Shown: piece by piece, positions 1 through 62,077 of the stretch
Layout of the letters: every line of letters starts with the position of its first letter
Numbering within the stretch: position 1 is the stretch's first letter
Virus record (IMG/VR): IMGVR_UViG_3300036861_000916
Span: 1-62,077 of that record
DNA: 62,077 nucleotides
Origin: a virus
Direction: 5' to 3' (one strand)
Notes under the pieces: generated by a model
Databases searched by the model: none
What the model was told of the DNA's origin: nothing
What the model saw: only the letters and a program-made list of their open reading frames with translations
Position numbers and translations under genes: made by a program

Positions 1-112
1 ACGGGTCACCTGCTGGAGGCTCGTGACGACAGCAACGGGAGCCTCTTCACCTTCACGAACATCGGTGATCTGACGTTTAACCGCCGCTCCTCGACGACAG
101 GTGGGCGCCAGG
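1..112. repeat. terminal overlap, copy 1 (identical to 61966..62077)
   Basis: 112/112 nt identity between window start and window end; implies circular or terminally redundant genome with 61,965 bp unique sequence. Confidence 0.95.
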
Positions 113-408
113 TGGCGGACCTCATCGGCGAGTTTGTCGTCAGTACGGACGCCTCGCGAACGGGCCGCTTCAAGCTGCGTGCCACGGACTTCAACGCGAC
201 GCGTGAGGTGCTTCGGGGCGAGGCGGACGGGACGAACCCGAAGATCGGTTTTCTGGGCGCAAATGCCGTCGCGCGGAGCGCGGCTTACACCCCTACCAAT
301 GTTACAACCGACCGTTCATTCGATGCAAACTCGACTACGCTGGATGAAATCGCTGACGTGCTCGGCACGGTCATAGCGGACATGCAGGCCTTCGGTCTGT
401 TTGCATAA
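1..408 (+). CDS. fibre-like structural protein, 3' part (gene starts at 61111 and crosses the circular junction; about 420 aa in total)
   Basis: Frame 1 open from ATG 61111 to window end; 61,965 is divisible by 3 so it continues in frame into 1..408 (track ORF 112..408 is its tail); stop TAA 406..408. Confidence 0.65.
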   Translation, partial: TGHLLEARDDSNGSLFTFTNIGDLTFNRRSSTTGGRQVADLIGEFVVSTDASRTGRFKLRATDFNATREVLRGEADGTNPKIGFLGANAVARSAAYTPTNVTTDRSFDANSTTLDEIADVLGTVIADMQAFGLFA

Positions 409-1421
409 TGGCAAAGCTCGGTCAGGTCAAGTCCGATTTGGATGTCGATGGCATCCTCGGCAAGGGCGCAGCCGGGGGATATGCCGGATTAGACTCCGGT
501 GCCAGGGTCCCGGCGAGTCAACTCGGTGCTGGCGCAGCGGATGCCACCAGGTTCCTGCGAGGCGACCAGGCTTGGGCTGTGCCGCCCGCTGGAGGCAGCC
601 CGCCAACAGGGACAGGCTTCCGGCACGTAACTTCGGGATCCGAGGACGCTGCCGCGAAGTTGGTGGAGAACGCCGATGTCGCCGGCGCGGCGGCCATCGC
701 GGAGAGCAAGCTCGGCCTGAACTTCGCCACGCACTCGAACGCGAACGACCCGAGTGCGGGCGAGAAGGCAGCCCTGGCGGGCACCAGCGGCACCCCGGGG
801 TCGGGGAACAAGTTCGTCACCGACGGCGACGCGCGGAACACGAACTCACGGGCGCCGACGAGCCACGGGGCCAGCCTCCACGACGGCACGGTGGAGGCGA
901 CCGTCAACAAGGGCGCTGCCAGCGGCTATGCCGGATTGGATGCCGGATCGAAGGTGCCGACAGCGCAGCTTGGGGGAGCGGGCGCCGACTCAACCAAATT
1001 CCTGCGAGGTGACCAGTCGTGGGCCGTCCCGCCAGGAGCCGGGGCGGCACGCGAGGATCTGGTAGCGGCATGGGACTCTTCAAGCACGAAGACGAACATC
1101 GGCGCATCGTTCGTGGACGTCTACACGCAGGCGAACTCGGATGGTAAGAGCGTTCAGATCGATACGAACGGGAAGACCAATGTCAAGCTGATGGTGCTCT
1201 GGAACAAGATCGGTTCCGGAACGCAGACGGTGCAGGTGCTGGAGGTGGGGACCGCCAACGTGCTGATCTCGATGGACGTCGTGAATGGCCGCAACGTGAG
1301 CGCGCTCACCGCCATTCCTGCCGCGCTGCAGAACAGCGTGAAGTTCTACAAGCTGCAGGCGAAGTCCACGACTGCGGCGGACGATCCGGTTTTCGAGGGC
1401 GCCAGTATCTACCTGAAGTAA
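408..1421 (+). CDS. tail/head fibre-like protein with internally duplicated GYAGLD...VP..QLG...FLRGDQxWAxPP motif
   Basis: 337-aa ORF, ATG overlaps upstream stop (TAATG); motif repeated at aa ~23-60 and ~172-210; position among virion genes. Confidence 0.6.
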   Translation: MAKLGQVKSDLDVDGILGKGAAGGYAGLDSGARVPASQLGAGAADATRFLRGDQAWAVPPAGGSPPTGTGFRHVTSGSEDAAAKLVENADVAGAAAIAESKLGLNFATHSNANDPSAGEKAALAGTSGTPGSGNKFVTDGDARNTNSRAPTSHGASLHDGTVEATVNKGAASGYAGLDAGSKVPTAQLGGAGADSTKFLRGDQSWAVPPGAGAAREDLVAAWDSSSTKTNIGASFVDVYTQANSDGKSVQIDTNGKTNVKLMVLWNKIGSGTQTVQVLEVGTANVLISMDVVNGRNVSALTAIPAALQNSVKFYKLQAKSTTAADDPVFEGASIYLK

Positions 1422-1454
1422 GGCTTTTCGCTCGATGGATAGGAGGAAAACTCA

Positions 1455-1739
1455 GTGGCGGTTGATACGACGCAGAAAGCGATCAATCTGTGCAGCCGGC
1501 TCGCGGATGCTGCCGACCGGCTGATGATTGCGGTGGAGGACCTGGCCAACCTGAAGGACGAGAAGGAGAGCAGCGGCCTCGTTCTCACCGCAGCGGCGGT
1601 AGAGGACGCTCTGGCTACCTCCTCGCTCAAGCACGCGAGCGGGGCGAACTTCAACAGCGTCATCTCCTCCGGAGCGGCCATCAAGTCATTCATGGAGACC
1701 AACTTCCACGATGATGTGCTTGCTCAGGTCAGGCCCTGA
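1455..1739 (+). CDS. hypothetical protein
   Basis: 94-aa ORF co-oriented in structural operon, GGAGGA upstream of GTG start. Confidence 0.5.
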   Translation: MAVDTTQKAINLCSRLADAADRLMIAVEDLANLKDEKESSGLVLTAAAVEDALATSSLKHASGANFNSVISSGAAIKSFMETNFHDDVLAQVRP

Positions 1740-1764
1740 CACGGCCAGGAGTTAGGAGCTGGAG

Positions 1765-2127
1765 ATGGCAGTCAGTGACAAGCCGTGGAACGGCAGCAGC
1801 GCCAACTACCGCGACGCTGGCGCCTACTGTGACGCCTGCCTCGTCGACACGAATGAGGGCCGCGAGAAGGTTGTCGCCAACTGCAAGCTCCCCGTGAAGG
1901 AGCCCGGCGGTGCCGTGAACCGCAACGCCGCGCACAACGCTGCCGCGCGGATCAATCAGCTTGACGCGCCCGCCGACGCGAAGAAGGCCGCCGCACGCAA
2001 GCTCGTGGCCATCTACCGCCGGGACCTCAAAGAAGAGCCGCCGGAGAGCCTGCTGGGCCTGGCGGGGATGACGAGCAACCGCGCGATGAGCAGCCGGATC
2101 CGGCGCGCCGCGGGGCGCGAGGGGTAA
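1765..2127 (+). CDS. hypothetical virion-module protein
   Basis: 120-aa ORF with AGGAGCTGGAG upstream of ATG; no family recognised. Confidence 0.5.
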   Translation: MAVSDKPWNGSSANYRDAGAYCDACLVDTNEGREKVVANCKLPVKEPGGAVNRNAAHNAAARINQLDAPADAKKAAARKLVAIYRRDLKEEPPESLLGLAGMTSNRAMSSRIRRAAGREG

Positions 2128-2130
2128 CGC

Positions 2131-2838
2131 GTGGCGGTCGTCGGTGACATCATCCGTGCGCTGCTCGTGACGCGCTCCCTGGTGGACGGGAAGGCGAAGG
2201 ACGCCGACGCGCTGCCGACCGCTGTCTTGCGGCGGAATGGGACCGCCAGCGCGGCGATCGTGACCGTCACGGATGTAGGACTGGGACGCTATCTGCTGAC
2301 GGCGACGCTCGCGACCGCGCAGGGCTGGCTCACCGGCGACCATTACGCGATCGACGCGACGTGGACGATGGAGAGCACCGCCGATCAGGTGGAGGTCGTG
2401 CTGCAAGGGCAGATCGCGCCGTTGGTGACGGTCGAGGAGGAGAGCGCGCCGGCGAGTGACCGGACGATCCGCCGCGGCGACACGGTGACGCTGGCGTTCA
2501 CCGGCCTCGGGGACGTGACCGGGCGCACGAAGCTCTGGGTCACGGCGAAGGCGTCAACGGCGCACGATGACGAGCACGCCATCCTCCAGGTGACGGAGGT
2601 GGACGGCCTGACGCGGCTGAACGGCGCGGCGCCGGAGGATGAGACGCTGGCCGCGATAGACGTGACCGACCAGGCGGCAGGCGACCTGGACGTGACTATC
2701 GACGCCGAGGTGACTGCCGAGCTCGTGGCCACCTCGCGGCTGCGCTATGACGTGCAGGTGCTCACGGCTGATGGCGTGTTCACCCTGGCCGAGGGGCTGC
2801 TCGCGATCACGGACGACGTGACGAGGGCGATCGAGTAG
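2131..2838 (+). CDS. hypothetical structural protein
   Basis: 235-aa ORF, tightly packed after previous stop, GTG start. Confidence 0.5.
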   Translation: MAVVGDIIRALLVTRSLVDGKAKDADALPTAVLRRNGTASAAIVTVTDVGLGRYLLTATLATAQGWLTGDHYAIDATWTMESTADQVEVVLQGQIAPLVTVEEESAPASDRTIRRGDTVTLAFTGLGDVTGRTKLWVTAKASTAHDDEHAILQVTEVDGLTRLNGAAPEDETLAAIDVTDQAAGDLDVTIDAEVTAELVATSRLRYDVQVLTADGVFTLAEGLLAITDDVTRAIE

Positions 2839-2846
2839 GAGGGGCT

Positions 2847-3347
2847 GTGGCTTATACCGAGGCGCAGATCCGCGAGTTGATCGTTCGGTTCACGCAGGCG
2901 GACCGGCAGCCGATACTCACGGACACCGAGATCGACAACCTCGTCGCGCGCTCGAAGCGGCAGGACTCTTCGCGCCGCCCGCCGACCGACGCCGCGTGGG
3001 AGCCCACATGGAACATCAACGCCGCCGTCGCTGTCGGCTGGGAGTTGAAGGCGGCGCTCGTCGTGACGGACTTCGACGTCCGCAGCGCCGACCAGGACCT
3101 GAAGCGTAGCCAGATGCACGAGATGTGCCTGCGCCAGGCGGACCGGTGGAAGCGCCGGGTGACGGACAGCGCGCAGCTCGAGGGCAGCCTGCGCCGGAAC
3201 CTGCCGGCGGGCGTGTTCTCCAACGCGAACGACGAGCTGTGGGACGTTGCCGGCGGCTACGGTCCCGTCTGCCGCTGTGGAAATCCCTCCTGCTGCCTCT
3301 GCGGCAGTGGCGAGGCGTCACCAGGCGTTCGTTGGGTAGACGACTAG
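2847..3347 (+). CDS. hypothetical protein (possible head-tail connector component), Cys-rich C-terminus
   Basis: 166-aa ORF, GGAGGGG upstream; position upstream of adaptor genes. Confidence 0.5.
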   Translation: MAYTEAQIRELIVRFTQADRQPILTDTEIDNLVARSKRQDSSRRPPTDAAWEPTWNINAAVAVGWELKAALVVTDFDVRSADQDLKRSQMHEMCLRQADRWKRRVTDSAQLEGSLRRNLPAGVFSNANDELWDVAGGYGPVCRCGNPSCCLCGSGEASPGVRWVDD

Positions 3348-3358
3348 GAGGAGAGGCT

Positions 3359-3709
3359 TTGGCCGAAGAGCTGAATGCGGTACTGATATGCGCTGAGGAG
3401 TTGGTCGTTGAGCTAGTCGGTCCGACGCCGGACGGCACCAAAGAGGCAGTGCTGGTGATGAGGGACCCGTTCGAGGGTTCAACTATTCAGGGCGTCCAGT
3501 TGAAGATCCAATTCACAGGTGACTTGGACCGCTTTCCGGTCGGCAAGGTCTACAGAGGTACGATCAGCATTTGCGAGAAGGTGCCTTCGTGGAGTGTCAG
3601 CATCGCGGATGAGCAGGAGAGCGCGGGCGTGCAGCCGATCCGCGCCAAGTATGGTGTGAAGCCGGCGACGCTCATCGTTGGTCCGCCGCCGAAGCCGGAG
3701 GAGAAGTAG
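3359..3709 (+). CDS. hypothetical protein
   Basis: TTG at 3359 in frame of track ORF 3125..3709, preceded by GGAGGAGAGG; 5' part of the track ORF overlaps the previous gene. Confidence 0.45.
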   Translation: MAEELNAVLICAEELVVELVGPTPDGTKEAVLVMRDPFEGSTIQGVQLKIQFTGDLDRFPVGKVYRGTISICEKVPSWSVSIADEQESAGVQPIRAKYGVKPATLIVGPPPKPEEK

Positions 3710-3710
3710 C

Positions 3711-4175
3711 ATGGCGGACGTCTTCTTTACACACGGCAAGAGGGCAATCGCTGACCAAGCGGCAGCGGACGCGATCAACCTTGTTGGCACGACCGTCAAA
3801 ATTGCCCTGGTCGACTCGACCTACGCGCCCAGTCCAGACGATCAGTTCGTTGATGACGGCAGCGCGAACGATGTCACGAGCCATGAGATCAGCGTCACGG
3901 GCTACACGGGCGGCTTCGGCGGTTCGGGACGGAAGTCCCTCGCTGGCAAGTCGATCACGGCGGACCTCACGAACGACCGCGCCGAGTTCGACGCCACTGA
4001 TGTCACATGGACGGCGCTCGGGACGGGGGCGACGATCGGCGGCGCGGTGCTCATCAAGGAAAGAACCGCCGATACTGACTCGCAGGTCATCGCCTTTTTT
4101 GACCTGACGAACACCCCGACGAACGGTGGAGATGTGACTCTAAGTTTCAACGTAGAAGGGTTGCTTAACTTCTAG
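3711..4175 (+). CDS. hypothetical virion protein
   Basis: ATG 3711 (MADVFF...) in frame of track ORF 3678..4175, GGAGGAGAAG 6 nt upstream. Confidence 0.6.
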   Translation: MADVFFTHGKRAIADQAAADAINLVGTTVKIALVDSTYAPSPDDQFVDDGSANDVTSHEISVTGYTGGFGGSGRKSLAGKSITADLTNDRAEFDATDVTWTALGTGATIGGAVLIKERTADTDSQVIAFFDLTNTPTNGGDVTLSFNVEGLLNF

Positions 4176-4214
4176 AACTCGCGTCGCCCTTCGCGTTACC
4201 GTCGTTCGTAGGAG

Positions 4215-4592
4215 GTGCCCGTGTCCGCCGATATCCCGAACTGGCAGATCGACCAGGCGCGTGAGAGCTTCAACGAGAGCCTGCCCTCCGTGGCGCTCGT
4301 GCAGCACCGCACGTCTGCGAGCGATGGGCGCGGCGGGCAGACGGAGAGCTACGACGCGGGGACCGCACTCGACTGCCGCTTGCTGCAAATGGGTTCGCAG
4401 GAGTCGGCGGGGCGCGAGGAGGCAACGGGGCACGTCGCGAGCTCCTGGTGGAACATCCTGCTGCCGGCGGGTTCCGACGTGCGGACGACGGATCGTATTG
4501 TGATCGATGGTCAGACCTATGAGGTGATCGATCACGGAGACGCGAGGAGCCAGTCGCTGGTGATGAAAGTCGCGGCGCGAAGGGTGAAGTAA
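4215..4592 (+). CDS. head-tail adaptor / head-closure protein (SPP1 gp16-like)
   Basis: 125 aa, GGAGG upstream of GTG, C-terminal ...RIVIDGQTYEVI... pattern and position typical of the family (from memory). Confidence 0.55.
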   Translation: MPVSADIPNWQIDQARESFNESLPSVALVQHRTSASDGRGGQTESYDAGTALDCRLLQMGSQESAGREEATGHVASSWWNILLPAGSDVRTTDRIVIDGQTYEVIDHGDARSQSLVMKVAARRVK

Positions 4593-4595
4593 GGT

Positions 4596-4719
4596 GTGCA
4601 GGGAGGCAGCACCCCCACACGCGTGGGGAAATGTTCGTGGCCCCCGTGTCCACAGGCACGAGCTGCGGTCCACCCCCACAGGCGTGGGGAAATGAGCAAA
4701 CTATGGCGCCTCCCTGCAC
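4596..4719. repeat. 12-bp perfect inverted repeat bracketing the mini-CRISPR array
   Basis: GTGCAGGGAGGC at 4596..4607 and its reverse complement GCCTCCCTGCAC at 4708..4719. Confidence 0.85.
4605..4694 (-). CRISPR. mini-CRISPR array: 29-nt type I-E-like repeat, 32-nt spacer, degenerate terminal repeat
   Basis: Minus strand: CATTTCCCCACGCCTGTGGGGGTGGACCG (4694..4666) / spacer 4665..4634 / CATTTCCCCACGCGTGTGGGGGTGCTGCC (4633..4605); 61-nt period, CCCCAC-N4-GTGGGG stem, 8-nt tail ending ACCG. Confidence 0.7.
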
Positions 4720-4766
4720 GATAGGATTATCGGCTGCGCGCGGCCTCATCTGGAGGGTGACTTCCG

Positions 4767-5123
4767 TTGGCTGCTGATGCCATTACCATCAAACTGGTCG
4801 TCGAGAGCAACAAGCTGACTGGGCTCCCGGCGGCGGTGCGCCGCCGACTTTCACTCGCGGTGCGCAAGGTCGCCGCCGATGTCCAAGCGCGGGCGCAGCA
4901 GGTCGTGCCCGTAGACACGGGGGCCACGAAGAACTCGATCCGGGCAAAGGCGGTCGACGAGCTGACGTCCGAGGTCGTTGTCGGCACCCATTACGCGGCG
5001 TATCTGGAGTTCGGCACGCACAAGATGCCGGCCCGGCCTTATCTGCGGCCCGCGGTGGAGGCGGTGCGGCCCGCGTTCGAGGCGGCGATCGGGCAGGCGA
5101 TCGAGGAGGCGGCGGGCGGATGA
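4767..5123 (+). CDS. HK97 gp10-like head-tail/tail-completion protein
   Basis: 118 aa with VPVDTGATKNSI ... YAAYLEFGT ... ARPYLRPA, the hallmark pattern of the HK97-gp10 family; TTG start. Confidence 0.8.
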   Translation: MAADAITIKLVVESNKLTGLPAAVRRRLSLAVRKVAADVQARAQQVVPVDTGATKNSIRAKAVDELTSEVVVGTHYAAYLEFGTHKMPARPYLRPAVEAVRPAFEAAIGQAIEEAAGG

Positions 5124-5293
5124 GAACGCCAAAGCGGAATATCCTCATCTTCGTCTGCGAACGCTGCAGTCACGAATGGGCGGACGAGGCGACAGGCCGT
5201 CTTGGCGCGAGGCACTGGTGTCCGGTTTGCCATCGCGGGCGTGGCGAGTTTAAGTCTGCTGCGAGGCAGCGGGAGGCGGCGGGCGGTGGCTGA
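5120..5293 (+). CDS. small zinc-ribbon protein (57 aa, below ORF-track cutoff)
   Basis: ATGA overlap with upstream stop; CERC-x17-CPVC; its stop overlaps the GTG 5286 start of the next gene. Confidence 0.4.
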   Translation: MRTPKRNILIFVCERCSHEWADEATGRLGARHWCPVCHRGRGEFKSAARQREAAGGG

Positions 5294-5726
5294 CATCAAT
5301 GAGCTGGGCCTGTGCGCGGAGTTCCTCTTCGAGGAGCTGACCGGGCACGCGCCACTCACCGCGCTCGTTGGCGACCGGGTCTATCGAGACCTCGCGCCGC
5401 CGGGGGCTGCCCTGCCGTATGCCATCTTCTCGTTCGTGGCGGGCTTGGACCGTAACGCGATGGGAAGCCGCTCCATCATCTTCACGCGGCCCTTCTGGGA
5501 CATCAAGGGCGTCACGAAGGGCACCGACAGCACGGCGGCGGACGCCATCGCCGACGCGATCCACGGGGCCGTGAACGGGAAGCAGCGGCTCAATGTGGCC
5601 GACGGCGAGCTAATCGTCCTCGGTTGCCGCAGGGAGAGCCTGATCGAGTTCCCGGAGCTGACCGAGGACCAACTGTATCTGCACCGCGGCGGAGAATACC
5701 GCGTCTTTTGCCACATCAAGCGATAG
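5286..5726 (+). CDS. DUF3168-like tail terminator / tail completion protein
   Basis: GTG 5286 in frame of track ORF 5202..5726, GGGAGG upstream; ...LTALVGDRVYRDLAPPGAALPYAIFSFV... typical of the family; sits just before the major tail gene. Confidence 0.6.
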   Translation: MADINELGLCAEFLFEELTGHAPLTALVGDRVYRDLAPPGAALPYAIFSFVAGLDRNAMGSRSIIFTRPFWDIKGVTKGTDSTAADAIADAIHGAVNGKQRLNVADGELIVLGCRRESLIEFPELTEDQLYLHRGGEYRVFCHIKR

Positions 5727-5736
5727 GGGGTGAACC

Positions 5737-7344
5737 TTGGCTGAGCGGGCGACTGTGTTCGAGACGACTCTTCTGGGGGTGGAGGCGACGCCGGGCGTCG
5801 CCGTCTCCCCCGTCCGGCGACTGCAGGCAACCCAGTTCGAGTGGAGCCCGCAGGTGCCCGTTGAGCCCTTCATCCCAATGGGGAGCAAGGCCGCGACGAC
5901 AGCCGTGCGCCAGAAGGAGTGGACCGAGGGCGACATCACCGGCGTCGTGGCCTTCAACGATCTGATCTACCTGCTCTCCAGCGTGTTGACCTCCGCCACG
6001 CCGACGACGCCGACGGGCGCGACGAACACGCGGCGGTGGCGCTTCTTTCCGGCGAACTACGGCCCCGACACGCCCATCACCTACACGGCACAGAGGGGTT
6101 CCTCCGTGCGCGCGGAGCAGGCGACGCACCTCCTGATCGACGCCTTGACCCTGCGTTTCACGCGCGAGGAAGCGGCCGTCTCCGGTTCCATCCTGGCGCA
6201 GGAGACGCAGGAGAGCGTGACGATCAGCGCCGGGCGCAACGAGGTGCAGCAGGTCACCAAGGGCACGCACACGGGCGGCACGTTCACGCTCACCTTCGAG
6301 ACGCAGACGACAGCCGCGATCGACTGGGACGCGAGCGCCTCGGAAGTGCAGACCGCCCTTGAGGCTCTGTCGAACATCGCCCCTGGCGATGTCGCGGTGA
6401 CCGGCAACGAGCAGGGACCGTGGACGGTGACGTTCACCGGCGCGCTGGCGGCGTCCAACCGCACCCAGATGACCATCGACGGCACGTTGCTGACGGGAGG
6501 CGCCGGCGAGGCGGTGACGACGGTCACGCAGGGCCAGACGCTTTCCAACGTGACCGAGATGCCCGTGGATCCCGACATCGTCAGCGTCTTCATGGGTGAC
6601 GCGCTCACGGACGAGGTGCAGACAGTCACGGTGCAGGCGACGGGCGGCACGTTCGCGCTGTCGTTCACCGATTGGGCGGGCACGACGCACACGACGACGG
6701 CCATCGCCGAGGCAGCAGCCGCCGCCACCGTGCAGACGGCGCTGGAGGCGCTCGCGTGCTTCGTTGTCGGCGACGTGACGGTGACGGGCTCCGCAGGCGG
6801 TCCGTGGACGGTGACGTTCGGCGGGCGCTACTCCGGCAACAACGTGCCCATGCTCGTCGGCGACGGGACACTGCTCACGGGGATCACGGCCCCGGCGATC
6901 GCCGTCGTCCAGACGACCGCGGGCGGGCTCTCGAAGCTGCTGCGGGTCTCCGAGTTCGAGTGGGCCATCGCGGACAGGTTCACGGGTCAGTTCACCCTTG
7001 ACGACGCAGAGCCTTCGTTCAGCGCGGTCGTGGAGCGATCGCCGGGGACTACGGCGCAGATGGTGATGCAGTATGACGCCGACGCAGCGGCCATCATGGC
7101 CAATCTGCGCGCGAAGGACACGAAGTTCCTACGGCTGGAGGCGTGGGGGCCGGTCATCGAGTCGGACTTTCGGTATCGGTTGCGGCTCACGGTGCCGGTC
7201 AAGTTCACCGGGAACGACCAGAGCGACCAGGACGACGTCTACTCGAAGACCTTCGACGCGACGGCGATGTATTCGACCGTGAGCAGCTTCAATGGCTTTG
7301 TCGAGGCGGTCATAGACGCACCCATTGCCGGGCTGGAGGCATAG
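5737..7344 (+). CDS. major tail protein with two inserted tandem ~123-aa domains
   Basis: 535 aa, position between tail terminator and chaperone genes; internal repeat GGTF.L.F...VQTALEAL...GDV.VTG...GPWTVTF. Confidence 0.55.
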   Translation: MAERATVFETTLLGVEATPGVAVSPVRRLQATQFEWSPQVPVEPFIPMGSKAATTAVRQKEWTEGDITGVVAFNDLIYLLSSVLTSATPTTPTGATNTRRWRFFPANYGPDTPITYTAQRGSSVRAEQATHLLIDALTLRFTREEAAVSGSILAQETQESVTISAGRNEVQQVTKGTHTGGTFTLTFETQTTAAIDWDASASEVQTALEALSNIAPGDVAVTGNEQGPWTVTFTGALAASNRTQMTIDGTLLTGGAGEAVTTVTQGQTLSNVTEMPVDPDIVSVFMGDALTDEVQTVTVQATGGTFALSFTDWAGTTHTTTAIAEAAAAATVQTALEALACFVVGDVTVTGSAGGPWTVTFGGRYSGNNVPMLVGDGTLLTGITAPAIAVVQTTAGGLSKLLRVSEFEWAIADRFTGQFTLDDAEPSFSAVVERSPGTTAQMVMQYDADAAAIMANLRAKDTKFLRLEAWGPVIESDFRYRLRLTVPVKFTGNDQSDQDDVYSKTFDATAMYSTVSSFNGFVEAVIDAPIAGLEA

Positions 7345-7463
7345 CGGTGGGGCAGGAAGAGGGGCGCGGCCTCGTCGTCATCGCGACGGCCCTGTTCCTG
7401 CTGTTCATCGTCGCGTATCTGATGGGCTATAAGGAAGGCCGAGGAGGAGATCGATGAGAAGAT

Positions 7464-7488
7464 GGGCCGGCGCGATGACAGCCGGCCC
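7464..7488. terminator. GC hairpin between convergent major-tail gene and minus-strand moron
   Basis: GGGCCGGC (7464..7471) / 9-nt loop / GCCGGCCC (7481..7488). Confidence 0.5.
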
Positions 7489-7492
7489 GACC

Positions 7493-8038
7493 TTACTTCT
7501 CCTCGGGCTTGCCCGGTGGCTCCAGGCGCCCGAGCCCGAGCACCTGGGGAGCAAGGCGCTTCACCTCGCGGGCCAGATCTACCGGATCCGAAGTCCAGAC
7601 GGAGCCGTCGCCAAATCGGATCCGGTTGACGTAGCCGATAGCCGTGTAGGTGTGCTCATGGCCATAGTCGAGAGCAGCATCGCTGTCCTTTTCGCCCGGC
7701 TTCAGCACCCGATAGCCGCCATCGGTGCGACCGGGAAGGATGAGGCGCGAACCGATCATGGCTTCGTTGAACGGATCCCACTTCAGAACGCCCAGCTCGA
7801 GGGCTATGATGTCCTTCTGGCCGGTGTTCTGCCAGGTGAATTCCTCGCGGAAGGTCGGCGAGTAGCCCGGGCCGTCGAGGGAGTTCCCGACCGAGAAGGC
7901 GACGATCTTGAGATGAGGGCAGATATCAGCGACCAGCGCGGCGCGCGAGGCATAGTTCAGCTTGCAGTAGTCGGCGGCCACGGCAGCGCTGCTTGCGATC
8001 GAGAGTGCCAGCACGAACAAGGGGAGCACTTTGCTCAT
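7493..8038 (-). CDS. secreted protein of unknown function (moron, antisense inside tail operon)
   Basis: 181 aa, N-terminal signal peptide MSKVLPLFVLALSIASSAAVA; only minus-strand gene in 0.4-18.8 kb. Confidence 0.65.
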   Translation of the reverse strand: MSKVLPLFVLALSIASSAAVAADYCKLNYASRAALVADICPHLKIVAFSVGNSLDGPGYSPTFREEFTWQNTGQKDIIALELGVLKWDPFNEAMIGSRLILPGRTDGGYRVLKPGEKDSDAALDYGHEHTYTAIGYVNRIRFGDGSVWTSDPVDLAREVKRLAPQVLGLGRLEPPGKPEEK

Positions 8039-8061
8039 AGTGCTGTCATGATCGGCTGGCA

Positions 8062-8460
8062 GTGCGGCCCGCTATAGACCATGGAGGGATTGTGTCGGAA
8101 CTGAAGGAGCTGCTCCACCGGCCCATCGACGGCGCCGTGGACTGGTGCGGCGTCGTCGTGAAGTTCAGCGCCAACCGCGCCGCGCACACGCACGAGTACG
8201 AGAAGCGACTGCGCCAGGCGATCACGAAGGCACGCGAGGAGGGTGAGGAGGCGAGCGTCCATGAGTTCTACGCCGTGGCGCTGCCGCCGCTCCTGATCTC
8301 CTGGGACCTGGAGGATGACGGCAAGCCCGTCCCGATCGCCGCGGAGGCGCTGTTCGCGCTGCCGTTTCCCTTCCTGCAGGCGCTCGCCGACAAGATCACG
8401 GAGCTGTCACGCCCTTTCGCAGCGACGCAGAAGCCAGAGCCTTCCGGCAGTTTCTCGTGA
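8062..8460 (+). CDS. tail assembly chaperone (gpG-like)
   Basis: 132-aa acidic ORF immediately upstream of tape measure region; position-based call. Confidence 0.5.
   Translation: MRPAIDHGGIVSELKELLHRPIDGAVDWCGVVVKFSANRAAHTHEYEKRLRQAITKAREEGEEASVHEFYAVALPPLLISWDLEDDGKPVPIAAEALFALPFPFLQALADKITELSRPFAATQKPEPSGSFS
8412..8418 (+). promoter_or_regulatory. candidate -1 slippery heptamer C CCT TTC
   Basis: X XXY YYZ pattern in the 0 frame of 8062..8460; the -1 frame is open from here into ORF 8457..8654. Confidence 0.3.
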
Positions 8461-8654
8461 GTTCGGGGAGCCGCGGGGAGTGCCACGAGGACTATGCGCT
8501 CGTGAAGGCCGCGCGCTATCTGGGCGTCGCGCCCTGGATTTTGGAGCAGCGGAGCACCTACTGGCGGGATCTGGCGCTCGTCATCGAGAGTAGCGAGCAC
8601 TGGGCGGAGGCAGAACTGATGAAACGGGCGCGCACGAAGGGACGGCGGAGATGA
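8457..8654 (+). CDS. gpT-like extension ORF (possibly expressed only as G-T frameshift fusion)
   Basis: 65-aa ORF in the -1 frame relative to 8062..8460, GTGA overlap. Confidence 0.4.
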   Translation: MSSGSRGECHEDYALVKAARYLGVAPWILEQRSTYWRDLALVIESSEHWAEAELMKRARTKGRRR

Positions 8655-8690
8655 GACAGGCCGAAGGTTTCATGCCCCCGGCCTGTTCCG

Positions 8691-8794
8691 GTTCGCTTCG
8701 TCTCGGCTCGGCTCGCTTCGACTCGGCTCGCCTCGCTTCGGCTCGGGTCGCTTCGCTTCGGCTCGGGTCGCTTCGGGTCGGCGAGCGGTTCAGC
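8691..8794. repeat. pentanucleotide array (NNTCG)x18 plus GGCGAGCGGTT end motif
   Basis: 18 consecutive 5-mers ending in TCG (8691..8780) followed by a motif resembling the punctuation of the 34.8-35.4 kb array. Confidence 0.9.
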
Positions 8795-8865
8795 TTTGGA
8801 TGTGCTTTTAACAGCAGCAAGATCCAGGCCAATCCGTAGAGGCTCATGCAGATAGAGGGGACGGA

Positions 8866-11307
8866 ATGGCGACCGTCGCACAACTGAAGGCCATCATCGG
8901 CGCCGACACCGGCGGTTTCGACCGCGGGATCCAACACGCGCAAGCGGGGATGGAGCGGTTCGCCAAGTCCGTCACCGGCATAGGCGCCGGTCTCTCTGCC
9001 GTCCTCACGGTGCCGATCGTGGCGTTCGGCGCAGCCGCCGTCCGGTCGGCGACCGAGATGGACAGCCTGACGCGCGGGCTGCGGGCCGTAGCGGGCTCCG
9101 CCGGAGAGGCAGACAAGCAACTCTCACGCCTCCGCGAGATCGCGAAACTCCCCGGCCTCGGTCGGGTCGAGGCGATCCGGGCTTCGATCAGCCTTCAAGC
9201 GGCCGGTATCTCGGCGAAGAGGGCGGAGCGGTCGCTCCTGGCCTTCGGCAACGCATTGGCCACCGTGGGCAAGGGCAAAGCCGATTTGGACGGCGTCACC
9301 CTCGCACTGACGCAGATCGCCAGCAAGGGGAAAATCTCCGCCGAAGAGATCAACCAGTTAAGCGAGCGCGTTCCCCAGATCCGCAAGGCCATGCAGGCTG
9401 CCTTCGGGACGGCGGACACCGAGGTTCTGCAGAAGGCCAAGCTGTCGGCAACGGAGTTCATCGACGGCATCACGAGGGAACTGCTGAAGCTGCCACGGGT
9501 GACGGGCGGCGCCCAGAACGCCTTCGAGAACCTCTCGGACACCGTGAACGACGCGCTGTCGACCATCGGCAAGAACGTGCTGCCCACGGTGACGTCGCTG
9601 GCCGAGCGGCTGGCAGATACGCTTACCGACCTCACCGGCAAGTTCAGTGCGCTCACGCCGCAGACGCGCCAGGCAATCCTTGTGTTCGCGGCCTTTGCGG
9701 CGGCTATCGGGCCGGTTCTGATCGGCGTGGGCGCGCTGACTGCGGCGGTGGGTGCGCTCGGCGGTCCTATCAGCATCCTCATCGTCGGGGTGGGTGCGCT
9801 GGCTGCCGCCTGGGCGTCGAACTGGGGCAACATCCAGCAGGTCACCTTCGCCGCCTGGTCTACGATCGTGGGTGCCTTCCAGCGGGGCTCTGCCATCGTG
9901 TCCGAGTTGTGGGACGCGCTTACCAAGCTCCTCACGGGAAAGTGGAGCGAGGCGATGGGGCGGATCACCGGCGCCATGGGGAAGCTCGGCTCCTTCGCCA
10001 CGGACACGGGCCGCGAGTTCGTCGGCAACCTCATCGGCGAAATGGCGAAGTGGCAGGTCGCGCAGCAGAGGCAGTTCGACAAGGTGCAGAAGGGCGCCAC
10101 GGACGCCGGCGAGGGGATAGGCCGCGCGCTGGAGATCCCCGCGAAGAAGAAGCTCGATCCCGTAGCGCAAGAGCTGAAGCAGTTCGCCGAGGCGATGGCG
10201 AGCGCGCAGCGTGCCCTGGCCGCCGCCCGGGCCGGCGAGGGCGAGGACGTGCAGGCCCTCGCCGCGCAGTATCGCTTCATCGGCAAAGAGCGGCTGCGGG
10301 ACCTGGCCAACGTCCAGATGCAGACGAAGGGCATCAATGACGCCCGCGAGGCGCAGAAGCGGGCGCTGGAAGCCGTCGACAAGGAGTTGGACCAGTCGCG
10401 GATCCGGTTCTTCGAGGCCAACGCGGCGGGCACCGTGGCGGCGGAGGCGTGGCGCCTCTTCGGGGAGGCTGTGCTCAAGGCACACCCGGGCGTGAAGCGG
10501 TTCAACGAGATCATGAAGCTGCTCTCCGCAGATCAGCGGGAGGCGGCCCAGTCGGTCTTCGATTTGAAGCGCTCCCTGGAGATGGAGACCGAGCTGAATG
10601 CCGCCTCTGACAGGGTGCGGGATCTGCGGAACGAGCTGAAGACGCTGACGACGAGCAGCAGGGAGACGAAGGTCGCCATCGAACTCTTCCCGGCGACGTT
10701 CAAAGCAGGCACGGCAGCGGGGCAGACCTTCCAAGAGGTGGTCCAGGGATTGAACGCCGATCAGCAGGCGCTGATCCAGCGCACGAAAGGCCTGCAGGAT
10801 GCGATTGCTGCCGCGCAGGCGCACAAGGCCGCGCTGGCTGACCTCGCGCAGAGCTTCCAGGGTGTCTTCGAGCAGGCGTTCGCGAACCTGGACAAGGGCT
10901 TCGCGGGTTTCTTCCAGTCAGTGATTCAGGGCGTGGAGCAGCTCATCCAGCAGATCGCCGCCCGATTTCTCGCGGCCCAGATCACGAAGTTGCTTTTCAG
11001 CCTCGTTCCGGGAGGCGGCGACTTCCTCTCCGGACTGATCGAGGGTGGCAACCTGAAGGGCAAGGCGATGGGCGGGCCGGTTGGGGCCGGGCAGCCGTTC
11101 GTAGTCGGCGAGAAAGGACCGGAGCTCTTTGTCCCGCGCCAGGCGGGACGGATCGAGCCGGCGGCGGGCGGGATGCGTCCGATCGTCGTGAACATGACGG
11201 TCGTCACGCCGGACGCGAACTCGTTTCGGAGGAGTGAGAGCCAGGTCAGCCAGAGCGCCGCGATGGCGCTGCGACGGGCGGCGAGCCGTGCGGGGGAGGG
11301 CTTCTGA
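8866..11307 (+). CDS. tape measure protein
   Basis: 813 aa, Ala/Gly-rich hydrophobic central segment, coiled-coil C-terminal half, canonical position. Confidence 0.85.
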   Translation: MATVAQLKAIIGADTGGFDRGIQHAQAGMERFAKSVTGIGAGLSAVLTVPIVAFGAAAVRSATEMDSLTRGLRAVAGSAGEADKQLSRLREIAKLPGLGRVEAIRASISLQAAGISAKRAERSLLAFGNALATVGKGKADLDGVTLALTQIASKGKISAEEINQLSERVPQIRKAMQAAFGTADTEVLQKAKLSATEFIDGITRELLKLPRVTGGAQNAFENLSDTVNDALSTIGKNVLPTVTSLAERLADTLTDLTGKFSALTPQTRQAILVFAAFAAAIGPVLIGVGALTAAVGALGGPISILIVGVGALAAAWASNWGNIQQVTFAAWSTIVGAFQRGSAIVSELWDALTKLLTGKWSEAMGRITGAMGKLGSFATDTGREFVGNLIGEMAKWQVAQQRQFDKVQKGATDAGEGIGRALEIPAKKKLDPVAQELKQFAEAMASAQRALAAARAGEGEDVQALAAQYRFIGKERLRDLANVQMQTKGINDAREAQKRALEAVDKELDQSRIRFFEANAAGTVAAEAWRLFGEAVLKAHPGVKRFNEIMKLLSADQREAAQSVFDLKRSLEMETELNAASDRVRDLRNELKTLTTSSRETKVAIELFPATFKAGTAAGQTFQEVVQGLNADQQALIQRTKGLQDAIAAAQAHKAALADLAQSFQGVFEQAFANLDKGFAGFFQSVIQGVEQLIQQIAARFLAAQITKLLFSLVPGGGDFLSGLIEGGNLKGKAMGGPVGAGQPFVVGEKGPELFVPRQAGRIEPAAGGMRPIVVNMTVVTPDANSFRRSESQVSQSAAMALRRAASRAGEGF

Positions 11308-11371
11308 TGGCGTGGGGCACGAAGAAGGGCGGTCGCAAGGGCGGCAAGCGTAAGCCAAGGGGCTACTGACG

Positions 11372-12229
11372 ATGAGCGCGCCCGTCATCGATGAGTCTGC
11401 GGTCTTCCCAATCGAGATCAGCCGCGGCGCTGTCGGCGGCCATCAGTTCGCCGTCGCGATCATAGAGACCCGCAACGGCGCCGAGCAGCGTGTCTTGATG
11501 AACGAAAACGGCCGCCTCCGCCTGAACGTGACGCAGGGGAGCCGCACGCCGGAGCAGGCGGCGGACCTGACGGCCTTCTGGCTGGCACGCTTCGGCCCGA
11601 CGCGCGGCTTCCGCGTGCGCCACTGGCACGACTACAAGCTGACGGACGAGCCGCAGACGCTCACCGGCGCGCCGACGTTCCAGCTCATCAAGACGTATAC
11701 GTTCGGCGCAGTGAGTTACGTGCGCGACATCTACAAGATCGACGAGACCGAGATCAGCGTAAGCGCCGAGCGGAACAACAGTCCCTTCGCCGGCTTCACC
11801 TTCGACGCGGATACCGGGATCTTCACGCTCACCGCCGACATCACCAAGACGGTCACCAACATCACGCAGGCCGTGACGCCGACCGTAACGACCTCGACCG
11901 CGCACGGTTTCACCGTCGGCGACATCGTCTACTTCTCCGGCGTCGTCGGGATGACGCAGATCAACGGCGAGGTGGCGGAGGTGCTTTCCACACCCACCGG
12001 CTTCACGTTCACGGTCGACCTGGACACGACCGGGTTCGACGCCTATACGTCGGGGGGCACGGTGGCGAAATACGTGCAGCCGAGCGAGGAACTGACGATC
12101 ACCTGCCACTTCCACGTGCCGATGCGGTTCGACACCGAGCAGCAGATGATGATCGAGCGAGACGTTCTTATTCGGGATTGGGAGAATATCCCACTCGTCG
12201 AGCTGCGGCACGGGGTAGCGGTGAGCTAG
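11372..12229 (+). CDS. distal tail protein, DUF2460 / RcGTA g12-like
   Basis: 285 aa; N-terminus FPIEISRGAVGG...RNG.EQR...GFRVRHWHDY matches the remembered DUF2460 pattern; followed by g13/g14/g15-like genes. Confidence 0.7.
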   Translation: MSAPVIDESAVFPIEISRGAVGGHQFAVAIIETRNGAEQRVLMNENGRLRLNVTQGSRTPEQAADLTAFWLARFGPTRGFRVRHWHDYKLTDEPQTLTGAPTFQLIKTYTFGAVSYVRDIYKIDETEISVSAERNNSPFAGFTFDADTGIFTLTADITKTVTNITQAVTPTVTTSTAHGFTVGDIVYFSGVVGMTQINGEVAEVLSTPTGFTFTVDLDTTGFDAYTSGGTVAKYVQPSEELTITCHFHVPMRFDTEQQMMIERDVLIRDWENIPLVELRHGVAVS

Positions 12230-13084
12230 ATGCCACGCGACATCTCCACCGCGCTTCGGGATCACCTTGCGGGGGAGATTCTTTCCCTCGCGCTCTGCGT
12301 GAAGCTGACGCGCCTGGACGGCACGGTGCTCGGGTTCACCTCGTTTGACCGACCGCTGACGGTGGACGGTCTCGACTACGAGCCGGAGAGCGCGGTTCAG
12401 GCGACGGCGTTGCGGGCGAGCGAGGGCAGCGGGGCGGACAACTTCGAGGTGATCGGGCTGCTCACGTCCGACCGCGTCACGTCGCTGGAGTTGCGCGCCG
12501 GGCTCTACGATGGCAGCGAGATCGAGGCGTTCATCGTCAACTGGGCCGACCTCACGATGGGGAGCCTGATCCTCGTCGCCGGCAGTCTGGGCGAGGTGTC
12601 CTTCTCGGAGGGTCAGTTCCGCGCGGAAGTGCGCTCGCTGATGCAGCGGCTCCAGCAGTCGATCGGGGATCTGGTTACGAGGACGTGCCAGGTGCGGCGC
12701 CTGGGCGATACGGAGTGCCAGGTGGATTTGTCTGGGTTCACCTTCCAGCGAACGGTGCTCTCTGCGTCCGGCAAGACGATCACCTTCGCGTCTGACAGCC
12801 ATGCGACGGGCTACTACGACTACGGGCGCATTGAATTCCGCAGCGGGGCGAATGCCGGCTTCGAGCGTGAGGTGAAATCCCACGTGCTCGATGGAGGGAA
12901 CGCCGCCATCGAGCTGCAGGAGGCGTTCCCATTCGCGGTGGCGGCGGGAGATATCGCCGTTCTTGAGGCTGGCTGCGATCGCACGTTCACGAGCTGCGTT
13001 TCAAAATTCAACAACGGTGCCAACTTTCGCGGCATGCCTGATCTGCCAGGACGAGACCAGGTCCTTCGCAGGGGTCGGCGATGA
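12230..13084 (+). CDS. DUF2163 / BR0599-family tail protein (RcGTA g13-like)
   Basis: 284 aa; ...C.VRRLGDTEC.VDL... and C-terminal CDRTFTSCVSKFNNGANFRGMPDLPG. Confidence 0.7.
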   Translation: MPRDISTALRDHLAGEILSLALCVKLTRLDGTVLGFTSFDRPLTVDGLDYEPESAVQATALRASEGSGADNFEVIGLLTSDRVTSLELRAGLYDGSEIEAFIVNWADLTMGSLILVAGSLGEVSFSEGQFRAEVRSLMQRLQQSIGDLVTRTCQVRRLGDTECQVDLSGFTFQRTVLSASGKTITFASDSHATGYYDYGRIEFRSGANAGFEREVKSHVLDGGNAAIELQEAFPFAVAAGDIAVLEAGCDRTFTSCVSKFNNGANFRGMPDLPGRDQVLRRGRR

Positions 13085-13401
13085 AAACATGTACCCACTG
13101 CGGCGCGCTACTCTTTTACGACTACTGCAACGTCTGTTGCCGCACGGTGGCCAGCGGCAAGGGGGAGAGCATGGCTGATCAGCGGTGTCCCATGTGCGGG
13201 ATCCAGATCCAATACAATCAATGCCCCAACTGTGGCCGAACCTGCTACGAGACCGGGGCCTCGGCAACGCCGCCACCAGCGAGCCCTGCGGCGCCCGCGG
13301 CGGAGACGGCAAAGAGCCGCTGCTGTGGCGCTCCGACGTTCAACTGCGATGGGCGGCTGACCTGCGAGAAGTGCCGGGGGAGCTGCAATGAGGTCTGGTG
13401 A
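13081..13401 (+). CDS. cysteine-rich multi-zinc-ribbon protein
   Basis: 106 aa with CTHC, CNVC, CPMC, CPNC and a C-terminal Cys cluster; ATGA overlap with upstream gene. Confidence 0.55.
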   Translation: MKTCTHCGALLFYDYCNVCCRTVASGKGESMADQRCPMCGIQIQYNQCPNCGRTCYETGASATPPPASPAAPAAETAKSRCCGAPTFNCDGRLTCEKCRGSCNEVW

Positions 13402-13404
13402 CCC

Positions 13405-13776
13405 TTGATCGAGATCAGCGTACCCTTCGACATCGCCAGGTGCTCGCCCAACCGTAGACTGCACTGGACCGCACGGGCGCGAGAGGCGAAGTGGGCACGC
13501 GTCCTGGCGCAGTTTGCGTGGCGCAATGCCGGCGAGCCGAAGATGGCCGGCCCCGTAGACGTGACGCTCGTCGTACGACGCAGGAGGCGGATGGATCCCG
13601 ACAACGTTCTGTCGAGCGCGAAGCCGATCCTGGATGGTCTGTTCAACGATGCGATCACGCCGGACGACAGCGCGAACTGGGTGCGCTATGTCGGCGTCAG
13701 CCAGGAGACAGGCAAGGAGTGGATCGGCGCCGAGGAGGTCGTTGTGCGCGTAACGGCGCGGGAGGCGAGCCAGTGA
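13405..13776 (+). CDS. rusA: RusA-family Holliday junction resolvase
   Basis: 123 aa; ...PNRRLHW..RA...DPDNVLSSAKPILDGL...ITPDD... matches the RusA acidic motif pattern. Confidence 0.65.
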   Translation: MIEISVPFDIARCSPNRRLHWTARAREAKWARVLAQFAWRNAGEPKMAGPVDVTLVVRRRRRMDPDNVLSSAKPILDGLFNDAITPDDSANWVRYVGVSQETGKEWIGAEEVVVRVTAREASQ

Positions 13777-14228
13777 TCTGCCCGCATTGCCATCAGGAAT
13801 TCACGGCGGTCACGGGGGCCGACATCGCCCGCGTGGCGCGCAGCTACCTGGGCACGCCCTATGTTCATCTCGGGCGAAGCAAGCGTAACGGAATCGACTG
13901 CCTGGGGCTGATCCTCTGCACGGCTCACGATCTGGGGCTCACGGATTGGGATGACACTGCGTATACCGATCAGCCAGACGTGGAGCACCTCCGCGAGTGC
14001 CTGGAGCGCTTCTGCCGTCCCGTCGAGGGCGAGATGGCGGCGGGGGACGTGCTGCTGTTCTCCATCGCAGACAGTCCGCAGCACCTGGGATTCTGCGTGG
14101 AGCCGGGGCGCATGATCCACGCCTACCAGACGCCGATGCGCGTTGTCGATCACGCGATCGACGGGAAGTGGCGGCGCCGGCTCGTTGGGACCTACCGGTG
14201 GAGGGGGCTGGCGGAGGTGAAGCCATAG
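13773..14228 (+). CDS. NlpC/P60-family cell-wall peptidase (RcGTA g14-like)
   Basis: GTG 13773 (GTGA overlap) in frame of track ORF 13491..14228; ...YLGTPYVHLGRSKRNGIDCLGL...QHLGF... Cys-His motif. Confidence 0.7.
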   Translation: MICPHCHQEFTAVTGADIARVARSYLGTPYVHLGRSKRNGIDCLGLILCTAHDLGLTDWDDTAYTDQPDVEHLRECLERFCRPVEGEMAAGDVLLFSIADSPQHLGFCVEPGRMIHAYQTPMRVVDHAIDGKWRRRLVGTYRWRGLAEVKP

Positions 14229-14968
14229 CGACGCTGTTGCTGGGTGCAGCGGGGGCAGCGGTGGGCTCTGCAGTCGGCGGCGCCTCGGGGGCCAAGTTCG
14301 GCTTCTCGGTCGGCGCCACGCTCGCGGGCGTGCTCTTCGCTCCGAAGCTCAAGCCACAGGAGCGCGGCAAGTTAGACGATCTGCGCCTCACCGCGTCCCA
14401 GTATGGCGCCATCATCCCGCAGGTCTATGGGTGCGGGCGCGTCGGCGGCTCGATCATCTGGGCGACCGACCTTACCGAGCGCGTGACGAAGAAGAAGGTA
14501 GGCGGCAAGGGCACGAAGCGCCAGACGGTCAAGAATTACGAATACTTCGCCAACTTCGCGACGCTCATCTGCGAGGGGCCGGTGGGCAAGGTGCGACGTA
14601 TCTGGGCGGAGGACCGGCTGCTGATGGACGTGGATGGGCTTTCCGGTCCCGTGATCCCGCAGCCGGACTACCTGACGATCTACCTGGGCACGGAGACGCA
14701 GAACCCGGATCCGCTCATCGAGAGCTTCAAGGGCGCCGGCAACGTGCCCGCCTACCGCGGCTGGTGCTACGTCGTGTTCGAGCAGCTCCCGCTCGCGGCC
14801 TACGGGAACCGGCTGCCGTCGATGGAGTTCGAGGTGTGCCCGCTCGAGGCGCCGTCCGCAGAATGGTTCCTGCGTTACGACTTCGAGGACAGCCCCGGCT
14901 TCCTCAAGAATACAGGCACGGGTGGCGCGGCATACGATCTGACCGAGGGGGAAATATGCTCGGGCTAG
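14198..14968 (+). CDS. host-specificity protein, N-terminal module only (RcGTA g15 N-terminus-like); start uncertain
   Basis: IATLLLGAAGAAVGSAVGG...LTASQYGAIIPQVYGCGRVGGSIIWATD resembles the g15/gpJ-like N-terminus; ORF ends in what looks like the start of a LamG domain. Confidence 0.55.
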   Translation: MEGAGGGEAIATLLLGAAGAAVGSAVGGASGAKFGFSVGATLAGVLFAPKLKPQERGKLDDLRLTASQYGAIIPQVYGCGRVGGSIIWATDLTERVTKKKVGGKGTKRQTVKNYEYFANFATLICEGPVGKVRRIWAEDRLLMDVDGLSGPVIPQPDYLTIYLGTETQNPDPLIESFKGAGNVPAYRGWCYVVFEQLPLAAYGNRLPSMEFEVCPLEAPSAEWFLRYDFEDSPGFLKNTGTGGAAYDLTEGEICSG

Positions 14969-14981
14969 ACGGAGGGGTAAC

Positions 14982-15572
14982 GTGGCGCTGACCCAGGTCG
15001 CCATGAACTTCGGTGAGGGGCTCTTCCCGACCGACACGGGCCTGGGCGACTGCATCTCCTTCGCCCAGGCCGTGATCGACAACGACCCGGAGTTTCTCGG
15101 CCCTGAGTTCACGGTCGCATTCCGGGCGCGTCTGACCGACGATGGGCTGGATGGTACGCCCGTCGCCGTCCAGATCGACAGCGCCAGCCTGAACTTCCGC
15201 CGCTGGTCGCTCTCCGTCGAGCCGCTGATCGGCTCCATGATGACGATCCGCGGGCAGGTGTTCACAACGGCGTGCGGCCTCATTACCGTCTTCGAGGTCG
15301 ACGTGACCAAAGACGAGCTCGAGCACTCGTATGCCTGGAGTTATGACGGCAACGGCGTCTGGGCAGTCTACTTCGACGGCGGCGAGGTCGACAGCGGCAG
15401 CTCCCCCTGCTCCGATCTGTCAGGTCCGGCCAGCGCGGGCGACCTCTTCACCATCTGGGGCTCCACGGTGTCAGGCGTCCCGGCCTTCGAGGTGGACGAG
15501 GTCCGGTTCGCGTCGGCTGCCCTTGACGCCGCCGCCATCACGGCCTGGCACAGCAACCCGGCCGCGAATTAG
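14982..15572 (+). CDS. LamG / concanavalin-like lectin domain protein
   Basis: 196 aa; FTVAFRARL...YAWSYDGNGVWAVYFDGGEV...VDEVRF pattern of Laminin_G_3-type jelly rolls. Confidence 0.5.
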   Translation: MALTQVAMNFGEGLFPTDTGLGDCISFAQAVIDNDPEFLGPEFTVAFRARLTDDGLDGTPVAVQIDSASLNFRRWSLSVEPLIGSMMTIRGQVFTTACGLITVFEVDVTKDELEHSYAWSYDGNGVWAVYFDGGEVDSGSSPCSDLSGPASAGDLFTIWGSTVSGVPAFEVDEVRFASAALDAAAITAWHSNPAAN

Positions 15573-15584
15573 GAGACGCGCGCG

Positions 15585-16571
15585 ATGAGCCTGGAAAGTT
15601 ACCAGAACGACCCTGCGGAGACGACGCTCAACGGAGCCATCAACAACTCGACGACGACCGTGACCGTGACCTCCGGAGCCGCCTTGCCGGCAACGACCAA
15701 CGGGCCGTTTCGTATCCGGATCGACGACGAATACATGAAGGTCACGACGCGGTCCACGAATACGCTCACGGTCGTTCGGGGCGACGACGGCTCTACCGCG
15801 GCCTCGCACAGTGACGGCGCCGCCGTGCTTCACGTGCTCACAACGAGCGGGCTGATCGGGGTCGGATCCCACGTCCTGCGGACGGGCGCCTACTCCGCGA
15901 GGCCTGCGGCGGGCGTCGCCAATCGGCTCTATCTGCCCTCGGACGCGAGTGTCATCTCGCTGGACGACGGCAGCACGTGGGGCGAGTGGGGACCGATCTA
16001 CAAGTTCACGCCTCCCGCATCCGGGGACTTCTCCTGGCAAAATCAGGGGGATGCCGTTGTCACGGATCACGGGTGGGCGTTCACGCTGGAGAAGCCGGCG
16101 GATGGCAACACAACGAACTGGCGCTCCCGGCTCAAGTCGACGCCAGCAACTCCGTGGACGCTGACGGCGTGCTTCGATACCTTCTCATTCAACAAGTCGT
16201 CATTGGCGGCTGGATTGGTCCTGCGCGAAAGCTCCACGGGAAAGTTGCACTTCTTTGGCTGGAGCGGGGCAAACAACACGGTCGCCGAGGACAGCGTCGC
16301 GGGGGACACGACCGAGCTGTCGCTGACAGGCGGAGAAGTCGCGTCGATGCGGTTTCCGCCGCGCTTCTGGCGGATCACCGATAATGGCACGAACCTCATC
16401 TTTCAATGGTCACTGGAGGGTATCCGATGGTTCACGCAGATCAGTCTCGGGCGGCTCTCCCACATGACCGCGACGGGGCCGAACCAGTTCGGAGTGACGG
16501 TCAACGCCAGGAACAACGCGACGCCGAATTTTGATATGGCTCTCACGCTCTACCATTGGGCGGTGACCTAG
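15585..16571 (+). CDS. tail fibre / receptor-binding-like protein
   Basis: 328 aa; N-terminal ...TTVTVTSGAALP...FRIRIDDEYMKVTT...TVVRGDDGSTAASH common in phage fibre N-termini; jelly-roll-like C-terminus. Confidence 0.5.
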   Translation: MSLESYQNDPAETTLNGAINNSTTTVTVTSGAALPATTNGPFRIRIDDEYMKVTTRSTNTLTVVRGDDGSTAASHSDGAAVLHVLTTSGLIGVGSHVLRTGAYSARPAAGVANRLYLPSDASVISLDDGSTWGEWGPIYKFTPPASGDFSWQNQGDAVVTDHGWAFTLEKPADGNTTNWRSRLKSTPATPWTLTACFDTFSFNKSSLAAGLVLRESSTGKLHFFGWSGANNTVAEDSVAGDTTELSLTGGEVASMRFPPRFWRITDNGTNLIFQWSLEGIRWFTQISLGRLSHMTATGPNQFGVTVNARNNATPNFDMALTLYHWAVT

Positions 16572-16575
16572 ACCC

Positions 16576-18834
16576 ATGAGCGGCACTCTCGGCGCAAGTC
16601 CGCTCGGGGCACTCGCGCTCGGCGCTGCAGCCGACGACGGGTCGCAGACGCTCATCGCGAACGCCGTTGCCGCCAACTGGCAGGCGCGGGCCGCTACCGT
16701 CGTCGCCGGTGCCATCACGCTCAACGCGAACGCCGTCGCCGCGAATTGGCAGCCGCAGACCGCCGCTCTGATCCTGCTCCTCAACGCGGACGCCATCGCT
16801 GCCAACTGGCAGCCGCAGCCTGCGTCACTCTCCGCCGGCGCGGTGACCGTGGCGGCAAACGCCGTCGCCGCGAACTGGCAGGCCCGCGGCGCGATGCTGA
16901 CCGTCGAGGGCGGCAACATCACCCTGTTCCCGAACGCCGTTGCCGCCAACTGGCAGCCGCGTGCCGCAGCCGTCCTTCCCGGTGCCGTCACCCTCTTCGC
17001 GAACGTACTCTCGACCTACTCGGTGCAGCCGGCGACGCTCATCATGAGCAACGTGACGCTGCTCTCGGGCGCCGCGATCGCGGCGAACTGGCGCGCCCGC
17101 AGCGCGTCCATCATCGCCGTCGCTCCCGTCTGCAGCCGCGCCGTAGCGCCGATCACCGTCGCGTGCATCCTGGAGAACGTCGCGCGCAAGGTTGGCCTCC
17201 TGCCGGACCGCTATGACTTCACCGCCGCGGAGGTCAAGGAGGTCACCGGCTTCGTCATCGCGCAGCGCCTGTCCGCAGCGAGTGCCATCGCCGACTTGCT
17301 GCGCGCCTACGACGTGTTTCTCTACGAAGCAGACGGAAAGGTGAAGGCCGGCGTCTACGGCTCGTCGGTCCTCGGCACGATCGATGAGGGCGAGCTCGGC
17401 GCCCACTTCTTCGGCGAGGGGGACGCGGGGAAGGCGCCGGTGGAGGTGAAGCGGCTCGACGACCTGGAGCTTCCCTCCGGCGGTGACATCACCTATTTCG
17501 ATCCGGACAAGGATTACGAGCAGGCGCAGCAGGGGAGCGAGCGGTTCACGAAGCGGCACATCCAGGAGCGCGTGACGTTCAGTCCGCCGCTCGTGCTCAC
17601 CGCCGACGAGGCGCGGCAGATGATCGAGCGGATGGTCTACCGGCAGTGGGTGGAGCGCGAGCAGTTCGCCTTCTCGCTGGGGCCGAAGTTCCTGAAGGCC
17701 ACGCCGGGCGACGTCTACACGCTGCCGGTTCTCGACACGACGGCGCGCGTCCGCTTCATGGGCTTCGACATCGCGCTCTTCGGGCCGCTCCAGGTCAGCG
17801 CCGTGCTGGACGACGTGGACATCCTGACGCAGACGGCCTCGGGCGCGGCGGCGGTGGGCGACACGGACGAGGTCGGCTTCGCGGAGGTCACCGTCCTGCA
17901 CGCGTGGAGCAGCCCGGCGCTGCGCGATCAGGACGCCAGCGCGAACACGGTGGGCTTCTACGCGGCGGCGGGGCCGGACGGCGAGGGAGACTGGACGGGC
18001 TGCCAGATCTACTGGAGCCGGGACGGGGGTAGCACCTATGAGCCTTTGGACTCGATCGAGGACCCTTCCGAATTCGGCGTCGCCGCTACGGTGCTTGCGG
18101 CGCCACCTGGTTCGGTTGGCACGGCGATATGGGACACGACCTCGACCGTAGACGTGACGATGACGCGCGGGGCGCCCGTGGCGGCGACCGATATGGAGGT
18201 CCTCAACGGCGCCAACCGTGCGATGGTCGGCGATGAGCTGGTGGGATTCGTCGAGGTGACGGCGCTCGGTGTCGATCAGTATCGGCTCTCGCGGCTCCTG
18301 CGCGGGCAGCGGGGCACGGACCCGTATTGGGGAACGCACGCCATCGGGGAGCGCTTCGTGCTCGTGGAGCTGGGGGGTGCGGCGATCCGCGTCGAGGTGG
18401 GCAGCGACCTCATCGGGAAGGCGATAAAACTCAAAGGCGTGACGTTCGGCACGGACCTCGCCAGTGCGCCGGTCGTGGATCTGACCATCACGGGCGACGA
18501 ACTTCGTCCGCTCTCCGGTGCCGATCTGCGCGGGGCACGTGACCTCTCCAGCAACCTCACGGTGACCTGGCACCGGCGGACCCGTTACGGCGGTGCCTGG
18601 GCGGACCTCATGGACGTCCCGCTCGGGGAGACGAGTGAGCAGTATGAGGCAGAGATTTACGATACTGGCTTCACGACGCTGAAGCGAACGATCACGGGCC
18701 TAACCGACGAGACGTTCGTCTACAGTGCTGCTGACCAGACGACGGACTTCGGTTCTCCGCAGGCGGCCATCGGGATCCGCACGTTCCAGTTGGGTGCTAT
18801 CGGGCGCGGATTTAAGCTGGAGGGCGTCGTATAA
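16576..18834 (+). CDS. host-specificity protein, central/C-terminal module (Phage-tail_3-like) with N-terminal ANAVAANWQ tandem repeats
   Basis: 752 aa; about 7 repeats of ~20 aa at the N-terminus, then a region resembling the gpJ/g15 core. Confidence 0.65.
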   Translation: MSGTLGASPLGALALGAAADDGSQTLIANAVAANWQARAATVVAGAITLNANAVAANWQPQTAALILLLNADAIAANWQPQPASLSAGAVTVAANAVAANWQARGAMLTVEGGNITLFPNAVAANWQPRAAAVLPGAVTLFANVLSTYSVQPATLIMSNVTLLSGAAIAANWRARSASIIAVAPVCSRAVAPITVACILENVARKVGLLPDRYDFTAAEVKEVTGFVIAQRLSAASAIADLLRAYDVFLYEADGKVKAGVYGSSVLGTIDEGELGAHFFGEGDAGKAPVEVKRLDDLELPSGGDITYFDPDKDYEQAQQGSERFTKRHIQERVTFSPPLVLTADEARQMIERMVYRQWVEREQFAFSLGPKFLKATPGDVYTLPVLDTTARVRFMGFDIALFGPLQVSAVLDDVDILTQTASGAAAVGDTDEVGFAEVTVLHAWSSPALRDQDASANTVGFYAAAGPDGEGDWTGCQIYWSRDGGSTYEPLDSIEDPSEFGVAATVLAAPPGSVGTAIWDTTSTVDVTMTRGAPVAATDMEVLNGANRAMVGDELVGFVEVTALGVDQYRLSRLLRGQRGTDPYWGTHAIGERFVLVELGGAAIRVEVGSDLIGKAIKLKGVTFGTDLASAPVVDLTITGDELRPLSGADLRGARDLSSNLTVTWHRRTRYGGAWADLMDVPLGETSEQYEAEIYDTGFTTLKRTITGLTDETFVYSAADQTTDFGSPQAAIGIRTFQLGAIGRGFKLEGVV

Positions 18835-18851
18835 TGCCCTCCAGCCACCTT

Positions 18852-18966
18852 GCCGGGCCGCGCCGTGCCCAGCCTAGCCGGGCCGCGCCTTGCCCCGCCT
18901 CGCCCATCCACGCCCTGCCGTGCCAAGCCACGCCCGGCCGTGCCATGCCTTGCCCTGCCCCGCCGT
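18852..18966. repeat. pentanucleotide array (GCCNN)x23
   Basis: 23 consecutive in-phase 5-mers, 22 GCCNN + 1 TCCNN; fills almost the whole 133-nt gap between convergent stops at 18834 and 18968. Confidence 0.9.
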
Positions 18967-18967
18967 G

Positions 18968-19603
18968 TTACTCCCAAGCGGCGACGCGGAACTTGCCGTA
19001 GGGTCCGCGGAAGGTTCCTAGACCGATCGCGCGGCCACCCTCCTCAAAGAGGTTCAGAATATCCTGCTCTTTCACCTCGCGGTTCGGGAACAGCGTCAGG
19101 TTGAAGCACAGCGCCCAGGGGAGCGGTAGGACCGGGCGCTCCTTCGGGTTCGGGATCCCCTTGTCGAGCCGCGCGACGTGGCGGGCGATGTAGATGCCGC
19201 TCATCGGGTCCCGGTCGTCAAGGAGCCGCCCGAACCGGACCGGCTCACCGGTGCTCGTGACCGTGCCGTCTTCATCGAATTCCACGCCCCGGACGATAGG
19301 AATGAAGTCGGGCTCGATCGAGACGAAGGACAGGCAAGCATTGCAGATGTCCTTAAACTTCCTCTTGTCCCGTAGTCTCTTCGGCGCGGAATTTGTGTTG
19401 TGGGCCGACAAGAACGACATAATGTTGGTTGCCGGCAGACCAATAGCTTTGCTGTCCCCGGGTTCGAAGTACAACTTTTGCCACGGTTCGAGCTTCGTGT
19501 TGTTGTCCCCTGGGTAGCGATCGAACATCATCTCTTTCAGCCCGCACAGGACTACCTTCCTTTCGATCAGGTCAGTCGGCTTGTTGATCTTTACCGTTCC
19601 CAT
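18968..19603 (-). CDS. unknown-function protein P1 (paralog of 35360..35989), C-terminal GLGxxRxxYG(K/R)F motif
   Basis: ATG 19603 with AAGGAGG 8 nt upstream; visibly lower GC than surroundings; the 73-codon N-terminal extension in the track ORF is repeat-array read-through. Confidence 0.65.
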   Translation of the reverse strand: MGTVKINKPTDLIERKVVLCGLKEMMFDRYPGDNNTKLEPWQKLYFEPGDSKAIGLPATNIMSFLSAHNTNSAPKRLRDKRKFKDICNACLSFVSIEPDFIPIVRGVEFDEDGTVTSTGEPVRFGRLLDDRDPMSGIYIARHVARLDKGIPNPKERPVLPLPWALCFNLTLFPNREVKEQDILNLFEEGGRAIGLGTFRGPYGKFRVAAWE

Positions 19604-19625
19604 GATATGCCTCCTTGAAGTGAGT

Positions 19626-19810
19626 GCCGCGCCGTGCCTCGCCACGCCATGCCGAGCCGGGCCGTGCCCAGCCACGCCTTGCCTTGCCCTGCCCAGCCCC
19701 GCCTCGCCCTGCCTTGCCCATCCTAGCCGCGCCTGGCCTGGCCACGCCGCGCCGAGCCTTGCCACGCCGCGCCCTGCCGCGCCTTTCCGTGCCGTGCCTT
19801 GCCGTGCCCG
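19626..19810. repeat. pentanucleotide array (GCCNN)x37
   Basis: 37 consecutive in-phase 5-mers, 35 GCCNN + 2 TCCNN; begins 8 nt upstream of the SD of 18968..19603. Confidence 0.9.
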
Positions 19811-19815
19811 GTACC

Positions 19816-19855
19816 AGTTCAAGGTGCAAAAGCTGTGCCATTTTCGAATTCAACT
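19816..19855. promoter_or_regulatory. pair of AGTT(C/G)AACT-type palindromes, 31 bp apart
   Basis: AGTTCAAGG 19816..19824 and AATTCAACT 19847..19855. Confidence 0.4.
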
Positions 19856-19908
19856 TTGTGTTAAAATAGGAGTGAGCGCGTCGCGCCCCAGTGTCCCAGA
19901 GGAGGTCC

Positions 19909-20055
19909 ATGATGAACTTTGCCTGGCCGAGCGGTCTCGGCGCAGTGCTCGCCCTCATTGTTCTAGTCCTGGTCATTGTTCTCTGCGTCATCGGAAAAAT
20001 GGCCGTGCTGCCGGCGCTCTTGCTAGGCATGCTGGCCCTGGCTCGCTTGTGCTGA
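19909..20055 (+). CDS. small two-TM membrane protein (holin-like or exclusion protein; 48 aa, below track cutoff)
   Basis: GGAGG 3 nt-spaced upstream of ATGATG; MMNFAWPSGLGAVLALIVLVLVIVLCVIGKMAVLPALLLGMLALARLC. Confidence 0.45.
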   Translation: MMNFAWPSGLGAVLALIVLVLVIVLCVIGKMAVLPALLLGMLALARLC

Positions 20056-20068
20056 TGGAGATGGCGCC

Positions 20069-20422
20069 ATGCTGCAACTCCTGTTGGCTGCCGCCCTCAC
20101 CATCTTGCGGAAACTCAACGAGCTTACCCGAAAGGAGGTGAAAGTTTTGGCTACCCTTGCTGACCTGAACGAAGCGGTCGCCGGCGTCGCTGCCGAGGTC
20201 GACCGCATCTCCACCGACGTCAAGAAGGCCCTCATGAAGATCGAGCAGTGCAGTATCGGGCCGGACGTCCAGGCCCACGTCGACGCGATGAAGGCCGCCA
20301 CCGAGGCGTTGGACGAGGCGTCCGACGCGCTCGAAGCCGTCGTTGACACGCCCGTCGAGCCGCCGATGGAGCCGCCGATGGAGCCGCCGCCGCCGGAGCC
20401 CACGGCGCCGACGCCTCCCTGA
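20069..20422 (+). CDS. hypothetical protein, hydrophobic N-terminus, coiled coil, PPMEPP repeat tail
   Basis: 117-aa ORF co-oriented with the following membrane-protein genes. Confidence 0.45.
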   Translation: MLQLLLAAALTILRKLNELTRKEVKVLATLADLNEAVAGVAAEVDRISTDVKKALMKIEQCSIGPDVQAHVDAMKAATEALDEASDALEAVVDTPVEPPMEPPMEPPPPEPTAPTPP

Positions 20423-20478
20423 CCCTCCACGGGGAGCGGAGGCGCTCCGCTCCCCTTCTCTCACCGAAAGACGCAACA

Positions 20479-20964
20479 GTGCTGAAGCCAGTATCGGCTC
20501 CGAGTAAATGGCCCTACGTTCTGGCCGCGATCGGCGGGGTCACGGCGGCCCTCGTCGCGATTGTCCTCATCTCCGTCCTTCGGCCCGATCGCGACAACAC
20601 GCAACTCATCACGACGATCATGACTCTGATCACGCCGACACTGGCAGCGATCTTGGCTCTCATCAAGGGCACCGAAAACACCCAGGCGGTCCAGGAATTG
20701 CGGCTGGACATCGACGGGCGCCTGACGCAGCTCCTCGAGCGGACGGCGCAGGCCGAGCACGCGGCGGGTCTGGCTCGCGGGCGCGAGGAGGGCCAGACGA
20801 TGACGGCGGCGCAGGTGGCTGTCGTGACGGAGGCGGCAGGGAAAGCCACACAGGCAGCGGCGCAGGTGAGCGAGATTGCGGTCAAGGTCGCAGAAGCGGC
20901 TGCATCGGCGCCCCCGATCGACGTCTCCAAGCCAGAGCCTTCAATGACGCCGGAGGACGCCTGA
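20479..20964 (+). CDS. membrane protein (2 predicted TM)
   Basis: 161 aa; two hydrophobic segments then Ala/Gln-rich helix. Confidence 0.5.
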   Translation: MLKPVSAPSKWPYVLAAIGGVTAALVAIVLISVLRPDRDNTQLITTIMTLITPTLAAILALIKGTENTQAVQELRLDIDGRLTQLLERTAQAEHAAGLARGREEGQTMTAAQVAVVTEAAGKATQAAAQVSEIAVKVAEAAASAPPIDVSKPEPSMTPEDA

Positions 20965-21383
20965 TGTCGAACCAGGAACTGCTCACCGTCATCGCCGCGG
21001 TCGGCCTCGTGCTGACCAACCTCATCACGGCCTGGAGGACCGGCGCGCAGATGCACACGCTTCTGGAGACGACGGAGCGCACTGCGGAGCGCGCCGACTT
21101 GAAAGCGACGGACCTGAAGGAGACGACGAAGGTGACGGCGGAGGCGCTGAAGGCGGTCACGGAGCGCACAGCAGCGCGCGCCGACGAGAAGTTGGACAAG
21201 ATCCACGAGCTGACGAACTCCAACCTCTCCGCCGTAAAGACCGATTTGCTCCTCGCTAACGAGCGGATCGCCAAGCTCGAGTCCATGCTGCAGAAGGTGC
21301 TGACGGAGCCTGCAGGCGGTGAGGAGAAGGCCGCAGCGGCGGCAGTGCTGGCCAAGAGCAAGGCGAAGGACGGAGGCGACTGA
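20964..21383 (+). CDS. N-terminally anchored coiled-coil protein
   Basis: ATG 20964 overlaps upstream TGA, in frame of track ORF 20508..21383; MSNQELLTVIAAVGLVLTNLITAW... Confidence 0.5.
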   Translation: MSNQELLTVIAAVGLVLTNLITAWRTGAQMHTLLETTERTAERADLKATDLKETTKVTAEALKAVTERTAARADEKLDKIHELTNSNLSAVKTDLLLANERIAKLESMLQKVLTEPAGGEEKAAAAAVLAKSKAKDGGD

Positions 21384-22225
21384 TGGCGTTGGATCCCATC
21401 GTCGGTTGGACGCAAATTGAGCAGGCGCAAAGCGCGAAGGAGGTGCAGGCCAACTTAGCCATGGCCGATCTTTCGCAGGCCGGCGCTGGCTACCTCTCCA
21501 AGGCGATCACCGCGACCGCCACGCTTTCACTGGACGAATCGCAGAATGCGTGGATCGACCTGACCGGCACCCCCGCGGGCGCCTCCGACATCACCCTTCA
21601 CGCCTCGGTCAACAAGAAGACGCTCTTCCGCAACCTGACGACCAGCGGCCAGACCATCCGCGTCCGGATGTCCGGCGGCACGTTCTTTCCGGTGCCGGCG
21701 CAGGGCACCGTCGTGCTGCTTTCCTCCACGCAGGCGCTGACGATCCACGCGGACACGGCGCCCGCAGCGCTCGCGACGACGGCTGTCATCGGCACCAGCC
21801 AGGAGCTGGCGCGCGAGGATCACCGCCACGCGCGGGATATCGTCGAGCTGGCGTTCAACATGGAGACGGTGACGTGGACCGCGCAGCCGGCGGCACTCAC
21901 GGAGCTGTTCGGGCTGAACGACCGCCGCGGCTTCTACGACCTCACGCAGTTCACCCAGGCGCGTCTCGTCGCCAACGTGGAGGCGGCGGGCTTCACCGGG
22001 GCCACCCTGCGCGCAGAGTTCTCCACGACCGACGGCGGCACCTATGCGGCGCTGGACAACACGACGGGACCCAATGTCCTGATTGACGCGACGGGCACGA
22101 TCGTGGGCTCCTGGGCAACGCTGACCGGCGCGGCGCTGGCGGCAGTGTTCCTGCGAATCAGCGGCGTCGGGGGCGACGGTGCCGCCAATCCTCAGATAGG
22201 GGCGCTCCGGCTACAGTTCCGGTAG
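21383..22225 (+). CDS. DUF2793-like fibre/spike protein
   Basis: 280 aa; N-terminus ...IEQAQSAKEVQANLAMADL... resembles the DUF2793 proteins found near GTA-type tail genes (weak recollection). Confidence 0.45.
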   Translation: MALDPIVGWTQIEQAQSAKEVQANLAMADLSQAGAGYLSKAITATATLSLDESQNAWIDLTGTPAGASDITLHASVNKKTLFRNLTTSGQTIRVRMSGGTFFPVPAQGTVVLLSSTQALTIHADTAPAALATTAVIGTSQELAREDHRHARDIVELAFNMETVTWTAQPAALTELFGLNDRRGFYDLTQFTQARLVANVEAAGFTGATLRAEFSTTDGGTYAALDNTTGPNVLIDATGTIVGSWATLTGAALAAVFLRISGVGGDGAANPQIGALRLQFR

Positions 22226-22226
22226 C

Positions 22227-22670
22227 CTATTCGTCGCCGCACTGCCATCGAAGTTTTGTCTGCAGCGGGTGTGCATCAACTCGGGGTCGGTCCTGGCGGT
22301 TCCACGAACCTCCGCCAGCTTCGCCGACGCAGCGCCATCCGGCAGCGCGCAAGCTCGCCCCGCCCTCTCCGGGTAGCGTGTAGGTGATGAGACGTCGGTA
22401 TCCGAGAGAGCGCGCAGTCCGCCAAGCGGCACCATAGAGGCAGGAGTTCGCGTTCTTCGTCCCGTCCGTGCAACTCCGGCTTACCTCCAGCGTCCATCCG
22501 TCGTCAAGGTGGCGCGACACGGGGCGGCCCACGATCGCCACGCCGACGACCCGCTCCCCCTCGGCCACGGCTACGCAGAATTTCGCGCCAGGGACGGGGC
22601 CGTGATGGCGGTGATGGCACGCCACGAAGGCATTGGCCTCGTCGAGCGTTATCGGGACGATAGTCAACAT
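22227..22670 (-). CDS. GNAT-fold-like protein of the phage/RM-associated family
   Basis: 147 aa; ...ANAFVACHHRHH...VVGVAIVGRPVSRHLDDGWTLEVSR...NANSCLYGAA...LGYRRLITYT. Confidence 0.55.
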   Translation of the reverse strand: MLTIVPITLDEANAFVACHHRHHGPVPGAKFCVAVAEGERVVGVAIVGRPVSRHLDDGWTLEVSRSCTDGTKNANSCLYGAAWRTARSLGYRRLITYTLPGEGGASLRAAGWRCVGEAGGGSWNRQDRPRVDAHPLQTKLRWQCGDE

Positions 22671-22789
22671 GGCTGCAGTTCCGGTAGGGGAGCGGCGCGG
22701 GCAGGCGCCGCCGGTTCAGATCCGTTTGCAGTTGAGGTGAAAAGAGACCGGCGGGGGCAGCCGCCGCGAGAGGAAAGTTGCGTCTACGT

Positions 22790-23260
22790 CTATGATAGTA
22801 GGAACGCCACCGGACGCGTGTCCCCCCTGACGTATAGAGGGTGTCGCGGATAGCCCGTCCTCGTCATCCCGAGACAAAGAGCGCCGGCCAGCCGTTCGGC
22901 CACCGGAACATCCCGGGCCAGAAACGATCCGTGAGCACCCCAGGCGACAATGATCAGGGACGCCCGACCCGCTGCCTGGCCGATATGCCAATCGTTCTGC
23001 GGCCCCACGGGATCATCGGCTGCCCGCAGCTCGCCTGGCGACGTGGCGCGGTAGGCGAACAGGTTGATGACCTCAAGGGACCCGTAGCCCCACGACCGCG
23101 CGAAGCCAATGCAGCGCCGAATAGTCGGGTCGTCCCGCAGCGCATCGGCTGTCGATGGGTTCAGCATGCAAAAGCACACCCGCGGCAGCGCTGCGTCCCA
23201 TTCGCGTGTGAGCGAATAGCGATACGCCCCGGTGGGGTCGATGATGGCGTCTCTCCTCAC
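22790..23260 (-). CDS. DUF1643-family protein
   Basis: GTG 23260 (GTGA coupling) in frame of track ORF 22790..23545; ...CFCMLNPSTADALRDDPTIRRCIGFARSWGYGSLEVINLFAYR... Confidence 0.6.
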   Translation of the reverse strand: MRRDAIIDPTGAYRYSLTREWDAALPRVCFCMLNPSTADALRDDPTIRRCIGFARSWGYGSLEVINLFAYRATSPGELRAADDPVGPQNDWHIGQAAGRASLIIVAWGAHGSFLARDVPVAERLAGALCLGMTRTGYPRHPLYVRGDTRPVAFLLS

Positions 23261-23466
23261 CAGCCCGCCTCCGCACGGTTCAGCCGTCCGTGCGGCTTCG
23301 CGTGAGACAGGTGCCAGCCTCGGCATACCCGGCAGCGGTAGGGGTAGAGCAGCTTGCCCCGTTTCCGCATCCGACGCCGTGCGAGGTAAGCCAGCGCCGG
23401 GTTGTCGTATCCCACCTTCGCCATACAGGTGGCGATGGCGCCTGACCATGCTGCTGCCGCCATCAC
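23257..23466 (-). CDS. small Cys-containing protein
   Basis: 69-aa ORF coupled to neighbours by overlapping start/stop; YRCRVCRGWHL motif. Confidence 0.45.
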   Translation of the reverse strand: MMAAAAWSGAIATCMAKVGYDNPALAYLARRRMRKRGKLLYPYRCRVCRGWHLSHAKPHGRLNRAEAGW

Positions 23467-23954
23467 GACTCCAATCGCCGCCAGAGGACCTCCGCCTCCG
23501 CACGCAGGGCCTTGCTCTCGCCGAAGATACGCTCTGCCGCGTCAAGTAGCTCCGAGCCTAGGCGGTCGGCCCGCTCCTCGCCGTCGCGTGCACGCGCGAA
23601 GGCGGTCAGCGCCAGGCAGGTCAGCGTCTCCGCGGCCTCGAGGCCGAGATCGTTCAGTCGCTGCAGAGAGCGGATCTCGGCGAGCAGGTCGGACTGCGCC
23701 GGCGCGGGCTCCATGGTTGCGTGGTCATCGACGGTCCCGCAGCAGACGTCCGGCGCAACCCACCATCCCTTCATCAGGCATTGGCGGATCCATCCGGAAC
23801 CATGGCCGTGGGAGCGTGCGCACTGGACGACGGCACGGATCCGCTCCAACGAGGAGCATCCCGAGAGGGCGATGGCGTCGGCGCGCGATAGCCCGGCGCC
23901 GGTCAAAAGCTCGACGGACTGGGGAATGGGCTGACAGCTAGTCTCTACGCTCAA
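23463..23954 (-). CDS. hypothetical protein
   Basis: 163-aa ORF, TTG start, co-oriented operon. Confidence 0.45.
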   Translation of the reverse strand: MSVETSCQPIPQSVELLTGAGLSRADAIALSGCSSLERIRAVVQCARSHGHGSGWIRQCLMKGWWVAPDVCCGTVDDHATMEPAPAQSDLLAEIRSLQRLNDLGLEAAETLTCLALTAFARARDGEERADRLGSELLDAAERIFGESKALRAEAEVLWRRLES

Positions 23955-24226
23955 GGGTATTGTCCTCTGCCCCGAGGGGCGTTATAATGCCCGCGACACG
24001 GGCTGCTTCTCGCGTCACGGCGGGGGTCGGCGTGCTTGCTGGCGGGACCGGCCCTCGTCGTCCTACGTTCATCATTATGGCGATGGTTGGAACTCCTCTC
24101 ATCCGTCCGATGGAGGAATGCCCTTCATCGGATGGATGGATCCTTCGGCTTCGGCGAAGAGCGACCTGGCGCTTGCGACTTCATAGACGAATGCCGCGCA
24201 CGATAGTTGCAAGCCGCAGTGGTCGA

Positions 24227-24415
24227 TTACTTCGTGGGCTCCTTGACTTTCCTCCACGACCAGACCGAGGACAGATGGAACAGCTCACCGACCTGGTTCT
24301 TGTTCTTGGCGATGACGATATTCTCGCGGTCAACATCCTTCACGTATCCAGTGACGGGATAGGCGGCGCCGATCAGGAACAGCCGGACATGGGCGCCGAT
24401 GGCTGGCGGCTTCAT
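24227..24415 (-). CDS. hypothetical small protein
   Basis: 62-aa ORF, GGAGGAGAG upstream of ATG, directly downstream of the methyltransferase. Confidence 0.4.
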   Translation of the reverse strand: MKPPAIGAHVRLFLIGAAYPVTGYVKDVDRENIVIAKNKNQVGELFHLSSVWSWRKVKEPTK

Positions 24416-24429
24416 AGGCTCTCCTCCTT

Positions 24430-25626
24430 TCAGCTCGTGAACAGCCCCGGCTGGGCCGTGCGCTTGGCGACGAGCGGCAGGTATTCCGGGTTAAGCTCGA
24501 TGAGGATGGCGCGACGACCGAGAGACTGCGCCACCTGGCCGACAGTGCCGCTGCCGGCAAATGGATCCAGAACCGTGCAGGAGACGGGATCGGCGGCGGG
24601 GCAGTCACAGGTGGGCTGCCAGCCGGTCGTGGCCCATTGCGGCACGTACCCTCCGCCCCGCCAGCCTGGCGACTTGTGCGCCTGGTGCCCTTCGCTTATC
24701 TTTCGAGGGTCGCTGCCACTGACGTGCTTTCCCGCCATCGATTCCGCGACCGCCTGATCCTCCGCTGACTTCTCCACCACCCGCCGCCACGGAGCGCCAC
24801 ACGCCGGGCAGCAGCCGTGTTCGCTCGTGCCCGCGAGGATACAGCGAGCGGCGAGGGCGCGCGGGAAGGTGGCGAAGTGGGCTTCCGCGTACGCCTCGGT
24901 CGGGATGCGCCATACGGTGCGGAGATTGCGACCGGCGGGGTGAGTAAAGCTCTCCCTCTTCGACCCGAACCCGGCGTTAACCCCCTCCCGCAGATTTCCG
25001 CTCGGCGCGTGCCGCCCCGGCGAAACCGCGTACTCTTCCCAGCTAACCTCGGTCCCCGTCTTCTCCCTCACCGCGTCGCTATCGTAGAAGTAGCGCTCGC
25101 TCCGGCTCAGCAGGAACACATACTCGTGTGCCGTCGTCGGGCGATCGCTGACGCTCTCCGGCATCGGGTTCGTCTTGTCCCAGATGCAGCAGCTACGGAG
25201 AAACCAGCCATCTGCCTGGAGTGCGAACGCCACGCGCCAGGCTTGGCCGCAGAGGTCCTTGGGCTTGAGGCCGTCGCCGGCAGGCCGCATACCCGAGTTG
25301 TAGGCACGCCCCGTCCCGCCGTCCGAACTGCCGTAGTCACGGAAGCCGCCCTGCGAAGCGTAGCTGTCGCCCAGGTTCAGCCACAGCACGCCGTCCGGTC
25401 GCAGCACCCTTCGCACCTCGCGGAAGACGGCGACCATACTCGCCACCCACTCGTCCAGCGTCGGTTCTAGCCCTATCTCCTTGCCCTTCAGCGGGTGGCC
25501 GTCGGGCAGGTAGGACCTCAATGCCCAGTAAGGAGGAGAAGTTATGCAGCAGTGGACGCTATCCGCCGGGAGGGTGGGCAGCACCTCACGGCAGTCGCCC
25601 TGCAGCACGGTCAGTCTCTCATTCAT
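24430..25626 (-). CDS. DNA methyltransferase (N4-C / N6-A, PF01555-like)
   Basis: 398 aa; SPPYWALRSY catalytic motif near the N-terminus and C-terminal ...VLDPFAGSGTVGQVA... AdoMet motif. Confidence 0.85.
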   Translation of the reverse strand: MNERLTVLQGDCREVLPTLPADSVHCCITSPPYWALRSYLPDGHPLKGKEIGLEPTLDEWVASMVAVFREVRRVLRPDGVLWLNLGDSYASQGGFRDYGSSDGGTGRAYNSGMRPAGDGLKPKDLCGQAWRVAFALQADGWFLRSCCIWDKTNPMPESVSDRPTTAHEYVFLLSRSERYFYDSDAVREKTGTEVSWEEYAVSPGRHAPSGNLREGVNAGFGSKRESFTHPAGRNLRTVWRIPTEAYAEAHFATFPRALAARCILAGTSEHGCCPACGAPWRRVVEKSAEDQAVAESMAGKHVSGSDPRKISEGHQAHKSPGWRGGGYVPQWATTGWQPTCDCPAADPVSCTVLDPFAGSGTVGQVAQSLGRRAILIELNPEYLPLVAKRTAQPGLFTS

Positions 25627-25650
25627 GTCAGCGATAGGATACCGACGCGA

Positions 25651-25690
25651 AGTTCAATCGTCAAGTGGCGTGTCACCGAGAAGTTGAACT
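25651..25690. promoter_or_regulatory. pair of AGTT(C/G)AACT palindromes 31 bp apart around a TTGACG-N17-TATCCT promoter-like sequence (minus strand)
   Basis: AGTTCAATC 25651..25659, AGTTGAACT 25682..25690; proximal copy centred 29 nt upstream of ATG 25626. Confidence 0.45.
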
Positions 25691-25693
25691 GCG

Positions 25694-25963
25694 CTACCGG
25701 CGGCGCCAGCAGGTCTCTGTCGCCCAGACCACAGCGGCCACGACGCAGATGCCGAGCGCGAGCCAATCTTCCGGACGCGGGCTCCGACCGCCGACGCCGC
25801 CGAACAGCCAGGAGAGCAGAATCATCGTCGGAAGCGTACAGACACACCATCGCCAATGGAATTGAAAGTAGCGCCAGATGGGCGAATGCGGATGCGAATC
25901 CCACCAATCCATCAGTCGAGCGATGTAGCGATTGGTCGCCGCTCTCCAGGTGCGGTTCAGCAT
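25694..25963 (-). CDS. Trp-rich membrane protein
   Basis: ATG 25963 (MLNRTW...) in frame of track ORF 25694..26008; two hydrophobic segments. Confidence 0.4.
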   Translation of the reverse strand: MLNRTWRAATNRYIARLMDWWDSHPHSPIWRYFQFHWRWCVCTLPTMILLSWLFGGVGGRSPRPEDWLALGICVVAAVVWATETCWRRR

Positions 25964-26478
25964 CCGGTCGCCTCTGGAATCGTCCCGGTGCCGCCGCACG
26001 TCTGGCACGGGATCTTGGTCGGGAACTCCCCCAGGAAGCGCCCGGGAGCCTTAACCAGACCATCGTGGCAGTCAGGACACGCCCGAGGAAGGGGCGGCGC
26101 CGGTGGGGTCTCCTGCCGCTTCTCGAAAGCGCCCACGTCGCGCAGCACCATCTCCGTAGTGACGCCGTGCAGCATACAAAGCTCCACGGCATTCATCAGC
26201 AGCTCAAGCGACCGCCGCCGCCGCCATCGCGAAAGTTCCCCGGTCGCGAGGCAGAGGCCCGCCGCGGGGTCGAAGAGCTGCCCCGCGTGGATGAGCATAG
26301 CAAGCGAAAACTCGCGCCTCCAGCCTTCGCGCTCCAGCTCGGTTAGCGGACGGTCCAGGTCCAATCCGCGGCTTTCGCGAAGTGAGCTGCGCACCCTCCC
26401 GAACACGTCGGCCAGGGTGTCCACCTGTGCGCGGGCCGCCTGGCCGACGGCCCGCGGCGTCCTCACCTCCGCGCTCAT
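25957..26478 (-). CDS. hypothetical protein with C-terminal CxxCxGxG zinc-finger motifs
   Basis: ATG 26478 (ATGA coupling); CPDCHDG ... CQTCGGTG. Confidence 0.5.
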   Translation of the reverse strand: MSAEVRTPRAVGQAARAQVDTLADVFGRVRSSLRESRGLDLDRPLTELEREGWRREFSLAMLIHAGQLFDPAAGLCLATGELSRWRRRRSLELLMNAVELCMLHGVTTEMVLRDVGAFEKRQETPPAPPLPRACPDCHDGLVKAPGRFLGEFPTKIPCQTCGGTGTIPEATGC

Positions 26479-26867
26479 GTTTCCTCCTCCTCTCGCGCCA
26501 GCGCGGCGCGCACCCAATCGATGGCATCAACTTCCACCTGCCAGTTGAGGACGGTGCCCATGACCTCGGTCAGACTCCCGACCAGATCGCCCATTCGCAG
26601 GTAGTCACGGACGACCTGATCGCGCGCCGCGTCACGCTCCGCCTCGGTTGCGGCTGCCGGCTTCGGGCGACCGGCGAGGAGGGCCTCCACGGCCTCCCAG
26701 GTCAGAGTAAGTCCCTCCGTGTCCAGCGTCGCCTTCCCGTCCTCATCCCATTCGACGTGGGCCGCCAGCGCCGAGAGCACGCCGAGAGCATCATCGCGCT
26801 GGCGGAGAACGCGGTGGAGGACGCGCCTCAGGCTGTTGACGTCTCCGCTCTCCGGGTAGCGGTTCAT
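26475..26867 (-). CDS. hypothetical protein
   Basis: 130-aa ORF, ATGA-coupled on both sides. Confidence 0.45.
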   Translation of the reverse strand: MNRYPESGDVNSLRRVLHRVLRQRDDALGVLSALAAHVEWDEDGKATLDTEGLTLTWEAVEALLAGRPKPAAATEAERDAARDQVVRDYLRMGDLVGSLTEVMGTVLNWQVEVDAIDWVRAALAREEEET

Positions 26868-27166
26868 GCGTCGCCACCGTCAGCCTCCGCCGCCTTGCCC
26901 TTCTCGAGCAGCTCGCGGACGCGCTCACCGCCGAGGGCTCCGATGCGGCGGTAGTGGGCGCCGCCGTGCCGCGCGGCAGTCGTGGCGCCGCCGATCTTTG
27001 CGATCTCGACGTAAAAGTCGCTCCCATATCGGTCTCGGGTCGTGGCGCCGCCCTTCTTGCCGATCGTCGCGTAGAACTCCCGACCGTGGCGCTTGCTCGT
27101 AGACCGCCCGCCGCGGCGGCCCGCTTCAGAAACGGTAAGCTCCTGCGTTTCGTCGGTGCTCGGCAT
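26864..27166 (-). CDS. KGG-repeat stress-protein-like (YciG/GsiB-type)
   Basis: ATG 27166 with GGAAGGAG upstream; three GG(x)T(x)..(H/Y)G.EFY..IG.KGG-type repeats. Confidence 0.6.
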   Translation of the reverse strand: MPSTDETQELTVSEAGRRGGRSTSKRHGREFYATIGKKGGATTRDRYGSDFYVEIAKIGGATTAARHGGAHYRRIGALGGERVRELLEKGKAAEADGGDA

Positions 27167-27285
27167 GCTTGCTCCTTCCGTTGCGAGGAGCCGGCCTGCC
27201 GTGGAAGCAGGCCGGCTCAAAGGATCTCGAGGTAAGGGGGGATGTTAGCGCTACTTCATAGCCACCTCCTTCCTGTGAATGGGAC

Positions 27286-27315
27286 GCCGCCGGCTTTCCG
27301 ATACCAGCCGGCGGC
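27286..27315. terminator. 10-bp GC hairpin after the secreted-protein island
   Basis: GCCGCCGGCT / 10-nt loop / AGCCGGCGGC. Confidence 0.45.
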
Positions 27316-27402
27316 ACTCTAGCCGAGGGATACCCTTCTCACGAGTTCACCCTTGGTTGTTCACAGGGGCGGCCCTCGGCAGTGCCTCATCCGGCGGTTC
27401 AG

Positions 27403-27843
27403 TCAGTCAGGCCGAGGTCCAAATCGAACCTTGGCGCCGATGACGCAGCGGTGGCGGTCGATCCGCTGGCGGTCCTCCCAGCCTCCGAACAGGACGATGT
27501 ACTCGCTGATCGGAAGCTCCGCCTTCACGCCGATACGGTCCTCCCAAAATAGGAAGCCGCGGCTCTGGATCGTGTGCCGTGCGTCGACACAGAGGGCGAT
27601 CGGACCCAGGAGGCGTTCGATCCGGAGGCTGCCGAAGATTTCGGTGGGCCGCCGGCTGAACTCGAAACCCTCGGGACAGTAGTATCCGGAGAAGCCGCTG
27701 TCCGTCGGGCTGCCGAGTTGCTGCTGAACGCCGAACTCTCCCGAGACCTGCGGCGCCGGAGAGGCACGCGCCGGGAGACAGAGAGACGTCAGGACCAGCG
27801 CCAGGGCGGCGAGGACGAAGGGTTTCGCCTTCCCGTTGCTCAA
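27403..27843 (-). CDS. secreted protein
   Basis: 146 aa, TTG start with AGGAGG upstream, signal peptide ...FVLAALALVLTSLCLPARA. Confidence 0.55.
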   Translation of the reverse strand: MSNGKAKPFVLAALALVLTSLCLPARASPAPQVSGEFGVQQQLGSPTDSGFSGYYCPEGFEFSRRPTEIFGSLRIERLLGPIALCVDARHTIQSRGFLFWEDRIGVKAELPISEYIVLFGGWEDRQRIDRHRCVIGAKVRFGPRPD

Positions 27844-28018
27844 TTGCTAACCTCCTGCGTTGTTTCAATCCGCATCCGCCCTGCAGTGCGGATGCCTTGA
27901 ACAGGGCCGGCCCGGATGCCGGCATTCTGCCGTGGAGGCAGACCGGGGAGGGGAGGAAGCGGGCCTCCCAGATGCCTGCGGGTATGAAGCGCTGCACCTC
28001 ACCATGCTCCCCGCGACG

Positions 28019-28387
28019 TTAATTCGTCGTGAGCAGGTAGCTCACGTCCCCGCTGGTGCAGTTTTTCACCTTCAGCGTGAACTCACCCGTCCAGCGCGGT
28101 GTCCAATCGCACTGCGCGTAGTGATGCGCCCGCGTGTCCTGGTCAATCAGGTGCCCCCCCTGGTCGTAGATGAACAGGTCCAGGTCCCCATCCCCTGCGA
28201 TCAGAACACGCGCCGGCTCGTTGGCCTCGAACCTTACCCGGTAGACATCGCTGTCGTTGGCCAGAACCGTGTCCTCGTTCCACTTCTGGCCCCCGACCGG
28301 CCCCGCATGGGCAAAGCGGGGCAGCAGCAGAATGGCCAGGACCACCGCAACAGCGACGAGCAGCAGCAGGCGACCGGCGTACCTCAA
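28019..28387 (-). CDS. secreted protein with pre-peptidase C-terminal (PPC)-like domain
   Basis: 122 aa, signal peptide, ...YRVRFEANEPARVLIAGDGDLDLFIYDQGGH... Confidence 0.5.
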   Translation of the reverse strand: MRYAGRLLLLVAVAVVLAILLLPRFAHAGPVGGQKWNEDTVLANDSDVYRVRFEANEPARVLIAGDGDLDLFIYDQGGHLIDQDTRAHHYAQCDWTPRWTGEFTLKVKNCTSGDVSYLLTTN

Positions 28388-28490
28388 CGTTCTCTCCTTC
28401 TCTGTGTTGTGTTGGCCCCACCCCGCGCAGGAAGATGGTTTCCTGCGGGGGTGGGGAATGGTGAAGGCAATCCCTCGGACCCGCCTCCCC

Positions 28491-29168
28491 CTAGGCGAGC
28501 TTCAAGACCGGCCAGCCCCGGCGCCGCAGGAAGCCGAGAGCTCCGAACCCGAGCAGCCCCAGCGAGCAAGGCTCGGGGACCGGGGTCGGCTGACAGTCGC
28601 TCTTGTCGTAGCGGAACTGCGCCATGGCGAAGTCCACGTCGGAGTGCGCCACGACCTTCGAGAACAGGGCGCCATCGTCCACCGAGGCGAACAGACGCGC
28701 GCCCGCCGCGCCATCGACGGAGCGCGTGATGCTACCCAGCAGCACGTCGCCGGCGTCGTAGAAGTCCGCTGTGATGTCGTGCAGCGCGAATGGATTGGGC
28801 TCCGCCTCGAAGCCGAAGATGCCCGTCGGCGCGCCGAGGAGCATCGTCACCGAGGTTGCTCCCTTGGTCCACAGGACTGCGGGGGTGGCGCTCTCACTGT
28901 CCGGTGGGCTGCTCCAGGTTGCCCAGCCGCCGCCCGGGACCGTCCGCTTCTGCATCGTGCTGCTGAAGCTCACCGTCTCTGTGCCGTCCGTGATCGATCC
29001 GACGTCGGTAAAGTTGGGCAATCCGCTGATGTCGATCTTCGTGGTGGCGAAGGTGTACAGCACGGACGGCGAGGAGATGTCCTCGAACGTCGCGTAGCTC
29101 GGACGGGCGAACCCGGAAAAGAGCATCCCGATCGCGAGCAACGTTCCCAGCTTGGCAAATCCCTTCAT
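28491..29168 (-). CDS. PEP-CTERM-anchored secreted protein
   Basis: ATG 29168 with AAGGAGGAAG upstream; N-terminal signal peptide; C-terminus VPEPCSLGLLGFGALGFLRRRG = PEP motif + TM + Arg cluster. Confidence 0.7.
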   Translation of the reverse strand: MKGFAKLGTLLAIGMLFSGFARPSYATFEDISSPSVLYTFATTKIDISGLPNFTDVGSITDGTETVSFSSTMQKRTVPGGGWATWSSPPDSESATPAVLWTKGATSVTMLLGAPTGIFGFEAEPNPFALHDITADFYDAGDVLLGSITRSVDGAAGARLFASVDDGALFSKVVAHSDVDFAMAQFRYDKSDCQPTPVPEPCSLGLLGFGALGFLRRRGWPVLKLA

Positions 29169-29561
29169 CGCACTTCCTCCTTCGTAACAAGGCGCCCAGT
29201 GTGATCCTCCGGGCGGCAACTGCGGCGCGGCCTGCACATCAGGCCCGGGCGTCGCGCTAGAGCGTCTGCAGCCGGCGCGCCTCGACAGCGAGGACAACGA
29301 GGATAGCGAACGTGGCGAGACACGCCTTCGTCATCGCGATGGCGTAAGCGGCGATCATTGCGAACTCTCCGGCGGCGTGTCCCATGTTCGTTCTACCTCT
29401 TTGTTCGGCTGTCAAGCGTGCATTCAACTGACAGAGAGAGGATACCGGGACCGAGTTCGAGTGTCAAGAGGTCTCCGGTCAGTAATTTCAAGAACCTGGC
29501 GGAGAGGCGGCGGCGGAGTTCAATCGAATGCCCCGCCGTGGGGACGAGGTAGATATTCCGT

Positions 29562-29933
29562 CTACCTCGCTGCACCCCGCGGCTTCCGGGGCGGCTCGCC
29601 GTCGAAACGCAGCGTCGTCTGCGCCCGGCGGGCCTTGTCGCGCGGTCGGAAGACCCGCTCGCGCTCCATCTGGTTGTGGACCTCCTCGGAGATGTAGCGC
29701 TCCGGAGGGCCGATCTTGCTGGGGGGCAGGGGGATGGCCAGCTCTTTCTTGGGGGCGCGGCGGCAGCCCTGCAGCGCGGCCACTATCCACTTCGGGGCAC
29801 CGGGCGGGAGGAGTGGGGGAAGGGGCGCACCGTCCGCCGCTGCCGTGACCTCCTCGCGCACGGGTCGCGGCAGCGGCTGCTTCAGCTTCTCTTTCAGGAG
29901 GTGGAACTCTGCCCATTCTTTGGAATTCGGCAT
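29562..29933 (-). CDS. hypothetical Pro-rich protein
   Basis: 123-aa ORF with ATG start. Confidence 0.4.
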   Translation of the reverse strand: MPNSKEWAEFHLLKEKLKQPLPRPVREEVTAAADGAPLPPLLPPGAPKWIVAALQGCRRAPKKELAIPLPPSKIGPPERYISEEVHNQMERERVFRPRDKARRAQTTLRFDGEPPRKPRGAAR

Positions 29934-30300
29934 GTGACTTTAGTCTCCAGCGAGAACGCTTCTCACAAAGTTGCAGTTTTTACTCAACCCCCCCTAAGCC
30001 CCCCCGGCCCTTTCTTCCTTCCGCCTCACCTCTGCTAACCCTCCCTCAACAGGGGGCTTTACAGACAGCACACCTGGGGACCGGAAGCGACCACTTTTTC
30101 CCTTGACTCTACTAAGAGCTCGAAATTTGAAACTTTTAGTAGGGTTTGAGCGGAAAAGATAAGTGGAGACGAGCCTGAACCAGCTCTCGTCTCCGGCGCT
30201 CCCTGCATCGGTCAGGCCCCGTCGGATCGGCGGCCCCAGGTCGTGAAATGGGCTCAACACGGAGCCTGGGGGATAATTGACAGGCAGTATACTACACCCC

Positions 30301-30371
30301 AGTTCAAGTTGCAAGAGCGAACATTCGTTCTCGTTGAACTCTTCCTCCATTCCTAGCTGAAAAGTTGAATT
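30301..30371. promoter_or_regulatory. three AGTT(C/G)AACT-type palindromes at exact 31-bp spacing
   Basis: AGTTCAAGT 30301..30309, CGTTGAACT 30332..30340, AGTTGAATT 30363..30371. Confidence 0.45.
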
Positions 30372-30395
30372 TCTGCTGAGTGATAAGCGAGCCGC

Positions 30396-30929
30396 CTATC
30401 CTCGCCTCTGCGTGGGCTTCCGCTTCTTGCGCCCGTCGAGCCGTCGACCCTCCTGCGGCGGACGTGTGATGGCGTCCTCGACCGTCAGGCCGGCTCGGAG
30501 CCGAAGCCGGAAGCATCGATCGGAGAGCCTCACCTCGCGCAGCCAGGCGGCCAGGTGCTGCGTGCGTCCCTTGATGGTTATGAGGCGCCGCCGCCCGCAG
30601 AGCTCCGACTGCAGGCATCCACAGCTCTTCGTGAGCCCGCCCGCCACGGTTGCTGCCGCGACGACGGTGAGCTTGCCGCACTCGCACCGGCACAAGACCT
30701 GGCGCTGACCGTGGACGCTCCGTTTCCACTCGGAGAGCACCATCAGGCGGTTGAAGACCTCGCCGGGCATGGCGACCCGCTTGCGAGCCGGCTTCGGGTC
30801 GGTGCCCACGAGCACCTGCCGCACGCGCTCGTGGGAGATGCCGAGGGCTCTGCCGATGGACCGCAGGCTCTCGCCCTCCGCGCGCCGCCGCCGTAGCTCA
30901 TCGAGCAAATCGGGCGTCAGCTTCCTCAC
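30396..30929 (-). CDS. HTH DNA-binding regulator with Cys-cluster domain
   Basis: GTG 30929 with GGGAGAGG upstream, in frame of track ORF 30396..31088; ...ESLRSIGRALGISHERVRQVL... then CRCECG...SCGC. Confidence 0.55.
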   Translation of the reverse strand: MRKLTPDLLDELRRRRAEGESLRSIGRALGISHERVRQVLVGTDPKPARKRVAMPGEVFNRLMVLSEWKRSVHGQRQVLCRCECGKLTVVAAATVAGGLTKSCGCLQSELCGRRRLITIKGRTQHLAAWLREVRLSDRCFRLRLRAGLTVEDAITRPPQEGRRLDGRKKRKPTQRRG

Positions 30930-31065
30930 CGCCGCCTCTCCCAGAGCGCGCGGACGACGCCGGCCAGGAAGAGCACGAGCAGCAGGACTGCCATCAAGAC
31001 CGAGCCGACGAGTGCCGTCTGCCCCACCGGGTCCTGCAGTCGCGCGCTCTGGACGCAGAAGCCGG

Positions 31066-31260
31066 TCACCGGGCCGCCTCATCGGCATAGGCCTGGCCGC
31101 AGAAGGGACAGAAGTCGGCGACGAGCGCGACCGGAATTCTGCCGGGCGAGGTCGAGATCACGCCGATGATGACGCGCGGGTCATCGCCGAGGGTCACATT
31201 CAGCTCGGTATCCCACTGCGACAGATACTCGTTCTTTTCGGCGATACAGTTGCACGCCAT
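31066..31260 (-). CDS. hypothetical small protein
   Basis: ATG 31260 overlaps TAA of the GGDEF gene (TAATG); 64 aa. Confidence 0.4.
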   Translation of the reverse strand: MACNCIAEKNEYLSQWDTELNVTLGDDPRVIIGVISTSPGRIPVALVADFCPFCGQAYADEAAR

Positions 31261-31919
31261 TACGCCGCCTCGACCTCGTCGCAGAGCAACTGCTGCAGCG
31301 GGAGGCTCTCGCACAGCAGGCGCAGGCTCCGGGGACGGCAGCCGCGGGCCGCACGCAGGCCCGCCTTCTGCCGAGCCTCCTTCATCGCGCGCAGGTGCGC
31401 CTCCGCTTGCTCGCGGGTCTCGCCGAACCCGAAGGAGCAGCCGGCGCCGGTCGCCGCGCGGGTCTCACCGTCCTCGCCGCGCCAGGCCCAGGCAGCATTG
31501 CGGAAGCGTCGGTCGAGCTGGATGAGCCGGCGCCAGATGGTATCCCTGTCCTCCTCCGTCCGGAACCGTATGCAGAACTCATCGCCACCGACGCGATACG
31601 GGAGACTGCGCTCCTGGAAGCAGGATAGAACAAATGTTTGCAGCATGCTGTCTCCTGCCTGGTGGCCCAGATGGTCGTTCACAAATTTCAAGCTGTCCAG
31701 GTCCAGGATGGCCATGTACGCGCACGGCGCCGCAGACTCGGCATCCTCGAAGGCGCGTGCGGAGAGGGATCCGGTCAGGCGGTCGACGAGGAGTTCCTCT
31801 ACCAGCTCCTCGCGGCTCATCTCCGCGATGCCCTGTCGGCGCTCCAGGTCGTGCCTGCGCTCCGGGCCGGCGTAAGCGGGAGCGGCGGTGAGGATGTCGG
31901 TATCGGTCAGCGTGTTCAA
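31260..31919 (-). CDS. stand-alone GGDEF-domain protein (putative diguanylate cyclase)
   Basis: TTG 31919 (TTGA coupling, GGAGGGA upstream); DRLTGSLSARAF...ILDLDSLKFVNDHLGHQAGD...YRVGGDEF. Confidence 0.75.
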   Translation of the reverse strand: MNTLTDTDILTAAPAYAGPERRHDLERRQGIAEMSREELVEELLVDRLTGSLSARAFEDAESAAPCAYMAILDLDSLKFVNDHLGHQAGDSMLQTFVLSCFQERSLPYRVGGDEFCIRFRTEEDRDTIWRRLIQLDRRFRNAAWAWRGEDGETRAATGAGCSFGFGETREQAEAHLRAMKEARQKAGLRAARGCRPRSLRLLCESLPLQQLLCDEVEAA

Positions 31920-32299
31920 GGCAGGTCCCTCCCAAGGAAAAGCGTGTCGACGAAAGCGATGGGGAGTTGTAGAGTAAATTCCAGCATCCGCCTCTGGCAC
32001 TCCAGGCCGGCGGGCGTGGCTCCCAGCGTCTCGGCCTGGCAGTAGGCGCTCACAGCCTCCTCCACGGTCTCCGCAGCGACCGGCGCCTCTGGGTGCGCGT
32101 CGTTCCAGCGGCGGACGAGGGCCTTCGCGCGCTGCTGCATCAGATAGTGGTTCACGAACTCCCCCACGAGCGCCGACTGCGGCTTCTCGACCTCTGCGGG
32201 CAGCCATTGGTCGCCTCGCTCCACCCACATCGCGGCGCAACCGCACCGGCAGACGATTCGCCCGTTTTCTGCGGGACTGCCGCAAACCGGACAGGTCAT
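31916..32299 (-). CDS. N-terminal zinc-ribbon protein
   Basis: 127 aa; MTCPVCGSPAENGRIVCRCGC; AAGGAGGAGAGA upstream of ATG. Confidence 0.5.
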   Translation of the reverse strand: MTCPVCGSPAENGRIVCRCGCAAMWVERGDQWLPAEVEKPQSALVGEFVNHYLMQQRAKALVRRWNDAHPEAPVAAETVEEAVSAYCQAETLGATPAGLECQRRMLEFTLQLPIAFVDTLFLGRDLP

Positions 32300-32323
32300 G
32301 TCTCTCCTCCTTGCGCGGGCCGG

Positions 32324-32363
32324 AGTTCAACTGCCGGCCAATCAATTAGGCTACGGTTCAACC
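32324..32363. promoter_or_regulatory. pair of AGTT(C/G)AACT palindromes 31 bp apart
   Basis: AGTTCAACT 32324..32332 (centre 29 nt upstream of ATG 32299) and GGTTCAACC 32355..32363. Confidence 0.45.
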
Positions 32364-32513
32364 TTACCGGAACGACGTGCGTAAGTGCAAGGGGGTGCTT
32401 GACCCTTTTCTTGCGAGCGCACGCCGGGCTGAACTGCAGGCCGAAGGGCAGCGGTGGGAGGTGCGGGTGCAGTGGCAAAGCGGCCGGCGCCGGGGTGACG
32501 CCGGCCGGTCAGG

Positions 32514-32699
32514 TCAGGCGGGATCGGGGATGGCGGCGAGCGTGTTCAGTCTGCGCGCGTCGCACAGGTCGATGTCGCATTGGAGGTCGTCGGCGTCCTC
32601 AAGGGCTTGTGCGATGACGCGCTCGACCGTCCATTCGCAGCGGCGCGCAAGGTCCATCGCCCGTGCATAGGCTTCGTCGGACAGCTCAAGCGTCTTCAT
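32514..32699 (-). CDS. ribbon-helix-helix-like small protein
   Basis: ATG 32699 (ATGA coupling); MKTLELSDEAYARAMDLARR... resembles CopG/Arc N-termini. Confidence 0.45.
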   Translation of the reverse strand: MKTLELSDEAYARAMDLARRCEWTVERVIAQALEDADDLQCDIDLCDARRLNTLAAIPDPA

Positions 32700-32884
32700 G
32701 AATTCCTGCTCTGCTCCGGTGACGGCGCGACGCGCTTCTTCCGCCGCCGCGCTTGCTCGCACTCGCCGGCGCACTGCACATCGTCCTCGTCGAGGAGGAC
32801 CTGCAGTGCGGCGGTCTTGGCGGTCCACGCGCACCGCTCTCGCAGGCGGGCGAGGGCGCTATCGGTCGGCTTGGCCGCCTTCAT
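32696..32884 (-). CDS. hypothetical small protein
   Basis: ATG 32884, ATGA-coupled on both sides; 62 aa. Confidence 0.4.
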   Translation of the reverse strand: MKAAKPTDSALARLRERCAWTAKTAALQVLLDEDDVQCAGECEQARRRKKRVAPSPEQSRNS

Positions 32885-33099
32885 CGATCTTCCCCTTCGC
32901 TGCTCGCGCCGGGAGCATTGGGTCGCTTCGGTCTCTGTCGCGTAAACAGGACGTTGCGTCCGCAGCTTGGACACAGGAGGGAACAGCTCGTCGCGTCTTC
33001 GTCAACGTGGCGAGCCAGCATATAGACCATGCCCTTCAGCTCAATGTCCAGGTCGCACGGCTCGCAGTAAGCAGTCCAGCGTCGCAAGTGAACCGTCAT
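32881..33099 (-). CDS. small zinc-ribbon protein
   Basis: ATG 33099 (ATGA coupling); CEPC ... CPSC. Confidence 0.45.
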   Translation of the reverse strand: MTVHLRRWTAYCEPCDLDIELKGMVYMLARHVDEDATSCSLLCPSCGRNVLFTRQRPKRPNAPGASSEGEDR

Positions 33100-33728
33100 T
33101 TCGCGTCGTCTCCTTCTCCGGTCGGGGCGGGCATCAATGCCTGTGCAGCAAGGGCGCTGCGCACGCGCTCCAATTGCCAGGTTGCTTCGGCGTCCCCGAC
33201 GGTCTCCCCGGCGACGTAGGAGGCGTCCCCGACGGTGTCCCCGGCGGCGCAGGCGGCGGCCCAGGCGGCGTTCCTGGCGGCGTTCCTGGCGGCGTTCCTG
33301 GCGGCGTAGGCGGCGGCCCAGGCGTCGGCCCTGGCGGCCCAGGCGTCGGCCCTGGCGTCGGCCCTGGCGGCCCATGCGGCGATCCTGGCGGCACGCAATT
33401 CCAAGTCGGTGGCCTCGCCTCGAGCCCATCGGCGCTTCACATCGAGCGCCGCCCAGGAGCGTGCGTCTGGCTCTCGGCCAGCCTTGCGTTCTTGCTGCAG
33501 CGCCCGTTCGGCGAAATCGCAGGCGAGTTCGTGCAGCCTCCGAGCCGGCAGGAACCCCTCACGGAAGAGCAGCCATAGCAGATGCGCAGGCGGTACGTCC
33601 AGGTCACAGACCTCCAGCGGCGTGAGGCTGGTCCGGCCTGCCGCTATCGCCTCCACTTCCTCGCGCTTGTAGCAGGGGCAGAAGCTCATCACCAGATCGA
33701 CGGTTACCTCGGTCAACAGTGCAGGCAT
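33096..33728 (-). CDS. Ala/Trp-rich repeat protein (AAR(N/D)A / AWAA repeats; immunity-protein-like)
   Basis: ATG 33728 with AAGGAG upstream; 12- and 24-nt DNA repeats at ~33255..33400 encode AARNAARNAARNAAWAAA... Confidence 0.5.
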   Translation of the reverse strand: MPALLTEVTVDLVMSFCPCYKREEVEAIAAGRTSLTPLEVCDLDVPPAHLLWLLFREGFLPARRLHELACDFAERALQQERKAGREPDARSWAALDVKRRWARGEATDLELRAARIAAWAARADARADAWAARADAWAAAYAARNAARNAARNAAWAAACAAGDTVGDASYVAGETVGDAEATWQLERVRSALAAQALMPAPTGEGDDAK

Positions 33729-33744
33729 CGTGTTCTCCTTGCTC

Positions 33745-34092
33745 CTATCGTATCGCCGACTGTGGCTTCGGCGCCTCAAGGCTCACGCCCAGCTCCGCCA
33801 GCCGGGCGGCGCACCGGGCGACCTCATCGGAGGCGGCACGGTAGCGGGCGAGAAGCGTGTCGACTTCCTCGCGGCGGCGGTCGCGGGCGGTGGCCAGGTC
33901 GCCGTCGTCGACGCCGCAAAAGGCGGCCAAGGAGCGGCGGCTGACGCGCAGGTAACGGCCGACCTTCACGGCGGTCAGCTTCTTCTCGCGGATCAGGCGA
34001 TAGGTGGCGTCGGCCCCGATTTTCAGGAACGCAGCCACTTCTCGCACCGTGAGAATGCCAGGTAACTCGCCGAGATCTCGTGTTTCCATCAC
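33745..34092 (-). CDS. excisionase-family / MerR-like HTH DNA-binding protein
   Basis: 115 aa; LTVREVAAFLKIGADATYRLIREKKLTAVKVGRYLRV. Confidence 0.65.
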   Translation of the reverse strand: MMETRDLGELPGILTVREVAAFLKIGADATYRLIREKKLTAVKVGRYLRVSRRSLAAFCGVDDGDLATARDRRREEVDTLLARYRAASDEVARCAARLAELGVSLEAPKPQSAIR

Positions 34093-34154
34093 ATTCCTTT
34101 CTGGTTGGGCGGGGAGGGCAGGTTCCCCGCGCAGGTTCCCCGCGCAGGTCGCTG

Positions 34155-34718
34155 TCAGGGCGTCTGCACGCTGCTGGCGTCGCTGGCGGACTCCTGAAGA
34201 GCGCCGATCTCGCTTTCGTCGGACTGAAGGCCGGCGGCTTCCTCCAGCTTTGCGATCCGGCTATCGTGTCGCGCGGCGATCTGCGCCATGATGTCCTGGC
34301 GTCGCTTCACCTCGTCGAACTGGGCCTGGAGGTTGTGCGTGATGAAGAGCAGGAGGTCAAGCTCTTGTCGCTCCTCGCGCTCCATCGGGCGCCGATCTAT
34401 CAACCCGCCTGTGAGTCCCGCCCTCTCGATCTTGGTGCCGGCTTGCTCGTGAAGGCCTTCGATCACGTCAGCAGCCTCTCGGGGGTGGACGATTCCGTAA
34501 CCCTCCCCGCGCACGCTGCGGATGAGCTTTCCCTCCGCCTTCAGCATCCTCATCTTCACGCCGTACTTCCCGGCCATGAGGGTCTGGACCTTGCGATAGG
34601 ACAAGCCTGACTTCGCTTCGATTTCCTGGCGGCTGTACTGGCGACCGATCTCGCCACCGGAAAAGACGTCGTGATAGACACGCTCCGCCTGGGTCCTGGT
34701 TTTCGCTTTCGCGTTCAC
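34155..34718 (-). CDS. putative winged-helix DNA-binding protein
   Basis: 187 aa, GTG start with AGGAAGG upstream; first gene downstream of the TCG super-array. Confidence 0.5.
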   Translation of the reverse strand: MNAKAKTRTQAERVYHDVFSGGEIGRQYSRQEIEAKSGLSYRKVQTLMAGKYGVKMRMLKAEGKLIRSVRGEGYGIVHPREAADVIEGLHEQAGTKIERAGLTGGLIDRRPMEREERQELDLLLFITHNLQAQFDEVKRRQDIMAQIAARHDSRIAKLEEAAGLQSDESEIGALQESASDASSVQTP

Positions 34719-34741
34719 TGTTCACCTTCCTGGTAGAAAGG

Positions 34742-34767
34742 GCAGGGGGCAGAAGTCTGCCCCCTGC
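34742..34767 (-). terminator. 9-bp GC hairpin at the distal end of the TCG super-array
   Basis: GCAGGGGGC / 8-nt loop / GCCCCCTGC; no strong T-tract. Confidence 0.4.
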
Positions 34768-34780
34768 GGTTCACGACTGG

Positions 34781-35364
34781 TCAGATCGCGTCGAGTCGGC
34801 TCGGATCGGATCGGTTCGATCCGGTTCGAACCGCGTCGCATCGACTCGGGTCGCTTCGGTTCGCATCGCGCCTATTCGTCGAACGTTTCGTCTCGCTTCG
34901 GTGCGGATCAGATCGTGTCACTCCGCGTCGCGTCAGATCGAAGCGAATCATTGAACGCGTCGCTTCGGTTCGGATCGCGTCGATTCGGTTCGAGTCGTTT
35001 CGGCTCGGCGAACGTTTCGTCTCGCCTCGCCTCGCCTCGCTTCGGCTCGGTTCGGCTCGGTTCGGCTCGCGTCGCTTCGCTTCGCCTCGCCTCGGCTCGC
35101 ATCGGTTCGTCGAGCGCTTCGGCTCGCGTCGCCTCGGCTCGCTTCGGGTCGGCTCGATTCGTCTCGGGTCGCTTCGCGTCGGCTCGGGTCGGCTCGTCGA
35201 ACGTTTCATCTCGCGTCGGCTCGCGTCGCGTCGCTTCGCTTCGGCTCGGATCGTTTCGAATCGCGTCGGGTCGTCGAGCGCTTCGGATCGGCTCGCCTCG
35301 AGTCAGTTCGCGCCGCGTCGCGGCGGATCGGTTCGACTCGGCTCGGCGAACGTTTCGCGTCAGG
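34781..35364. repeat. pentanucleotide super-array: six runs of (NNTCG/TCGNN)n separated by CGAACGTTTCG / CGAGCGCTTCGG punctuation
   Basis: Runs of 17, 10, 18, 16, 13 and 13 in-phase TCG pentamers; punctuation at ~34876, 35007, 35108, 35195, 35271, 35345; open in several frames on both strands. Confidence 0.9.
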
Positions 35365-35989
35365 CGGCTGCCTTCAGGCGGCCACAGCCTTCTGTGGCGA
35401 CCTCAGAGACCTTCGCATCGAATCGTCCGTAGAGGTCCCGGTAGGCACCGAGGCCGTAGAACCTGCCGAGCGCATGGATCCATCGCTCAAAGTCCTTCGG
35501 GTCGATCTTCTCGTCATTCACGAGGAGGAACGCTGTGCACTTCCAGGCATAAAAGATGGGGCGCGTCTGCAACACCATGCAAATCTTGCCCTGGCTCTTG
35601 CCATGGTTTGCCAGCCGTGTGTCCCGGAAACGATCGTCAGCCTTCAGTTCCTTGATGTCCTTCGGACCTTCGTGTTCGAGCGGGAAATAGAAACGATCGA
35701 AGCTGACATACCGCTCGACCAGTGTGCCCTTCTTCTCTTCGCGGGCCACGGAAACGATCGCCTGCTTCAGATTCATGGCCGGGATGACGACTTGGCCATC
35801 CTTCAAATGGAGATTAGGATCCCACTCAATGTCGGCGATCTTCTTGTAGATCTCCGGCGTCTTCTTCTGCTCCTGCATCCGCTGGAGTGCCTTCAGCTCC
35901 TGAACCTCCGGCCTGGTGCCGTCGGCGGGCACCTGGGTGCTCATCAGGTAAGGCATCTTTCCGGTCATCTCGATTTTGAACCCCTTCAT
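35360..35989 (-). CDS. unknown-function protein P2 (paralog of 18968..19603), C-terminal GLGxxRxxYGRF motif
   Basis: 209 aa, ATG with AAGGAGGAG upstream; lower GC; stop codon abuts the first punctuation motif of the TCG array. Confidence 0.65.
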   Translation of the reverse strand: MKGFKIEMTGKMPYLMSTQVPADGTRPEVQELKALQRMQEQKKTPEIYKKIADIEWDPNLHLKDGQVVIPAMNLKQAIVSVAREEKKGTLVERYVSFDRFYFPLEHEGPKDIKELKADDRFRDTRLANHGKSQGKICMVLQTRPIFYAWKCTAFLLVNDEKIDPKDFERWIHALGRFYGLGAYRDLYGRFDAKVSEVATEGCGRLKAAA

Positions 35990-36216
35990 AACTCCTCCTT
36001 CTTGTCACGCCGAAGATTAACCCCTCGGCACCGCTCTGTGCGGATGGTTGAAGTATACAGACGCAGCGCTGGAACTGCAAGGGGTCAGGCGAACTATTTC
36101 TCGCAGTGCAACGAGACAGGCTGAACTTTCGCTCGGAAGGGATTGCTTCGGTGGCTGTCAAACCGGTAAACTCGCGGCGGGCGCTTGAACCGCCGCACAA
36201 CCGAAGGAGGGCACAG

Positions 36217-37377
36217 TTGAAGGGTCATTTGAGAGAACGGTCGCCCGGTTGTTTTGAGTGTATCGTCAGCCTGGGGCGTGGCCCGGACGGCAAGCCGCGC
36301 CAGAAGAGTCGCACGGTGCGCGGCGGGGTCCGCCTCGCGCAGCGCACGCTCAACACTATGCTGGCGGATGTCGGCTCCGGCAAGCTGAAACCGGCTTGCG
36401 GTGAGACGGTTGCGAGCTACCTGGAGGCCTGGCTCGCGACAACGGGCGCCCTGCGCTTGAGCCCGAAGAGCCATCAGTCCTACTCGGGCGTCTTCCGCGT
36501 CTGGGTCATTCCCGAGCTGGGAGCCTTGCCGCTGGAGAAGTTGACCGCGCGCGACATCGAAGCGTGGCTGGTGCGTGCCTCAGCGCCCGGGGCGCGGCGG
36601 GACGGCAGGGCGGGCTCCCTCTCTCCAGGAAGTCTGCGGCACTACGTCAGGCTCCTGCGCGCGGCGCTGCAGGATGCCGTCCGGCAGGAGCGGCTGCTGC
36701 GGAACCCGTGCGACACCGCAGCGAAGCCCCGGGTTACGCACGAGGAGGTGACAGCGCTTTCGGTGGAGGAACTGCGGCGCCTCGTCCCGGCGACCAGCGG
36801 GCGGCTACGGATCGCGGTGCTGCTCGGTGGGATGTTGGGCTTGCGCGCTGGTGAGTGCGTCGCGTTGCAATGGGCCGACATCGATTTCGGCGCCGGCGTT
36901 GTCACCATCCGGCGCTCGCTGGAGGACACGAAGAAGCGCGGCCTGCAGTTCAAGCTGCCGAAGAGCGGCAAGACGCGCAAGCTGGCGCTGCCGGAGGCCC
37001 TGGCACGCGAGTTGCGGCGGCACAAGGGCGAGCAGGCGACGCAGCGGTTGCAGCTCGGCGACGGGTGGCAGAACAACGACCTGGTCCTCGCGCGCGAAGA
37101 CGGCTCCATCTGGTCCCGGGGCGCACTGTCGACGGCGTTCCGGGACCAGGCGCTTCGGCTTGGGCTGCCCACGACACGCTTCCACAGCCTGCGGCATTCG
37201 TGCGCCACCGCGCTCTTGGGCTGCGGGCAGGGTGCAGCCGTTGTGCAGGCCGTGCTGGGACACAGCACGCCCTCCTTCACGGTGCAGGTCTACGGCCACG
37301 CACTCCCGGAGCACATGCGGGAAGCGGCGCGTGTGATGGATCGCGCGATGGGAGATGCACTGGGGGCCGTTGGATGA
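36217..37377 (+). CDS. int: tyrosine recombinase / phage integrase
   Basis: TTG 36217 (GGAGGG upstream) in frame of track ORF 36106..37377; N-terminal SAM-like arm, C-terminal ...HSLRHSCAT...LGHS...Y catalytic pattern. Confidence 0.85.
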   Translation: MKGHLRERSPGCFECIVSLGRGPDGKPRQKSRTVRGGVRLAQRTLNTMLADVGSGKLKPACGETVASYLEAWLATTGALRLSPKSHQSYSGVFRVWVIPELGALPLEKLTARDIEAWLVRASAPGARRDGRAGSLSPGSLRHYVRLLRAALQDAVRQERLLRNPCDTAAKPRVTHEEVTALSVEELRRLVPATSGRLRIAVLLGGMLGLRAGECVALQWADIDFGAGVVTIRRSLEDTKKRGLQFKLPKSGKTRKLALPEALARELRRHKGEQATQRLQLGDGWQNNDLVLAREDGSIWSRGALSTAFRDQALRLGLPTTRFHSLRHSCATALLGCGQGAAVVQAVLGHSTPSFTVQVYGHALPEHMREAARVMDRAMGDALGAVG

Positions 37378-37558
37378 AAATTGGATGACGCGGAAATAGG
37401 GCGTATCGCAGCCACGAAAAAAGAAAAACTGCCTTAATCGAATCAGAGCCGAGCAGCCGCCGCCCGGCTCTCTTTTCGTCTCGTCCAGGCGTCCCGAGTT
37501 GCGACCGGACGGGCGGCCAGTTGGTTCATGTTGCGCTCATTCGCGGTGAGAATGTTGT

Positions 37559-38152
37559 TCAGCCATTGGATTGAAGGCGTGAAGGTTGCCCCAGAAGCCG
37601 CTCCCTGACCTGTTGGCGAATCTGCTCCGCCCGGGACGGTCCTGCCCGCCAGATCGGCAGCGTAGTTCGGCACTCCTGCTCATGTCCGTGGATGTCCAAG
37701 ACCGTGTCTGCGCACACCTGGCACAGGGAGGCCTGGCGTGCGGTGAGCTGCGTATGCTTGCAGGAATGGCACGTATGGCGAGTGCGGCCTAACGGGCCGA
37801 TCCAGTTGCAGCGCGGGCATTCATAGTAACGGTGAGCCGCTCGGGTGCTTTCAGTAAAGTGGTCATTCGGAAGCAAGTCAATCCAGCCGAGCAAGAGTGG
37901 GACCGGCTCGAACCATTCGCCATGCTGCCGGCAGAAGCGAAATGCCGTGTGGATCTCGTTCTCCAAATCATGATCGCCGGCTACCAGTCGAAGCACCTTC
38001 AACACCAGTGGGCTGCAGGCTTGGATGTGACGAAGGCGTGACGCTGGATGGACTGCCACTCCAATCTTGATGAGCCCGCCGTCGATCGGCTGAATGAAGT
38101 AGACGAAGCTGCCACACGTTCTGTGTCGCCTGACGTTGATGTCGATCTTCAT
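37559..38152 (-). CDS. T5orf172 / GIY-YIG-superfamily domain protein with C-terminal zinc ribbons
   Basis: 197 aa; FVYFIQPIDGGLIKIGVAVHPASRLRHIQ...E.EIHTAF...GEWF; then CPRC...CHSC. Confidence 0.6.
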   Translation of the reverse strand: MKIDINVRRHRTCGSFVYFIQPIDGGLIKIGVAVHPASRLRHIQACSPLVLKVLRLVAGDHDLENEIHTAFRFCRQHGEWFEPVPLLLGWIDLLPNDHFTESTRAAHRYYECPRCNWIGPLGRTRHTCHSCKHTQLTARQASLCQVCADTVLDIHGHEQECRTTLPIWRAGPSRAEQIRQQVRERLLGQPSRLQSNG

Positions 38153-38231
38153 GTTGAACCCCCAATGATAGTATATCGATTAGGGTTCAATGAAGCAAGC
38201 CCTTGGCTGCAACTCTCCTGCGCGCGTGAGA

Positions 38232-38260
38232 TTGACAGACGCGCGCCCGCTCGCTAAAAT
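38232..38260 (+). promoter_or_regulatory. near-consensus sigma-70 promoter
   Basis: TTGACA (38232..38237) - 17 nt - TAAAAT (38255..38260). Confidence 0.65.
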
Positions 38261-38413
38261 GGGAGCAGATGGAACTGCGATGGACGCAGCGGGCACGTGC
38301 CGGGCAGATGCCAATTCCCTCATAAGGTGCAGGCGGCCACTGCCGTGCGAATCGGCACCATCTGGGCAGCGGGCGGAGGCAACGATCGAGACGGTGCTTG
38401 GCGCCCGCGCATG

Positions 38414-38466
38414 GTTGGGGCGGCTGGAGCCTAACCGGTCACCGGGTTCGATTCCCGGCCCCGACC
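38414..38466 (+). ncRNA. tRNA-like minihelix 1 (acceptor + one arm + T-arm; no D-arm)
   Basis: GTTGGGG/CCCCGAC acceptor, CCGGG-TTCGATT-CCCGG T-arm, single GCTGG-AGCCTAA-CCGGT arm; only 53 nt. Confidence 0.4.
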
Positions 38467-38476
38467 GTTCGGGCAA

Positions 38477-38545
38477 TGCCCCGTAGCTCGCAAAGGGACG
38501 AGCACCGCGACGGCGGAGGGGCGGGTTCGACTCCCGCCGGGGCCG
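38477..38545 (+). ncRNA. tRNA-like module 2 (normal D- and T-arms, anticodon arm replaced by a 4-bp/4-nt hairpin)
   Basis: GCCCCG/CGGGGC acceptor, TA-GCTC...GAGC D-arm, GCGGG-TTCGACT-CCCGC T-arm, but only 17 nt between the D and T arms. Confidence 0.4.
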
Positions 38546-38561
38546 CTTGCCCGATACTACC

Positions 38562-38633
38562 TTTGGCCTGGTGTAATGGGTAACACGCCCGGCACTGAAC
38601 CGGGAGACGGAGGTTCGAGGCCTCCGGCCAGAC
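38562..38633 (+). tRNA. tRNA-Gln(CUG)-like, with A instead of U at position 33
   Basis: 72-nt cloverleaf folded by hand: TTTGGCC/GGCCAGA acceptor (U1-A72 as in bacterial tRNA-Gln), GTGT/ACAC D, CCCGG-CACTGAA-CCGGG anticodon arm, GGAGG-TTCGAGG-CCTCC T-arm. Confidence 0.6.
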
Positions 38634-38674
38634 CCGAACCCAGATTGATGAGCCGCCGGTAGCAGAGGCGGACG

Positions 38675-38714
38675 GCGGGCGGAGGCAACGGTCGAGAGAC
38701 CGTCCTCCGCCCGC
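38675..38714. terminator. strong hairpin between convergent ncRNA unit and minus-strand gene
   Basis: GCGGGCGGAGG (38675..38685) pairs with CCTCCGCCCGC (38704..38714); followed by TGCTGTTT. Confidence 0.65.
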
Positions 38715-38720
38715 TGCTGT

Positions 38721-39062
38721 TTACTCCGTCCGACCGGGCCGGGGCAGACGCCCTTTCAGTCGCCGCTGCTCCTCCTTTGCCTCCTCCAGGAGCCGCTCCA
38801 GCTCCTCTGTTCGACGCTCCAGCTCCTGGCGCTCCCTGTCCTGCTCCAGCGTCCAGGCTCTGGCCTCCGCGACGGCTGGCCTCACCGCCGCATCGAAGAG
38901 CCCATCGAGGTAGGCGCTGTAGCTCAGTCCCAAGTGCTTCGCATAGGCCCGTAGATCGGCGACATCCTCATGATGGAGTATCGCCTCTGCATGTGCGGTA
39001 ACGCCCAGGAACGGCTCGCCTTTCTCGTCCGTCCCCAGAACTTCTCTCGGTTTTCCTCGCAT
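38721..39062 (-). CDS. hypothetical coiled-coil protein
   Basis: ATG 39062 with AAGGAGAGAAAG upstream, in frame of track ORF 38721..39275. Confidence 0.45.
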   Translation of the reverse strand: MRGKPREVLGTDEKGEPFLGVTAHAEAILHHEDVADLRAYAKHLGLSYSAYLDGLFDAAVRPAVAEARAWTLEQDRERQELERRTEELERLLEEAKEEQRRLKGRLPRPGRTE

Positions 39063-39243
39063 CTTTCTCTCCTTCGTGAGAGCTAACTCCAGTGCTGCGG
39101 AAGGGTAGCACCCTTCGGTTAACCGAAGGGTAGCAGGAAGCGTGCCAACTTCAACATCGCGTCGTAACCGGAAATGGTGATTGACACGACTGACATAGAT
39201 TCTCGGTCGGTTGGGGCAAATGCGGGAGGGTGGCGCGGTAGCG

Positions 39244-40053
39244 TCAGCGATCGGCGCCGGTCGCGGGGACACCAAGGGCCTTGCGGATCCGGCGCAGCGC
39301 CCGCCGCTCGATGAGTGCCACGCGCTGTGGAGAGCAGCATACCGCCCTCGCTATCTCGCGGCACGTCTGCCGATCCTCATAGGGTGCGAGTCCATACCGG
39401 CGGAGGAGGAGGTCCCGCTCGCGCTCGCACAGCACGGAGAGAGCGCGGTCGCATAGAAGGGCGTCGGTTACGGCTTCATCGATCGGGGGATCGTCGGAGG
39501 GGAGCACGTCGATCAGTGGGAGGCCCTCGTTGTCATCGCTCGCCGAGGTGCTCGCCTCGAACGGTATCGCCTCCTGGGGCAATGCGCGGAGCCAGGCGAC
39601 CCGCTCCTCCGTCCAGTCCAGCTCGCGGGCGATCTCCTCGTCCGAGGGCGCGCGGCCCTCTCTCGCCTCTAGTTGCCGGACCGTGGCAGTGACCTGGCGA
39701 AGGGCCTTCTGGGCGCCAAACGAGAGCCGGATGCTCCGGGAGTGTCTGTCCATCGCCTGGTAGAGAGTATTCACGATCGAGTGATGCGCGTATGTCGCGA
39801 GCCGTGCGCCCTTTGCGGGATCGAAGCCGACCAGCGTGCGCAGGAACGCCAGTCGCGCCTCCTGGAGGGCGTCATCCGGATCCAGGAAGCTTGCGTGGAT
39901 CCGACCTGCGAGTTGGCGGATGAGGCGATGGTGTGCGGCTACGAGCCTGCGCGACGCCTCCGCCGGGTCCACATCGTGGCGCTTGCCCTGCACGCACAGG
40001 CAGAGCATGACTTCCTCTTCGCGGCTCATCCGCTCCGTCTCCATCGCCATCAC
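39244..40053 (-). CDS. sigma-70-family RNA polymerase sigma factor (group 3-like; regions 2, 3 and 4)
   Basis: 269 aa; ...DDALQEARLAFLRTLVGFDP.KG.RLATYA...; C-terminal ...RQTCREIARAVCCSPQRVALIERRALRRIR region 4 HTH. Confidence 0.85.
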   Translation of the reverse strand: MMAMETERMSREEEVMLCLCVQGKRHDVDPAEASRRLVAAHHRLIRQLAGRIHASFLDPDDALQEARLAFLRTLVGFDPAKGARLATYAHHSIVNTLYQAMDRHSRSIRLSFGAQKALRQVTATVRQLEAREGRAPSDEEIARELDWTEERVAWLRALPQEAIPFEASTSASDDNEGLPLIDVLPSDDPPIDEAVTDALLCDRALSVLCERERDLLLRRYGLAPYEDRQTCREIARAVCCSPQRVALIERRALRRIRKALGVPATGADR

Positions 40054-40399
40054 CGCGCTCCTCCTCGCAGTTCAACGCTCGTGCGGCACGAAGAAAGAGA
40101 AATTCCGGTTTTGTCGCTGTAAGCCGAGACCGGAAACTCGTCTCTACACACCTTCGCCACTGACGGCCCGAGGGAAAGCAGGCTAGGTGGGCACCCGCAA
40201 TGTCGTTCTCCCTGCCACGGGAAGGCCGTTCAGTTACTGCATTGGCTAGTCAGCAAGTTTCCCTTGCAGCTCTTCCGTTGGCACGGGAGCCATTGCAAGC
40301 CGCGGGGATTTATCCCCGGCGGTCACTGACGCTAACACGTCTCAGGCTCCATTTTAGCATGCAAGATGCGAGTTGAACAGATCGCAAAGAGATGTAGAC

Positions 40400-40428
40400 T
40401 TGCATGAAAACCGATGCGCGTGTATCAT
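40400..40428 (+). promoter_or_regulatory. sigma-70-like promoter for the lysis/packaging operon
   Basis: TTGCAT (40400..40405) - 17 nt - TATCAT (40423..40428); AGTTGAACA palindrome at 40371..40379 upstream. Confidence 0.5.
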
Positions 40429-40466
40429 GAAGAAGATCAACATCCGAATTCGACGAAGGAGGCAAC

Positions 40467-40883
40467 TTGAGGTTGGCATCGACGTTCTGGACGAGCAAAA
40501 CGACCTGGGTGGCGCTGGCCGCAATCGGCATGGCGCTGGTGGACGCCGCGGCGAAAGGAGCGCTCTCATGGCAGCAGGGCCTGGTCATCCTCGTGGCGAT
40601 GCTGGGAGCCACGATCCGGGACACGCTGGCGAAGAACGGCGAGGACGCTCTGCTCCAAGAGGACGCTTGCAGCCGGATGGTGCTGATGGCGGCGGGAGCG
40701 GCCACGACCGCGGAAAGCATGGCAGAGGCGATGGCCGTGCTGCTGCGGGCGTCGAAGCAGAACGCCGAGGTGATACCGCCCTCGTCGGCCCACTTTCTAG
40801 TCGCGGAGGAACCGGTGAGGTCGGAAGTAGCGACGGAGGAGGAGATGGATGGAGAAGCGGATCGCGAGGAGGCCCTGCCGTGA
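40467..40883 (+). CDS. holin-like membrane protein
   Basis: 138 aa, TTG with GAAGGAGG upstream; ...TFWTSKTTWVALAAIGMALVDAAAKGALSWQQGLVILVAMLGA... resembles r1t-type holins; acidic tail. Confidence 0.5.
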   Translation: MRLASTFWTSKTTWVALAAIGMALVDAAAKGALSWQQGLVILVAMLGATIRDTLAKNGEDALLQEDACSRMVLMAAGAATTAESMAEAMAVLLRASKQNAEVIPPSSAHFLVAEEPVRSEVATEEEMDGEADREEALP

Positions 40884-41365
40884 AACTTGTTGAGGTCCTG
40901 GAGAAGTTCGCCCTCGAGCACGCCCGAGCGGCTGTCAGCGTTCCCGAGCTCGTCATCCAGGTCCTGGGTGCGGCGGCGGGTGGCGAGGGCCTGCGCCGCG
41001 GCGTGGAGCGGATCCTGACGAAGCGCTTTGCCGCCGAGCAGGGCAGGGCGGGCGCGATGTCGCTTTCGCGTGCGCTCACGAAGCAAATTGACGCCGTCTT
41101 CGAGCAGGAGATGCGCGGCGTCACCGCGGAGCAGAGGCGCGCGCTCGTCCGCCCGCTGGCCGAGGCCGCGGCGCTCCATCTCGTCGAAGCGGCCCACGCG
41201 CTGGCGGATTACGTCGACAAGGCCGCTGACGTGAACGTTGCCAAGGAGCTGCGGGACACGTCGAAGCTCGTGGCGGCGAGACGGGCGAGGCTGGAGGTGG
41301 ACCAACGGCTGGACCGTGCGCTGCTGGCCGCTTCGAGGGCGGTCAGCGGAGGAGAAACGCCGTGA
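40880..41365 (+). CDS. hypothetical helical protein
   Basis: GTG 40880 (GTGA coupling) in frame of the over-long track ORF 40373..41365. Confidence 0.45.
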   Translation: MKLVEVLEKFALEHARAAVSVPELVIQVLGAAAGGEGLRRGVERILTKRFAAEQGRAGAMSLSRALTKQIDAVFEQEMRGVTAEQRRALVRPLAEAAALHLVEAAHALADYVDKAADVNVAKELRDTSKLVAARRARLEVDQRLDRALLAASRAVSGGETP

Positions 41366-41589
41366 TCTCGGAGGCACCCTCGAAGCGGAACGGCACCGGC
41401 GGCTACTGGTTCCTATCGCAGCCGGCCACGGGATGCCTGTGGCGGATCCAGACGCATGACGGCAGGGTGTGGGTCCTGGATTGGCAGCCCCCTCTGCGGT
41501 GGGTGGAGATCCCGCGCGACCGGTTCGCATGCCAGGCCAGGGACTATGATGTGATCGACCTCCACTCGTGCCCCGAGGTAGCGCTGTGA
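41362..41589 (+). CDS. hypothetical protein
   Basis: 75-aa ORF, GTGA coupling. Confidence 0.4.
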   Translation: MISEAPSKRNGTGGYWFLSQPATGCLWRIQTHDGRVWVLDWQPPLRWVEIPRDRFACQARDYDVIDLHSCPEVAL

Positions 41590-41804
41590 TATCGTTTCTG
41601 ATCTACTGTTTCATAGAGGCCAAACTCTGGTTCTTCCGGCGCTTCCTCTGCCGCGACAAAGTCGATGCGTTTTGGTTTACGGGAGAGATCGAAGCGATCA
41701 CTACGGGCCGCTCGCGCGAGTACGTCCGCGAGAAAGCCTTGCAGGTTCTGCGCGAGGAGATCGAGCGACGGGGCGAGCGGATGATCGAAGGCGGTCGAGA
41801 ATGA
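41586..41804 (+). CDS. hypothetical protein with hydrophobic N-terminus
   Basis: GTG 41586 (GTGA coupling) in frame of track ORF 41568..41804; directly upstream of the endolysin. Confidence 0.35.
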   Translation: MISFLIYCFIEAKLWFFRRFLCRDKVDAFWFTGEIEAITTGRSREYVREKALQVLREEIERRGERMIEGGRE

Positions 41805-42544
41805 GGAAGATCGACACGCTGGTCATACACCATTCCGCCGGCGCCTCCGGATCGGTCGATCAGTTCCGCCGTGAGCACATGGCGCGCGGGTGGGCTGATA
41901 TCGGTTACCACGCCGTTTGCGGTAACGGCCGGGGGATGGGGGATGGCTGGATCGGCCACGGTCGCGCCGACGAGAAACAGGGGGCTGCCGTTTTCGGAGC
42001 GAACGCAGGGAAGCTCCACGTCTGCCTCGTCGGGAACTTCCACAAACCGGAGCCCGGCTTCACCGGCCCGCCGACGCGTGCGCAGCTTGACGCTCTCGGC
42101 GGCTGGCTCTTGCAGAAGTCCTGGCTCTATGCCGGCCGCTTTGCTCGCCCGCCGCTGGAGGTAGCCGGGCACAAAGAGGTGGCGCTGCCGACGCACCCGA
42201 CGGCCTGCCCTGGCAGCGAGTTCCCCATCAAGCTCGTGCGCCGCTGGTTCGAGAAGACGGCGGTCATCTGGAAGCCCGACGCCAAGGCTGCGGTCTCGCT
42301 CGGCAGCTTCATTGCCAACGGCGGCCTCTGGCTGCCCGAGAACACGGAGCGCGTCGTGGAGCACGGTGGCCGTCGCCTTCGGGTGCTGCGGGCTGACGGC
42401 GAAGAGGCCGAGGTGCCGATGGAGGACTGTACGATCCACGCGGGGCAGACGTGGGTGCGGCTGCGGGCGCTGTGCGGGGCGCTGGGCTGCACCGTGAGCG
42501 TGGACGACGACGGGATCGTCGTGAAGGTGGACGGGAGGGAATAA
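41801..42544 (+). CDS. N-acetylmuramoyl-L-alanine amidase endolysin (Amidase_2/PGRP fold) with C-terminal domain
   Basis: ATG 41801 (ATGA coupling); IDTLVIHHSAG...DIGYH...GHKE...TACPG zinc-amidase motifs. Confidence 0.8.
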   Translation: MRKIDTLVIHHSAGASGSVDQFRREHMARGWADIGYHAVCGNGRGMGDGWIGHGRADEKQGAAVFGANAGKLHVCLVGNFHKPEPGFTGPPTRAQLDALGGWLLQKSWLYAGRFARPPLEVAGHKEVALPTHPTACPGSEFPIKLVRRWFEKTAVIWKPDAKAAVSLGSFIANGGLWLPENTERVVEHGGRRLRVLRADGEEAEVPMEDCTIHAGQTWVRLRALCGALGCTVSVDDDGIVVKVDGRE

Positions 42545-42545
42545 C

Positions 42546-43022
42546 GTGCCGGGACCGAGGCCGGGGACAGGAGGAGCGCCGTCGAAGCCGAGGCGGAGAG
42601 GCCAGCCGACGAAGTATACTCCGGAGCGAGTGGAGCGGATCCTCGAGTGGCTCGAGGAGGGCAACACGCGTAAGGCTGCGGCCCTGTGCGCGGGCGTGGA
42701 CCAATCCACCTTCTGCGACTGGCTCAACCGCTACCCCGAATTCGCCAAACAAGTGGAGGAGGCGGAGGGCCACGCGGAGGCTTCGCTTGTTTCGTCATTG
42801 AGGCTGATGGCGCGCGATGGCGACCGGCTCGCCGCACAGTTCATCCTTGAGCGCCGGTTCCATCAGGATTGGCGCGAGCGCAAGGAGCAGCAGGTGAGGG
42901 TCGAGATTGACGACCCACTTGAGAGCCTGGAATCCTCATATCGAGCAGCCTTTGCCGCCCGACGAGTATGCGAAGTGGCTGCTGAAACAGACGCCGGAGA
43001 CGAGGCGGTGGCTGGCTCGTGA
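42546..43022 (+). CDS. terminase small subunit (HTH)
   Basis: 158 aa basic N-terminus, HTH ...GNTRKAAALCAGVDQSTFCDWL..., just upstream of and overlapping the large terminase. Confidence 0.55.
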   Translation: MPGPRPGTGGAPSKPRRRGQPTKYTPERVERILEWLEEGNTRKAAALCAGVDQSTFCDWLNRYPEFAKQVEEAEGHAEASLVSSLRLMARDGDRLAAQFILERRFHQDWRERKEQQVRVEIDDPLESLESSYRAAFAARRVCEVAAETDAGDEAVAGS

Positions 43023-44199
43023 TTGGCTTTCGGTAGCCCGCCGGGATCAAATCGAGCCATTGGGCGATTGGCGCTACTGGGTCATCCTCGCTGGCCGTGG
43101 CTTCGGAAAGAGCCGAGCGGGTGCGGAATGGGTCCGGGAGAGCGTCAAGAGCTTCGGGATCGTCAACCTGATCGGTGCGACGGCGGACGACGCACGCGAC
43201 ATTATGGTCGACGGCGAGAGCGGGATCCTCGCCATCTGCCGTGACGACGAGCGCCCCGAGTTCAGGAAGTCCGAGCGGAAGCTGCTCTGGCCGAACGGCG
43301 CGACGAGCCTGATCTTCACCGCGGACGAGCCGGAAAGGCTCAGGGGCAAGCAGAGCGAACGGCTCTGGGCGGACGAGATTTGTTCATGGCGCTATGCCGA
43401 GCAAGCATGGGACCAGGCAATGTTCGGGCTCCGGCTGGGACCCGACCCGCGGGCGCTGATCTCGACGACGCCGCGGCCTATCAAGATCCTGCGTGATCTC
43501 ATGGCGGACCCGCACTGCGTCGTGACGCGTGGTAGCAGCTATGACAACCGCGCGAACCTGGCGCCCGCCTTCTTCGACGCGATCATCAAGCGCTACGAGG
43601 GCACGCGCCTGGGCCGGCAGGAGCTGAACGCCGAGCTGCTGACTGACAACCCGGACGCACTCTGGAGCCAGGCACTCATTGACAGCCTGCGCGTCAGGGC
43701 GGCCCCGAAGCTCAAGCGCATCGTCGTCGGCGTGGACCCGGCCGTCACGAGCGGCGAGGACAGCAACGAGACGGGGATCATCGTCGCCGGCCTGGGCGTG
43801 GACGGGCACGGCTACGTCCTCGACGATCGCACCCTGCGCGCGAAGCCGGCGGAGTGGGCCGCCGCGGTCGCGATGGCCTACGAGGAGTGGAAGGCTGACA
43901 GGGTCGTGGCGGAGGTCAACAACGGTGGCGACCTGGTCGAGACGGTCCTGCGTGCGGCGGAGAAGAACGTCAGTTACAAGGCCGTGCGGGCGGCGCGGGG
44001 GAAGTTCACGAGAGCGGAACCGGTGGCGGCGCTCTATGAGAAAGGGCTCGTCCATCACGTCGGGCACTTCGCTGCGCTGGAGAGCCAGCTCACCGACTGG
44101 GTCCCGGGGATGGACAGCCCGGATCGTTTGGATGCCCTAGCGTGGAGTCTAACCGAACTCATGCTCGGCGGATCGGGCGCAAAAGCGCACGCATTCTGA
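42907..44199 (+). CDS. terminase large subunit
   Basis: 430 aa; Walker A-like ILAGRGFGKSRAGAEWV, ...LWADE..., nuclease-domain Asp motifs; GTA/Terminase_6-like. Confidence 0.85.
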   Translation: MTTHLRAWNPHIEQPLPPDEYAKWLLKQTPETRRWLARDWLSVARRDQIEPLGDWRYWVILAGRGFGKSRAGAEWVRESVKSFGIVNLIGATADDARDIMVDGESGILAICRDDERPEFRKSERKLLWPNGATSLIFTADEPERLRGKQSERLWADEICSWRYAEQAWDQAMFGLRLGPDPRALISTTPRPIKILRDLMADPHCVVTRGSSYDNRANLAPAFFDAIIKRYEGTRLGRQELNAELLTDNPDALWSQALIDSLRVRAAPKLKRIVVGVDPAVTSGEDSNETGIIVAGLGVDGHGYVLDDRTLRAKPAEWAAAVAMAYEEWKADRVVAEVNNGGDLVETVLRAAEKNVSYKAVRAARGKFTRAEPVAALYEKGLVHHVGHFAALESQLTDWVPGMDSPDRLDALAWSLTELMLGGSGAKAHAF

Positions 44200-44209
44200 A
44201 AGAGGTATT

Positions 44210-44671
44210 GTGATGGATCTGGCAGAGGCGATGGAGAAGTCCGGGCTGACTGAGGAAGAGGCCTACTTCGTCCTGCGCTTCGCCGGGCGGCTTGGCTACG
44301 AGCGGGCGATCCGGCGGCTCTCGTCGCCGTGGAAGACGCTCCGCCAATGGGTGATCTGGGTCGGCGGTTGGGAGCACCCGGAGCTGTCGCAGTGGGACCG
44401 GGGCGTACCGGCATGGGAATTGACCCGCGTCGATCATAAGGGTCGGCGTTGCCTCGTGGACCCGACGCCTGTGTCGCTCTTCGGGTACCGGATCACGTTC
44501 TTCGGCTGGGGCGTGCAGGCTCGCATTCGCTGGGGAGGACGGCGTCTCTACCTCACATTGAGCCGGACCTATCGACATGGGCCGATCGACAAGCTCTACT
44601 TGAGCCCGAACGGGACGCTGCAGCACCCCCAGGCGCGGTTCCTGTGGCGCCGGGCGGTGGCGGAGCAGTGA
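44210..44671 (+). CDS. hypothetical protein
   Basis: 153-aa ORF after terminase. Confidence 0.45.
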   Translation: MMDLAEAMEKSGLTEEEAYFVLRFAGRLGYERAIRRLSSPWKTLRQWVIWVGGWEHPELSQWDRGVPAWELTRVDHKGRRCLVDPTPVSLFGYRITFFGWGVQARIRWGGRRLYLTLSRTYRHGPIDKLYLSPNGTLQHPQARFLWRRAVAEQ

Positions 44672-44871
44672 GTGAAGCCCCGCAGGACTGGCGCCAGCAG
44701 GCGCGCCGGCTCGCGCGGTGCTCGTTCCTGCCCGGCTCCTGGGACAAGCGCTTCGCTCGGGATCTGGCGGCTCGCGCCGAGGACCCGGAGGCGACGATCA
44801 CGGAGAAGCAGGCGGCCGCACTGGCACGGCTGACGCAGCGATATCGGCGGCAGTTGGGGAGAGCGGAATGA
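44668..44871 (+). CDS. hypothetical small protein
   Basis: GTG 44668 (GTGA coupling) in frame of track ORF 44449..44871. Confidence 0.4.
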   Translation: MSEAPQDWRQQARRLARCSFLPGSWDKRFARDLAARAEDPEATITEKQAAALARLTQRYRRQLGRAE

Positions 44872-45275
44872 GTGAGTCGGTGACGCAGGAGCAGCTCGAG
44901 CAGGCGTGCCGCGACTGGCAGCAGCGGTTGCGCCTCGCCGACTGGCGCGTAACGCCCCTGTGGCGCGACTGGGCCAGCATGAGCGTGCTCGGTCGTTCCG
45001 GAGAGGTGCATTGGAACCTGCAGCAGAGGTCGGCGACGATCTACCTGGTGCCTCCGGGGCAGCGGTGCGACGGCAATCCCGATATCACCGACGGCGATTG
45101 GGAGGGCACCCTCGTCCACGAGCTACTGCATCTCCACTTCGCGCCGTTCGACGATACCGGCGGTCGGCACGAGACGGCCCAGGAGCAGGCGCTGAACGCG
45201 ATTGCGGAGGCGCTCGTTCAGGCGTGGCGCGGTGTGGATCCTGCGCGACCGGTGAGCGAGAGGGCGAGGGGATGA
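44868..45275 (+). CDS. small HExxH-motif protein (putative metallopeptidase-like)
   Basis: ATG 44868 (ATGA coupling); ...GTLVHELLHLHF... Confidence 0.45.
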   Translation: MSESVTQEQLEQACRDWQQRLRLADWRVTPLWRDWASMSVLGRSGEVHWNLQQRSATIYLVPPGQRCDGNPDITDGDWEGTLVHELLHLHFAPFDDTGGRHETAQEQALNAIAEALVQAWRGVDPARPVSERARG

Positions 45276-45571
45276 GTGAGCGCCAGGCAGTCGCAGCAGT
45301 TCGGTTGTCCTGCGGTCGCTGGTATCTATCGGTCTGCGGGTTTGCCGTTGCGATGGAGGGGGACCGCTGCCGCGATGGCGACCTGCCGGAGTGGGTGATG
45401 CCTGCCATTCCTTCCGAGGAACTGGCGAACGCCACCATTGGTGGGAAGCCTGCGCTGGAGATACCGCTGGACATCGTGCGCTTCTTTCGTGGCGAGAACT
45501 GGACGAAGGAGATGCTTTCCTATGTGGCGGACGAGATAAACCGATTCGCAGTCCTGCGCGACCGTACATAA
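45272..45571 (+). CDS. hypothetical protein
   Basis: ATG 45272 (ATGA coupling) in frame of track ORF 44906..45571. Confidence 0.45.
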   Translation: MSERQAVAAVRLSCGRWYLSVCGFAVAMEGDRCRDGDLPEWVMPAIPSEELANATIGGKPALEIPLDIVRFFRGENWTKEMLSYVADEINRFAVLRDRT

Positions 45572-45601
45572 GCCGGATTATCGGTCCATAGGGGGTGTAA
45601 G

Positions 45602-45781
45602 ATGCCGATTGAGCACATCGAGACGGAGTGCGATGTCTGCGGCAGTGACTTCGGAGAGGGGCCGCAGAAGGTGGACTGTCTCCGTATCAATCTCCCTCAT
45701 CTGGCGGCGTGGCACGCCTGTGTGTGCCTGGACTGCGCGAAGGTGATTGCGGAAGCAGCCGAAGAGGAAGGACTGACATAG
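45602..45781 (+). CDS. small Cys-rich protein (59 aa, below track cutoff)
   Basis: ATG after TAGGGGG; CDVC ... CVCLDC. Confidence 0.35.
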   Translation: MPIEHIETECDVCGSDFGEGPQKVDCLRINLPHLAAWHACVCLDCAKVIAEAAEEEGLT

Positions 45782-45797
45782 CTCCGGAAACCGGAGC

Positions 45798-46031
45798 TTG
45801 AGGGGCGAGATGAGCGAATGGACGAAGGCGCATAGCCTGGGCGTGGACCGCCTGATGGAATGCATTCAGGAGGCGGAGGCCGAGCGCGACCGGCTGCGGG
45901 CGGAGCTGGAACTGGCGCGTGGCGTGGCGTGTGAGATGTGGAACCGCGCGCACGAATGGGCAGAGACCGGCGACGGTTGCACTTGGCAATACCTTGAAGA
46001 CTACGCAAAGGCTTACGATTGGCTCCCGTAG
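45798..46031 (+). CDS. hypothetical protein
   Basis: 77-aa ORF (possibly starting at ATG 45810). Confidence 0.4.
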   Translation: MRGEMSEWTKAHSLGVDRLMECIQEAEAERDRLRAELELARGVACEMWNRAHEWAETGDGCTWQYLEDYAKAYDWLP

Positions 46032-46079
46032 TCCTCACATAATTCGTACTATCAGGACCTTGTAAGGAGTAAGAGATAG

Positions 46080-46307
46080 ATGACGGTTGCAGCGTTGCTG
46101 AAGAAGCTCGAAGGTGTCCCGCCCGACGCGGAAGTTATCCTCCGTGTGAAAGACCGCAACGCGGAAGGTCTACGAGTGATCAACTTCCATTACGCGGAGG
46201 ACGAGGACATTGGCGGCACTATCCCGGACGCCTTCATCATCACCGGCTATGGCCGGAAGGAACTGGAGCAGCAGGAAAAGGACGCGGCGGCAAGGCGGGA
46301 CGAGTAG
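46080..46307 (+). CDS. hypothetical protein
   Basis: 75-aa ORF, AAGGAG upstream. Confidence 0.45.
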   Translation: MTVAALLKKLEGVPPDAEVILRVKDRNAEGLRVINFHYAEDEDIGGTIPDAFIITGYGRKELEQQEKDAAARRDE

Positions 46308-46394
46308 GGGAGGCGCCATGAGCTTCGTAGACCTCATCTTCTGGGTGCTGGCGGTATGCCTCATCGTCTGGTTTCTGCGAGGGCTAACACGGCC

Positions 46395-46640
46395 ATGAGC
46401 AAGGTGTTCATCCCGGTCAAGGTCGGCTGCGGCGTTTTCGGCAGCGAACGCTCTGCCTCGTGGCAGGTGAACGGCGAGAACTACGAGACCATCGTCGATC
46501 AGTCGGACATCGTCGGCGACAAGCTCCGCGTGGACGTGATCGAGGCGCACGGTGACCAGGTCCTGATCGATCTGCCGCGTGACTGCTTCGTGCAGGGAAG
46601 CCGGCTCGTCGTCCCGAGGTCGTTCCTGATCGTCGAGTAG
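46395..46640 (+). CDS. hypothetical protein
   Basis: ATG 46395 in frame of track ORF 46356..46640, ATGA overlap with a 26-codon TM mini-ORF (46318..46398). Confidence 0.45.
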   Translation: MSKVFIPVKVGCGVFGSERSASWQVNGENYETIVDQSDIVGDKLRVDVIEAHGDQVLIDLPRDCFVQGSRLVVPRSFLIVE

Positions 46641-46650
46641 GAGGCGTAAC

Positions 46651-48159
46651 GTGTCGTATGGTGAGCCCTACATCAGCGAGGAAGTCCTGCCGAAGGCGCT
46701 GAAGCTGCTGCGCACGCGCTGCGACTATGAGCTCTACGAGCACTACTACCTCGGAATGCATCGGCTGGTCTTCGCCAGCGACAAGTTCCGCAACGCCTTC
46801 GGCAGATTGTTCCGCTGCTTCCGCTGCAACCTCTGCCCTCCGGTCGTAGACGCCGTCGCCGATCGCCTGGTCATCACCGGCCTGGAGGTGGACGTGGAGG
46901 ACCCGGAGGCGCCGGAGGGGGCCAGCCCCGCCGAGGAGCGCCAGCGCCAGCAGGATCTGCGTGACGCGGCGCAGGCGAGCGTCCATGAGGGGCACGTGCG
47001 CGCCGTGTGGAAGGACAACCTGATGGACGTCGAGGCCGGCCACGTCCACCTCCAGGCGCTGCGCGACGGCGACGCGTTCGTCATCGTCTGGCCGGACCCG
47101 GAGGACGACAAGCGCCCGCTGATCTACCCGCAGGAGTGCCAGCAGGTGCGCGTGAAGTACGATCTCGACCGCCCGGGCGTTATCTCCTGGGCGGTCAAGG
47201 GATGGGTGGACGAGGACGGATACTACCGCCTCACGCTCTACTTCGCCGACCGCATCGAAAAGTATCGCACGGCGCGCCGGCAGTCCTGCCCACCGGAGAA
47301 GCCGGGCTCCCTCCTGCCGCTGGAGGTCCCGGGCGAGCCGTGGCCGCTGCCGAACCCTTACGAGCGCGTGCCCGTATTCCACTTCGCGAACAACGTGGGC
47401 CGCGGGAAGAGCGGCCAGTCGGAGCTGCGCGACGTCGTCCCGCTGCAGGACGCGCTCAACAAGGCGATCATGGATCTGATGGCGGCGATGGAGTTCGTCG
47501 CGCTCCCGCAGCGGTGGGCGACGGGGATCGAGGTGGAGACCGGCGACGACGGCAAGGCCATCCCGCCGTTCACGCCCGGGGTCGATCGCCTCTGGACGAC
47601 GGGTAGCACCGACGTGAGGTTCGGTGAGTTCGCCCAGGCGGACCTTTCGCGCTTCTCCGGCGTCATCAACGACTTCCGCATGGACATCGCGCGCATCTCC
47701 GGAGTGCCGCTGCATTACTTCAATCTGCTCGGCGGCAACCCCCCGTCGGGCGAGGCGCTGAAAGCACTGGAGGCGAGGCTCATCAAGAAGGCGGAGGACC
47801 GGCAGCTCGCGTTCGGGGCCGTCTGGGCGGACCTGGTCCGGTTTTGCCACGTAATCCTTGGACACGATCCCAGCATCCAGTTTCGGACTGTCTGGAAAGA
47901 CGCGGCTCCCAGGTCTGAGAAGGAGCATGCTGAGACGCTCCTCCTCAAAAAACAGTTGGGCGTGCCGAGAAAGCAGCTCTTGCGGGAGCTCGACTACACG
48001 GAGGAGCAGATCGACGAATTCCAAGTCGAGCAGGAGGAGGCTGGGGTCAATGTGGCGTCGGCGCTTCTCGGCCAGATGGATCGTGGCGAGATGGCGCAGC
48101 GCGGGGTGCCGGGGGACGGCGGCGGGCAGGCCGCTGGCGGTGGCGGGGCGGAGTATTAG
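46651..48159 (+). CDS. portal protein (SPP1 gp6-like)
   Basis: 502 aa, GGAGG upstream of GTG; size, position and acidic Gly-rich C-terminus typical. Confidence 0.8.
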   Translation: MSYGEPYISEEVLPKALKLLRTRCDYELYEHYYLGMHRLVFASDKFRNAFGRLFRCFRCNLCPPVVDAVADRLVITGLEVDVEDPEAPEGASPAEERQRQQDLRDAAQASVHEGHVRAVWKDNLMDVEAGHVHLQALRDGDAFVIVWPDPEDDKRPLIYPQECQQVRVKYDLDRPGVISWAVKGWVDEDGYYRLTLYFADRIEKYRTARRQSCPPEKPGSLLPLEVPGEPWPLPNPYERVPVFHFANNVGRGKSGQSELRDVVPLQDALNKAIMDLMAAMEFVALPQRWATGIEVETGDDGKAIPPFTPGVDRLWTTGSTDVRFGEFAQADLSRFSGVINDFRMDIARISGVPLHYFNLLGGNPPSGEALKALEARLIKKAEDRQLAFGAVWADLVRFCHVILGHDPSIQFRTVWKDAAPRSEKEHAETLLLKKQLGVPRKQLLRELDYTEEQIDEFQVEQEEAGVNVASALLGQMDRGEMAQRGVPGDGGGQAAGGGGAEY

Positions 48160-48237
48160 GCTTCCGCTGCCTTGCGGCTGTAGGTGCGGACGTTCCGCGC
48201 CTCGCGGCTGGCGCGCTCCTTGGTGGCGGTGCTCACG

Positions 48238-48636
48238 TCAGGCCTCCTCCGGCTCATGCGCCGAGTCCTTGCACGCGAGGGTGCAGGTGGCCCGCGAAAC
48301 CAGCGCTCCGATGCACTCCAGCGTTTGGACGCCCTCCTGGTGTTCCGCCCGGGCGCCGCAGGGGCAGCGAACTTCGGCGCTCAAGCGGTTGGAGCCCTTG
48401 GCCATCAGTAGTGTGAGCCTGCCGGATCGGAGTGCCGCGCACCAATGGCAGCGCCAGAAGATCCACTGCATCGGTTCTCCCGCGGCATCCACTCCCAGCC
48501 GCCCCAGGATCTCGCGGAGCGCGTCCATCGTCCGGGAGCGCGCCGCCTGTTCTGCGGCATCGGCCTGCGATGACAAACGCGAGCACTCGGCAGCATAGGT
48601 AGCCTTGGCAACGTCCAAGACCTCATCTAGCCTCAT
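48238..48636 (-). CDS. hypothetical Cys-containing protein
   Basis: 132-aa ORF, first of a coupled minus-strand block. Confidence 0.45.
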   Translation of the reverse strand: MRLDEVLDVAKATYAAECSRLSSQADAAEQAARSRTMDALREILGRLGVDAAGEPMQWIFWRCHWCAALRSGRLTLLMAKGSNRLSAEVRCPCGARAEHQEGVQTLECIGALVSRATCTLACKDSAHEPEEA

Positions 48637-48965
48637 CCCTCACCTCCCGCCATCACCCTCGCCATCGCCTTCGCCGCCGAAAACTCCACGCCCAGTACCC
48701 GCAGCTCCATCCGCGCCCGGGCCACGCTCTCCTCCATCTGCAGCACGCGTTCGCGGGAAACCTGCGTCGCGGCGCGCACCTGGGCGGCTCGCAAGGCCTC
48801 GTTCCGGCCATCGATGGAGCCGGAGAGCAGGTGCGAGTCCTCGCATCGGGTCAGGTGCTCCCGTGCCGCCGTTAGGCCACGGTCCATCAGCAGCGCGTGT
48901 GCTTCCGCCTCGGCGATCTTGCCCGGCAGCGTGGCGAGCGCGTTCAAGACTGCGTTGCGTGTCAT
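48633..48965 (-). CDS. hypothetical protein
   Basis: ATG 48965 in frame of track ORF 48633..49190; ATGA coupling. Confidence 0.45.
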   Translation of the reverse strand: MTRNAVLNALATLPGKIAEAEAHALLMDRGLTAAREHLTRCEDSHLLSGSIDGRNEALRAAQVRAATQVSRERVLQMEESVARARMELRVLGVEFSAAKAMARVMAGGEG

Positions 48966-49126
48966 CGGGGGGTATACTCCTCGATCGTGTAGGTGGCACC
49001 GTTCGGATAGTCTCGCTCCGTCTCCTGCCAGAAAGCCAGGGCCTTCTCGATCCGCTCCCGCTTCTTCGAGTAGGTCACGGTTGTTCTCCTGCCGAGCCTG
49101 GTCTTTACCAGGCGATACTTCGTCAT
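48962..49126 (-). CDS. hypothetical small protein (54 aa, below track cutoff)
   Basis: ATG 49126 with AAGGAG upstream; MTKYRLVKTRLGRRTT... Confidence 0.4.
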   Translation of the reverse strand: MTKYRLVKTRLGRRTTVTYSKKRERIEKALAFWQETERDYPNGATYTIEEYTPR

Positions 49127-49168
49127 GGTCGTGTCTCCTTTGGGCGGGGCAGCGCCCCTCTACTTCGC

Positions 49169-49378
49169 CTACAGCTCGCGCTCGGAGCACTCCGCATGGG
49201 CCAGGCCTTTACCGTCGCCGCTGCGGTAGAACGGGACGGCGTAGCCGATGGGCTGGCCACACAGCGCACAGGCGTTCTCGGCGTCCTGCCGCAGAAGCGC
49301 GCAGTTTCTGTGCTCGCAAGTGCCCTCGCACGGGCCTCTCTGGTCACCTGGGTTATGGATCAGTCCCGCTGTCACCAA
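49169..49378 (-). CDS. Cys-rich small protein
   Basis: 69-aa ORF with 7 Cys. Confidence 0.4.
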   Translation of the reverse strand: MVTAGLIHNPGDQRGPCEGTCEHRNCALLRQDAENACALCGQPIGYAVPFYRSGDGKGLAHAECSEREL

Positions 49379-49440
49379 AGTTCTCCTCTCGAAAGTGGGC
49401 GTGGCAACTCTCCGGGATGTCCGGAGAGTTGGTCCGTCGG

Positions 49441-49974
49441 TCAGGCGAAGATGCGGAGGTAGGAAGCCTGCTCCTCGTCGCTCAACGGCGGCAGGTAGGG
49501 CGCCTCGGCCTCCTCCTGCAGCTCGCGGAAGGTCTCACGGATCTCCTCCGGCGTCATCTCCTCGCAATCGACCGACACCGGCTCGCACAGCTTGCAGATG
49601 ACCTCGCCCGTCGACTCGTTGATGCGCGCCTCGGACTGCCGCAGTGGCTCGTGGCACCATGAGCAGACGAAGGGAGAGAACGTGTCGGGCCACCTGCCTT
49701 CCGGGGCCGAGCGCGGCGTGAGCAGCGCCTTGCCTTCGGCGAGCAGCTTGTGGGCGAGCGCCACCTGATGATAACAGCGAGCTCCCACCTTGCTGCAGCG
49801 GTTCTGGTAGTCGGCGCAGTCGCAGTGCTCGGCGCTGACCGTGTAGGTCTTGCCGCTCGGGCTCTCGCACTGCCAGGAGCCGGCGGGCGTCAGCGACCAG
49901 ATGAGATCAAGTCCCTTGCCGAAGGCGCGGGCGACGCGGGCGTCCTGATCAAGGCCGTCAAATCGTCTTTCCAT
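49441..49974 (-). CDS. SWIM-zinc-finger protein
   Basis: ATG 49974 with GAGGAGG upstream; CDCADYQNRCSKVGARCYH = CxC...CxH SWIM pattern; further CxxC pairs. Confidence 0.6.
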   Translation of the reverse strand: MERRFDGLDQDARVARAFGKGLDLIWSLTPAGSWQCESPSGKTYTVSAEHCDCADYQNRCSKVGARCYHQVALAHKLLAEGKALLTPRSAPEGRWPDTFSPFVCSWCHEPLRQSEARINESTGEVICKLCEPVSVDCEEMTPEEIRETFRELQEEAEAPYLPPLSDEEQASYLRIFA

Positions 49975-50065
49975 CGTATCCTCCTCTGCTAGTAGTTCAA
50001 TCGACCTACTCATGTATCGGCTGCCAAGCTCAACTTCTGAAGGGCACGTTTCGGACCAATTCAAC

Positions 50066-50356
50066 TCACGACTCCTCGTCCTCTTCCTTCCACAGCCGCC
50101 CGCTCGCGAGCCAGTAGGCCAGGATCTCGATGACCGCGGCGGCTCGCGCCCTGTCCAGGCTCGCGACGCAGCCGCCACCGATCTTCAGGATGAGCTCGTC
50201 CGGGTCGGCCAGCCCGGTCACGGCATGAGCACCGCTGCCAGCCATCTCCTCGAACCTCACCAGCGGCCCGTTGGTCGCGATGAACTGCTTCGCCCGCAGG
50301 CTCTTCGGCGTCTGGACATCGAATACGGCGAATGGCTCGCCAGTCTTGGAACTCAT
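50066..50356 (-). CDS. hypothetical acidic-tailed protein
   Basis: 96-aa ORF, AAGGAGAC upstream. Confidence 0.45.
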   Translation of the reverse strand: MSSKTGEPFAVFDVQTPKSLRAKQFIATNGPLVRFEEMAGSGAHAVTGLADPDELILKIGGGCVASLDRARAAAVIEILAYWLASGRLWKEEDEES

Positions 50357-50452
50357 GGCTTTGGTCTCCTTCGCCTATAGTCTACCGGTGGCGGTTGAAC
50401 AGAGCAACCCCTTATAATGGAACCAGGTGAACTTTTGCGTCGGGAGGACCCT

Positions 50453-52897
50453 ATGCGACTTCGCGCCCTGCTGCTGCTTCTCGCCTTCGCCGTTCTCCGC
50501 CCCGCTCTCGCTGCTCCTTCGCCCACGGGCCGCACGCCGCGCCTGCTGTGGACGCCGGAGTGGCAGGACACGATCCAGCGGATGAGGGCGGAGGGGCACC
50601 CATGGTGGAAGCTTACCGTCAGCAATGCCACTAAGACCGGCACGTCCGGCCAGCGCTACGGAGATACCGGCCTCTGGGCCGCCATCGTCTACCAGGCCAC
50701 CGGTGACGTCGCGTTCGCGAACCGCGCGTTGCTGCTGCTGCGACCCCTGCTCACGAGCACGGCGACGCGCGGCGGCAACTGGCTGCGTTCCAACGGCGCC
50801 GAGCAGGCGCTGCTGTTCGACTGGCTGTATCCGGCACTCTCGCCGTCTGACAAGCAGCTCTACATCGCGGCTCTCAATCGTTGGGCGGACGAGGCAACGA
50901 CGAACAGATGGTCGCCGCTCTTTCCCATTCGCACCGAGGACAGCGATCAAACGGTGGGCACGTACTTCGAGTTCGCGTTCCTCGCCGTGGCTACCATGGG
51001 CGACAATCCTCGGGCGGATGAGTTCATCAATCGCTCCTACGTGGGCGGGTTCACCGCCACCGCCGCCGATCGCAGCACCCTGCGAAACGCCATCCGGCAG
51101 TATTGCGAGGAGCTGGCCGCCGGCGGCGTCTGGCCGGAGAGCACGCAATACAATCACGGCACACTCTCGCTGCTCGTTCTTGGCGTCGAGGGTCTTCGTG
51201 ACCGCCACGCGTCCGACCTCTTCTCGGAGGCGACTGATCTGCTGCCGCGGCTCGCGCTCGGTCAGCTCTACGAGATTACGCCGGACCTCGCTCAACCGCT
51301 CCAGTGGGGCGACACTGAGAACCCACGCGACCTACGGCTGTTCCAATACGTGACGCTCCTGGGGATGCTGCAGGGCTCGCTGCGGAACCTCCCCGAAGGC
51401 GCTTACCTGAACACCCTGATCGACGATCTGGTCGCGAAGCATGGAGCGACAGGCTATCAATCTGCGGAGCCGTGGGCGCGTCTGATGCTCTTCTACGATC
51501 CCTATGGGCCGAAGGCCGACTGGCGGGCTGCCGCGCGCTCGTTCTTCGCGCCAGGTCAGGGCCTCTTGGTGGCGCGTGAGCACGATCGCGGGGCCTCCGG
51601 ATCCCTCTTCGCGGCACACTTCCGTCCGCGCCAGATTGCGGTTGACCATCAGGTGAAATACTTCGGCGACTTCCAGCTCTACCGGCGCGGCGAGTGGGCG
51701 CTCACCCATCCGCTCGCATATCAGGGTCCGGCCGGGCAGGGGGAGGGCACCAACTCGATGCTGCTGGGCGGGCTTTCGGCGATGGGCGACGTGCGGCGCG
51801 TGACCGGCCAGCAGTCCGCTCCGGATGGCCGCTATCATTACATCGCTGGCACAACGGCGGGCGCCTACTACTCCGAGCCGCGCTGGATGCCGCCGCCTGC
51901 TTTCGTGGACGAGTGGACGCGGTCCCTGCTCTACCTGCCCGGCTCGCCGTCCGACGTGCTGATCGTCCATGACCGCGTGAGCGCCGGTCCCGTCGCCGAG
52001 GTCGACATCCCGAAATACTCCTCCGTGGATCGGACGCGCATTCTCGAGGCCGCCTCCGCAGCGAAGCAATGGATCCTGCATGCTCCGGTGGCGCCGGCGA
52101 TCACGGACGGCGCGTATGGATGGCGCACGGCGGGCGGGCAGGAGGTGCGGCTCGACATGCTCCTGCCGCGCGAGCGGACGACGCGAGTGATTGACGAGGA
52201 CGCGGCGTGGGCCGACGTCTATCCCAATCCGGCCAAGAGCGAGCAGAAGTGGCAGCTCCGGATCTCGCCGGCTATCGACGAGCGCCTGGTGGGCTTTCTG
52301 AACGTCATTCGCGTCTCCGATCCCGCGGCACCGGCACCCGCCGCGCCCCTCCTCGTGCGCAGCGATGGCGGAGAGCTCGAGGGCGCACTCGTCTCGCGGA
52401 CGGGTGCATCAGAGTTGCTGGCGCTGTTCCCCGCCGCGGGGCCGGCGTTGCACGCCGCGTCCCTCACCGTCCGGTTCAGCACCGCGGACGCTGCCGACGT
52501 CTTCATGGCCGACCTCGCCGTAGATCAAGTCTGGGCCGCGGTCCTCGACGGCCAAGCCGTGCCCCTCGTCCGCGGGTCGGGTGGGCTTGCGCTTCTCCGC
52601 GTGCCCGGGGCTGGCGTCCACATCCTGCAGTTGGGCTCCGCCGTCGTGCCGCTGGTCCAGTTCCCCGTCTCCTGCCTGGACGCTGCCGGCTCTCGCGTGG
52701 CGTTCGAGTGGGAGGGGGTGAGCCGCCTGGAGCTTACGTTCTCCGATCTGGCGGCGGCTCAAGAGGTGGCGCGGCGGCTCGCGCTGGCGAACCCGAGCCT
52801 GACGGCGGTCGTGGAGGACCTGTCAGCGCCGGGGGTGCGGCGGCTGCACCGCTACTCGGCGGAGGTGGCATATCGGCTGGAGGAGACGCCGCGCTAG
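50453..52897 (+). CDS. large secreted protein, heparinase II/III / alginate-lyase-like (polysaccharide-degrading candidate)
   Basis: ATG 50453 (GGGAGG upstream); signal peptide MRLRALLLLLAFAVLRPALA; N-terminal ...PRLLWTPEW...HPWW...YQATGD.AFA pattern of alpha/alpha-toroid lyases (weak recollection). Confidence 0.5.
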   Translation: MRLRALLLLLAFAVLRPALAAPSPTGRTPRLLWTPEWQDTIQRMRAEGHPWWKLTVSNATKTGTSGQRYGDTGLWAAIVYQATGDVAFANRALLLLRPLLTSTATRGGNWLRSNGAEQALLFDWLYPALSPSDKQLYIAALNRWADEATTNRWSPLFPIRTEDSDQTVGTYFEFAFLAVATMGDNPRADEFINRSYVGGFTATAADRSTLRNAIRQYCEELAAGGVWPESTQYNHGTLSLLVLGVEGLRDRHASDLFSEATDLLPRLALGQLYEITPDLAQPLQWGDTENPRDLRLFQYVTLLGMLQGSLRNLPEGAYLNTLIDDLVAKHGATGYQSAEPWARLMLFYDPYGPKADWRAAARSFFAPGQGLLVAREHDRGASGSLFAAHFRPRQIAVDHQVKYFGDFQLYRRGEWALTHPLAYQGPAGQGEGTNSMLLGGLSAMGDVRRVTGQQSAPDGRYHYIAGTTAGAYYSEPRWMPPPAFVDEWTRSLLYLPGSPSDVLIVHDRVSAGPVAEVDIPKYSSVDRTRILEAASAAKQWILHAPVAPAITDGAYGWRTAGGQEVRLDMLLPRERTTRVIDEDAAWADVYPNPAKSEQKWQLRISPAIDERLVGFLNVIRVSDPAAPAPAAPLLVRSDGGELEGALVSRTGASELLALFPAAGPALHAASLTVRFSTADAADVFMADLAVDQVWAAVLDGQAVPLVRGSGGLALLRVPGAGVHILQLGSAVVPLVQFPVSCLDAAGSRVAFEWEGVSRLELTFSDLAAAQEVARRLALANPSLTAVVEDLSAPGVRRLHRYSAEVAYRLEETPR

Positions 52898-52902
52898 GTC
52901 AC

Positions 52903-53160
52903 TCAGGGCTCCTCCGTCTCCCCGCGCTCTATTGCTCGGCTGTTCATACACTGGAGATACATCGCCGCTAGTTCCCGCGCCTCGTCCCTGGCCTCGCAAG
53001 CCGTCCGGTATTGGCTCTGTAAGTCGCGTATCTGTTCGTAGGCCAAGTCGATCTCTTGTGCGCGTCGGTCCAATTCGTTAATCAACGCCTCAACTTGATG
53101 CGTGATGTCCTGTGGACTATTGGTCATCGTCGTTTGCTCCTTGCTAGGTGTGCGCCTCAT
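52903..53160 (-). CDS. hypothetical coiled-coil protein
   Basis: 85-aa ORF. Confidence 0.4.
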   Translation of the reverse strand: MRRTPSKEQTTMTNSPQDITHQVEALINELDRRAQEIDLAYEQIRDLQSQYRTACEARDEARELAAMYLQCMNSRAIERGETEEP

Positions 53161-53410
53161 CGCTCTTCAGGACAAAGGCGATTGGCTCTACCGGATCGCC
53201 GGCGGTGTGGCGTTTGCTGAACTGGATTGCTCTGGTCGGTAGTCGATACCATGTCCCGGGCCACTGGCAGGCCCGGTCCCAATGTTCGCCCAGCGTCTTG
53301 ATAATCCATTGGCCACCGAGCTGTTCTCGCAGAGCGCGCGCGATAGGGCACATCGTGGCGCTCCCTGCGACTGCACCCTGGATGTGGCGCTCCTCGACCC
53401 GGATCTTCAT
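53144..53410 (-). CDS. hypothetical protein
   Basis: 88-aa ORF. Confidence 0.4.
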   Translation of the reverse strand: MKIRVEERHIQGAVAGSATMCPIARALREQLGGQWIIKTLGEHWDRACQWPGTWYRLPTRAIQFSKRHTAGDPVEPIAFVLKSDEAHT

Positions 53411-53506
53411 TCGGTTCCTTTCTGCGTGACGTGATACGCTTGACGCGGCAGCGGTCCACCCGCGCTCCTCGCGGCCCCGGAGCGTCAGGAACTCCGGGGC
53501 CGCACC

Positions 53507-53836
53507 TCATGTCTGGCTGGTCCTGTCACGGTCATCTTCGCCATCCATACGCTGCCTCATCCACTCGCGACGGTATCGATCGGCGTAGGCGTCTAATTGC
53601 GCAGCGAGCCAGTCCGGCTTGATTTCTCGAAGCTCATCCGCCGTCGCCGTCGCACATTCGGTGCAGAGCCCGAAGTCCCATGGGCACCATCCCGGCATCC
53701 CCGTCGTCGGGTAACCGTCAAGCTCCCATTCCCAGGCCGTCCACCATCGGCCACAATTCACACATGGGTAGATCCACCAGCCGCGCATGGTGGAGACGAG
53801 CATGAAGAACCATCGGGGCCGGCGCAGTCGCTTCAT
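53507..53836 (-). CDS. Trp/Cys-rich hypothetical protein
   Basis: ATG 53836 (ATGA coupling) in frame of track ORF 53507..53926. Confidence 0.4.
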   Translation of the reverse strand: MKRLRRPRWFFMLVSTMRGWWIYPCVNCGRWWTAWEWELDGYPTTGMPGWCPWDFGLCTECATATADELREIKPDWLAAQLDAYADRYRREWMRQRMDGEDDRDRTSQT

Positions 53837-54015
53837 TCCTTCGGCCTCCGAACTTCGGCTGGCTTCCCGCACTTGTCGCAAGCGGCGGCGTAGACGGTGC
53901 CATCCGGCATGTGGAACTCGAAACAATGGGCGCCTTCGAGCAGTCCGGCTGCCTTCGCCGCTTTGAGCTGGTCAAGAAGGCGGCAGCGGCGATGTCGGAC
54001 AACGCGGCGTCTCAT
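53833..54015 (-). CDS. hypothetical small protein
   Basis: ATG 54015 (ATGA coupling) in frame of track ORF 53833..54066. Confidence 0.35.
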   Translation of the reverse strand: MRRRVVRHRRCRLLDQLKAAKAAGLLEGAHCFEFHMPDGTVYAAACDKCGKPAEVRRPKE

Positions 54016-54335
54016 CGCTCCAGCACCCAGACCTTCTTTGCGCCATGCCCCGCCTCCCCCAAGCACCAGACGGCGCAGCGACCCTCGACCTGCCGGGTAT
54101 CCCAGTCATCGATCTCATCGCGGCCTACGAGCCGGAACCGCACGGTGCTCTCCGATATCCGGCTCGGACTGACCTGCGCGTAGAAAGGATCGCTGTAGTA
54201 GATCTGGAAGAACTCGGTGAAGACACGGGCTACCTCCTCGCGCGTCTCACCTGCTTCGCGGGACACGACCCAGCAGCCCTCTCCGAAGTCCCTCGGCTCG
54301 GCGAAGTACTCGGCGAACTTGCTTGGCTTCGGCAT
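54012..54335 (-). CDS. hypothetical protein
   Basis: ATG 54335 overlaps upstream TAA (TAATG). Confidence 0.4.
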   Translation of the reverse strand: MPKPSKFAEYFAEPRDFGEGCWVVSREAGETREEVARVFTEFFQIYYSDPFYAQVSPSRISESTVRFRLVGRDEIDDWDTRQVEGRCAVWCLGEAGHGAKKVWVLER

Positions 54336-55414
54336 TAGGGCTCCTCCTCCGGCCACGCGAGGCTGCGGACAAGGTAGGTGTCGGCCACCTTACGCCAGAA
54401 GCTGCCAGGATTGTTCGCCTGCGGGCCGAACGTCGGGGCACAGGCGGCGTCCAAGAGCTCACTCACGAGCGTATCTGCGGGAAAGGCGCGGAGCCGGAGC
54501 ACTTGACCACAATCGTCGGCGATGAGATTGACCCGGGCGCGAGAGGCGATCCGTAGCAGCACCTCACGGCGGAGCGGAGCCTCTGGCGGCGCGTCCTGGC
54601 CATAGAGCGCCACTTTCGGCCCGCCCGCCGGCACCGGGTCTCCATATCGCTCCCGCCACTCCATCTGTTGGCGTTCCGGTGTCAGTCCGGGGCAAATCTG
54701 CGCCACTCGGACCCCTTCCGTGAGTTGCTGGCCACCGCTCTCGCCTTCGGGGCCGCCCTCGCGCAGTGTCCACTGGAAGCTCTGGCTGAATGGCGAGCGC
54801 CCGATCATCTGGAACGTGATGCTCACGTCATCGCCCCACTGGCTGCGGTTGTCGCCAAGCACCTCAGCGAGGTAGGGCTCCCCGCCCATCTGGTCGGCGT
54901 GGAGTGTGACCGGAATGCCCCGGTAGACCGCAAGGCGCTGCGCGTCGGTAAGGGTGCCGAAATGCTTCACCCAACGGTTGCCGTCGCGGATCGCCTGGTC
55001 CATCTGGCGCTCGAGGGTGGACTGGCGCTCGGCTCGTAGTCGTTGCATCTCGGCACTCGAAAATGCAGGACGCTCTAACAGATAGCGGTGGTTCTGCACC
55101 GATCCCATCCCGCGCCAAGCGCAGTCGTATTCCTTGTCTATGTCGAAGAACCCCGCAAGTGCGTGCATGAAGCCGCGAAGTGCGCCCTCGTAGCGCACGA
55201 CGACCGTAACATTGCACAGCGGGCGTTCTGCGGCCAGCGTGACGCCCGCTGTCTTCGACAAGCGCTCCAGCACGGCGGCGAGCCGGTCACCCTCTTCGGT
55301 GACGCTGATCTTCTGTTCAAGGCGGGTATCGTCCACGGTAGGAACCTCCGCCGCCCCGGCTGGCAGAGCCGGGGCGAGCAGGCACAGGGCAAGCAGGAAA
55401 GTGTATCGCTTCAT
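54335..55414 (-). CDS. secreted protein of unknown function
   Basis: 359 aa; signal peptide MKRYTFLLALCLLAPALPAGAA. Confidence 0.55.
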   Translation of the reverse strand: MKRYTFLLALCLLAPALPAGAAEVPTVDDTRLEQKISVTEEGDRLAAVLERLSKTAGVTLAAERPLCNVTVVVRYEGALRGFMHALAGFFDIDKEYDCAWRGMGSVQNHRYLLERPAFSSAEMQRLRAERQSTLERQMDQAIRDGNRWVKHFGTLTDAQRLAVYRGIPVTLHADQMGGEPYLAEVLGDNRSQWGDDVSITFQMIGRSPFSQSFQWTLREGGPEGESGGQQLTEGVRVAQICPGLTPERQQMEWRERYGDPVPAGGPKVALYGQDAPPEAPLRREVLLRIASRARVNLIADDCGQVLRLRAFPADTLVSELLDAACAPTFGPQANNPGSFWRKVADTYLVRSLAWPEEEP

Positions 55415-55426
55415 GAGGGGGTTTGC

Positions 55427-55966
55427 CTACATGGGGCGCGTCTTGTAATAGACGCGCTCTGCCACGCTGATGGAGACATAGCCGATAGTCTGGTCGGTGG
55501 CTTCCGCAATCGCGTCGCAGAGATTCCAGGTGCCCGTCGGGCTGATCGATACGTAGTCCCAGTAGTAGGACGAGGGCGGGTTCCACCAGCCGTAGTAGGA
55601 GTACTCCACGCCATAATTGCTGGGATACCAGCCGCTACGGTGTTCATCCTGGAAATACCGCCAGTAGGCGTACCCCCGGTCGTAGCGCTGGAGGGACCCC
55701 ACCATGGAGTAGAAGTGAGGCGCAAGACCGTTGGCGTCAGAATGGTAAAGGTCGTTGTGATAGTAGGCGTTGTGCGGGACGGGGACCGTCGACTGACTGG
55801 AAACGTAGGTTTTCCCATCGAGAGGGTTCCGCACGTCCGCCATAACACGCCACCATCGGTCGCCGTAAAGGTTCCAGTAGCTGTAGGTCTGCGCCTGCGC
55901 TGTCCTGGGGGCGAGGGCCAGCAGGGCCAGCAGAGACAGCAGGAAGAGCAGGGACCGCGTTCTCAT
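55427..55966 (-). CDS. secreted Tyr/Trp-rich protein
   Basis: ATG 55966 with GAAGGAGGAAC upstream; signal peptide MRTRSLLFLLSLLALLALAPRTAQA. Confidence 0.55.
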   Translation of the reverse strand: MRTRSLLFLLSLLALLALAPRTAQAQTYSYWNLYGDRWWRVMADVRNPLDGKTYVSSQSTVPVPHNAYYHNDLYHSDANGLAPHFYSMVGSLQRYDRGYAYWRYFQDEHRSGWYPSNYGVEYSYYGWWNPPSSYYWDYVSISPTGTWNLCDAIAEATDQTIGYVSISVAERVYYKTRPM

Positions 55967-56037
55967 GTGTTCCTCCTTCGTCTGAACAAGAGAAAAAGAC
56001 ATCCGGCTTCAGGTCGCCGATGCAGTCTACCGGTATC

Positions 56038-56077
56038 GCTTCAACTTCGCAAGGGGCCGGCGATGTATAATTGAACC
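56038..56077. promoter_or_regulatory. palindrome pair (31 bp) overlapping a TATAAT box 7 nt upstream of ATG 56079
   Basis: GCTTCAACT 56038..56046, TATAAT 56066..56071, AATTGAACC 56069..56077; no SD before the start codon. Confidence 0.4.
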
Positions 56078-56078
56078 G

Positions 56079-57173
56079 ATGGCACAGCTCTCCCGCCTCG
56101 CAGATGATTTCCGCGCCGCCCTCAACCGAAACGAGACGCGCGCCACTCTCCGGATGGCCGCCGCCTACGCCCGCGCGACGCGCCGGCTGAACCGCGACCT
56201 GGACCGGATCACGCGCCGGATTGAGGAGGCACAGAAGGCGGGCCAGCCGCTCGGTGTCTCCTGGCTCTTCCAGCAGGAGCGGCTCGCCAATCTGAAGCGC
56301 GAGGCCGAGGCGGAGATTGCCCGCTTCGCCCGGGAGGCCGCCCAGGAGACGGAGGCGCGCCAGGCGGAGGCGGTGGAGCGCGCGGTGGAGGAGAGCCAGC
56401 GGCTCATGAAGGCTGCCCTCGGCCCGGCGCCACCGACGGCGCTCGCGGGCGTGGAGGCAAGCTTCGTGCGGTTGCCGACGTCGGCGATCACGGAGCTGGT
56501 CGGGCGACTCGGGGATGGCTCACCGCTCCGAGCGCTCTTCGACACGCTGGGGCCAATGGTGGCCGAGCGGCTGGAAACAGGGCTGCTGTCCGGGCTCGCG
56601 GCGGGCTTGGGGCCGCGGGAGATCGCGCGCGAGGTGGCGGATGGGGTCGCGCTGGGGCTGAACCGGGCGCTGCTGATCTCGCGCACCGAAGTTCTACGTG
56701 CCCACCGGGAGGCGAGCCGGCTCACGTATCAGGCGAACGCGGATGTCGTGGACGGGTGGGTGTGGCACGCGAACCTTGACCGGCGGACGTGTCCTGCGTG
56801 TATCGCCCTCCACGGCAGCTTCCACGAACTGGACGAGCGGCTTGACGGTCACCCTGCTTGCCGCTGCGCGCCCATCCCGCGAACGAAGAGCTGGGAGGAG
56901 CTCGGCTTCCAGGGGATCGAGGAGACGCGCCCGGAGACGGAGGTGGGGAGCGACTGGTTCGCGCGGCAGCCAGAGGAGACGCAGCGGGCCGTGCTGGGCA
57001 GTGCGGGCTTCGACGCTTTCCGGCGCGGAGAGGTGAAGCTCACCGACTTCGTAGCGCGGCGGGACAATCCGGAGTGGGGCTCGATGCGCTATGCGCGCTC
57101 ACTCAAGGCGATTCGGGAGGACCGCGGCGGAGAGGTGCTCGGTGCTGCCGCGGTCCCGGGGCCGCCGCGATAG
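56079..57173 (+). CDS. head morphogenesis protein (SPP1 gp7 / Mu gpF family)
   Basis: 364 aa; ...WVWHANLDRRTCPACIALHGSFHELDE...HPACRCAPIP typical of the family. Confidence 0.8.
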   Translation: MAQLSRLADDFRAALNRNETRATLRMAAAYARATRRLNRDLDRITRRIEEAQKAGQPLGVSWLFQQERLANLKREAEAEIARFAREAAQETEARQAEAVERAVEESQRLMKAALGPAPPTALAGVEASFVRLPTSAITELVGRLGDGSPLRALFDTLGPMVAERLETGLLSGLAAGLGPREIAREVADGVALGLNRALLISRTEVLRAHREASRLTYQANADVVDGWVWHANLDRRTCPACIALHGSFHELDERLDGHPACRCAPIPRTKSWEELGFQGIEETRPETEVGSDWFARQPEETQRAVLGSAGFDAFRRGEVKLTDFVARRDNPEWGSMRYARSLKAIREDRGGEVLGAAAVPGPPR

Positions 57174-57178
57174 CGAAT

Positions 57179-57385
57179 TCACCGCACCGGGCGGCACTTC
57201 GCGGGGTCGGCGTGCCACTTGTCGCGGCCCTTCCCGAAGCCCTGACCGGGCATTGCGCGCAGGAGCAGACCCCGCTCCTCATCCACCTCCAGGACGCGCG
57301 CCACGGTCCCGAAGTTCGACACCAGATCGCCGACGGCGAACGTCACGGCGGGAGCGGTCGGCAGCGCGAGCATTTCGGCGGTCAT
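57179..57385 (-). CDS. hypothetical small protein
   Basis: ATG 57385 in frame of track ORF 57179..57445. Confidence 0.35.
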   Translation of the reverse strand: MTAEMLALPTAPAVTFAVGDLVSNFGTVARVLEVDEERGLLLRAMPGQGFGKGRDKWHADPAKCRPVR

Positions 57386-57531
57386 CGGGCGTCTCCTTTC
57401 GGGAGAGTGGTCGGCTCTCTCGCCGACATAGGGATTGTTCCTCAACTGGTGGCCGAGTGTGAGATAGAAAGTTGAACTGTCTTCAGAGCCGGGGCCGCCC
57501 GGCTAAACCGCGGCGGCCCCTTCCCCGCGCT

Positions 57532-57717
57532 CTACAGCTTGACTTCCCTCCACGCGACCATCATTCCCATCGGCTTGTATGTCACCCGGTCGGCCCGCCG
57601 GCTCGCCAGCAGCTCGCGCCCCAGCGCCTCCGCCTCTTCCGGGTAGTAATCCCGGGTGTTCCATTCGCCAGCAACGTGCTTCCCGTTTAGCGTCACGCAG
57701 AGCATATTGGTTCGCAT
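57532..57717 (-). CDS. hypothetical small protein
   Basis: 61-aa ORF, GAAGGAGAC upstream. Confidence 0.4.
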   Translation of the reverse strand: MRTNMLCVTLNGKHVAGEWNTRDYYPEEAEALGRELLASRRADRVTYKPMGMMVAWREVKL

Positions 57718-57771
57718 TCTCGTGTCTCCTTCAGGTCGTCTATCTGCCTACAGAGGGATTATCGGCGGGCG

Positions 57772-57811
57772 AGTTCAACTTCTCCAGGGAGAATTTCGTT
57801 ATGGTTGAACG
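57772..57811. promoter_or_regulatory. pair of AGTT(C/G)AACT palindromes 31 bp apart upstream of the scaffold/capsid genes
   Basis: AGTTCAACT 57772..57780 and GGTTGAACG 57803..57811; third copy GGTTGAATG at 57867..57875. Confidence 0.45.
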
Positions 57812-57872
57812 AAATTCCAACCCCGTTTCGCACTACCATTACATTGAGGCAAACCCTGCCTCGGGAGGTTGA

Positions 57873-58520
57873 ATGCAACGCATGTTTGGCCAGGAGCCAT
57901 TCATTGTCTTCGCGGCGGACAGCGGCGCAGGTTCAGGCGGGTCGGCGGCAGGCGGCGACGGGGCGGGTTCCCCGGGCGCCGGCGGGGCGGCGGACAGCGG
58001 CGGGACCGGCGAGAAGTCCGGCGGAGACGACGCCCCAGGTGGGCAGAAGGCAGGCGACGCCGGCGGGACCGGCGGCGCCACGGGGAAGACGTTCGACGAG
58101 GCTTACGTCAAGGAGCTGCGCGACGAGGCGGCCAAGCACAGGCGCGACAAGGCGGCGGTGGAGGCCAAGCTGAAGGCGATCGAGGACGCGAAGCTCTCGG
58201 AGGACGAGAAGCGCGCGAAGAGGATGCAGGAGTTGGAGGCGGAGAACGCCCGGCTCCTGGGCGAGACGCGCCGCGCAGCCATCCTCGCCGCGGCAGCGAC
58301 GGCAGGCGCCATCGTGCCGGAGGCGGTTGTCGGCCTGGTGCCGGCGGATGCCGAGGACGTGAAGCAGGCGGTCGCGGCGGTGAAGCGCGAATACGGGGAC
58401 CTGTTTCGGAAGCCGGTGGCCGGCTCCGCAGACGCGGGGGCAGGCACGGGCGACCAGGGGAAGAAACCCGTCACCGACATGAATACGATCATCAGGCGGG
58501 CCGCCGGCCGCATTCCCTAG
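57873..58520 (+). CDS. scaffolding protein
   Basis: 215 aa, Gly/Ala-rich N-terminus then charged coiled coil, directly upstream of the capsid gene. Confidence 0.65.
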   Translation: MQRMFGQEPFIVFAADSGAGSGGSAAGGDGAGSPGAGGAADSGGTGEKSGGDDAPGGQKAGDAGGTGGATGKTFDEAYVKELRDEAAKHRRDKAAVEAKLKAIEDAKLSEDEKRAKRMQELEAENARLLGETRRAAILAAAATAGAIVPEAVVGLVPADAEDVKQAVAAVKREYGDLFRKPVAGSADAGAGTGDQGKKPVTDMNTIIRRAAGRIP

Positions 58521-58541
58521 AACCGGCGGGGAGCGTGTGCG

Positions 58542-59486
58542 GTGGCTTTCAACGATCAGATTACCAGGGTGAATGCCGGGCCGCTGATCCCCGAGGACGT
58601 GTCGCGGGAGATCATCCAGAGCGTGCCCGAGCAGAGCGCCATCATGCGGATGGCCCGGCGCATGCCGGACATGCCGCGTGCCCAGCGGCGCATGCCGGTG
58701 CAGAGCGTTCTGCCCACGGCCTTCTTCGTTACCGGCGACACCGGCCTCAAGCAAACGACGTCGATGGAGTGGGAGAATAAGTTCTTCGACGCCGAGGAGA
58801 TCGCCTGCATCGTGCCCATCTCCGAAGCGGTGCTGGACGACGTCGACTATGACATCTGGGCCGAGGCGCGCCCGCGGATCGCCGAGGCGTTCGGCAGGGT
58901 CTTCGACGCCGCGGTGCTGTTCGGCACGAACGCGCCAGCCTCGTGGCCGGATGACCTCCTGACCGCGGCGACGGCGGCGGGGAACACGGTCACCCTTGGC
59001 ACGGGCGCGGACCTCTACGATGACCTCCTCGCTCCCGGCGGCATGCGGGACAAGGTCACCCTCGACGGCTACCCCGTCACTGGATGGATGGCGGCGCTCG
59101 AAATGCAGGCGCAGCTCGACGGCCTGCGCGACGCCAATGGGCAGCCGATCTTCTCCCCGTCCATGCAGGACCCGACGCGCTGGGTATTGCGTGGGAGCAA
59201 CATCGACTTCCCGATGAATGGCGCCTTCGACCCGCTGCAGGCTCTGATGTTCGCCGGGGACTGGCGGCAGCTTGTCTGGTGTATGCGCACGGACCTGACG
59301 GCCCGGCTGCTCGATCAGGCGGTCATCCAGGACGGCAGCGGCGACATCATCCTCAACCTGGCGCAGATGGACATGGTGGCGATGCGCTTCGTCATGCGCC
59401 TCGCCTGGCAGGTGCCCAATCCGATCAACCGGATCAACGAGAACGACACGACCCGGTTCCCGTTCAGCGTTCTGCTGCCTTCATAG
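58542..59486 (+). CDS. major capsid protein (HK97 fold)
   Basis: 314 aa; size, position and N-terminal ...LIPEDVSREIIQSV.EQSAIMRMARRM... pattern typical of PF05065-type capsids. Confidence 0.8.
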   Translation: MAFNDQITRVNAGPLIPEDVSREIIQSVPEQSAIMRMARRMPDMPRAQRRMPVQSVLPTAFFVTGDTGLKQTTSMEWENKFFDAEEIACIVPISEAVLDDVDYDIWAEARPRIAEAFGRVFDAAVLFGTNAPASWPDDLLTAATAAGNTVTLGTGADLYDDLLAPGGMRDKVTLDGYPVTGWMAALEMQAQLDGLRDANGQPIFSPSMQDPTRWVLRGSNIDFPMNGAFDPLQALMFAGDWRQLVWCMRTDLTARLLDQAVIQDGSGDIILNLAQMDMVAMRFVMRLAWQVPNPINRINENDTTRFPFSVLLPS

Positions 59487-59504
59487 GCGCAGGGAGGAAC
59501 GACC

Positions 59505-60119
59505 ATGAGCTTCTTTCCCTACAATTCCCGCCTGGGCCAGCAGATGCAGGGTGACCCGGGTGCGCGCAACATCCTCCGCTCCGCCATCGCACACCTGCAC
59601 CTGACCACAGCCCAGGCGGCTACGGCGGACACGGACGCCGTTCACGCGGCGGTGACCGACACCGGCGTGCAGCAGGTCATCACGACCGGCATCACGAACC
59701 CGCCGTTCCCGCGCAACATCACCGCCACCGCCGGCGGCACCGCGGGCGACATCAAGGCGATCACGGTGACGATCGCGGGGACCAACGAGGCGGGCGCGGC
59801 CATCACTGAGGTGCTGCCGGCATTCACGGTCAATACCGCAGGCACGGTCGCCGGGACCAAAGCGTTCAAAACGGTCACGAGTATCACCATCCCGGCACAT
59901 GATGGCCTGGGCGCGACGACCGAGATCGGCTTCGGCGACCTCATCGGCCTGCCGCACATGCTCACCGGGAACACGGTGCTGTTCGCGGCGCTGGACGGCG
60001 TGAGAGAGGGCACGGCGCCGACAGTCGTCGCGGACGCCGACGAGATCGAGAAGAACACGTGTGACCTGAACAGCGCGCTGAACGGCACGGTCGTGGACGT
60101 TTGGTACGTCGTTCCCTAG
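59505..60119 (+). CDS. hypothetical virion protein
   Basis: 204-aa ORF, GGGAGGAAC upstream. Confidence 0.5.
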   Translation: MSFFPYNSRLGQQMQGDPGARNILRSAIAHLHLTTAQAATADTDAVHAAVTDTGVQQVITTGITNPPFPRNITATAGGTAGDIKAITVTIAGTNEAGAAITEVLPAFTVNTAGTVAGTKAFKTVTSITIPAHDGLGATTEIGFGDLIGLPHMLTGNTVLFAALDGVREGTAPTVVADADEIEKNTCDLNSALNGTVVDVWYVVP

Positions 60120-60198
60120 TCAGCGCTAACGCCGTGCGGGTGCCGGGCTTCTCTTCCTTCACCGGCATCCGCACCCCACCTGGGCGGAGAGGCAGCGG

Positions 60199-60825
60199 AT
60201 GGCGACCCAGACGAAGATTTTCGACGGGACAACCCGGCCAATCGTCGAGACGGATGACGCTATTCCTGGTGGCCACCGTCCGGAGGTTGTGAGTTCTGGC
60301 GGCGGTGGCGGTGGAGGCGGTCCGGTCACGATTGCCGACGGCGCCGACGTCACGCAGGGCGCGAAAGCTGATGCCGCCGCTACCTCGGATACCGGAACCT
60401 TCTCAATCGTTGCCCTCTTCAAACGGCTGCTCGGGAAGTTCACGACGCAGTTCCCGGCCGCACTGACGGGGAGTGGCAACTTCAAGGTAGCCATCGAGGA
60501 GTCAGCAGCGACGTTGTCGGTGGGGCTCACCGCCCTCACCTACACGGCGGCCAGCACTCTCTCCATCACCAGCGGGGGCACCTCGCAGGAGGTCTTCGCG
60601 GCCAATGCCAGCCGCAAGGCGCTCCTGATCATCAACATCTCCAGCGAGGTGCTGTGGGTCGCCTTTGGGGGCGCAGCCACCGCCGACACCCCCTCCATCC
60701 CCCTGCAGCCCAACAATGCGGGCATCCTGGACTTCCCGAACCCGGGCGGGGGCATCGTAACGCAGCAGGTGCAGATCATTGGCGCGACGACGGGCAGTAA
60801 ATTCGTCGCCTTACAATCGTCCTAG
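60199..60825 (+). CDS. hypothetical virion protein with poly-Gly linker
   Basis: 208-aa ORF. Confidence 0.5.
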   Translation: MATQTKIFDGTTRPIVETDDAIPGGHRPEVVSSGGGGGGGGPVTIADGADVTQGAKADAAATSDTGTFSIVALFKRLLGKFTTQFPAALTGSGNFKVAIEESAATLSVGLTALTYTAASTLSITSGGTSQEVFAANASRKALLIINISSEVLWVAFGGAATADTPSIPLQPNNAGILDFPNPGGGIVTQQVQIIGATTGSKFVALQSS

Positions 60826-60833
60826 GAGGCTCT

Positions 60834-61124
60834 GTGGTCAAGAACGAGTTGCGGTTGATGAGTTCGCCGACCGAGGTCCCATCACTGGATCGGGAAGCAC
60901 TGAAGTATCTCAAAGACGAGCAGCTCCAGAGCGCTTGGGCGAACTTCCTCGCGCAGATCGCAGCGGGCGTTCTCCAGGCTCACATCAACGCGACGATGAA
61001 CCCGGGAGACAGAGAGCTGCGCGAGACATACGAGCGGTTCTACTGGCAGAACCAGCGGGCTATCGCGGAGTTCGAGGCTCGCTGGAAGCAGGAACGGTCG
61101 GCCACATGCGATGCTACGGAATGA
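60834..61124 (+). CDS. hypothetical protein
   Basis: 96-aa ORF, AGGAGG upstream of GTG. Confidence 0.45.
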   Translation: MVKNELRLMSSPTEVPSLDREALKYLKDEQLQSAWANFLAQIAAGVLQAHINATMNPGDRELRETYERFYWQNQRAIAEFEARWKQERSATCDATE

Positions 61125-62077
61125 CGTCACCGCCCTCAACCAGCTAATCCAGACTGCCGGGGAGCACATCCTCCCGCAGGCGCCCACGGCCTCGGCGACG
61201 AAGGCCCTGCTGCGGATGGGCAATGCCCTCGTCGGTGGTGACGCCGATGGCTGCTACCTTGGGCTCAACGCGCCCAGTGGCTGGGTCGGCGACTACCTGC
61301 GCATTCAGCTCAACGCCGTTGATGTGCTCCGGCTCGACAGCCTCGGGAACCTCGGCGTTGGGGTCTCCGCCCTCTCGGGCTTCCGCATCCACGCCGAGGC
61401 CGACGGCAACTTCGACAACATGGTCCGTGTTAACAACGTTAACACGGGCAATGGTGCCGCCGCCGGCTCCTCGGTGCAGGTGCGCTGCGGGGGCACTGAC
61501 ACGGCCAGTGGTCGCCTAGCCGCGTGGGGGGGGAGTCACGCCTCAACCCTGCGGGCCAACCGGGTCAGCGTCGTTGCCAACTCGGACGCCACCGGTATCA
61601 CCCTGGAAGCCGACAACGCCTCGCAGGACATCCGATTCGCCGTCGCCACCCTTGGCGAACAGATGCGCCTCTCCAGTTCTGCAGAACTGTTGCTTGGCAC
61701 AACGTCCTCACTGGCGCGGCTCGCAGTCGTGGGCCGGGCGGATCAGATTCAGTGTGTGGTGAGAGGTTTCAGCACCCAGACGACACACCTCCAGGACTGG
61801 CAGACGAGTGGCGGGGCCGTTCTCGCGTACGTTCAGGGAGATGGCCCATGCTATTTCCCCCAGGCTGGCATTGGCGTTTTCGCTGCACAGGCCGGCGTTG
61901 GACTCTTCGTCACGGGCGGCGACACAGCGGCAGTGACCCAGGTTTTGCGTCAGTTGACGTCCCAGACGGGTCACCTGCTGGAGGCTCGTGACGACAGCAA
62001 CGGGAGCCTCTTCACCTTCACGAACATCGGTGATCTGACGTTTAACCGCCGCTCCTCGACGACAGGTGGGCGCCAGG
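61111..62077 (+). CDS. fibre-like structural protein, 5' part (continues through the junction to 408)
   Basis: ATG 61111 overlaps the previous gene by 14 nt; frame 1 read codon-by-codon has no stop up to the window end, so it is absent from the ORF track. Confidence 0.65.
   Translation, partial: MLRNDVTALNQLIQTAGEHILPQAPTASATKALLRMGNALVGGDADGCYLGLNAPSGWVGDYLRIQLNAVDVLRLDSLGNLGVGVSALSGFRIHAEADGNFDNMVRVNNVNTGNGAAAGSSVQVRCGGTDTASGRLAAWGGSHASTLRANRVSVVANSDATGITLEADNASQDIRFAVATLGEQMRLSSSAELLLGTTSSLARLAVVGRADQIQCVVRGFSTQTTHLQDWQTSGGAVLAYVQGDGPCYFPQAGIGVFAAQAGVGLFVTGGDTAAVTQVLRQLTSQTGHLLEARDDSNGSLFTFTNIGDLTFNRRSSTTGGRQ
61966..62077. repeat. terminal overlap, copy 2
   Basis: identical to 1..112. 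Confidence 0.95.

Follow-up and report, generated by a model that had tools for sequence, protein, structure and literature searches.

Background

What is a stretch of some 580 nt, built of pentamers with three fixed and two variable positions and lying directly behind a phage gene, there to do? The question is posed by positions 34781-35364 of a 62,077-nt viral sequence (hereafter the window, meaning the whole stretch of DNA that was analysed). In the original prediction, made from the letters alone, this stretch was taken to be a non-coding scaffold for the protein encoded next to it, with an RNA sponge, a nucleoprotein filament and a centromere- or iteron-like element all named as candidates. 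Here we present evidence that the array very probably comprises seven guide RNAs (vrRNAs) of a VIPR system, serving the adjacent RAMP protein and built on the constant triplet YGA.

VIPR was described in 2026 around Vipr, a minimal RAMP protein of ~20 kDa (bioRxiv 10.64898/2026.04.26.720920). According to the text of that preprint, a vrRNA consists of 9-16 YNNGG repeats and a 3' tail, with GGY constant and NN hypervariable, and the loci include an accessory gene, vap, whose family is predicted to bind DNA (10.64898/2026.04.26.720920). The NN dinucleotides are reported there to recognise dsDNA with one target base skipped per repeat, and phages to use the system against competing phages and satellites, by repression; Vipr was shown to co-purify with its repeat RNA, and no self-targeting was found (10.64898/2026.04.26.720920). 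Cryo-EM of the SUSP1 system revealed a helical filament with one protomer per repeat, in which H17 and D177 serve as the readers of G1 and R138 and W178 hold G2 in place, the pocket for Y3 being made up of E71, M72, R179, C173 and T175 (10.64898/2026.04.26.720927).

Results

Anatomy of the array

The pentamer periodicity that first drew attention to the locus is real. On the + strand, the array holds 95 TCG triplets, 74 of which are followed by another exactly 5 nt downstream, against 8.7 +/- 3.0 such pairs (maximum 19) in first-order Markov resamples; the remaining ~61 kb of the window has just 47. Read on the minus strand, 34784-35345 resolves into 103 pentamers with C in 94%, G in 100% and A in 92% of units at the first three positions, which carry 1.64, 2.00 and 1.53 bits of information, followed by two variable positions with 0.03 and 0.26 bits. 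Fifteen of the 16 possible NN dinucleotides are present, with an entropy near the maximum.

The units fall into seven in-phase runs of 19, 13 (degenerate), 10, 19, 16, 13 and 13 in + strand order. The original prediction had six, of 17, 10, 18, 16, 13 and 13 units; the runs themselves hold up and their number does not, the degenerate 13-unit run having been missed. Read with the gene, the order is the TGA stop of 35360-35989, CGCGAAACGTTCGC, and then runs of 13, 13, 16, 19, 10, 13 and 19 units. A 7-nt insert, CG[C/T]TC[G/A][A/C], stands ahead of each run and shifts the phase by +2, in line with the phase change predicted at each punctuation. The motif CGAACGTTTCG, said to occur four times, has three exact copies (at 34880, 35009 and 35347, with 0.07 expected), and the copy at 35197 is CGAACGTTTCA, with one mismatch; CGAGCGCTTCGG does occur twice, at 35110 and 35275. 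The array begins 2 nt past the TGA stop of the gene that it was said to abut, on the same strand, with a terminator-like hairpin at its far end. This hairpin was correctly placed; its stem had been given as 9 bp and is longer (Table 1). A terminator consensus scan passed over it because its U-tract is short.

Searches for other RNA and regulatory features gave little. On folding, the array RNA proved no richer in structure than shuffled sequences (z = -1.3), which fits a protein-coated single strand, and a structured 3' tail of ~40 nt, such as the SUSP1 pseudoknot, was absent. Rfam had no match in the array, its only find being a tRNA, and a sigma-70 scan returned no consensus promoter. There were no 20-40 nt direct repeats with spacers of the CRISPR kind, and the only RAMP-like genes were those for P1, encoded at 35360-35989, and its paralog P2.

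Could the array be an ordinary pentanucleotide microsatellite, or an artefact of assembly? Plain repeats of the (CGAGC)n type are common in genomes and make up most of the at least 120 matches to (CGANN)7CGA; true microsatellites, however, have an NN entropy of about 0-1 bit and one or two dinucleotide types, far from the diversity found here, and the separators are conserved. Furthermore, a separately assembled Logan contig that spans the array aligns to window 33278-41989 without a gap and differs at 1 of 8712 bases. The array is therefore no artefact of assembly, and the collapse that had been named as a possible refutation, of which no sign was seen, is unlikely. We give this explanation virtually no credence. 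Nearly all of the loci found in that (CGANN)7CGA genome scan were plain microsatellites, and a Vipr homolog accompanied the repeats only in contigs L128 and L052, where they read NNGAC.

The neighbouring proteins

The product of the gene directly upstream of the array, P1, matches phrog_4652 (1.7e-27), the family into which SUSP1 Vipr also falls. With the SUSP1 genome located as KT454805 and its Vipr as ALH47069, BLASTP aligned the two proteins over their full length (residues 1-201) at 25% identity and an E value of 1e-16. An AlphaFold2 model of P1, computed from a 43-sequence alignment, reached a pLDDT of 93.3 and a pTM of 0.86. The best 50 Foldseek PDB matches listed for this model were all chains of CRISPR effector complexes (type VII, Csm3, Cmr), the best at an E value of 6e-6 and a TM of about 0.5. 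On this modelling P1 is predicted to have a Cas7-type RAMP RNA-binding fold, with a G-loop, GLGAYRDLYGRF, and a long beta-hairpin at residues 122-146. Pfam has no family for P1 or P2, and phrog_4652 itself has no assigned function. A profile built from eight homologs recovers 2175 family members, and tblastn with P1 returned 124 phage records, with Felixounavirus, Mooglevirus, the Gordonia phages MakoManhole and Trine, and Mycobacterium phage LittleE among them.

On the far side of the hairpin lies a gene (34155-34718) whose product was compared by hhalign with the genes lying downstream of Vipr in LittleE, MakoManhole, Mijalis, Trine and contig L006. Because it matches this profile of Vipr-adjacent genes and shares with those of five other loci the motif GY[RG][IV]xxPxE, we assign it as a vap-like gene. 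The locus order thus appears to be vipr, seven guides, terminator, vap. A full-length homolog of SUSP1 Vipr with a RAMP fold, a pentamer array and a vap-like neighbour together identify the locus as VIPR.

Table 1. Features of the YGA locus and of the further VIPR elements in the window
Feature	Position	Strand	Basis or remarks
vipr gene (P1), 209 aa, minimal RAMP protein of the YGA clade	35360..35989	minus	phrog_4652; BLASTP to SUSP1 Vipr; AlphaFold2 and Foldseek
Leader constant element CGCGAAACGTTCGC, the first separator	35346..35359	minus	directly 3' of the stop codon
Candidate guide 1, 13 YGA-NN units	35281..35345	minus	
Candidate guide 2, 13 units	35209..35273	minus	separator CGCTCGA (35274-35280) ahead
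Candidate guide 3, 16 units	35117..35196	minus	TGAAA and separator CGTTCGA (35197-35208) ahead
Candidate guide 4, 19 units	35015..35109	minus	separator CGCTCGA (35110-35116) ahead
Candidate guide 5, 10 units	34958..35007	minus	separator CGTTCGC (35008-35014) ahead
Candidate guide 6, 13 units, degenerate (TGA, CGC and CGG variants)	34886..34950	minus	separator CGTTCAA (34951-34957) ahead
Candidate guide 7, 19 units	34784..34878	minus	separator CGTTCGA (34879-34885) ahead
Terminator-like hairpin, 11-bp GC stem, 4-nt loop, then CCUUUCU	34742..34767	minus	RNAfold; closes the vipr-array unit
vap-like accessory gene, 187 aa	34155..34718	minus	hhalign probability 89.6%, E 1.9e-6
Solitary YGA-NN guide, 18-19 units, 5' element GAACCGCTCGC	8693..8796	minus	antisense, between a structural gene and the tape-measure gene
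Second VIPR, canonical GGC-NN	18852..19810	minus	P2 (18968-19603) flanked by 37 units (19626-19810) and 23 units (18852-18966)

A clade with a recoded triplet

The constant triplet of the array is YGA, with NN, where the published one is GGY, with NN, and the two share only the middle G. The P1-clade members with readable contigs are five in number (the window, P0002, P0122, P0123 and P0124) and 42-62% identical to P1: all five carry YGA-NN arrays with the same 7-nt separator, so that the periodicity is kept in related genomes. In P0002, whose protein is 62% identical to P1, CGAAGCGTTCGC comes next, and then CGANN units with different NN. A profile of P1 and P0002 recovered P0121-P0124, at 41-45% identity in the alignment and 43-47% by BLASTP. 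The readable contigs of three of these (L162, L163 and L164) have YGA-NN arrays that mix CGA and TGA, with the separators TGTTCAA, TGCTCAA and TGATCAA, of the same 7-nt type as in the window, and L164 repeats the window's layout of vipr, seven guides, hairpin and a small gene, here of 194 aa.

Over 21 separators from six loci, the constant element reads YGA[A/C]N + YG[Y]TC[R][A/C/T]. From these alignments the punctuation appears to be a clade-wide conserved separator between individual guides, not just palindromic decoration, and the YGA triplet a property of the clade rather than a local oddity. The separator may also form a mini-hairpin, in which YGA would pair with TCR: the Y:R pair is compatible in 18 of the 21, both C:G and U:A occurring, with a stem of only 3-4 bp. 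In L163 the main guide array (1400-1860) lies upstream of vipr, so array position is fluid within the clade; the same contig has a single guide (3124-3174) after a 176-aa gene.

The clade is seen only in JGI and Logan assemblies. A search of IMG/VR by protein pattern found none of its members, and the metagenome search proposed with the original prediction, run with the separator plus four units on a collection without the window and P0002 contigs, yielded 32 short matches attributable to chance, none of them with an array or a Vipr. The VIPR survey of the preprint, by its text, mined NCBI NR (10.64898/2026.04.26.720920).

Changes in the protein accompany the changed triplet. Aligned and numbered after SUSP1, seven of eight GGY-type proteins keep H17 and D177, and all six P1-clade proteins have S and A at these positions. 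R138, which makes the G2 salt bridge, and R179 are invariant in both groups; W178 becomes Y or F in the P1 clade, and C173 an aromatic residue or His. Additionally, the P1 clade has 4-5 residues inserted in the thumb, with the motif DTRLANHG conserved. The most economical interpretation equates the invariant G of YGA with G2 and has G1 changed to Y and Y3 to A. The divergent paralog P2, which is of the GGC type, has neither H17 nor D177, so these two residues are not the sole route to G1 recognition.

The preprint text allows for a 'related consensus' and lists NNNGG, YNNNG and NNNNG as alternative repeats, all three of which retain G2 (10.64898/2026.04.26.720920). No YGA-type consensus is named in that text, figure S17 and the data files aside. 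In the published register of Y3 N4 N5 G1 G2, the array studied here would read A N N Y G: G2 is kept, as in the alternative repeats described there, and in contrast to them three positions are conserved, with the new identities Y1 and A3.

A third constant triplet, GAC, was observed in contigs L128 (5400-5650) and L052, the latter a contig of a Sedimentisphaerales MAG. There, NNGAC pentamer arrays lie behind the gene of a distant Vipr homolog, which scores E 1e-12 against the family HMM and has F at the R138 position and S and F at the H17 and D177 positions.

Other arrays in the same phage and in its relatives

The first and last 112 bp of the window overlap exactly (1-112 = 61966-62077), so the window is a complete circular or terminally redundant genome of ~61,965 bp; it has no host flank and is phage throughout. 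It encodes a terminase, portal, Mu F, capsid, integrase and excisionase-like HTH protein. The tyrosine integrase gene (36106-37377) is divergent from vipr; also present are a tRNA-Gln(CTG) at 38562-38635, a sigma-70-family gene at about 39244-40053 (Pfam matches, Logan gene call) and an N6/N4 DNA methylase gene (24430-25626). Tandem repeats with periods of 33, 21 and 12 nt at 33189-33392 lie inside an ORF on the minus strand (33096-33779, 227 aa, phrog_18326); they are Ala/Trp/Arg-rich (AWAARADA..., AARNAARN...) and unrelated to the pentamer arrays.

Four pentamer arrays occur in the window: that at 34784-35345 and others at 8693-8782, 18852-18966 and 19626-19810. The solitary YGA-NN array, for which no promoter was identified, has a counterpart at the same site, upstream of the tape-measure gene, in a near-identical phage (IMG/VR contig L009, 4787-4856). 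The flanks of the two are ~99% identical and TCG is kept, and every NN is different; the 18 units of the window face 14 in L009, a difference of 20 nt. To judge from this comparison, the replacement of NN is what a swapped guide looks like. Such complete NN turnover between 99%-identical flanks is incompatible with a coding repeat or with a fixed protein-binding iteron.

The flanking gene had been called paralogous, and the paralog is the gene for P2 on the minus strand, flanked by GGCNN arrays. P1 and P2 are distant paralogs that share a C-terminal GLGxxRxxYGxF motif, both matching phrog_4652. The P2 locus has no vap gene. Its arrays lack the 7-nt separators, and their units deviate only as GGAAA and GGATG, at units 4 and 17 of the upstream array and unit 12 of the downstream one; guide boundaries may lie there. 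ORF 18968-19822 of the program-made list, in which P2 runs on into its array, is an artefact.

Among relatives with GGY-type arrays, GGCNN units adjoin the Vipr homolog in LittleE, Trine, L006/L007 and L008, and GGTNN units in Citrobacter phage Mijalis, always on the gene strand, as in every locus examined. In Gordonia phage Trine (L003, 3585-3900), the annotated CDS gp40, of 267 aa, begins within the GGC-NN array; its first ~100 residues (GARSGLGAARHGTARRGKARLGKAW...) are translated repeats, and the real vap-like gene corresponds to the C-terminal ~165 aa.

These comparisons bear on the view that the array encodes an RS(E/D)P-type pentapeptide-repeat protein, which we consider extremely improbable. 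Long ORFs do cross the array (34915-35655 on the + strand, 34781-35209 on the minus strand), and two + strand frames run through it without a stop, but open frames are automatic because TCGNN and CGANN cannot form stop codons. The frames on the gene strand carry 2, 1 and 4 stops, and in relatives that have TGA units no frame of the gene strand stays open (8-10 stops in L163, 4-9 in L164). The solitary array, with its 20-nt indel and every NN changed between otherwise 99%-identical phages, speaks against a repeat protein as well, and gp40 of Trine merely starts inside its array. The array is non-coding, as originally supposed: the gene-strand stops, the turnover of NN and the closed frames of TGA-rich relatives agree.

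A second view is that the array acts as dsDNA and not as RNA, serving as an iteron, centromere or operator array to which P1 or the 187-aa neighbour binds. The separators contain the 6-bp palindromes AACGTT and AGCGCT, and the Vap family is predicted to bind DNA. On the other side stand the RNA-binding RAMP fold predicted for P1, a homolog that co-purifies with its repeat RNA, and arrays locked to the gene strand in every locus examined; full NN turnover between near-identical phages would be unexpected for an iteron, and a 5-bp unit is, we infer, very short for dsDNA recognition. We regard this view as very unlikely.

Target searches and the information content of the candidate guides

If the array consists of guides, targets may be sought for them. 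Within the phage genome, with skips of 0-3, no match rose above those of shuffled guides, the same outcome as the absence of self-targets stated in the text of the preprint (10.64898/2026.04.26.720920). For natural targets, exact-match searches with a 1-nt skip over part of IMG/VR, using the whole of guide 5 and 8-unit seeds of guides 7, 2 and 3, gave chance-level matches only, and extensions of the seed matches were at most 50% matching; the search had little power, being restricted to exact matches over part of IMG/VR. Comparison of NN composition with the codon positions of the phage's own genes fitted 'sense positions 2-3' (30 bits) and 'antisense positions 1-2' (25 bits) about equally.

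Might the array instead be a decoy or sponge RNA that binds the phage's own or a competitor's Vipr without guiding, or a decaying remnant? The lack of a target in those exact-match searches over part of IMG/VR would agree with this, as would the degenerate state of guide 6 and the GC-rich, fairly simple NN composition of guides 3 and 4. However, near-maximal NN entropy and the wholesale NN swap in sister phages point to selection on information content, for which a sponge has no use, and 10-19 units per guide is close to the published functional range of 9-16, which only two of the seven runs slightly exceed. We judge a decoy or remnant unlikely.

Neither the sponge nor the centromere/iteron proposed at the outset finds support. 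Nor are the variable bases mere spacers, as had been assumed: they are hypervariable between near-identical phages, and in characterised relatives they pair with target DNA. The units of triplet plus two bases would indeed be binding units for a dedicated neighbouring protein, by analogy with SUSP1, and the suggested nucleoprotein filament matches the published SUSP1 structures, with one protomer per pentamer.

Discussion

The interpretation of the array as guide RNAs suggests the following model, in which transcription, separator processing, filament formation and the skip rule at the YGA locus are inferred from homology. The seven vrRNAs would probably be co-transcribed with the vipr gene directly upstream, and the transcript cut or delimited at the 12-nt constant elements, each made of a last unit YGAMN and the separator YGYTCRM. 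By analogy with SUSP1, Vipr protomers would coat each guide, one per pentamer, with each pair of protomers hiding the constant triplet and leaving the two variable bases exposed. The NN dinucleotides would then jointly read a dsDNA target as NNx NNx..., one base being skipped each time, and the filament would silence genes of a competing phage or mobile element, aided by the downstream Vap-like protein.

The closest known counterpart is VIPR type II, represented by SUSP1 and a Pseudomonas fulva prophage. The two share a minimal RAMP protein of ~200 aa with full-length homology, gene-strand pentamers with three constant and two hypervariable positions in guides of about 10-19 units, a homologous small accessory gene, a phage-encoded location and the lack of self-targets. 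They differ in the triplet, YGA for GGY; in the protein, with S and A for H17 and D177 and a thumb insertion of 4-5 residues bearing DTRLANHG; in the parting of guides by a 12-nt constant element and not by a ~40-nt pseudoknotted 3' tail; and in gene order, vipr-array-terminator-vap here and vrRNA-vipr-vap-array there. Other VIPR types, as the preprint text notes, have other array architectures (10.64898/2026.04.26.720920).

The best structural matches of P1 are the Cas7 filaments of Class 1 CRISPR systems (Csm3, Cmr4, type VII Cas7), which are alike in RRM core, G-loop and thumb and, like VIPR, place one protomer on a fixed RNA step with periodic base flipping. The present locus differs from them in that CRISPR repeats and spacers are absent, as are further cas genes. 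The step also differs: 5 nt with three bases hidden in VIPR, 6 nt with one base flipped in Cas7, so that the information of a VIPR guide is non-contiguous. The description 'triplet + spacer' further evokes the binding sites of TRAP, which are tandem GAG/UAG triplets with 2-3 variable nt between them and one triplet per protein subunit. TRAP, however, has an unrelated fold, spacers that carry no information and 11 repeats, and it regulates host trp genes without DNA guiding.

What is left as novel is probably the YGA triplet with the protein changes that match it, the architecture of guides set apart by short separators, and the presence of a YGA system, a GGC system and a solitary guide in one phage. 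We propose, tentatively, as an idea that could well prove wrong, that YGA/NN is a separate, orthogonal VIPR 'alphabet', in which G1 has become Y and Y3 has become A by way of H17S, D177A, a remodelled pocket and the thumb insertion. One phage might then run two silencers that do not cross-talk, YGA and GGC, plus solitary guides, and the 12-nt separator might stand in for the pseudoknot tail as a new, minimal signal for processing or capping.

For annotation, the finding carries a warning that ORFs across such arrays are artefacts; three of them are called here, and in Trine gp40 the first ~100 codons are of this kind. VIPR has been proposed to be ancestral to the CRISPR RAMP effectors, and also to offer a programmable DNA binder of very small size. 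If the proposal made here is true, a clade with a changed protein-read triplet would show evolution of the 'constant' code between protein and RNA, and the YGA clade would be a candidate orthogonal protein/guide pair for multiplexed use. A single phage would, moreover, be able to carry two such systems together with a solitary guide.

What the first reader, a model, noticed from the sequence alone, without database searches (positions are those of the whole stretch)
38232..38714. Consensus promoter-to-terminator noncoding unit with three tRNA-like modules, two of them structurally truncated
TTGACA-N17-TAAAAT (38232..38260) is the best promoter in the window, and an 11-bp GC hairpin (38675..38714) closes the unit. 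In between lie four elements:
- A ~100-nt leader with alternative pairings: CAGATGG at 38266 or CAGATGC at ~38312 can each pair with CCATCTG at 38358.
- A 53-nt acceptor + T-arm minihelix with only one further arm (38414..38466).
- A 69-nt element with normal D- and T-arms whose anticodon arm is replaced by CCGC-GACG-GCGG (38477..38545).
- A 72-nt tRNA-Gln(CUG)-like cloverleaf (38562..38633).

A 27-29-nt direct repeat (GCGGGCGGAGGCAACG...) flanks the cluster at 38369 and 38675. Several readings are possible: decoy or toxin-resistant tRNA mimics against anticodon nucleases, processing signals, or tRNA 3'-half copies serving as attP for the integrase 1 kb away.
Basis: partly seen in the sequence, partly recalled or inferred. 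Interest (0 to 1): 0.7.

Follow-up and report, generated by a model that had tools for sequence, protein, structure and literature searches.

The report
Phage RNA operon carrying stripped-down tRNA look-alikes
A temperate phage uses its strongest promoter to make one near-normal glutamine tRNA and two tRNA-shaped RNAs that cannot read codons; one of the two belongs to a widespread, mostly unannotated class of phage tRNA look-alikes whose anticodon arm is cut down to a stub.

Summary
The only 11/12 sigma-70 promoter match in the 62-kb phage genome (38232-38260) is followed by a ~100-nt leader, a stem-loop, three tRNA-shaped modules and a strong GC hairpin. Only tRNA-Gln(CUG) is called by ARAGORN and Rfam, and it has a rare A33.

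Three new points:
- A 96%-related phage (L003) has the same promoter, leader and hairpin but no tRNA modules. The 306-bp module block is therefore an indel, bounded by a duplicated hairpin arm.
- Sister phages carry other cargo behind the same promoter: tRNA-Met plus tRNA-Thr, an oversized tRNA-like, or nothing.
- Module 2 (CCGC-GACG-GCGG in place of the anticodon arm) belongs to a recurrent class of phage tRNA-shaped genes with amputated anticodon arms. A partial IMG/VR scan gave 62 distinct intact examples, 58 of them missed by ARAGORN. About 20 carry the same GACG mini-hairpin, and compensatory changes occur in all four helices. Cultured examples are Streptomyces phage Yara (unannotated) and, as a short-stem variant, Microbacterium EA phages ('tRNA-Undet').

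The attP reading is not supported, and the alternative leader pairing is not conserved. Function is inferred only: processed, non-decoding tRNA mimics, probably part of the phage-host conflict over tRNAs.

The parts
38153..38190 (.). Imperfect inverted repeat (GTTGAACCCC ... GGGTTCAA) between the T5orf172 start codon and the promoter. It is a candidate regulator or sigma-factor site.
   Evidence: Inverted repeat I4. The motif GTTGAACYCC is enriched in the window: 16 matches against 5.2 expected, 0/100 shuffles. The same motif abuts the -35 hexamer in sister phages L156 and L157.
38232..38260 (+). Sigma-70-type promoter TTGACA-N17-TAAAAT.
   Evidence: 11/12 match. It is the only 11/12 match in the whole window. 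It is conserved in L003 (identical), L156 and L157.
38267..38365 (+). Leader RNA of about 100 nt, closed by CAGAUGG/CCAUCUG. It contains an 18-codon ORF starting at 38269.
   Evidence: Fold. It is 94-96% identical to L003, where it runs straight into the terminator. No Rfam family matches at E<10.
38366..38410 (+). First stem-loop. Its 5' arm is a copy of the terminator's 5' arm, its 3' arm has diverged, and it has no U-tract. It would form the 3' cap of the leader after RNase P cuts at module 1.
   Evidence: -24.5 kcal/mol, z = -3.07. Repeat D1.
38392..38697 (+). 306-bp indel block relative to phage L003. It holds the three tRNA-shaped modules and is bounded by the 28-nt direct repeat 38364-38391 / 38670-38697.
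   Evidence: Alignment A2, L003 sequence, repeat spacing of 306.
38413..38466 (+). Module 1: a 53-54-nt minimal tRNA-like. It has an 8-9-bp acceptor stem, one 6-bp hairpin with the 7-nt loop AGCCUAA, and a T arm CCGGG-UUCGAUU-CCCGG. It has no D arm.
   Evidence: Fold -30 kcal/mol, z = -2.55. Rfam mascRNA 23.2 bits and tRNA-Sec 22.1 bits, both far below gathering. ARAGORN does not call it in bacterial or mitochondrial mode.
38477..38545 (+). Module 2: a tRNA-shaped gene with normal D and T arms. The anticodon arm is replaced by a 4-bp stem plus a GACG tetraloop. There is a U1-C72 mismatch and G at position 14.
   Evidence: Rfam tRNA 28.8 bits against a gathering score of 29. Fold. It is a member of the GACG-type family.
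38562..38635 (+). tRNA-Gln(CUG) with a U1:A72 pair and the anticodon loop CACUGAA (A33 instead of U33). CCA is not encoded.
   Evidence: ARAGORN. Rfam 46.7 bits. A33 occurs in 3 of 350 tRNAs in the comparison set.
38672..38716 (.). Terminal GC-rich hairpin (13 + 6 bp) between the RNA unit and the converging ORF113-sigma genes. It is a likely bidirectional terminator but lacks a canonical U-tract.
   Evidence: -49.4 kcal/mol, z = -5.35. The terminator scan does not call it. It is conserved in L003, and an analogous hairpin is present in L157.
37559..38152 (-). T5orf172/MUG113 (GIY-YIG-like, homing-endonuclease-type) gene, divergent from the RNA unit. This slot is variable in sister phages.
   Evidence: Pfam hits. 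L158 has an HNH gene at this position and L157 has small ORFs.
38721..39062 (-). ORF113 (no known domain), converging on the hairpin. It is followed upstream by the phage sigma-70-family gene at 39244-40053.
   Evidence: Gene calls on the identical contig L002. Pfam. Homologues exist only in L003 and the sister phages.

Best explanation
SHOWN. The region is a self-contained non-coding RNA operon of a temperate siphovirus. The only near-consensus sigma-70 promoter in the genome precedes a ~100-nt leader RNA, a stem-loop, three tRNA-shaped genes and a strong GC hairpin. That hairpin faces the converging ORF113-sigma genes.

The three tRNA-shaped genes form a 306-bp accessory block, present or absent between 96%-related phages. 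The block is bounded by a duplication of the hairpin's 5' arm. It sits at a cargo hot-spot where sister phages place other tRNA-type genes behind the same promoter, next to homing-endonuclease-type genes.

Only tRNA-Gln(CUG) has an anticodon loop, and it carries a rare A33. Module 2 is a member of a recurrent, structurally conserved class of phage tRNA-shaped genes. In this class the anticodon arm is reduced to a 3-4-bp stem with a tetraloop, most often GACG. Module 1 is an acceptor/T-arm minihelix with one extra hairpin.

INFERRED. Both truncated modules keep the 'top half' that RNase P, RNase Z, the CCA-adding enzyme and elbow- or acceptor-binding proteins recognise. They lack what the decoding centre and loop-specific anticodon nucleases need. 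The primary transcript is therefore probably cut into a hairpin-capped leader sRNA, two stable non-decoding tRNA mimics and one decoder.

The most likely role of the mimics is in the tRNA-centred phage-host conflict. They would bind or titrate a host or prophage factor that recognises the tRNA body, such as an immune tRNase that measures from the elbow, an acceptor-end toxin or a tRNA-binding sensor, without being inactivated. The A33 tRNA-Gln would act as a nuclease-insensitive replacement tRNA.
For: Unit anatomy.

Indel: L003 has the identical promoter and leader joined directly to the hairpin. Homology starts exactly at GATTGACAG.

Hot-spot: sister phages with ~80% TerL identity share the synteny int, variable gene, TTGACAG promoter, ncRNAs, hairpin, then converging ORF110-117 and sigma. 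L156 carries tRNA-Met plus tRNA-Thr. L157 carries a 93-nt tRNA-like with an expanded anticodon arm. L158 carries nothing.

Class membership of module 2:
- 62 distinct hits have at least 6/7 acceptor pairs and 5/5 T-stem pairs. ARAGORN calls only 4 of them.
- A GACG-specific scan gave 23 loci, about 20 of them tRNA-shaped.
- In a 10-sequence alignment 92% of cells pair, and 13/20 pairs show double changes, including 3 of the 4 pairs in the mini-hairpin. 0/500 shuffles reach this, and slid controls pair at 36-51%.
- The same architecture occurs in cultured Streptomyces phage Yara (unannotated, Rfam tRNA 54.7 bits). It also occurs in a Clostridia MAG array that additionally has a D-armless mini element.
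- Microbacterium EA phages carry a short-stem variant annotated tRNA-Undet(nnn), tRNA-Ala or nothing.
- Related phages keep the truncated gene through compensatory T-stem changes (L078 versus L092).

Context from the literature: defence nucleases that cut or amputate the anticodon arm, and phage tRNAs that evade them (PMC12445682, PMC13056530, PMC11464382, PMC10264068). Homing endonucleases rearranging phage tRNA loci (PMC13096335).
Against: There is no expression, processing or aminoacylation data.

Modules 1 and 2 of this window exist in a single lineage (the window plus an identical Logan contig), so their own conservation cannot be tested. L003 does without them.

Module 2 has degenerate features (G14, U1-C72 mismatch, score just under the Rfam threshold) that would also fit decay.

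No conserved protein partner was found next to class members.

A stoichiometric sponge has to compete with roughly 10^5 cellular tRNAs (general knowledge).

The class is heterogeneous: no hairpin, tetraloops of several kinds, and short stems with a real Ala anticodon loop. It may therefore not have one function. The GACG family was partly selected by a pattern that fixes the loop and parts of the D and T arms.
Confidence: 0.5

Rival explanations
1. Modules 1 and 2 are decaying tRNA pseudogenes that hitch-hike with a functional tRNA-Gln in a mobile tRNA cassette. They have no function of their own.
For: They are present in one lineage only and absent from the 96%-related L003. Module 2 has G14, a U1-C72 mismatch and an Rfam score of 28.8, below 29. 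Module 1 has no close homologue: element-1-like hits are few and near the chance expectation of the descriptor.
Against: Every remaining helix is intact: 8-9-bp and 6-bp acceptor stems, 4-bp D stem, 5-bp T stems, consensus T loops. The deleted anticodon arm of module 2 is replaced by a perfect 4-bp stem plus tetraloop, not a ragged deletion. The same replacement (short stem plus GACG) recurs in about 20 unrelated viral contigs with compensatory changes. It is also kept among related cultured phages.
Confidence: 0.2
2. The truncated modules are purely processing punctuation (t-element or mascRNA style). As RNase P/Z sites, their only job is to release the hairpin-capped leader sRNA and tRNA-Gln from one transcript.
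For: The insertion duplicated the 5' arm of the hairpin, so the leader keeps a 3' stem-loop immediately before module 1. Acceptor/T-arm minihelices are sufficient RNase P/Z substrates (established knowledge). There is a weak mascRNA-model hit.
Against: tRNA-Gln alone would already supply the RNase P and RNase Z sites, so two extra modules are unnecessary. Class members also occur as solitary genes with no neighbouring RNA to release, and inside 25-gene tRNA arrays where punctuation is redundant.
Confidence: 0.15
3. The modules are attP, or remnants of integration into host tRNA genes, used by the integrase 1 kb away.
For: An integrase gene lies at 36106-37377. tRNA genes are common attB sites (established knowledge).
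Against: Both acceptor strands are present in each module, so these are not 3' fragments. The 25-nt 3' half of module 1 has no exact match in GTDB representative genomes. The block is absent in L003. A T5orf172 gene and a separate terminator-like intergenic region lie between int and the unit. Sister phages with 55-57% identical integrases carry entirely different RNAs here.
Confidence: 0.03
4. The truncated modules are still aminoacylated adaptors. They act either as unconventional decoders (module 2 presenting ACG, module 1 presenting CCU) or as aminoacyl donors for a non-ribosomal reaction.
For: Some class members keep a matched identity set. Microbacterium EA genes have G3:U70, A73, an encoded CCA and a 7-nt loop with anticodon UGC on a 2-bp stem. 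9 of 62 intact class members have G3:U70. The invariant ACG in the GACG loop could be an Arg anticodon remnant.
Against: Module 2 cannot form a 7-nt loop and has no U33. Shortening the anticodon arm by 5 nt changes the anticodon-to-CCA distance that the ribosome requires (established knowledge). Acceptor identities across the class are heterogeneous. No transferase gene is linked.
Confidence: 0.07

Closest known systems
Phage-encoded tRNA gene clusters with nuclease-evading variants (T5 tRNA-Lys versus PARIS, phage tRNA-Thr versus P2-OLD, mycobacteriophage anticodon-loop variants)
   Same: tRNA-type genes carried as accessory cargo. They have altered anticodon arms or loops, sit next to homing-endonuclease-type genes, and are plausibly selected by tRNA-targeting defences (PMC11464382, PMC12445682, PMC10264068, PMC13096335). 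The window's tRNA-Gln with A33 fits this pattern directly.
   Different: Known cases are full-length decoders with point changes. In the P2-OLD case a 'shorter stem' means one lost base pair. Modules 1 and 2 here have lost 5 or more nucleotides of the anticodon arm, or the whole D arm, and cannot decode.
'tRNA-OTHER / tRNA-Undet(nnn)' genes of Microbacterium cluster EA phages, and the unannotated gene in Streptomyces phage Yara
   Same: They have the same overall architecture as module 2: 66-70 nt, intact acceptor, D and T arms, and a shortened anticodon arm. Yara even has the GACG tetraloop.
   Different: The EA genes keep a 7-nt loop with a UGC anticodon and the Ala identity set. The literature treats them simply as 'a single tRNA-Ala' (PMC7302621). 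None has been characterised, and there is no sequence homology to the window beyond the tRNA consensus.
tmRNA tRNA-like domain and acceptor/T-arm minihelices
   Same: A top-half-only tRNA mimic with no anticodon. Such RNAs are substrates for RNase P and the CCA-adding enzyme (established knowledge).
   Different: ARAGORN finds no tmRNA. There is no G3:U70, no tag reading frame and no pseudoknots. Module 2 has a normal D stem, which tmRNA lacks.
mascRNA / MEN-beta tRNA-like, plant mitochondrial t-elements, gammaherpesvirus TMER vtRNAs
   Same: tRNA-like modules embedded in a longer transcript that recruit RNase P/Z to define the ends of neighbouring RNAs. Their anticodon arms are reduced.
   Different: These are eukaryotic or organellar systems. 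The Rfam mascRNA score here is 23.2 against a gathering score of 42.5. Relatives of module 2 also occur as solitary genes.
D-armless mitochondrial tRNAs and bacterial tRNA-Sec (8/5 acceptor/T geometry)
   Same: Module 1 has no D arm and a 13-bp acceptor plus T stack (8/5 or 9/4).
   Different: There is no UCA anticodon, no long variable arm and G at position 33. The tRNA-Sec score is 22.1 against 47. ARAGORN's mitochondrial mode does not call it.

Membership tests
Canonical tRNA (Rfam RF00005), applied to 38562-38633 | Cloverleaf scoring at or above the gathering score of 29 bits, with an anticodon called by ARAGORN | tested here: met
   46.7 bits. ARAGORN calls tRNA-Gln(ctg).
Canonical tRNA (Rfam RF00005), applied to 38562-38633 | U33 preceding the anticodon | tested here: not met
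   The loop is CACUGAA, so position 33 is A. A33 occurs in 3 of 350 tRNAs in the comparison loci.
Canonical tRNA (Rfam RF00005), applied to module 2 (38477-38545) | Score at or above 29 bits, and a 5-bp anticodon stem with a 7-nt loop | tested here: not met
   28.8 bits. A 4-bp stem plus the 4-nt loop GACG replaces the arm. ARAGORN does not call it.
Canonical tRNA (Rfam RF00005), applied to module 1 (38413-38466) | Four-arm cloverleaf | tested here: not met
   No tRNA-model hit at E<10. Only an acceptor stem, one hairpin and a T arm are present.
Anticodon-arm-truncated phage tRNA-like genes, GACG type (class proposed here) | A 7-bp acceptor stem, a 4-bp D stem, a 3-4-bp stem closed by a GACG tetraloop at the anticodon-arm position, a 4-6-nt variable region, and a 5-bp T stem with a UUCRANY loop | tested here: met
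   Module 2 aligns in register with 9 other members. 92% of cells pair and covariation occurs in all four helices. 23 IMG/VR loci, Yara and L138 carry it.
tmRNA | tRNA-like domain with G3:U70, plus a tag-peptide reading frame and pseudoknots | tested here: not met
   ARAGORN tmRNA search is negative, including at a relaxed threshold. The 3:70 pairs are U:G (module 1) and C:G (module 2).
attP carrying a host tRNA 3' fragment | Only the 3' part of a tRNA gene is present, identical to the host tRNA 3' end, and adjacent to int | tested here: not met
   5' acceptor strands are present. The module-1 3' half has no exact match in GTDB representatives.
mascRNA-menRNA (RF01684) and tRNA-Sec (RF01852) | Score at or above the family gathering threshold | tested here: not met
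   23.2 against 42.5, and 22.1 against 47.
Bacterial Y RNA / YrlA tRNA mimic | A tRNA-like module inserted in a Ro-binding stem, usually linked to rsr/rtcB | tested here: inconclusive
   Only a 17.2-bit Deinococcus Y RNA hit against a gathering score of 80. No Ro/Rsr or RtcB domain appeared among the 20 window ORFs scanned with Pfam, but not all ORFs were scanned.
Intrinsic (Rho-independent) terminator | A GC-rich hairpin followed by a U-tract | tested here: inconclusive
   The hairpin is very stable. The tail UGCUGUUU fails the criterion of at least 5 U in 8.

The most novel reading that the evidence does not exclude
Anticodon-arm-amputated tRNA look-alikes form a widespread, essentially unannotated class of phage non-coding RNAs. 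Module 2 here is one, Streptomyces phage Yara has another, and Microbacterium EA phages and dozens of IMG/VR contigs carry related truncated forms. On this reading they act as RNA anti-defence factors: uncleavable tRNA-body mimics that inhibit or titrate immune tRNases (OLD-, PARIS- or Schlafen-like) or acceptor-end toxins. They would be delivered from mobile, strongly promoted cassettes.
Probability: 0.22. Interest if true: 0.85.

Novelty: new variant of a known kind. Interest (0 to 1): 0.66.

Why it matters
Phage tRNA genes have recently been reinterpreted as counter-measures to tRNA-cleaving immunity. This includes nucleases that amputate the whole anticodon arm.

A conserved class of phage genes that look like tRNAs already lacking that arm does not fit either codon supplementation or replacement-tRNA models. 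Standard annotation largely misses them: ARAGORN called 4 of 62.

If these RNAs are stable and bind tRNA-recognising host factors, they would be a new type of RNA-based anti-defence or regulatory molecule. Members exist in cultured Streptomyces and Microbacterium phages, so the question can be tested directly.

The window also gives a clear example of how such cargo moves. The block was inserted into, or deleted from, the terminator hairpin of a small-RNA gene at a hot-spot shared with homing-endonuclease genes.

Tried and rejected
- BLAST of the unit against INPHARED phages: no match.
- Exact-pattern scans of IMG/VR for the module-2 T arm and for the leader: none.
- The search for related loci with the sigma and integrase proteins: nothing useful.
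- Protein searches with sigma and ORF113 found only the window and L003.
- The single metagenome DNA scan returned two chance coding hits. The collection evidently lacks the window and L003.
- The genome scan for CGCGACGGCG...GGTTCGA gave mostly coding false positives in high-GC genomes. Only L138, and perhaps L149, were tRNA-like.
- ARAGORN at relaxed thresholds and in mitochondrial mode produced noise and did not call modules 1 or 2.
- Clustering of neighbouring proteins around 120 truncated tRNA-like loci found no partner shared beyond closely related phages.
- A search for antisense targets of the leader within the phage found nothing above chance.
- Homology between the window leader and the conserved 3' RNA of L156/L157 is at best faint and was not pursued.
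- The 18-codon leader ORF is preserved in L003. Confinement of the substitutions to two codons has about a 20% chance probability by my estimate, so I do not treat it as evidence of coding.
- An Ala-identity hypothesis for the whole class was rejected: only 9 of 62 have G3:U70.
- Literature searches found no description of anticodon-arm-truncated phage tRNA-likes. The library is incomplete, so absence is not proof.
Full report
**Setting.** The window is a complete-looking 62-kb, 65% G+C siphovirus genome. It encodes a tape measure protein, a GTA-like tail protein, terminase, portal, capsid, amidase, an integrase and its own sigma-70-family factor. The unit under study lies between a leftward T5orf172/GIY-YIG-like gene (37559-38152) and the leftward ORF113-sigma pair (38721-40053). 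It is about 1 kb downstream of the integrase gene. The phage has no close relative in INPHARED or IMG/VR. A Logan contig (L002) is identical over the unit.

**Observation check.**
- TTGACA-N17-TAAAAT at 38232-38260 is an 11/12 sigma-70 match. It is the only one in the window on either strand.
- The terminal hairpin (38672-38716) is exceptionally stable: -49.4 kcal/mol, z = -5.35. It lacks a U-tract and is not called as an intrinsic terminator.
- ARAGORN and Rfam at gathering threshold call only tRNA-Gln(CUG) at 38562-38633.
- In E-value mode the 69-nt element at 38477-38545 matches the tRNA model end to end at 28.8 bits, against a gathering score of 29. A 12-nt CCGC-GACG-GCGG hairpin stands in for the anticodon arm.
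- The 53-nt element gets only weak mascRNA and tRNA-Sec hits. Its minimum-energy fold is an 8-9-bp acceptor stem, a 6-bp hairpin with the 7-nt loop AGCCUAA, and a canonical T arm. It has no D arm.
- The 28-nt direct repeat is at 38364-38391 and 38670-38697, 25/28 identical.
- One further anomaly: the tRNA-Gln anticodon loop is CACUGAA, so position 33 is A. Among 350 ARAGORN tRNAs in the phage loci gathered here, position 33 is U in 318, C in 24, G in 5 and A in 3.

**The block of tRNA-shaped genes is an indel in a small-RNA gene.**
- A JGI contig (L003) encodes a sigma fragment 96% identical and an ORF113 homologue 92% identical to the window's.
- L003 carries the identical promoter and a 94-96% identical leader. 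There the leader runs straight into the terminal hairpin, with no tRNA-like sequence.
- Homology with the window begins exactly at GATTGACAG, and the genes upstream differ.
- The window's extra 306 bp therefore lies between two copies of the hairpin's 5' arm, which is the direct repeat.
- In the window the first copy pairs with a diverged 3' arm to form a weaker stem-loop (38366-38410, z = -3.07) that has no U-tail.
- I infer that this hairpin lets transcription read through, and caps the leader once RNase P cuts at module 1.
- Insertion cannot be distinguished from deletion by repeat recombination.
The alternative-pairing idea therefore has no comparative support.
- The leader matches no Rfam family and has no antisense target within the phage.

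**The locus is a cargo hot-spot.** Three sister phages with ~80% TerL identity (L156, L157, L158) share the same gene order: integrase, a variable slot, then converging ORF110-117 and sigma. Their identities to the window are 55-57% for integrase, 39-43% for sigma and 35-40% for ORF113. The cargo differs:
- L156 has a TTGACAG-N17-TAGAAT promoter, a different leader, canonical tRNA-Met(CAU) and tRNA-Thr(UGU) (62 and 56 bits), and a further structured RNA.
- L157 has the promoter, another leader, a 93-nt tRNA-like with an expanded anticodon arm and an aberrant T loop (no Rfam tRNA hit), the same structured RNA, and a GC hairpin.
- L158 has no cassette and carries an HNH gene in the variable slot.
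- The variable slot in the window holds the T5orf172 gene.

Homing endonucleases are known to associate with and rearrange phage tRNA loci (PMC13096335).

**Module 2 belongs to a recurrent class.**

*The scan.* I scanned IMG/VR for a common D arm (GTAGCTC...GAGC) lying only 15-21 nt from GGTTCGANTCC. A normal tRNA needs 25-26 nt, so this selects shortened anticodon regions. Of 102 distinct sequences, 62 have at least 6/7 acceptor pairs and 5/5 T-stem pairs, although the pattern required neither. ARAGORN calls only 4 of the 62, three of them as 'tRNA-???'. The Rfam tRNA model scores the six class members I tested individually at 38-55 bits.

*Variety of the anticodon region.* It ranges from no hairpin at all (12-14 nt between the D and T arms) to 3-5-bp stems capped by short loops. 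The most frequent cap is GACG, exactly as in the window.

*The GACG subtype.* A GACG-specific scan found 23 loci, about 20 of them tRNA-shaped. Their stems include CGC/GCG, CUC/GAG, GCC/GGC, UGC/GCA, AUUC/GAAU, CCCC/GGGG, CCUC/GAGG, GUC/GAC and ACUC/GAGU.

*Covariation.* In a 10-member alignment that includes module 2:
- 92% of cells pair.
- 13 of 20 pairs show changes on both sides, including 3 of the 4 pairs in the mini-hairpin.
- No shuffle out of 500 reaches the observed values.
- Slid controls pair at 36-51%.

Two caveats apply. The search pattern fixes the loop and parts of the D and T arms, and the shuffle control ignores phylogeny. The acceptor-stem covariation is free of selection bias.

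*Genomic context.* Members occur inside 5- to 26-gene tRNA arrays and also as solitary genes. L078 and L092 keep the gene through compensatory T-stem changes. No protein partner is shared by neighbourhoods across lineages.

*Cultured phages.* Streptomyces phage Yara has an unannotated member (CCGG-GACG-CCGG, Rfam tRNA 54.7 bits). Microbacterium cluster EA phages have a 67-70-nt gene annotated variously as tRNA-OTHER/Undet(nnn), tRNA-Ala or nothing. It carries G3:U70, A73, an encoded CCA, and a 2-bp stem with the loop AUUGCGC. The literature records it only as 'a single tRNA-Ala' (PMC7302621).

*A possible origin.* The module-2 stem A-CCGC...GCGG-AG matches the anticodon stem of the sister phage's tRNA-Thr(UGU), A-CCGCC...GGCGG-AG. 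This may hint at derivation from such a gene.

**Module 1.** A structural descriptor (T arm plus a perfectly paired 7-bp acceptor stem only 8-26 nt upstream) found seven other mini tRNA-likes in the collected loci. That is near the number expected by chance for 7-bp pairing (my estimate), so only the longer 9-bp pairing of module 1 stands out. The best analogue is in a Clostridia MAG (L138). There a D-armless mini element and a GACG-type element sit in one array between tRNA-Leu and tRNA-Met. That is the same pairing of oddities as in the window, in an unrelated low-G+C setting. Module 1 otherwise remains unique.

**attP test.**
- Each module has both acceptor strands.
- The 25-nt 3' half of module 1 has no exact copy in 185,579 representative genomes.
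- The block is dispensable in L003.
- The int-proximal intergenic region (37378-37558) is separate and has its own terminator-like hairpin.

**Mechanism.**

*Shown:* the anatomy, the indel, the hot-spot, and structural conservation of the module-2 class.

*Inferred:*
- Transcription starts at the sigma-70 promoter, which is plausibly active in lysogens too. Possible regulation through the enriched GTTGAACYCC motif is untested.
- RNase P/Z processing yields a hairpin-capped leader, two non-decoding tRNA mimics and tRNA-Gln.
- The mimics keep the acceptor, T arm and elbow, and lack the anticodon loop.
- The most economical reading comes from recent work on defence nucleases that cut or amputate the anticodon arm and on phage tRNAs that evade them (PMC12445682, PMC13056530, PMC11464382, PMC10264068).
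- On that reading this is anti-defence cargo: a loop-variant replacement tRNA, plus tRNA-body mimics that engage tRNA-recognising factors without being destroyed.

*Rivals:* pseudogenes, mere processing punctuation, and unconventional aminoacyl carriers. These are weighed in the structured fields.

**Verdict.** Its tRNA-like cargo is an accessory block, not an att site. One truncated module ties into a widespread, largely unannotated and uncharacterised class of phage tRNA look-alikes. Function remains inferred.

Noticed in passing
L156:3905-4025 and L157:4735-4850: A conserved structured RNA of about 95-120 nt lies downstream of the tRNA-type genes in two sister phages. It has a GGGCAGCCGYCC...GGRCGGCACCUUU closing helix with one compensatory change, a UAUCGC/GCGAUA hairpin and an invariant CACACGAGAAG. 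No Rfam family matches. Similarity to the window's leader is at best faint.
   Followed up: partly
L157:4639-4731: A 93-nt tRNA-like with normal acceptor and D arms. Its anticodon arm is greatly expanded (CUCG...CGAG enclosing a second helix and a 13-nt loop) and its T loop is AUCGAAG. ARAGORN calls it tRNA-??? and the Rfam tRNA model does not hit.
   Followed up: partly
window 38269-38325: An 18-codon ORF (MELRWTQRARAGQMPIPS) starts 2-3 nt after the predicted transcription start. It is preserved with the same length and stop in L003 (…GLMPIPR). All five substituted bases within it fall in two codons. It could be a leaderless micropeptide or coincidence.
   Followed up: partly
window 38153-38162, 32322-32331, 40067-40076 and 13 others; L156 ~3567-3580; L157 ~4498-4510: The motif GTTGAACYCC is enriched in the window (16 matches against 5.2 expected). 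It sits directly upstream of the -35 hexamer of the RNA-unit promoter in the sister phages, and just upstream of the sigma gene in the window. It is a candidate binding site for a phage regulator or the phage sigma factor.
   Followed up: partly
L156:1-1005, 5435-6565, 11600-12748: Sister phage L156 carries three IS605 OrfB/TnpB (Cas12f-like) genes scattered through otherwise syntenic regions. It also carries a DpdA-family gene.
   Followed up: no
L073 (IMGVR_UViG_3300005458_000014), tRNA array 26-5700: Ten of the 24 tRNAs in this phage array (Ser x2, Thr x3, Leu, Gly, Pro, Ala and the tRNA-Gly(tcc) attributed to the neighbouring index) have C33 instead of U33. This suggests a lineage-wide anticodon-loop shift.
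   Followed up: no
L138:2700-3090 (minus strand): In the Clostridia MAG array, about 300 nt of unassigned sequence separate the GACG-type element from the mini element. The mini element is immediately followed by a second T-arm-like segment (CCGGTTCGACTCCGG ACGTCCGCCCA). ARAGORN and Rfam call nothing there.
   Followed up: no
L066:1-67: Immediately upstream of the GACG-type element in this IMG/VR contig lies a tandem paralogue with the same T arm and acceptor 3' strand. It has an over-long (28-nt) anticodon region and is cut by the end of the stored locus.
   Followed up: no
window 38477-38545 versus L156:3770-3842: The truncated arm of module 2 (A-CCGC-GACG-GCGG-AG) keeps the same stem sequence as the anticodon stem of the sister phage's canonical tRNA-Thr(UGU) (A-CCGCC-CUUGUAA-GGCGG-AG). 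tRNA-Thr(UGU) is the reported target of P2-OLD anticodon-arm amputation.
   Followed up: no
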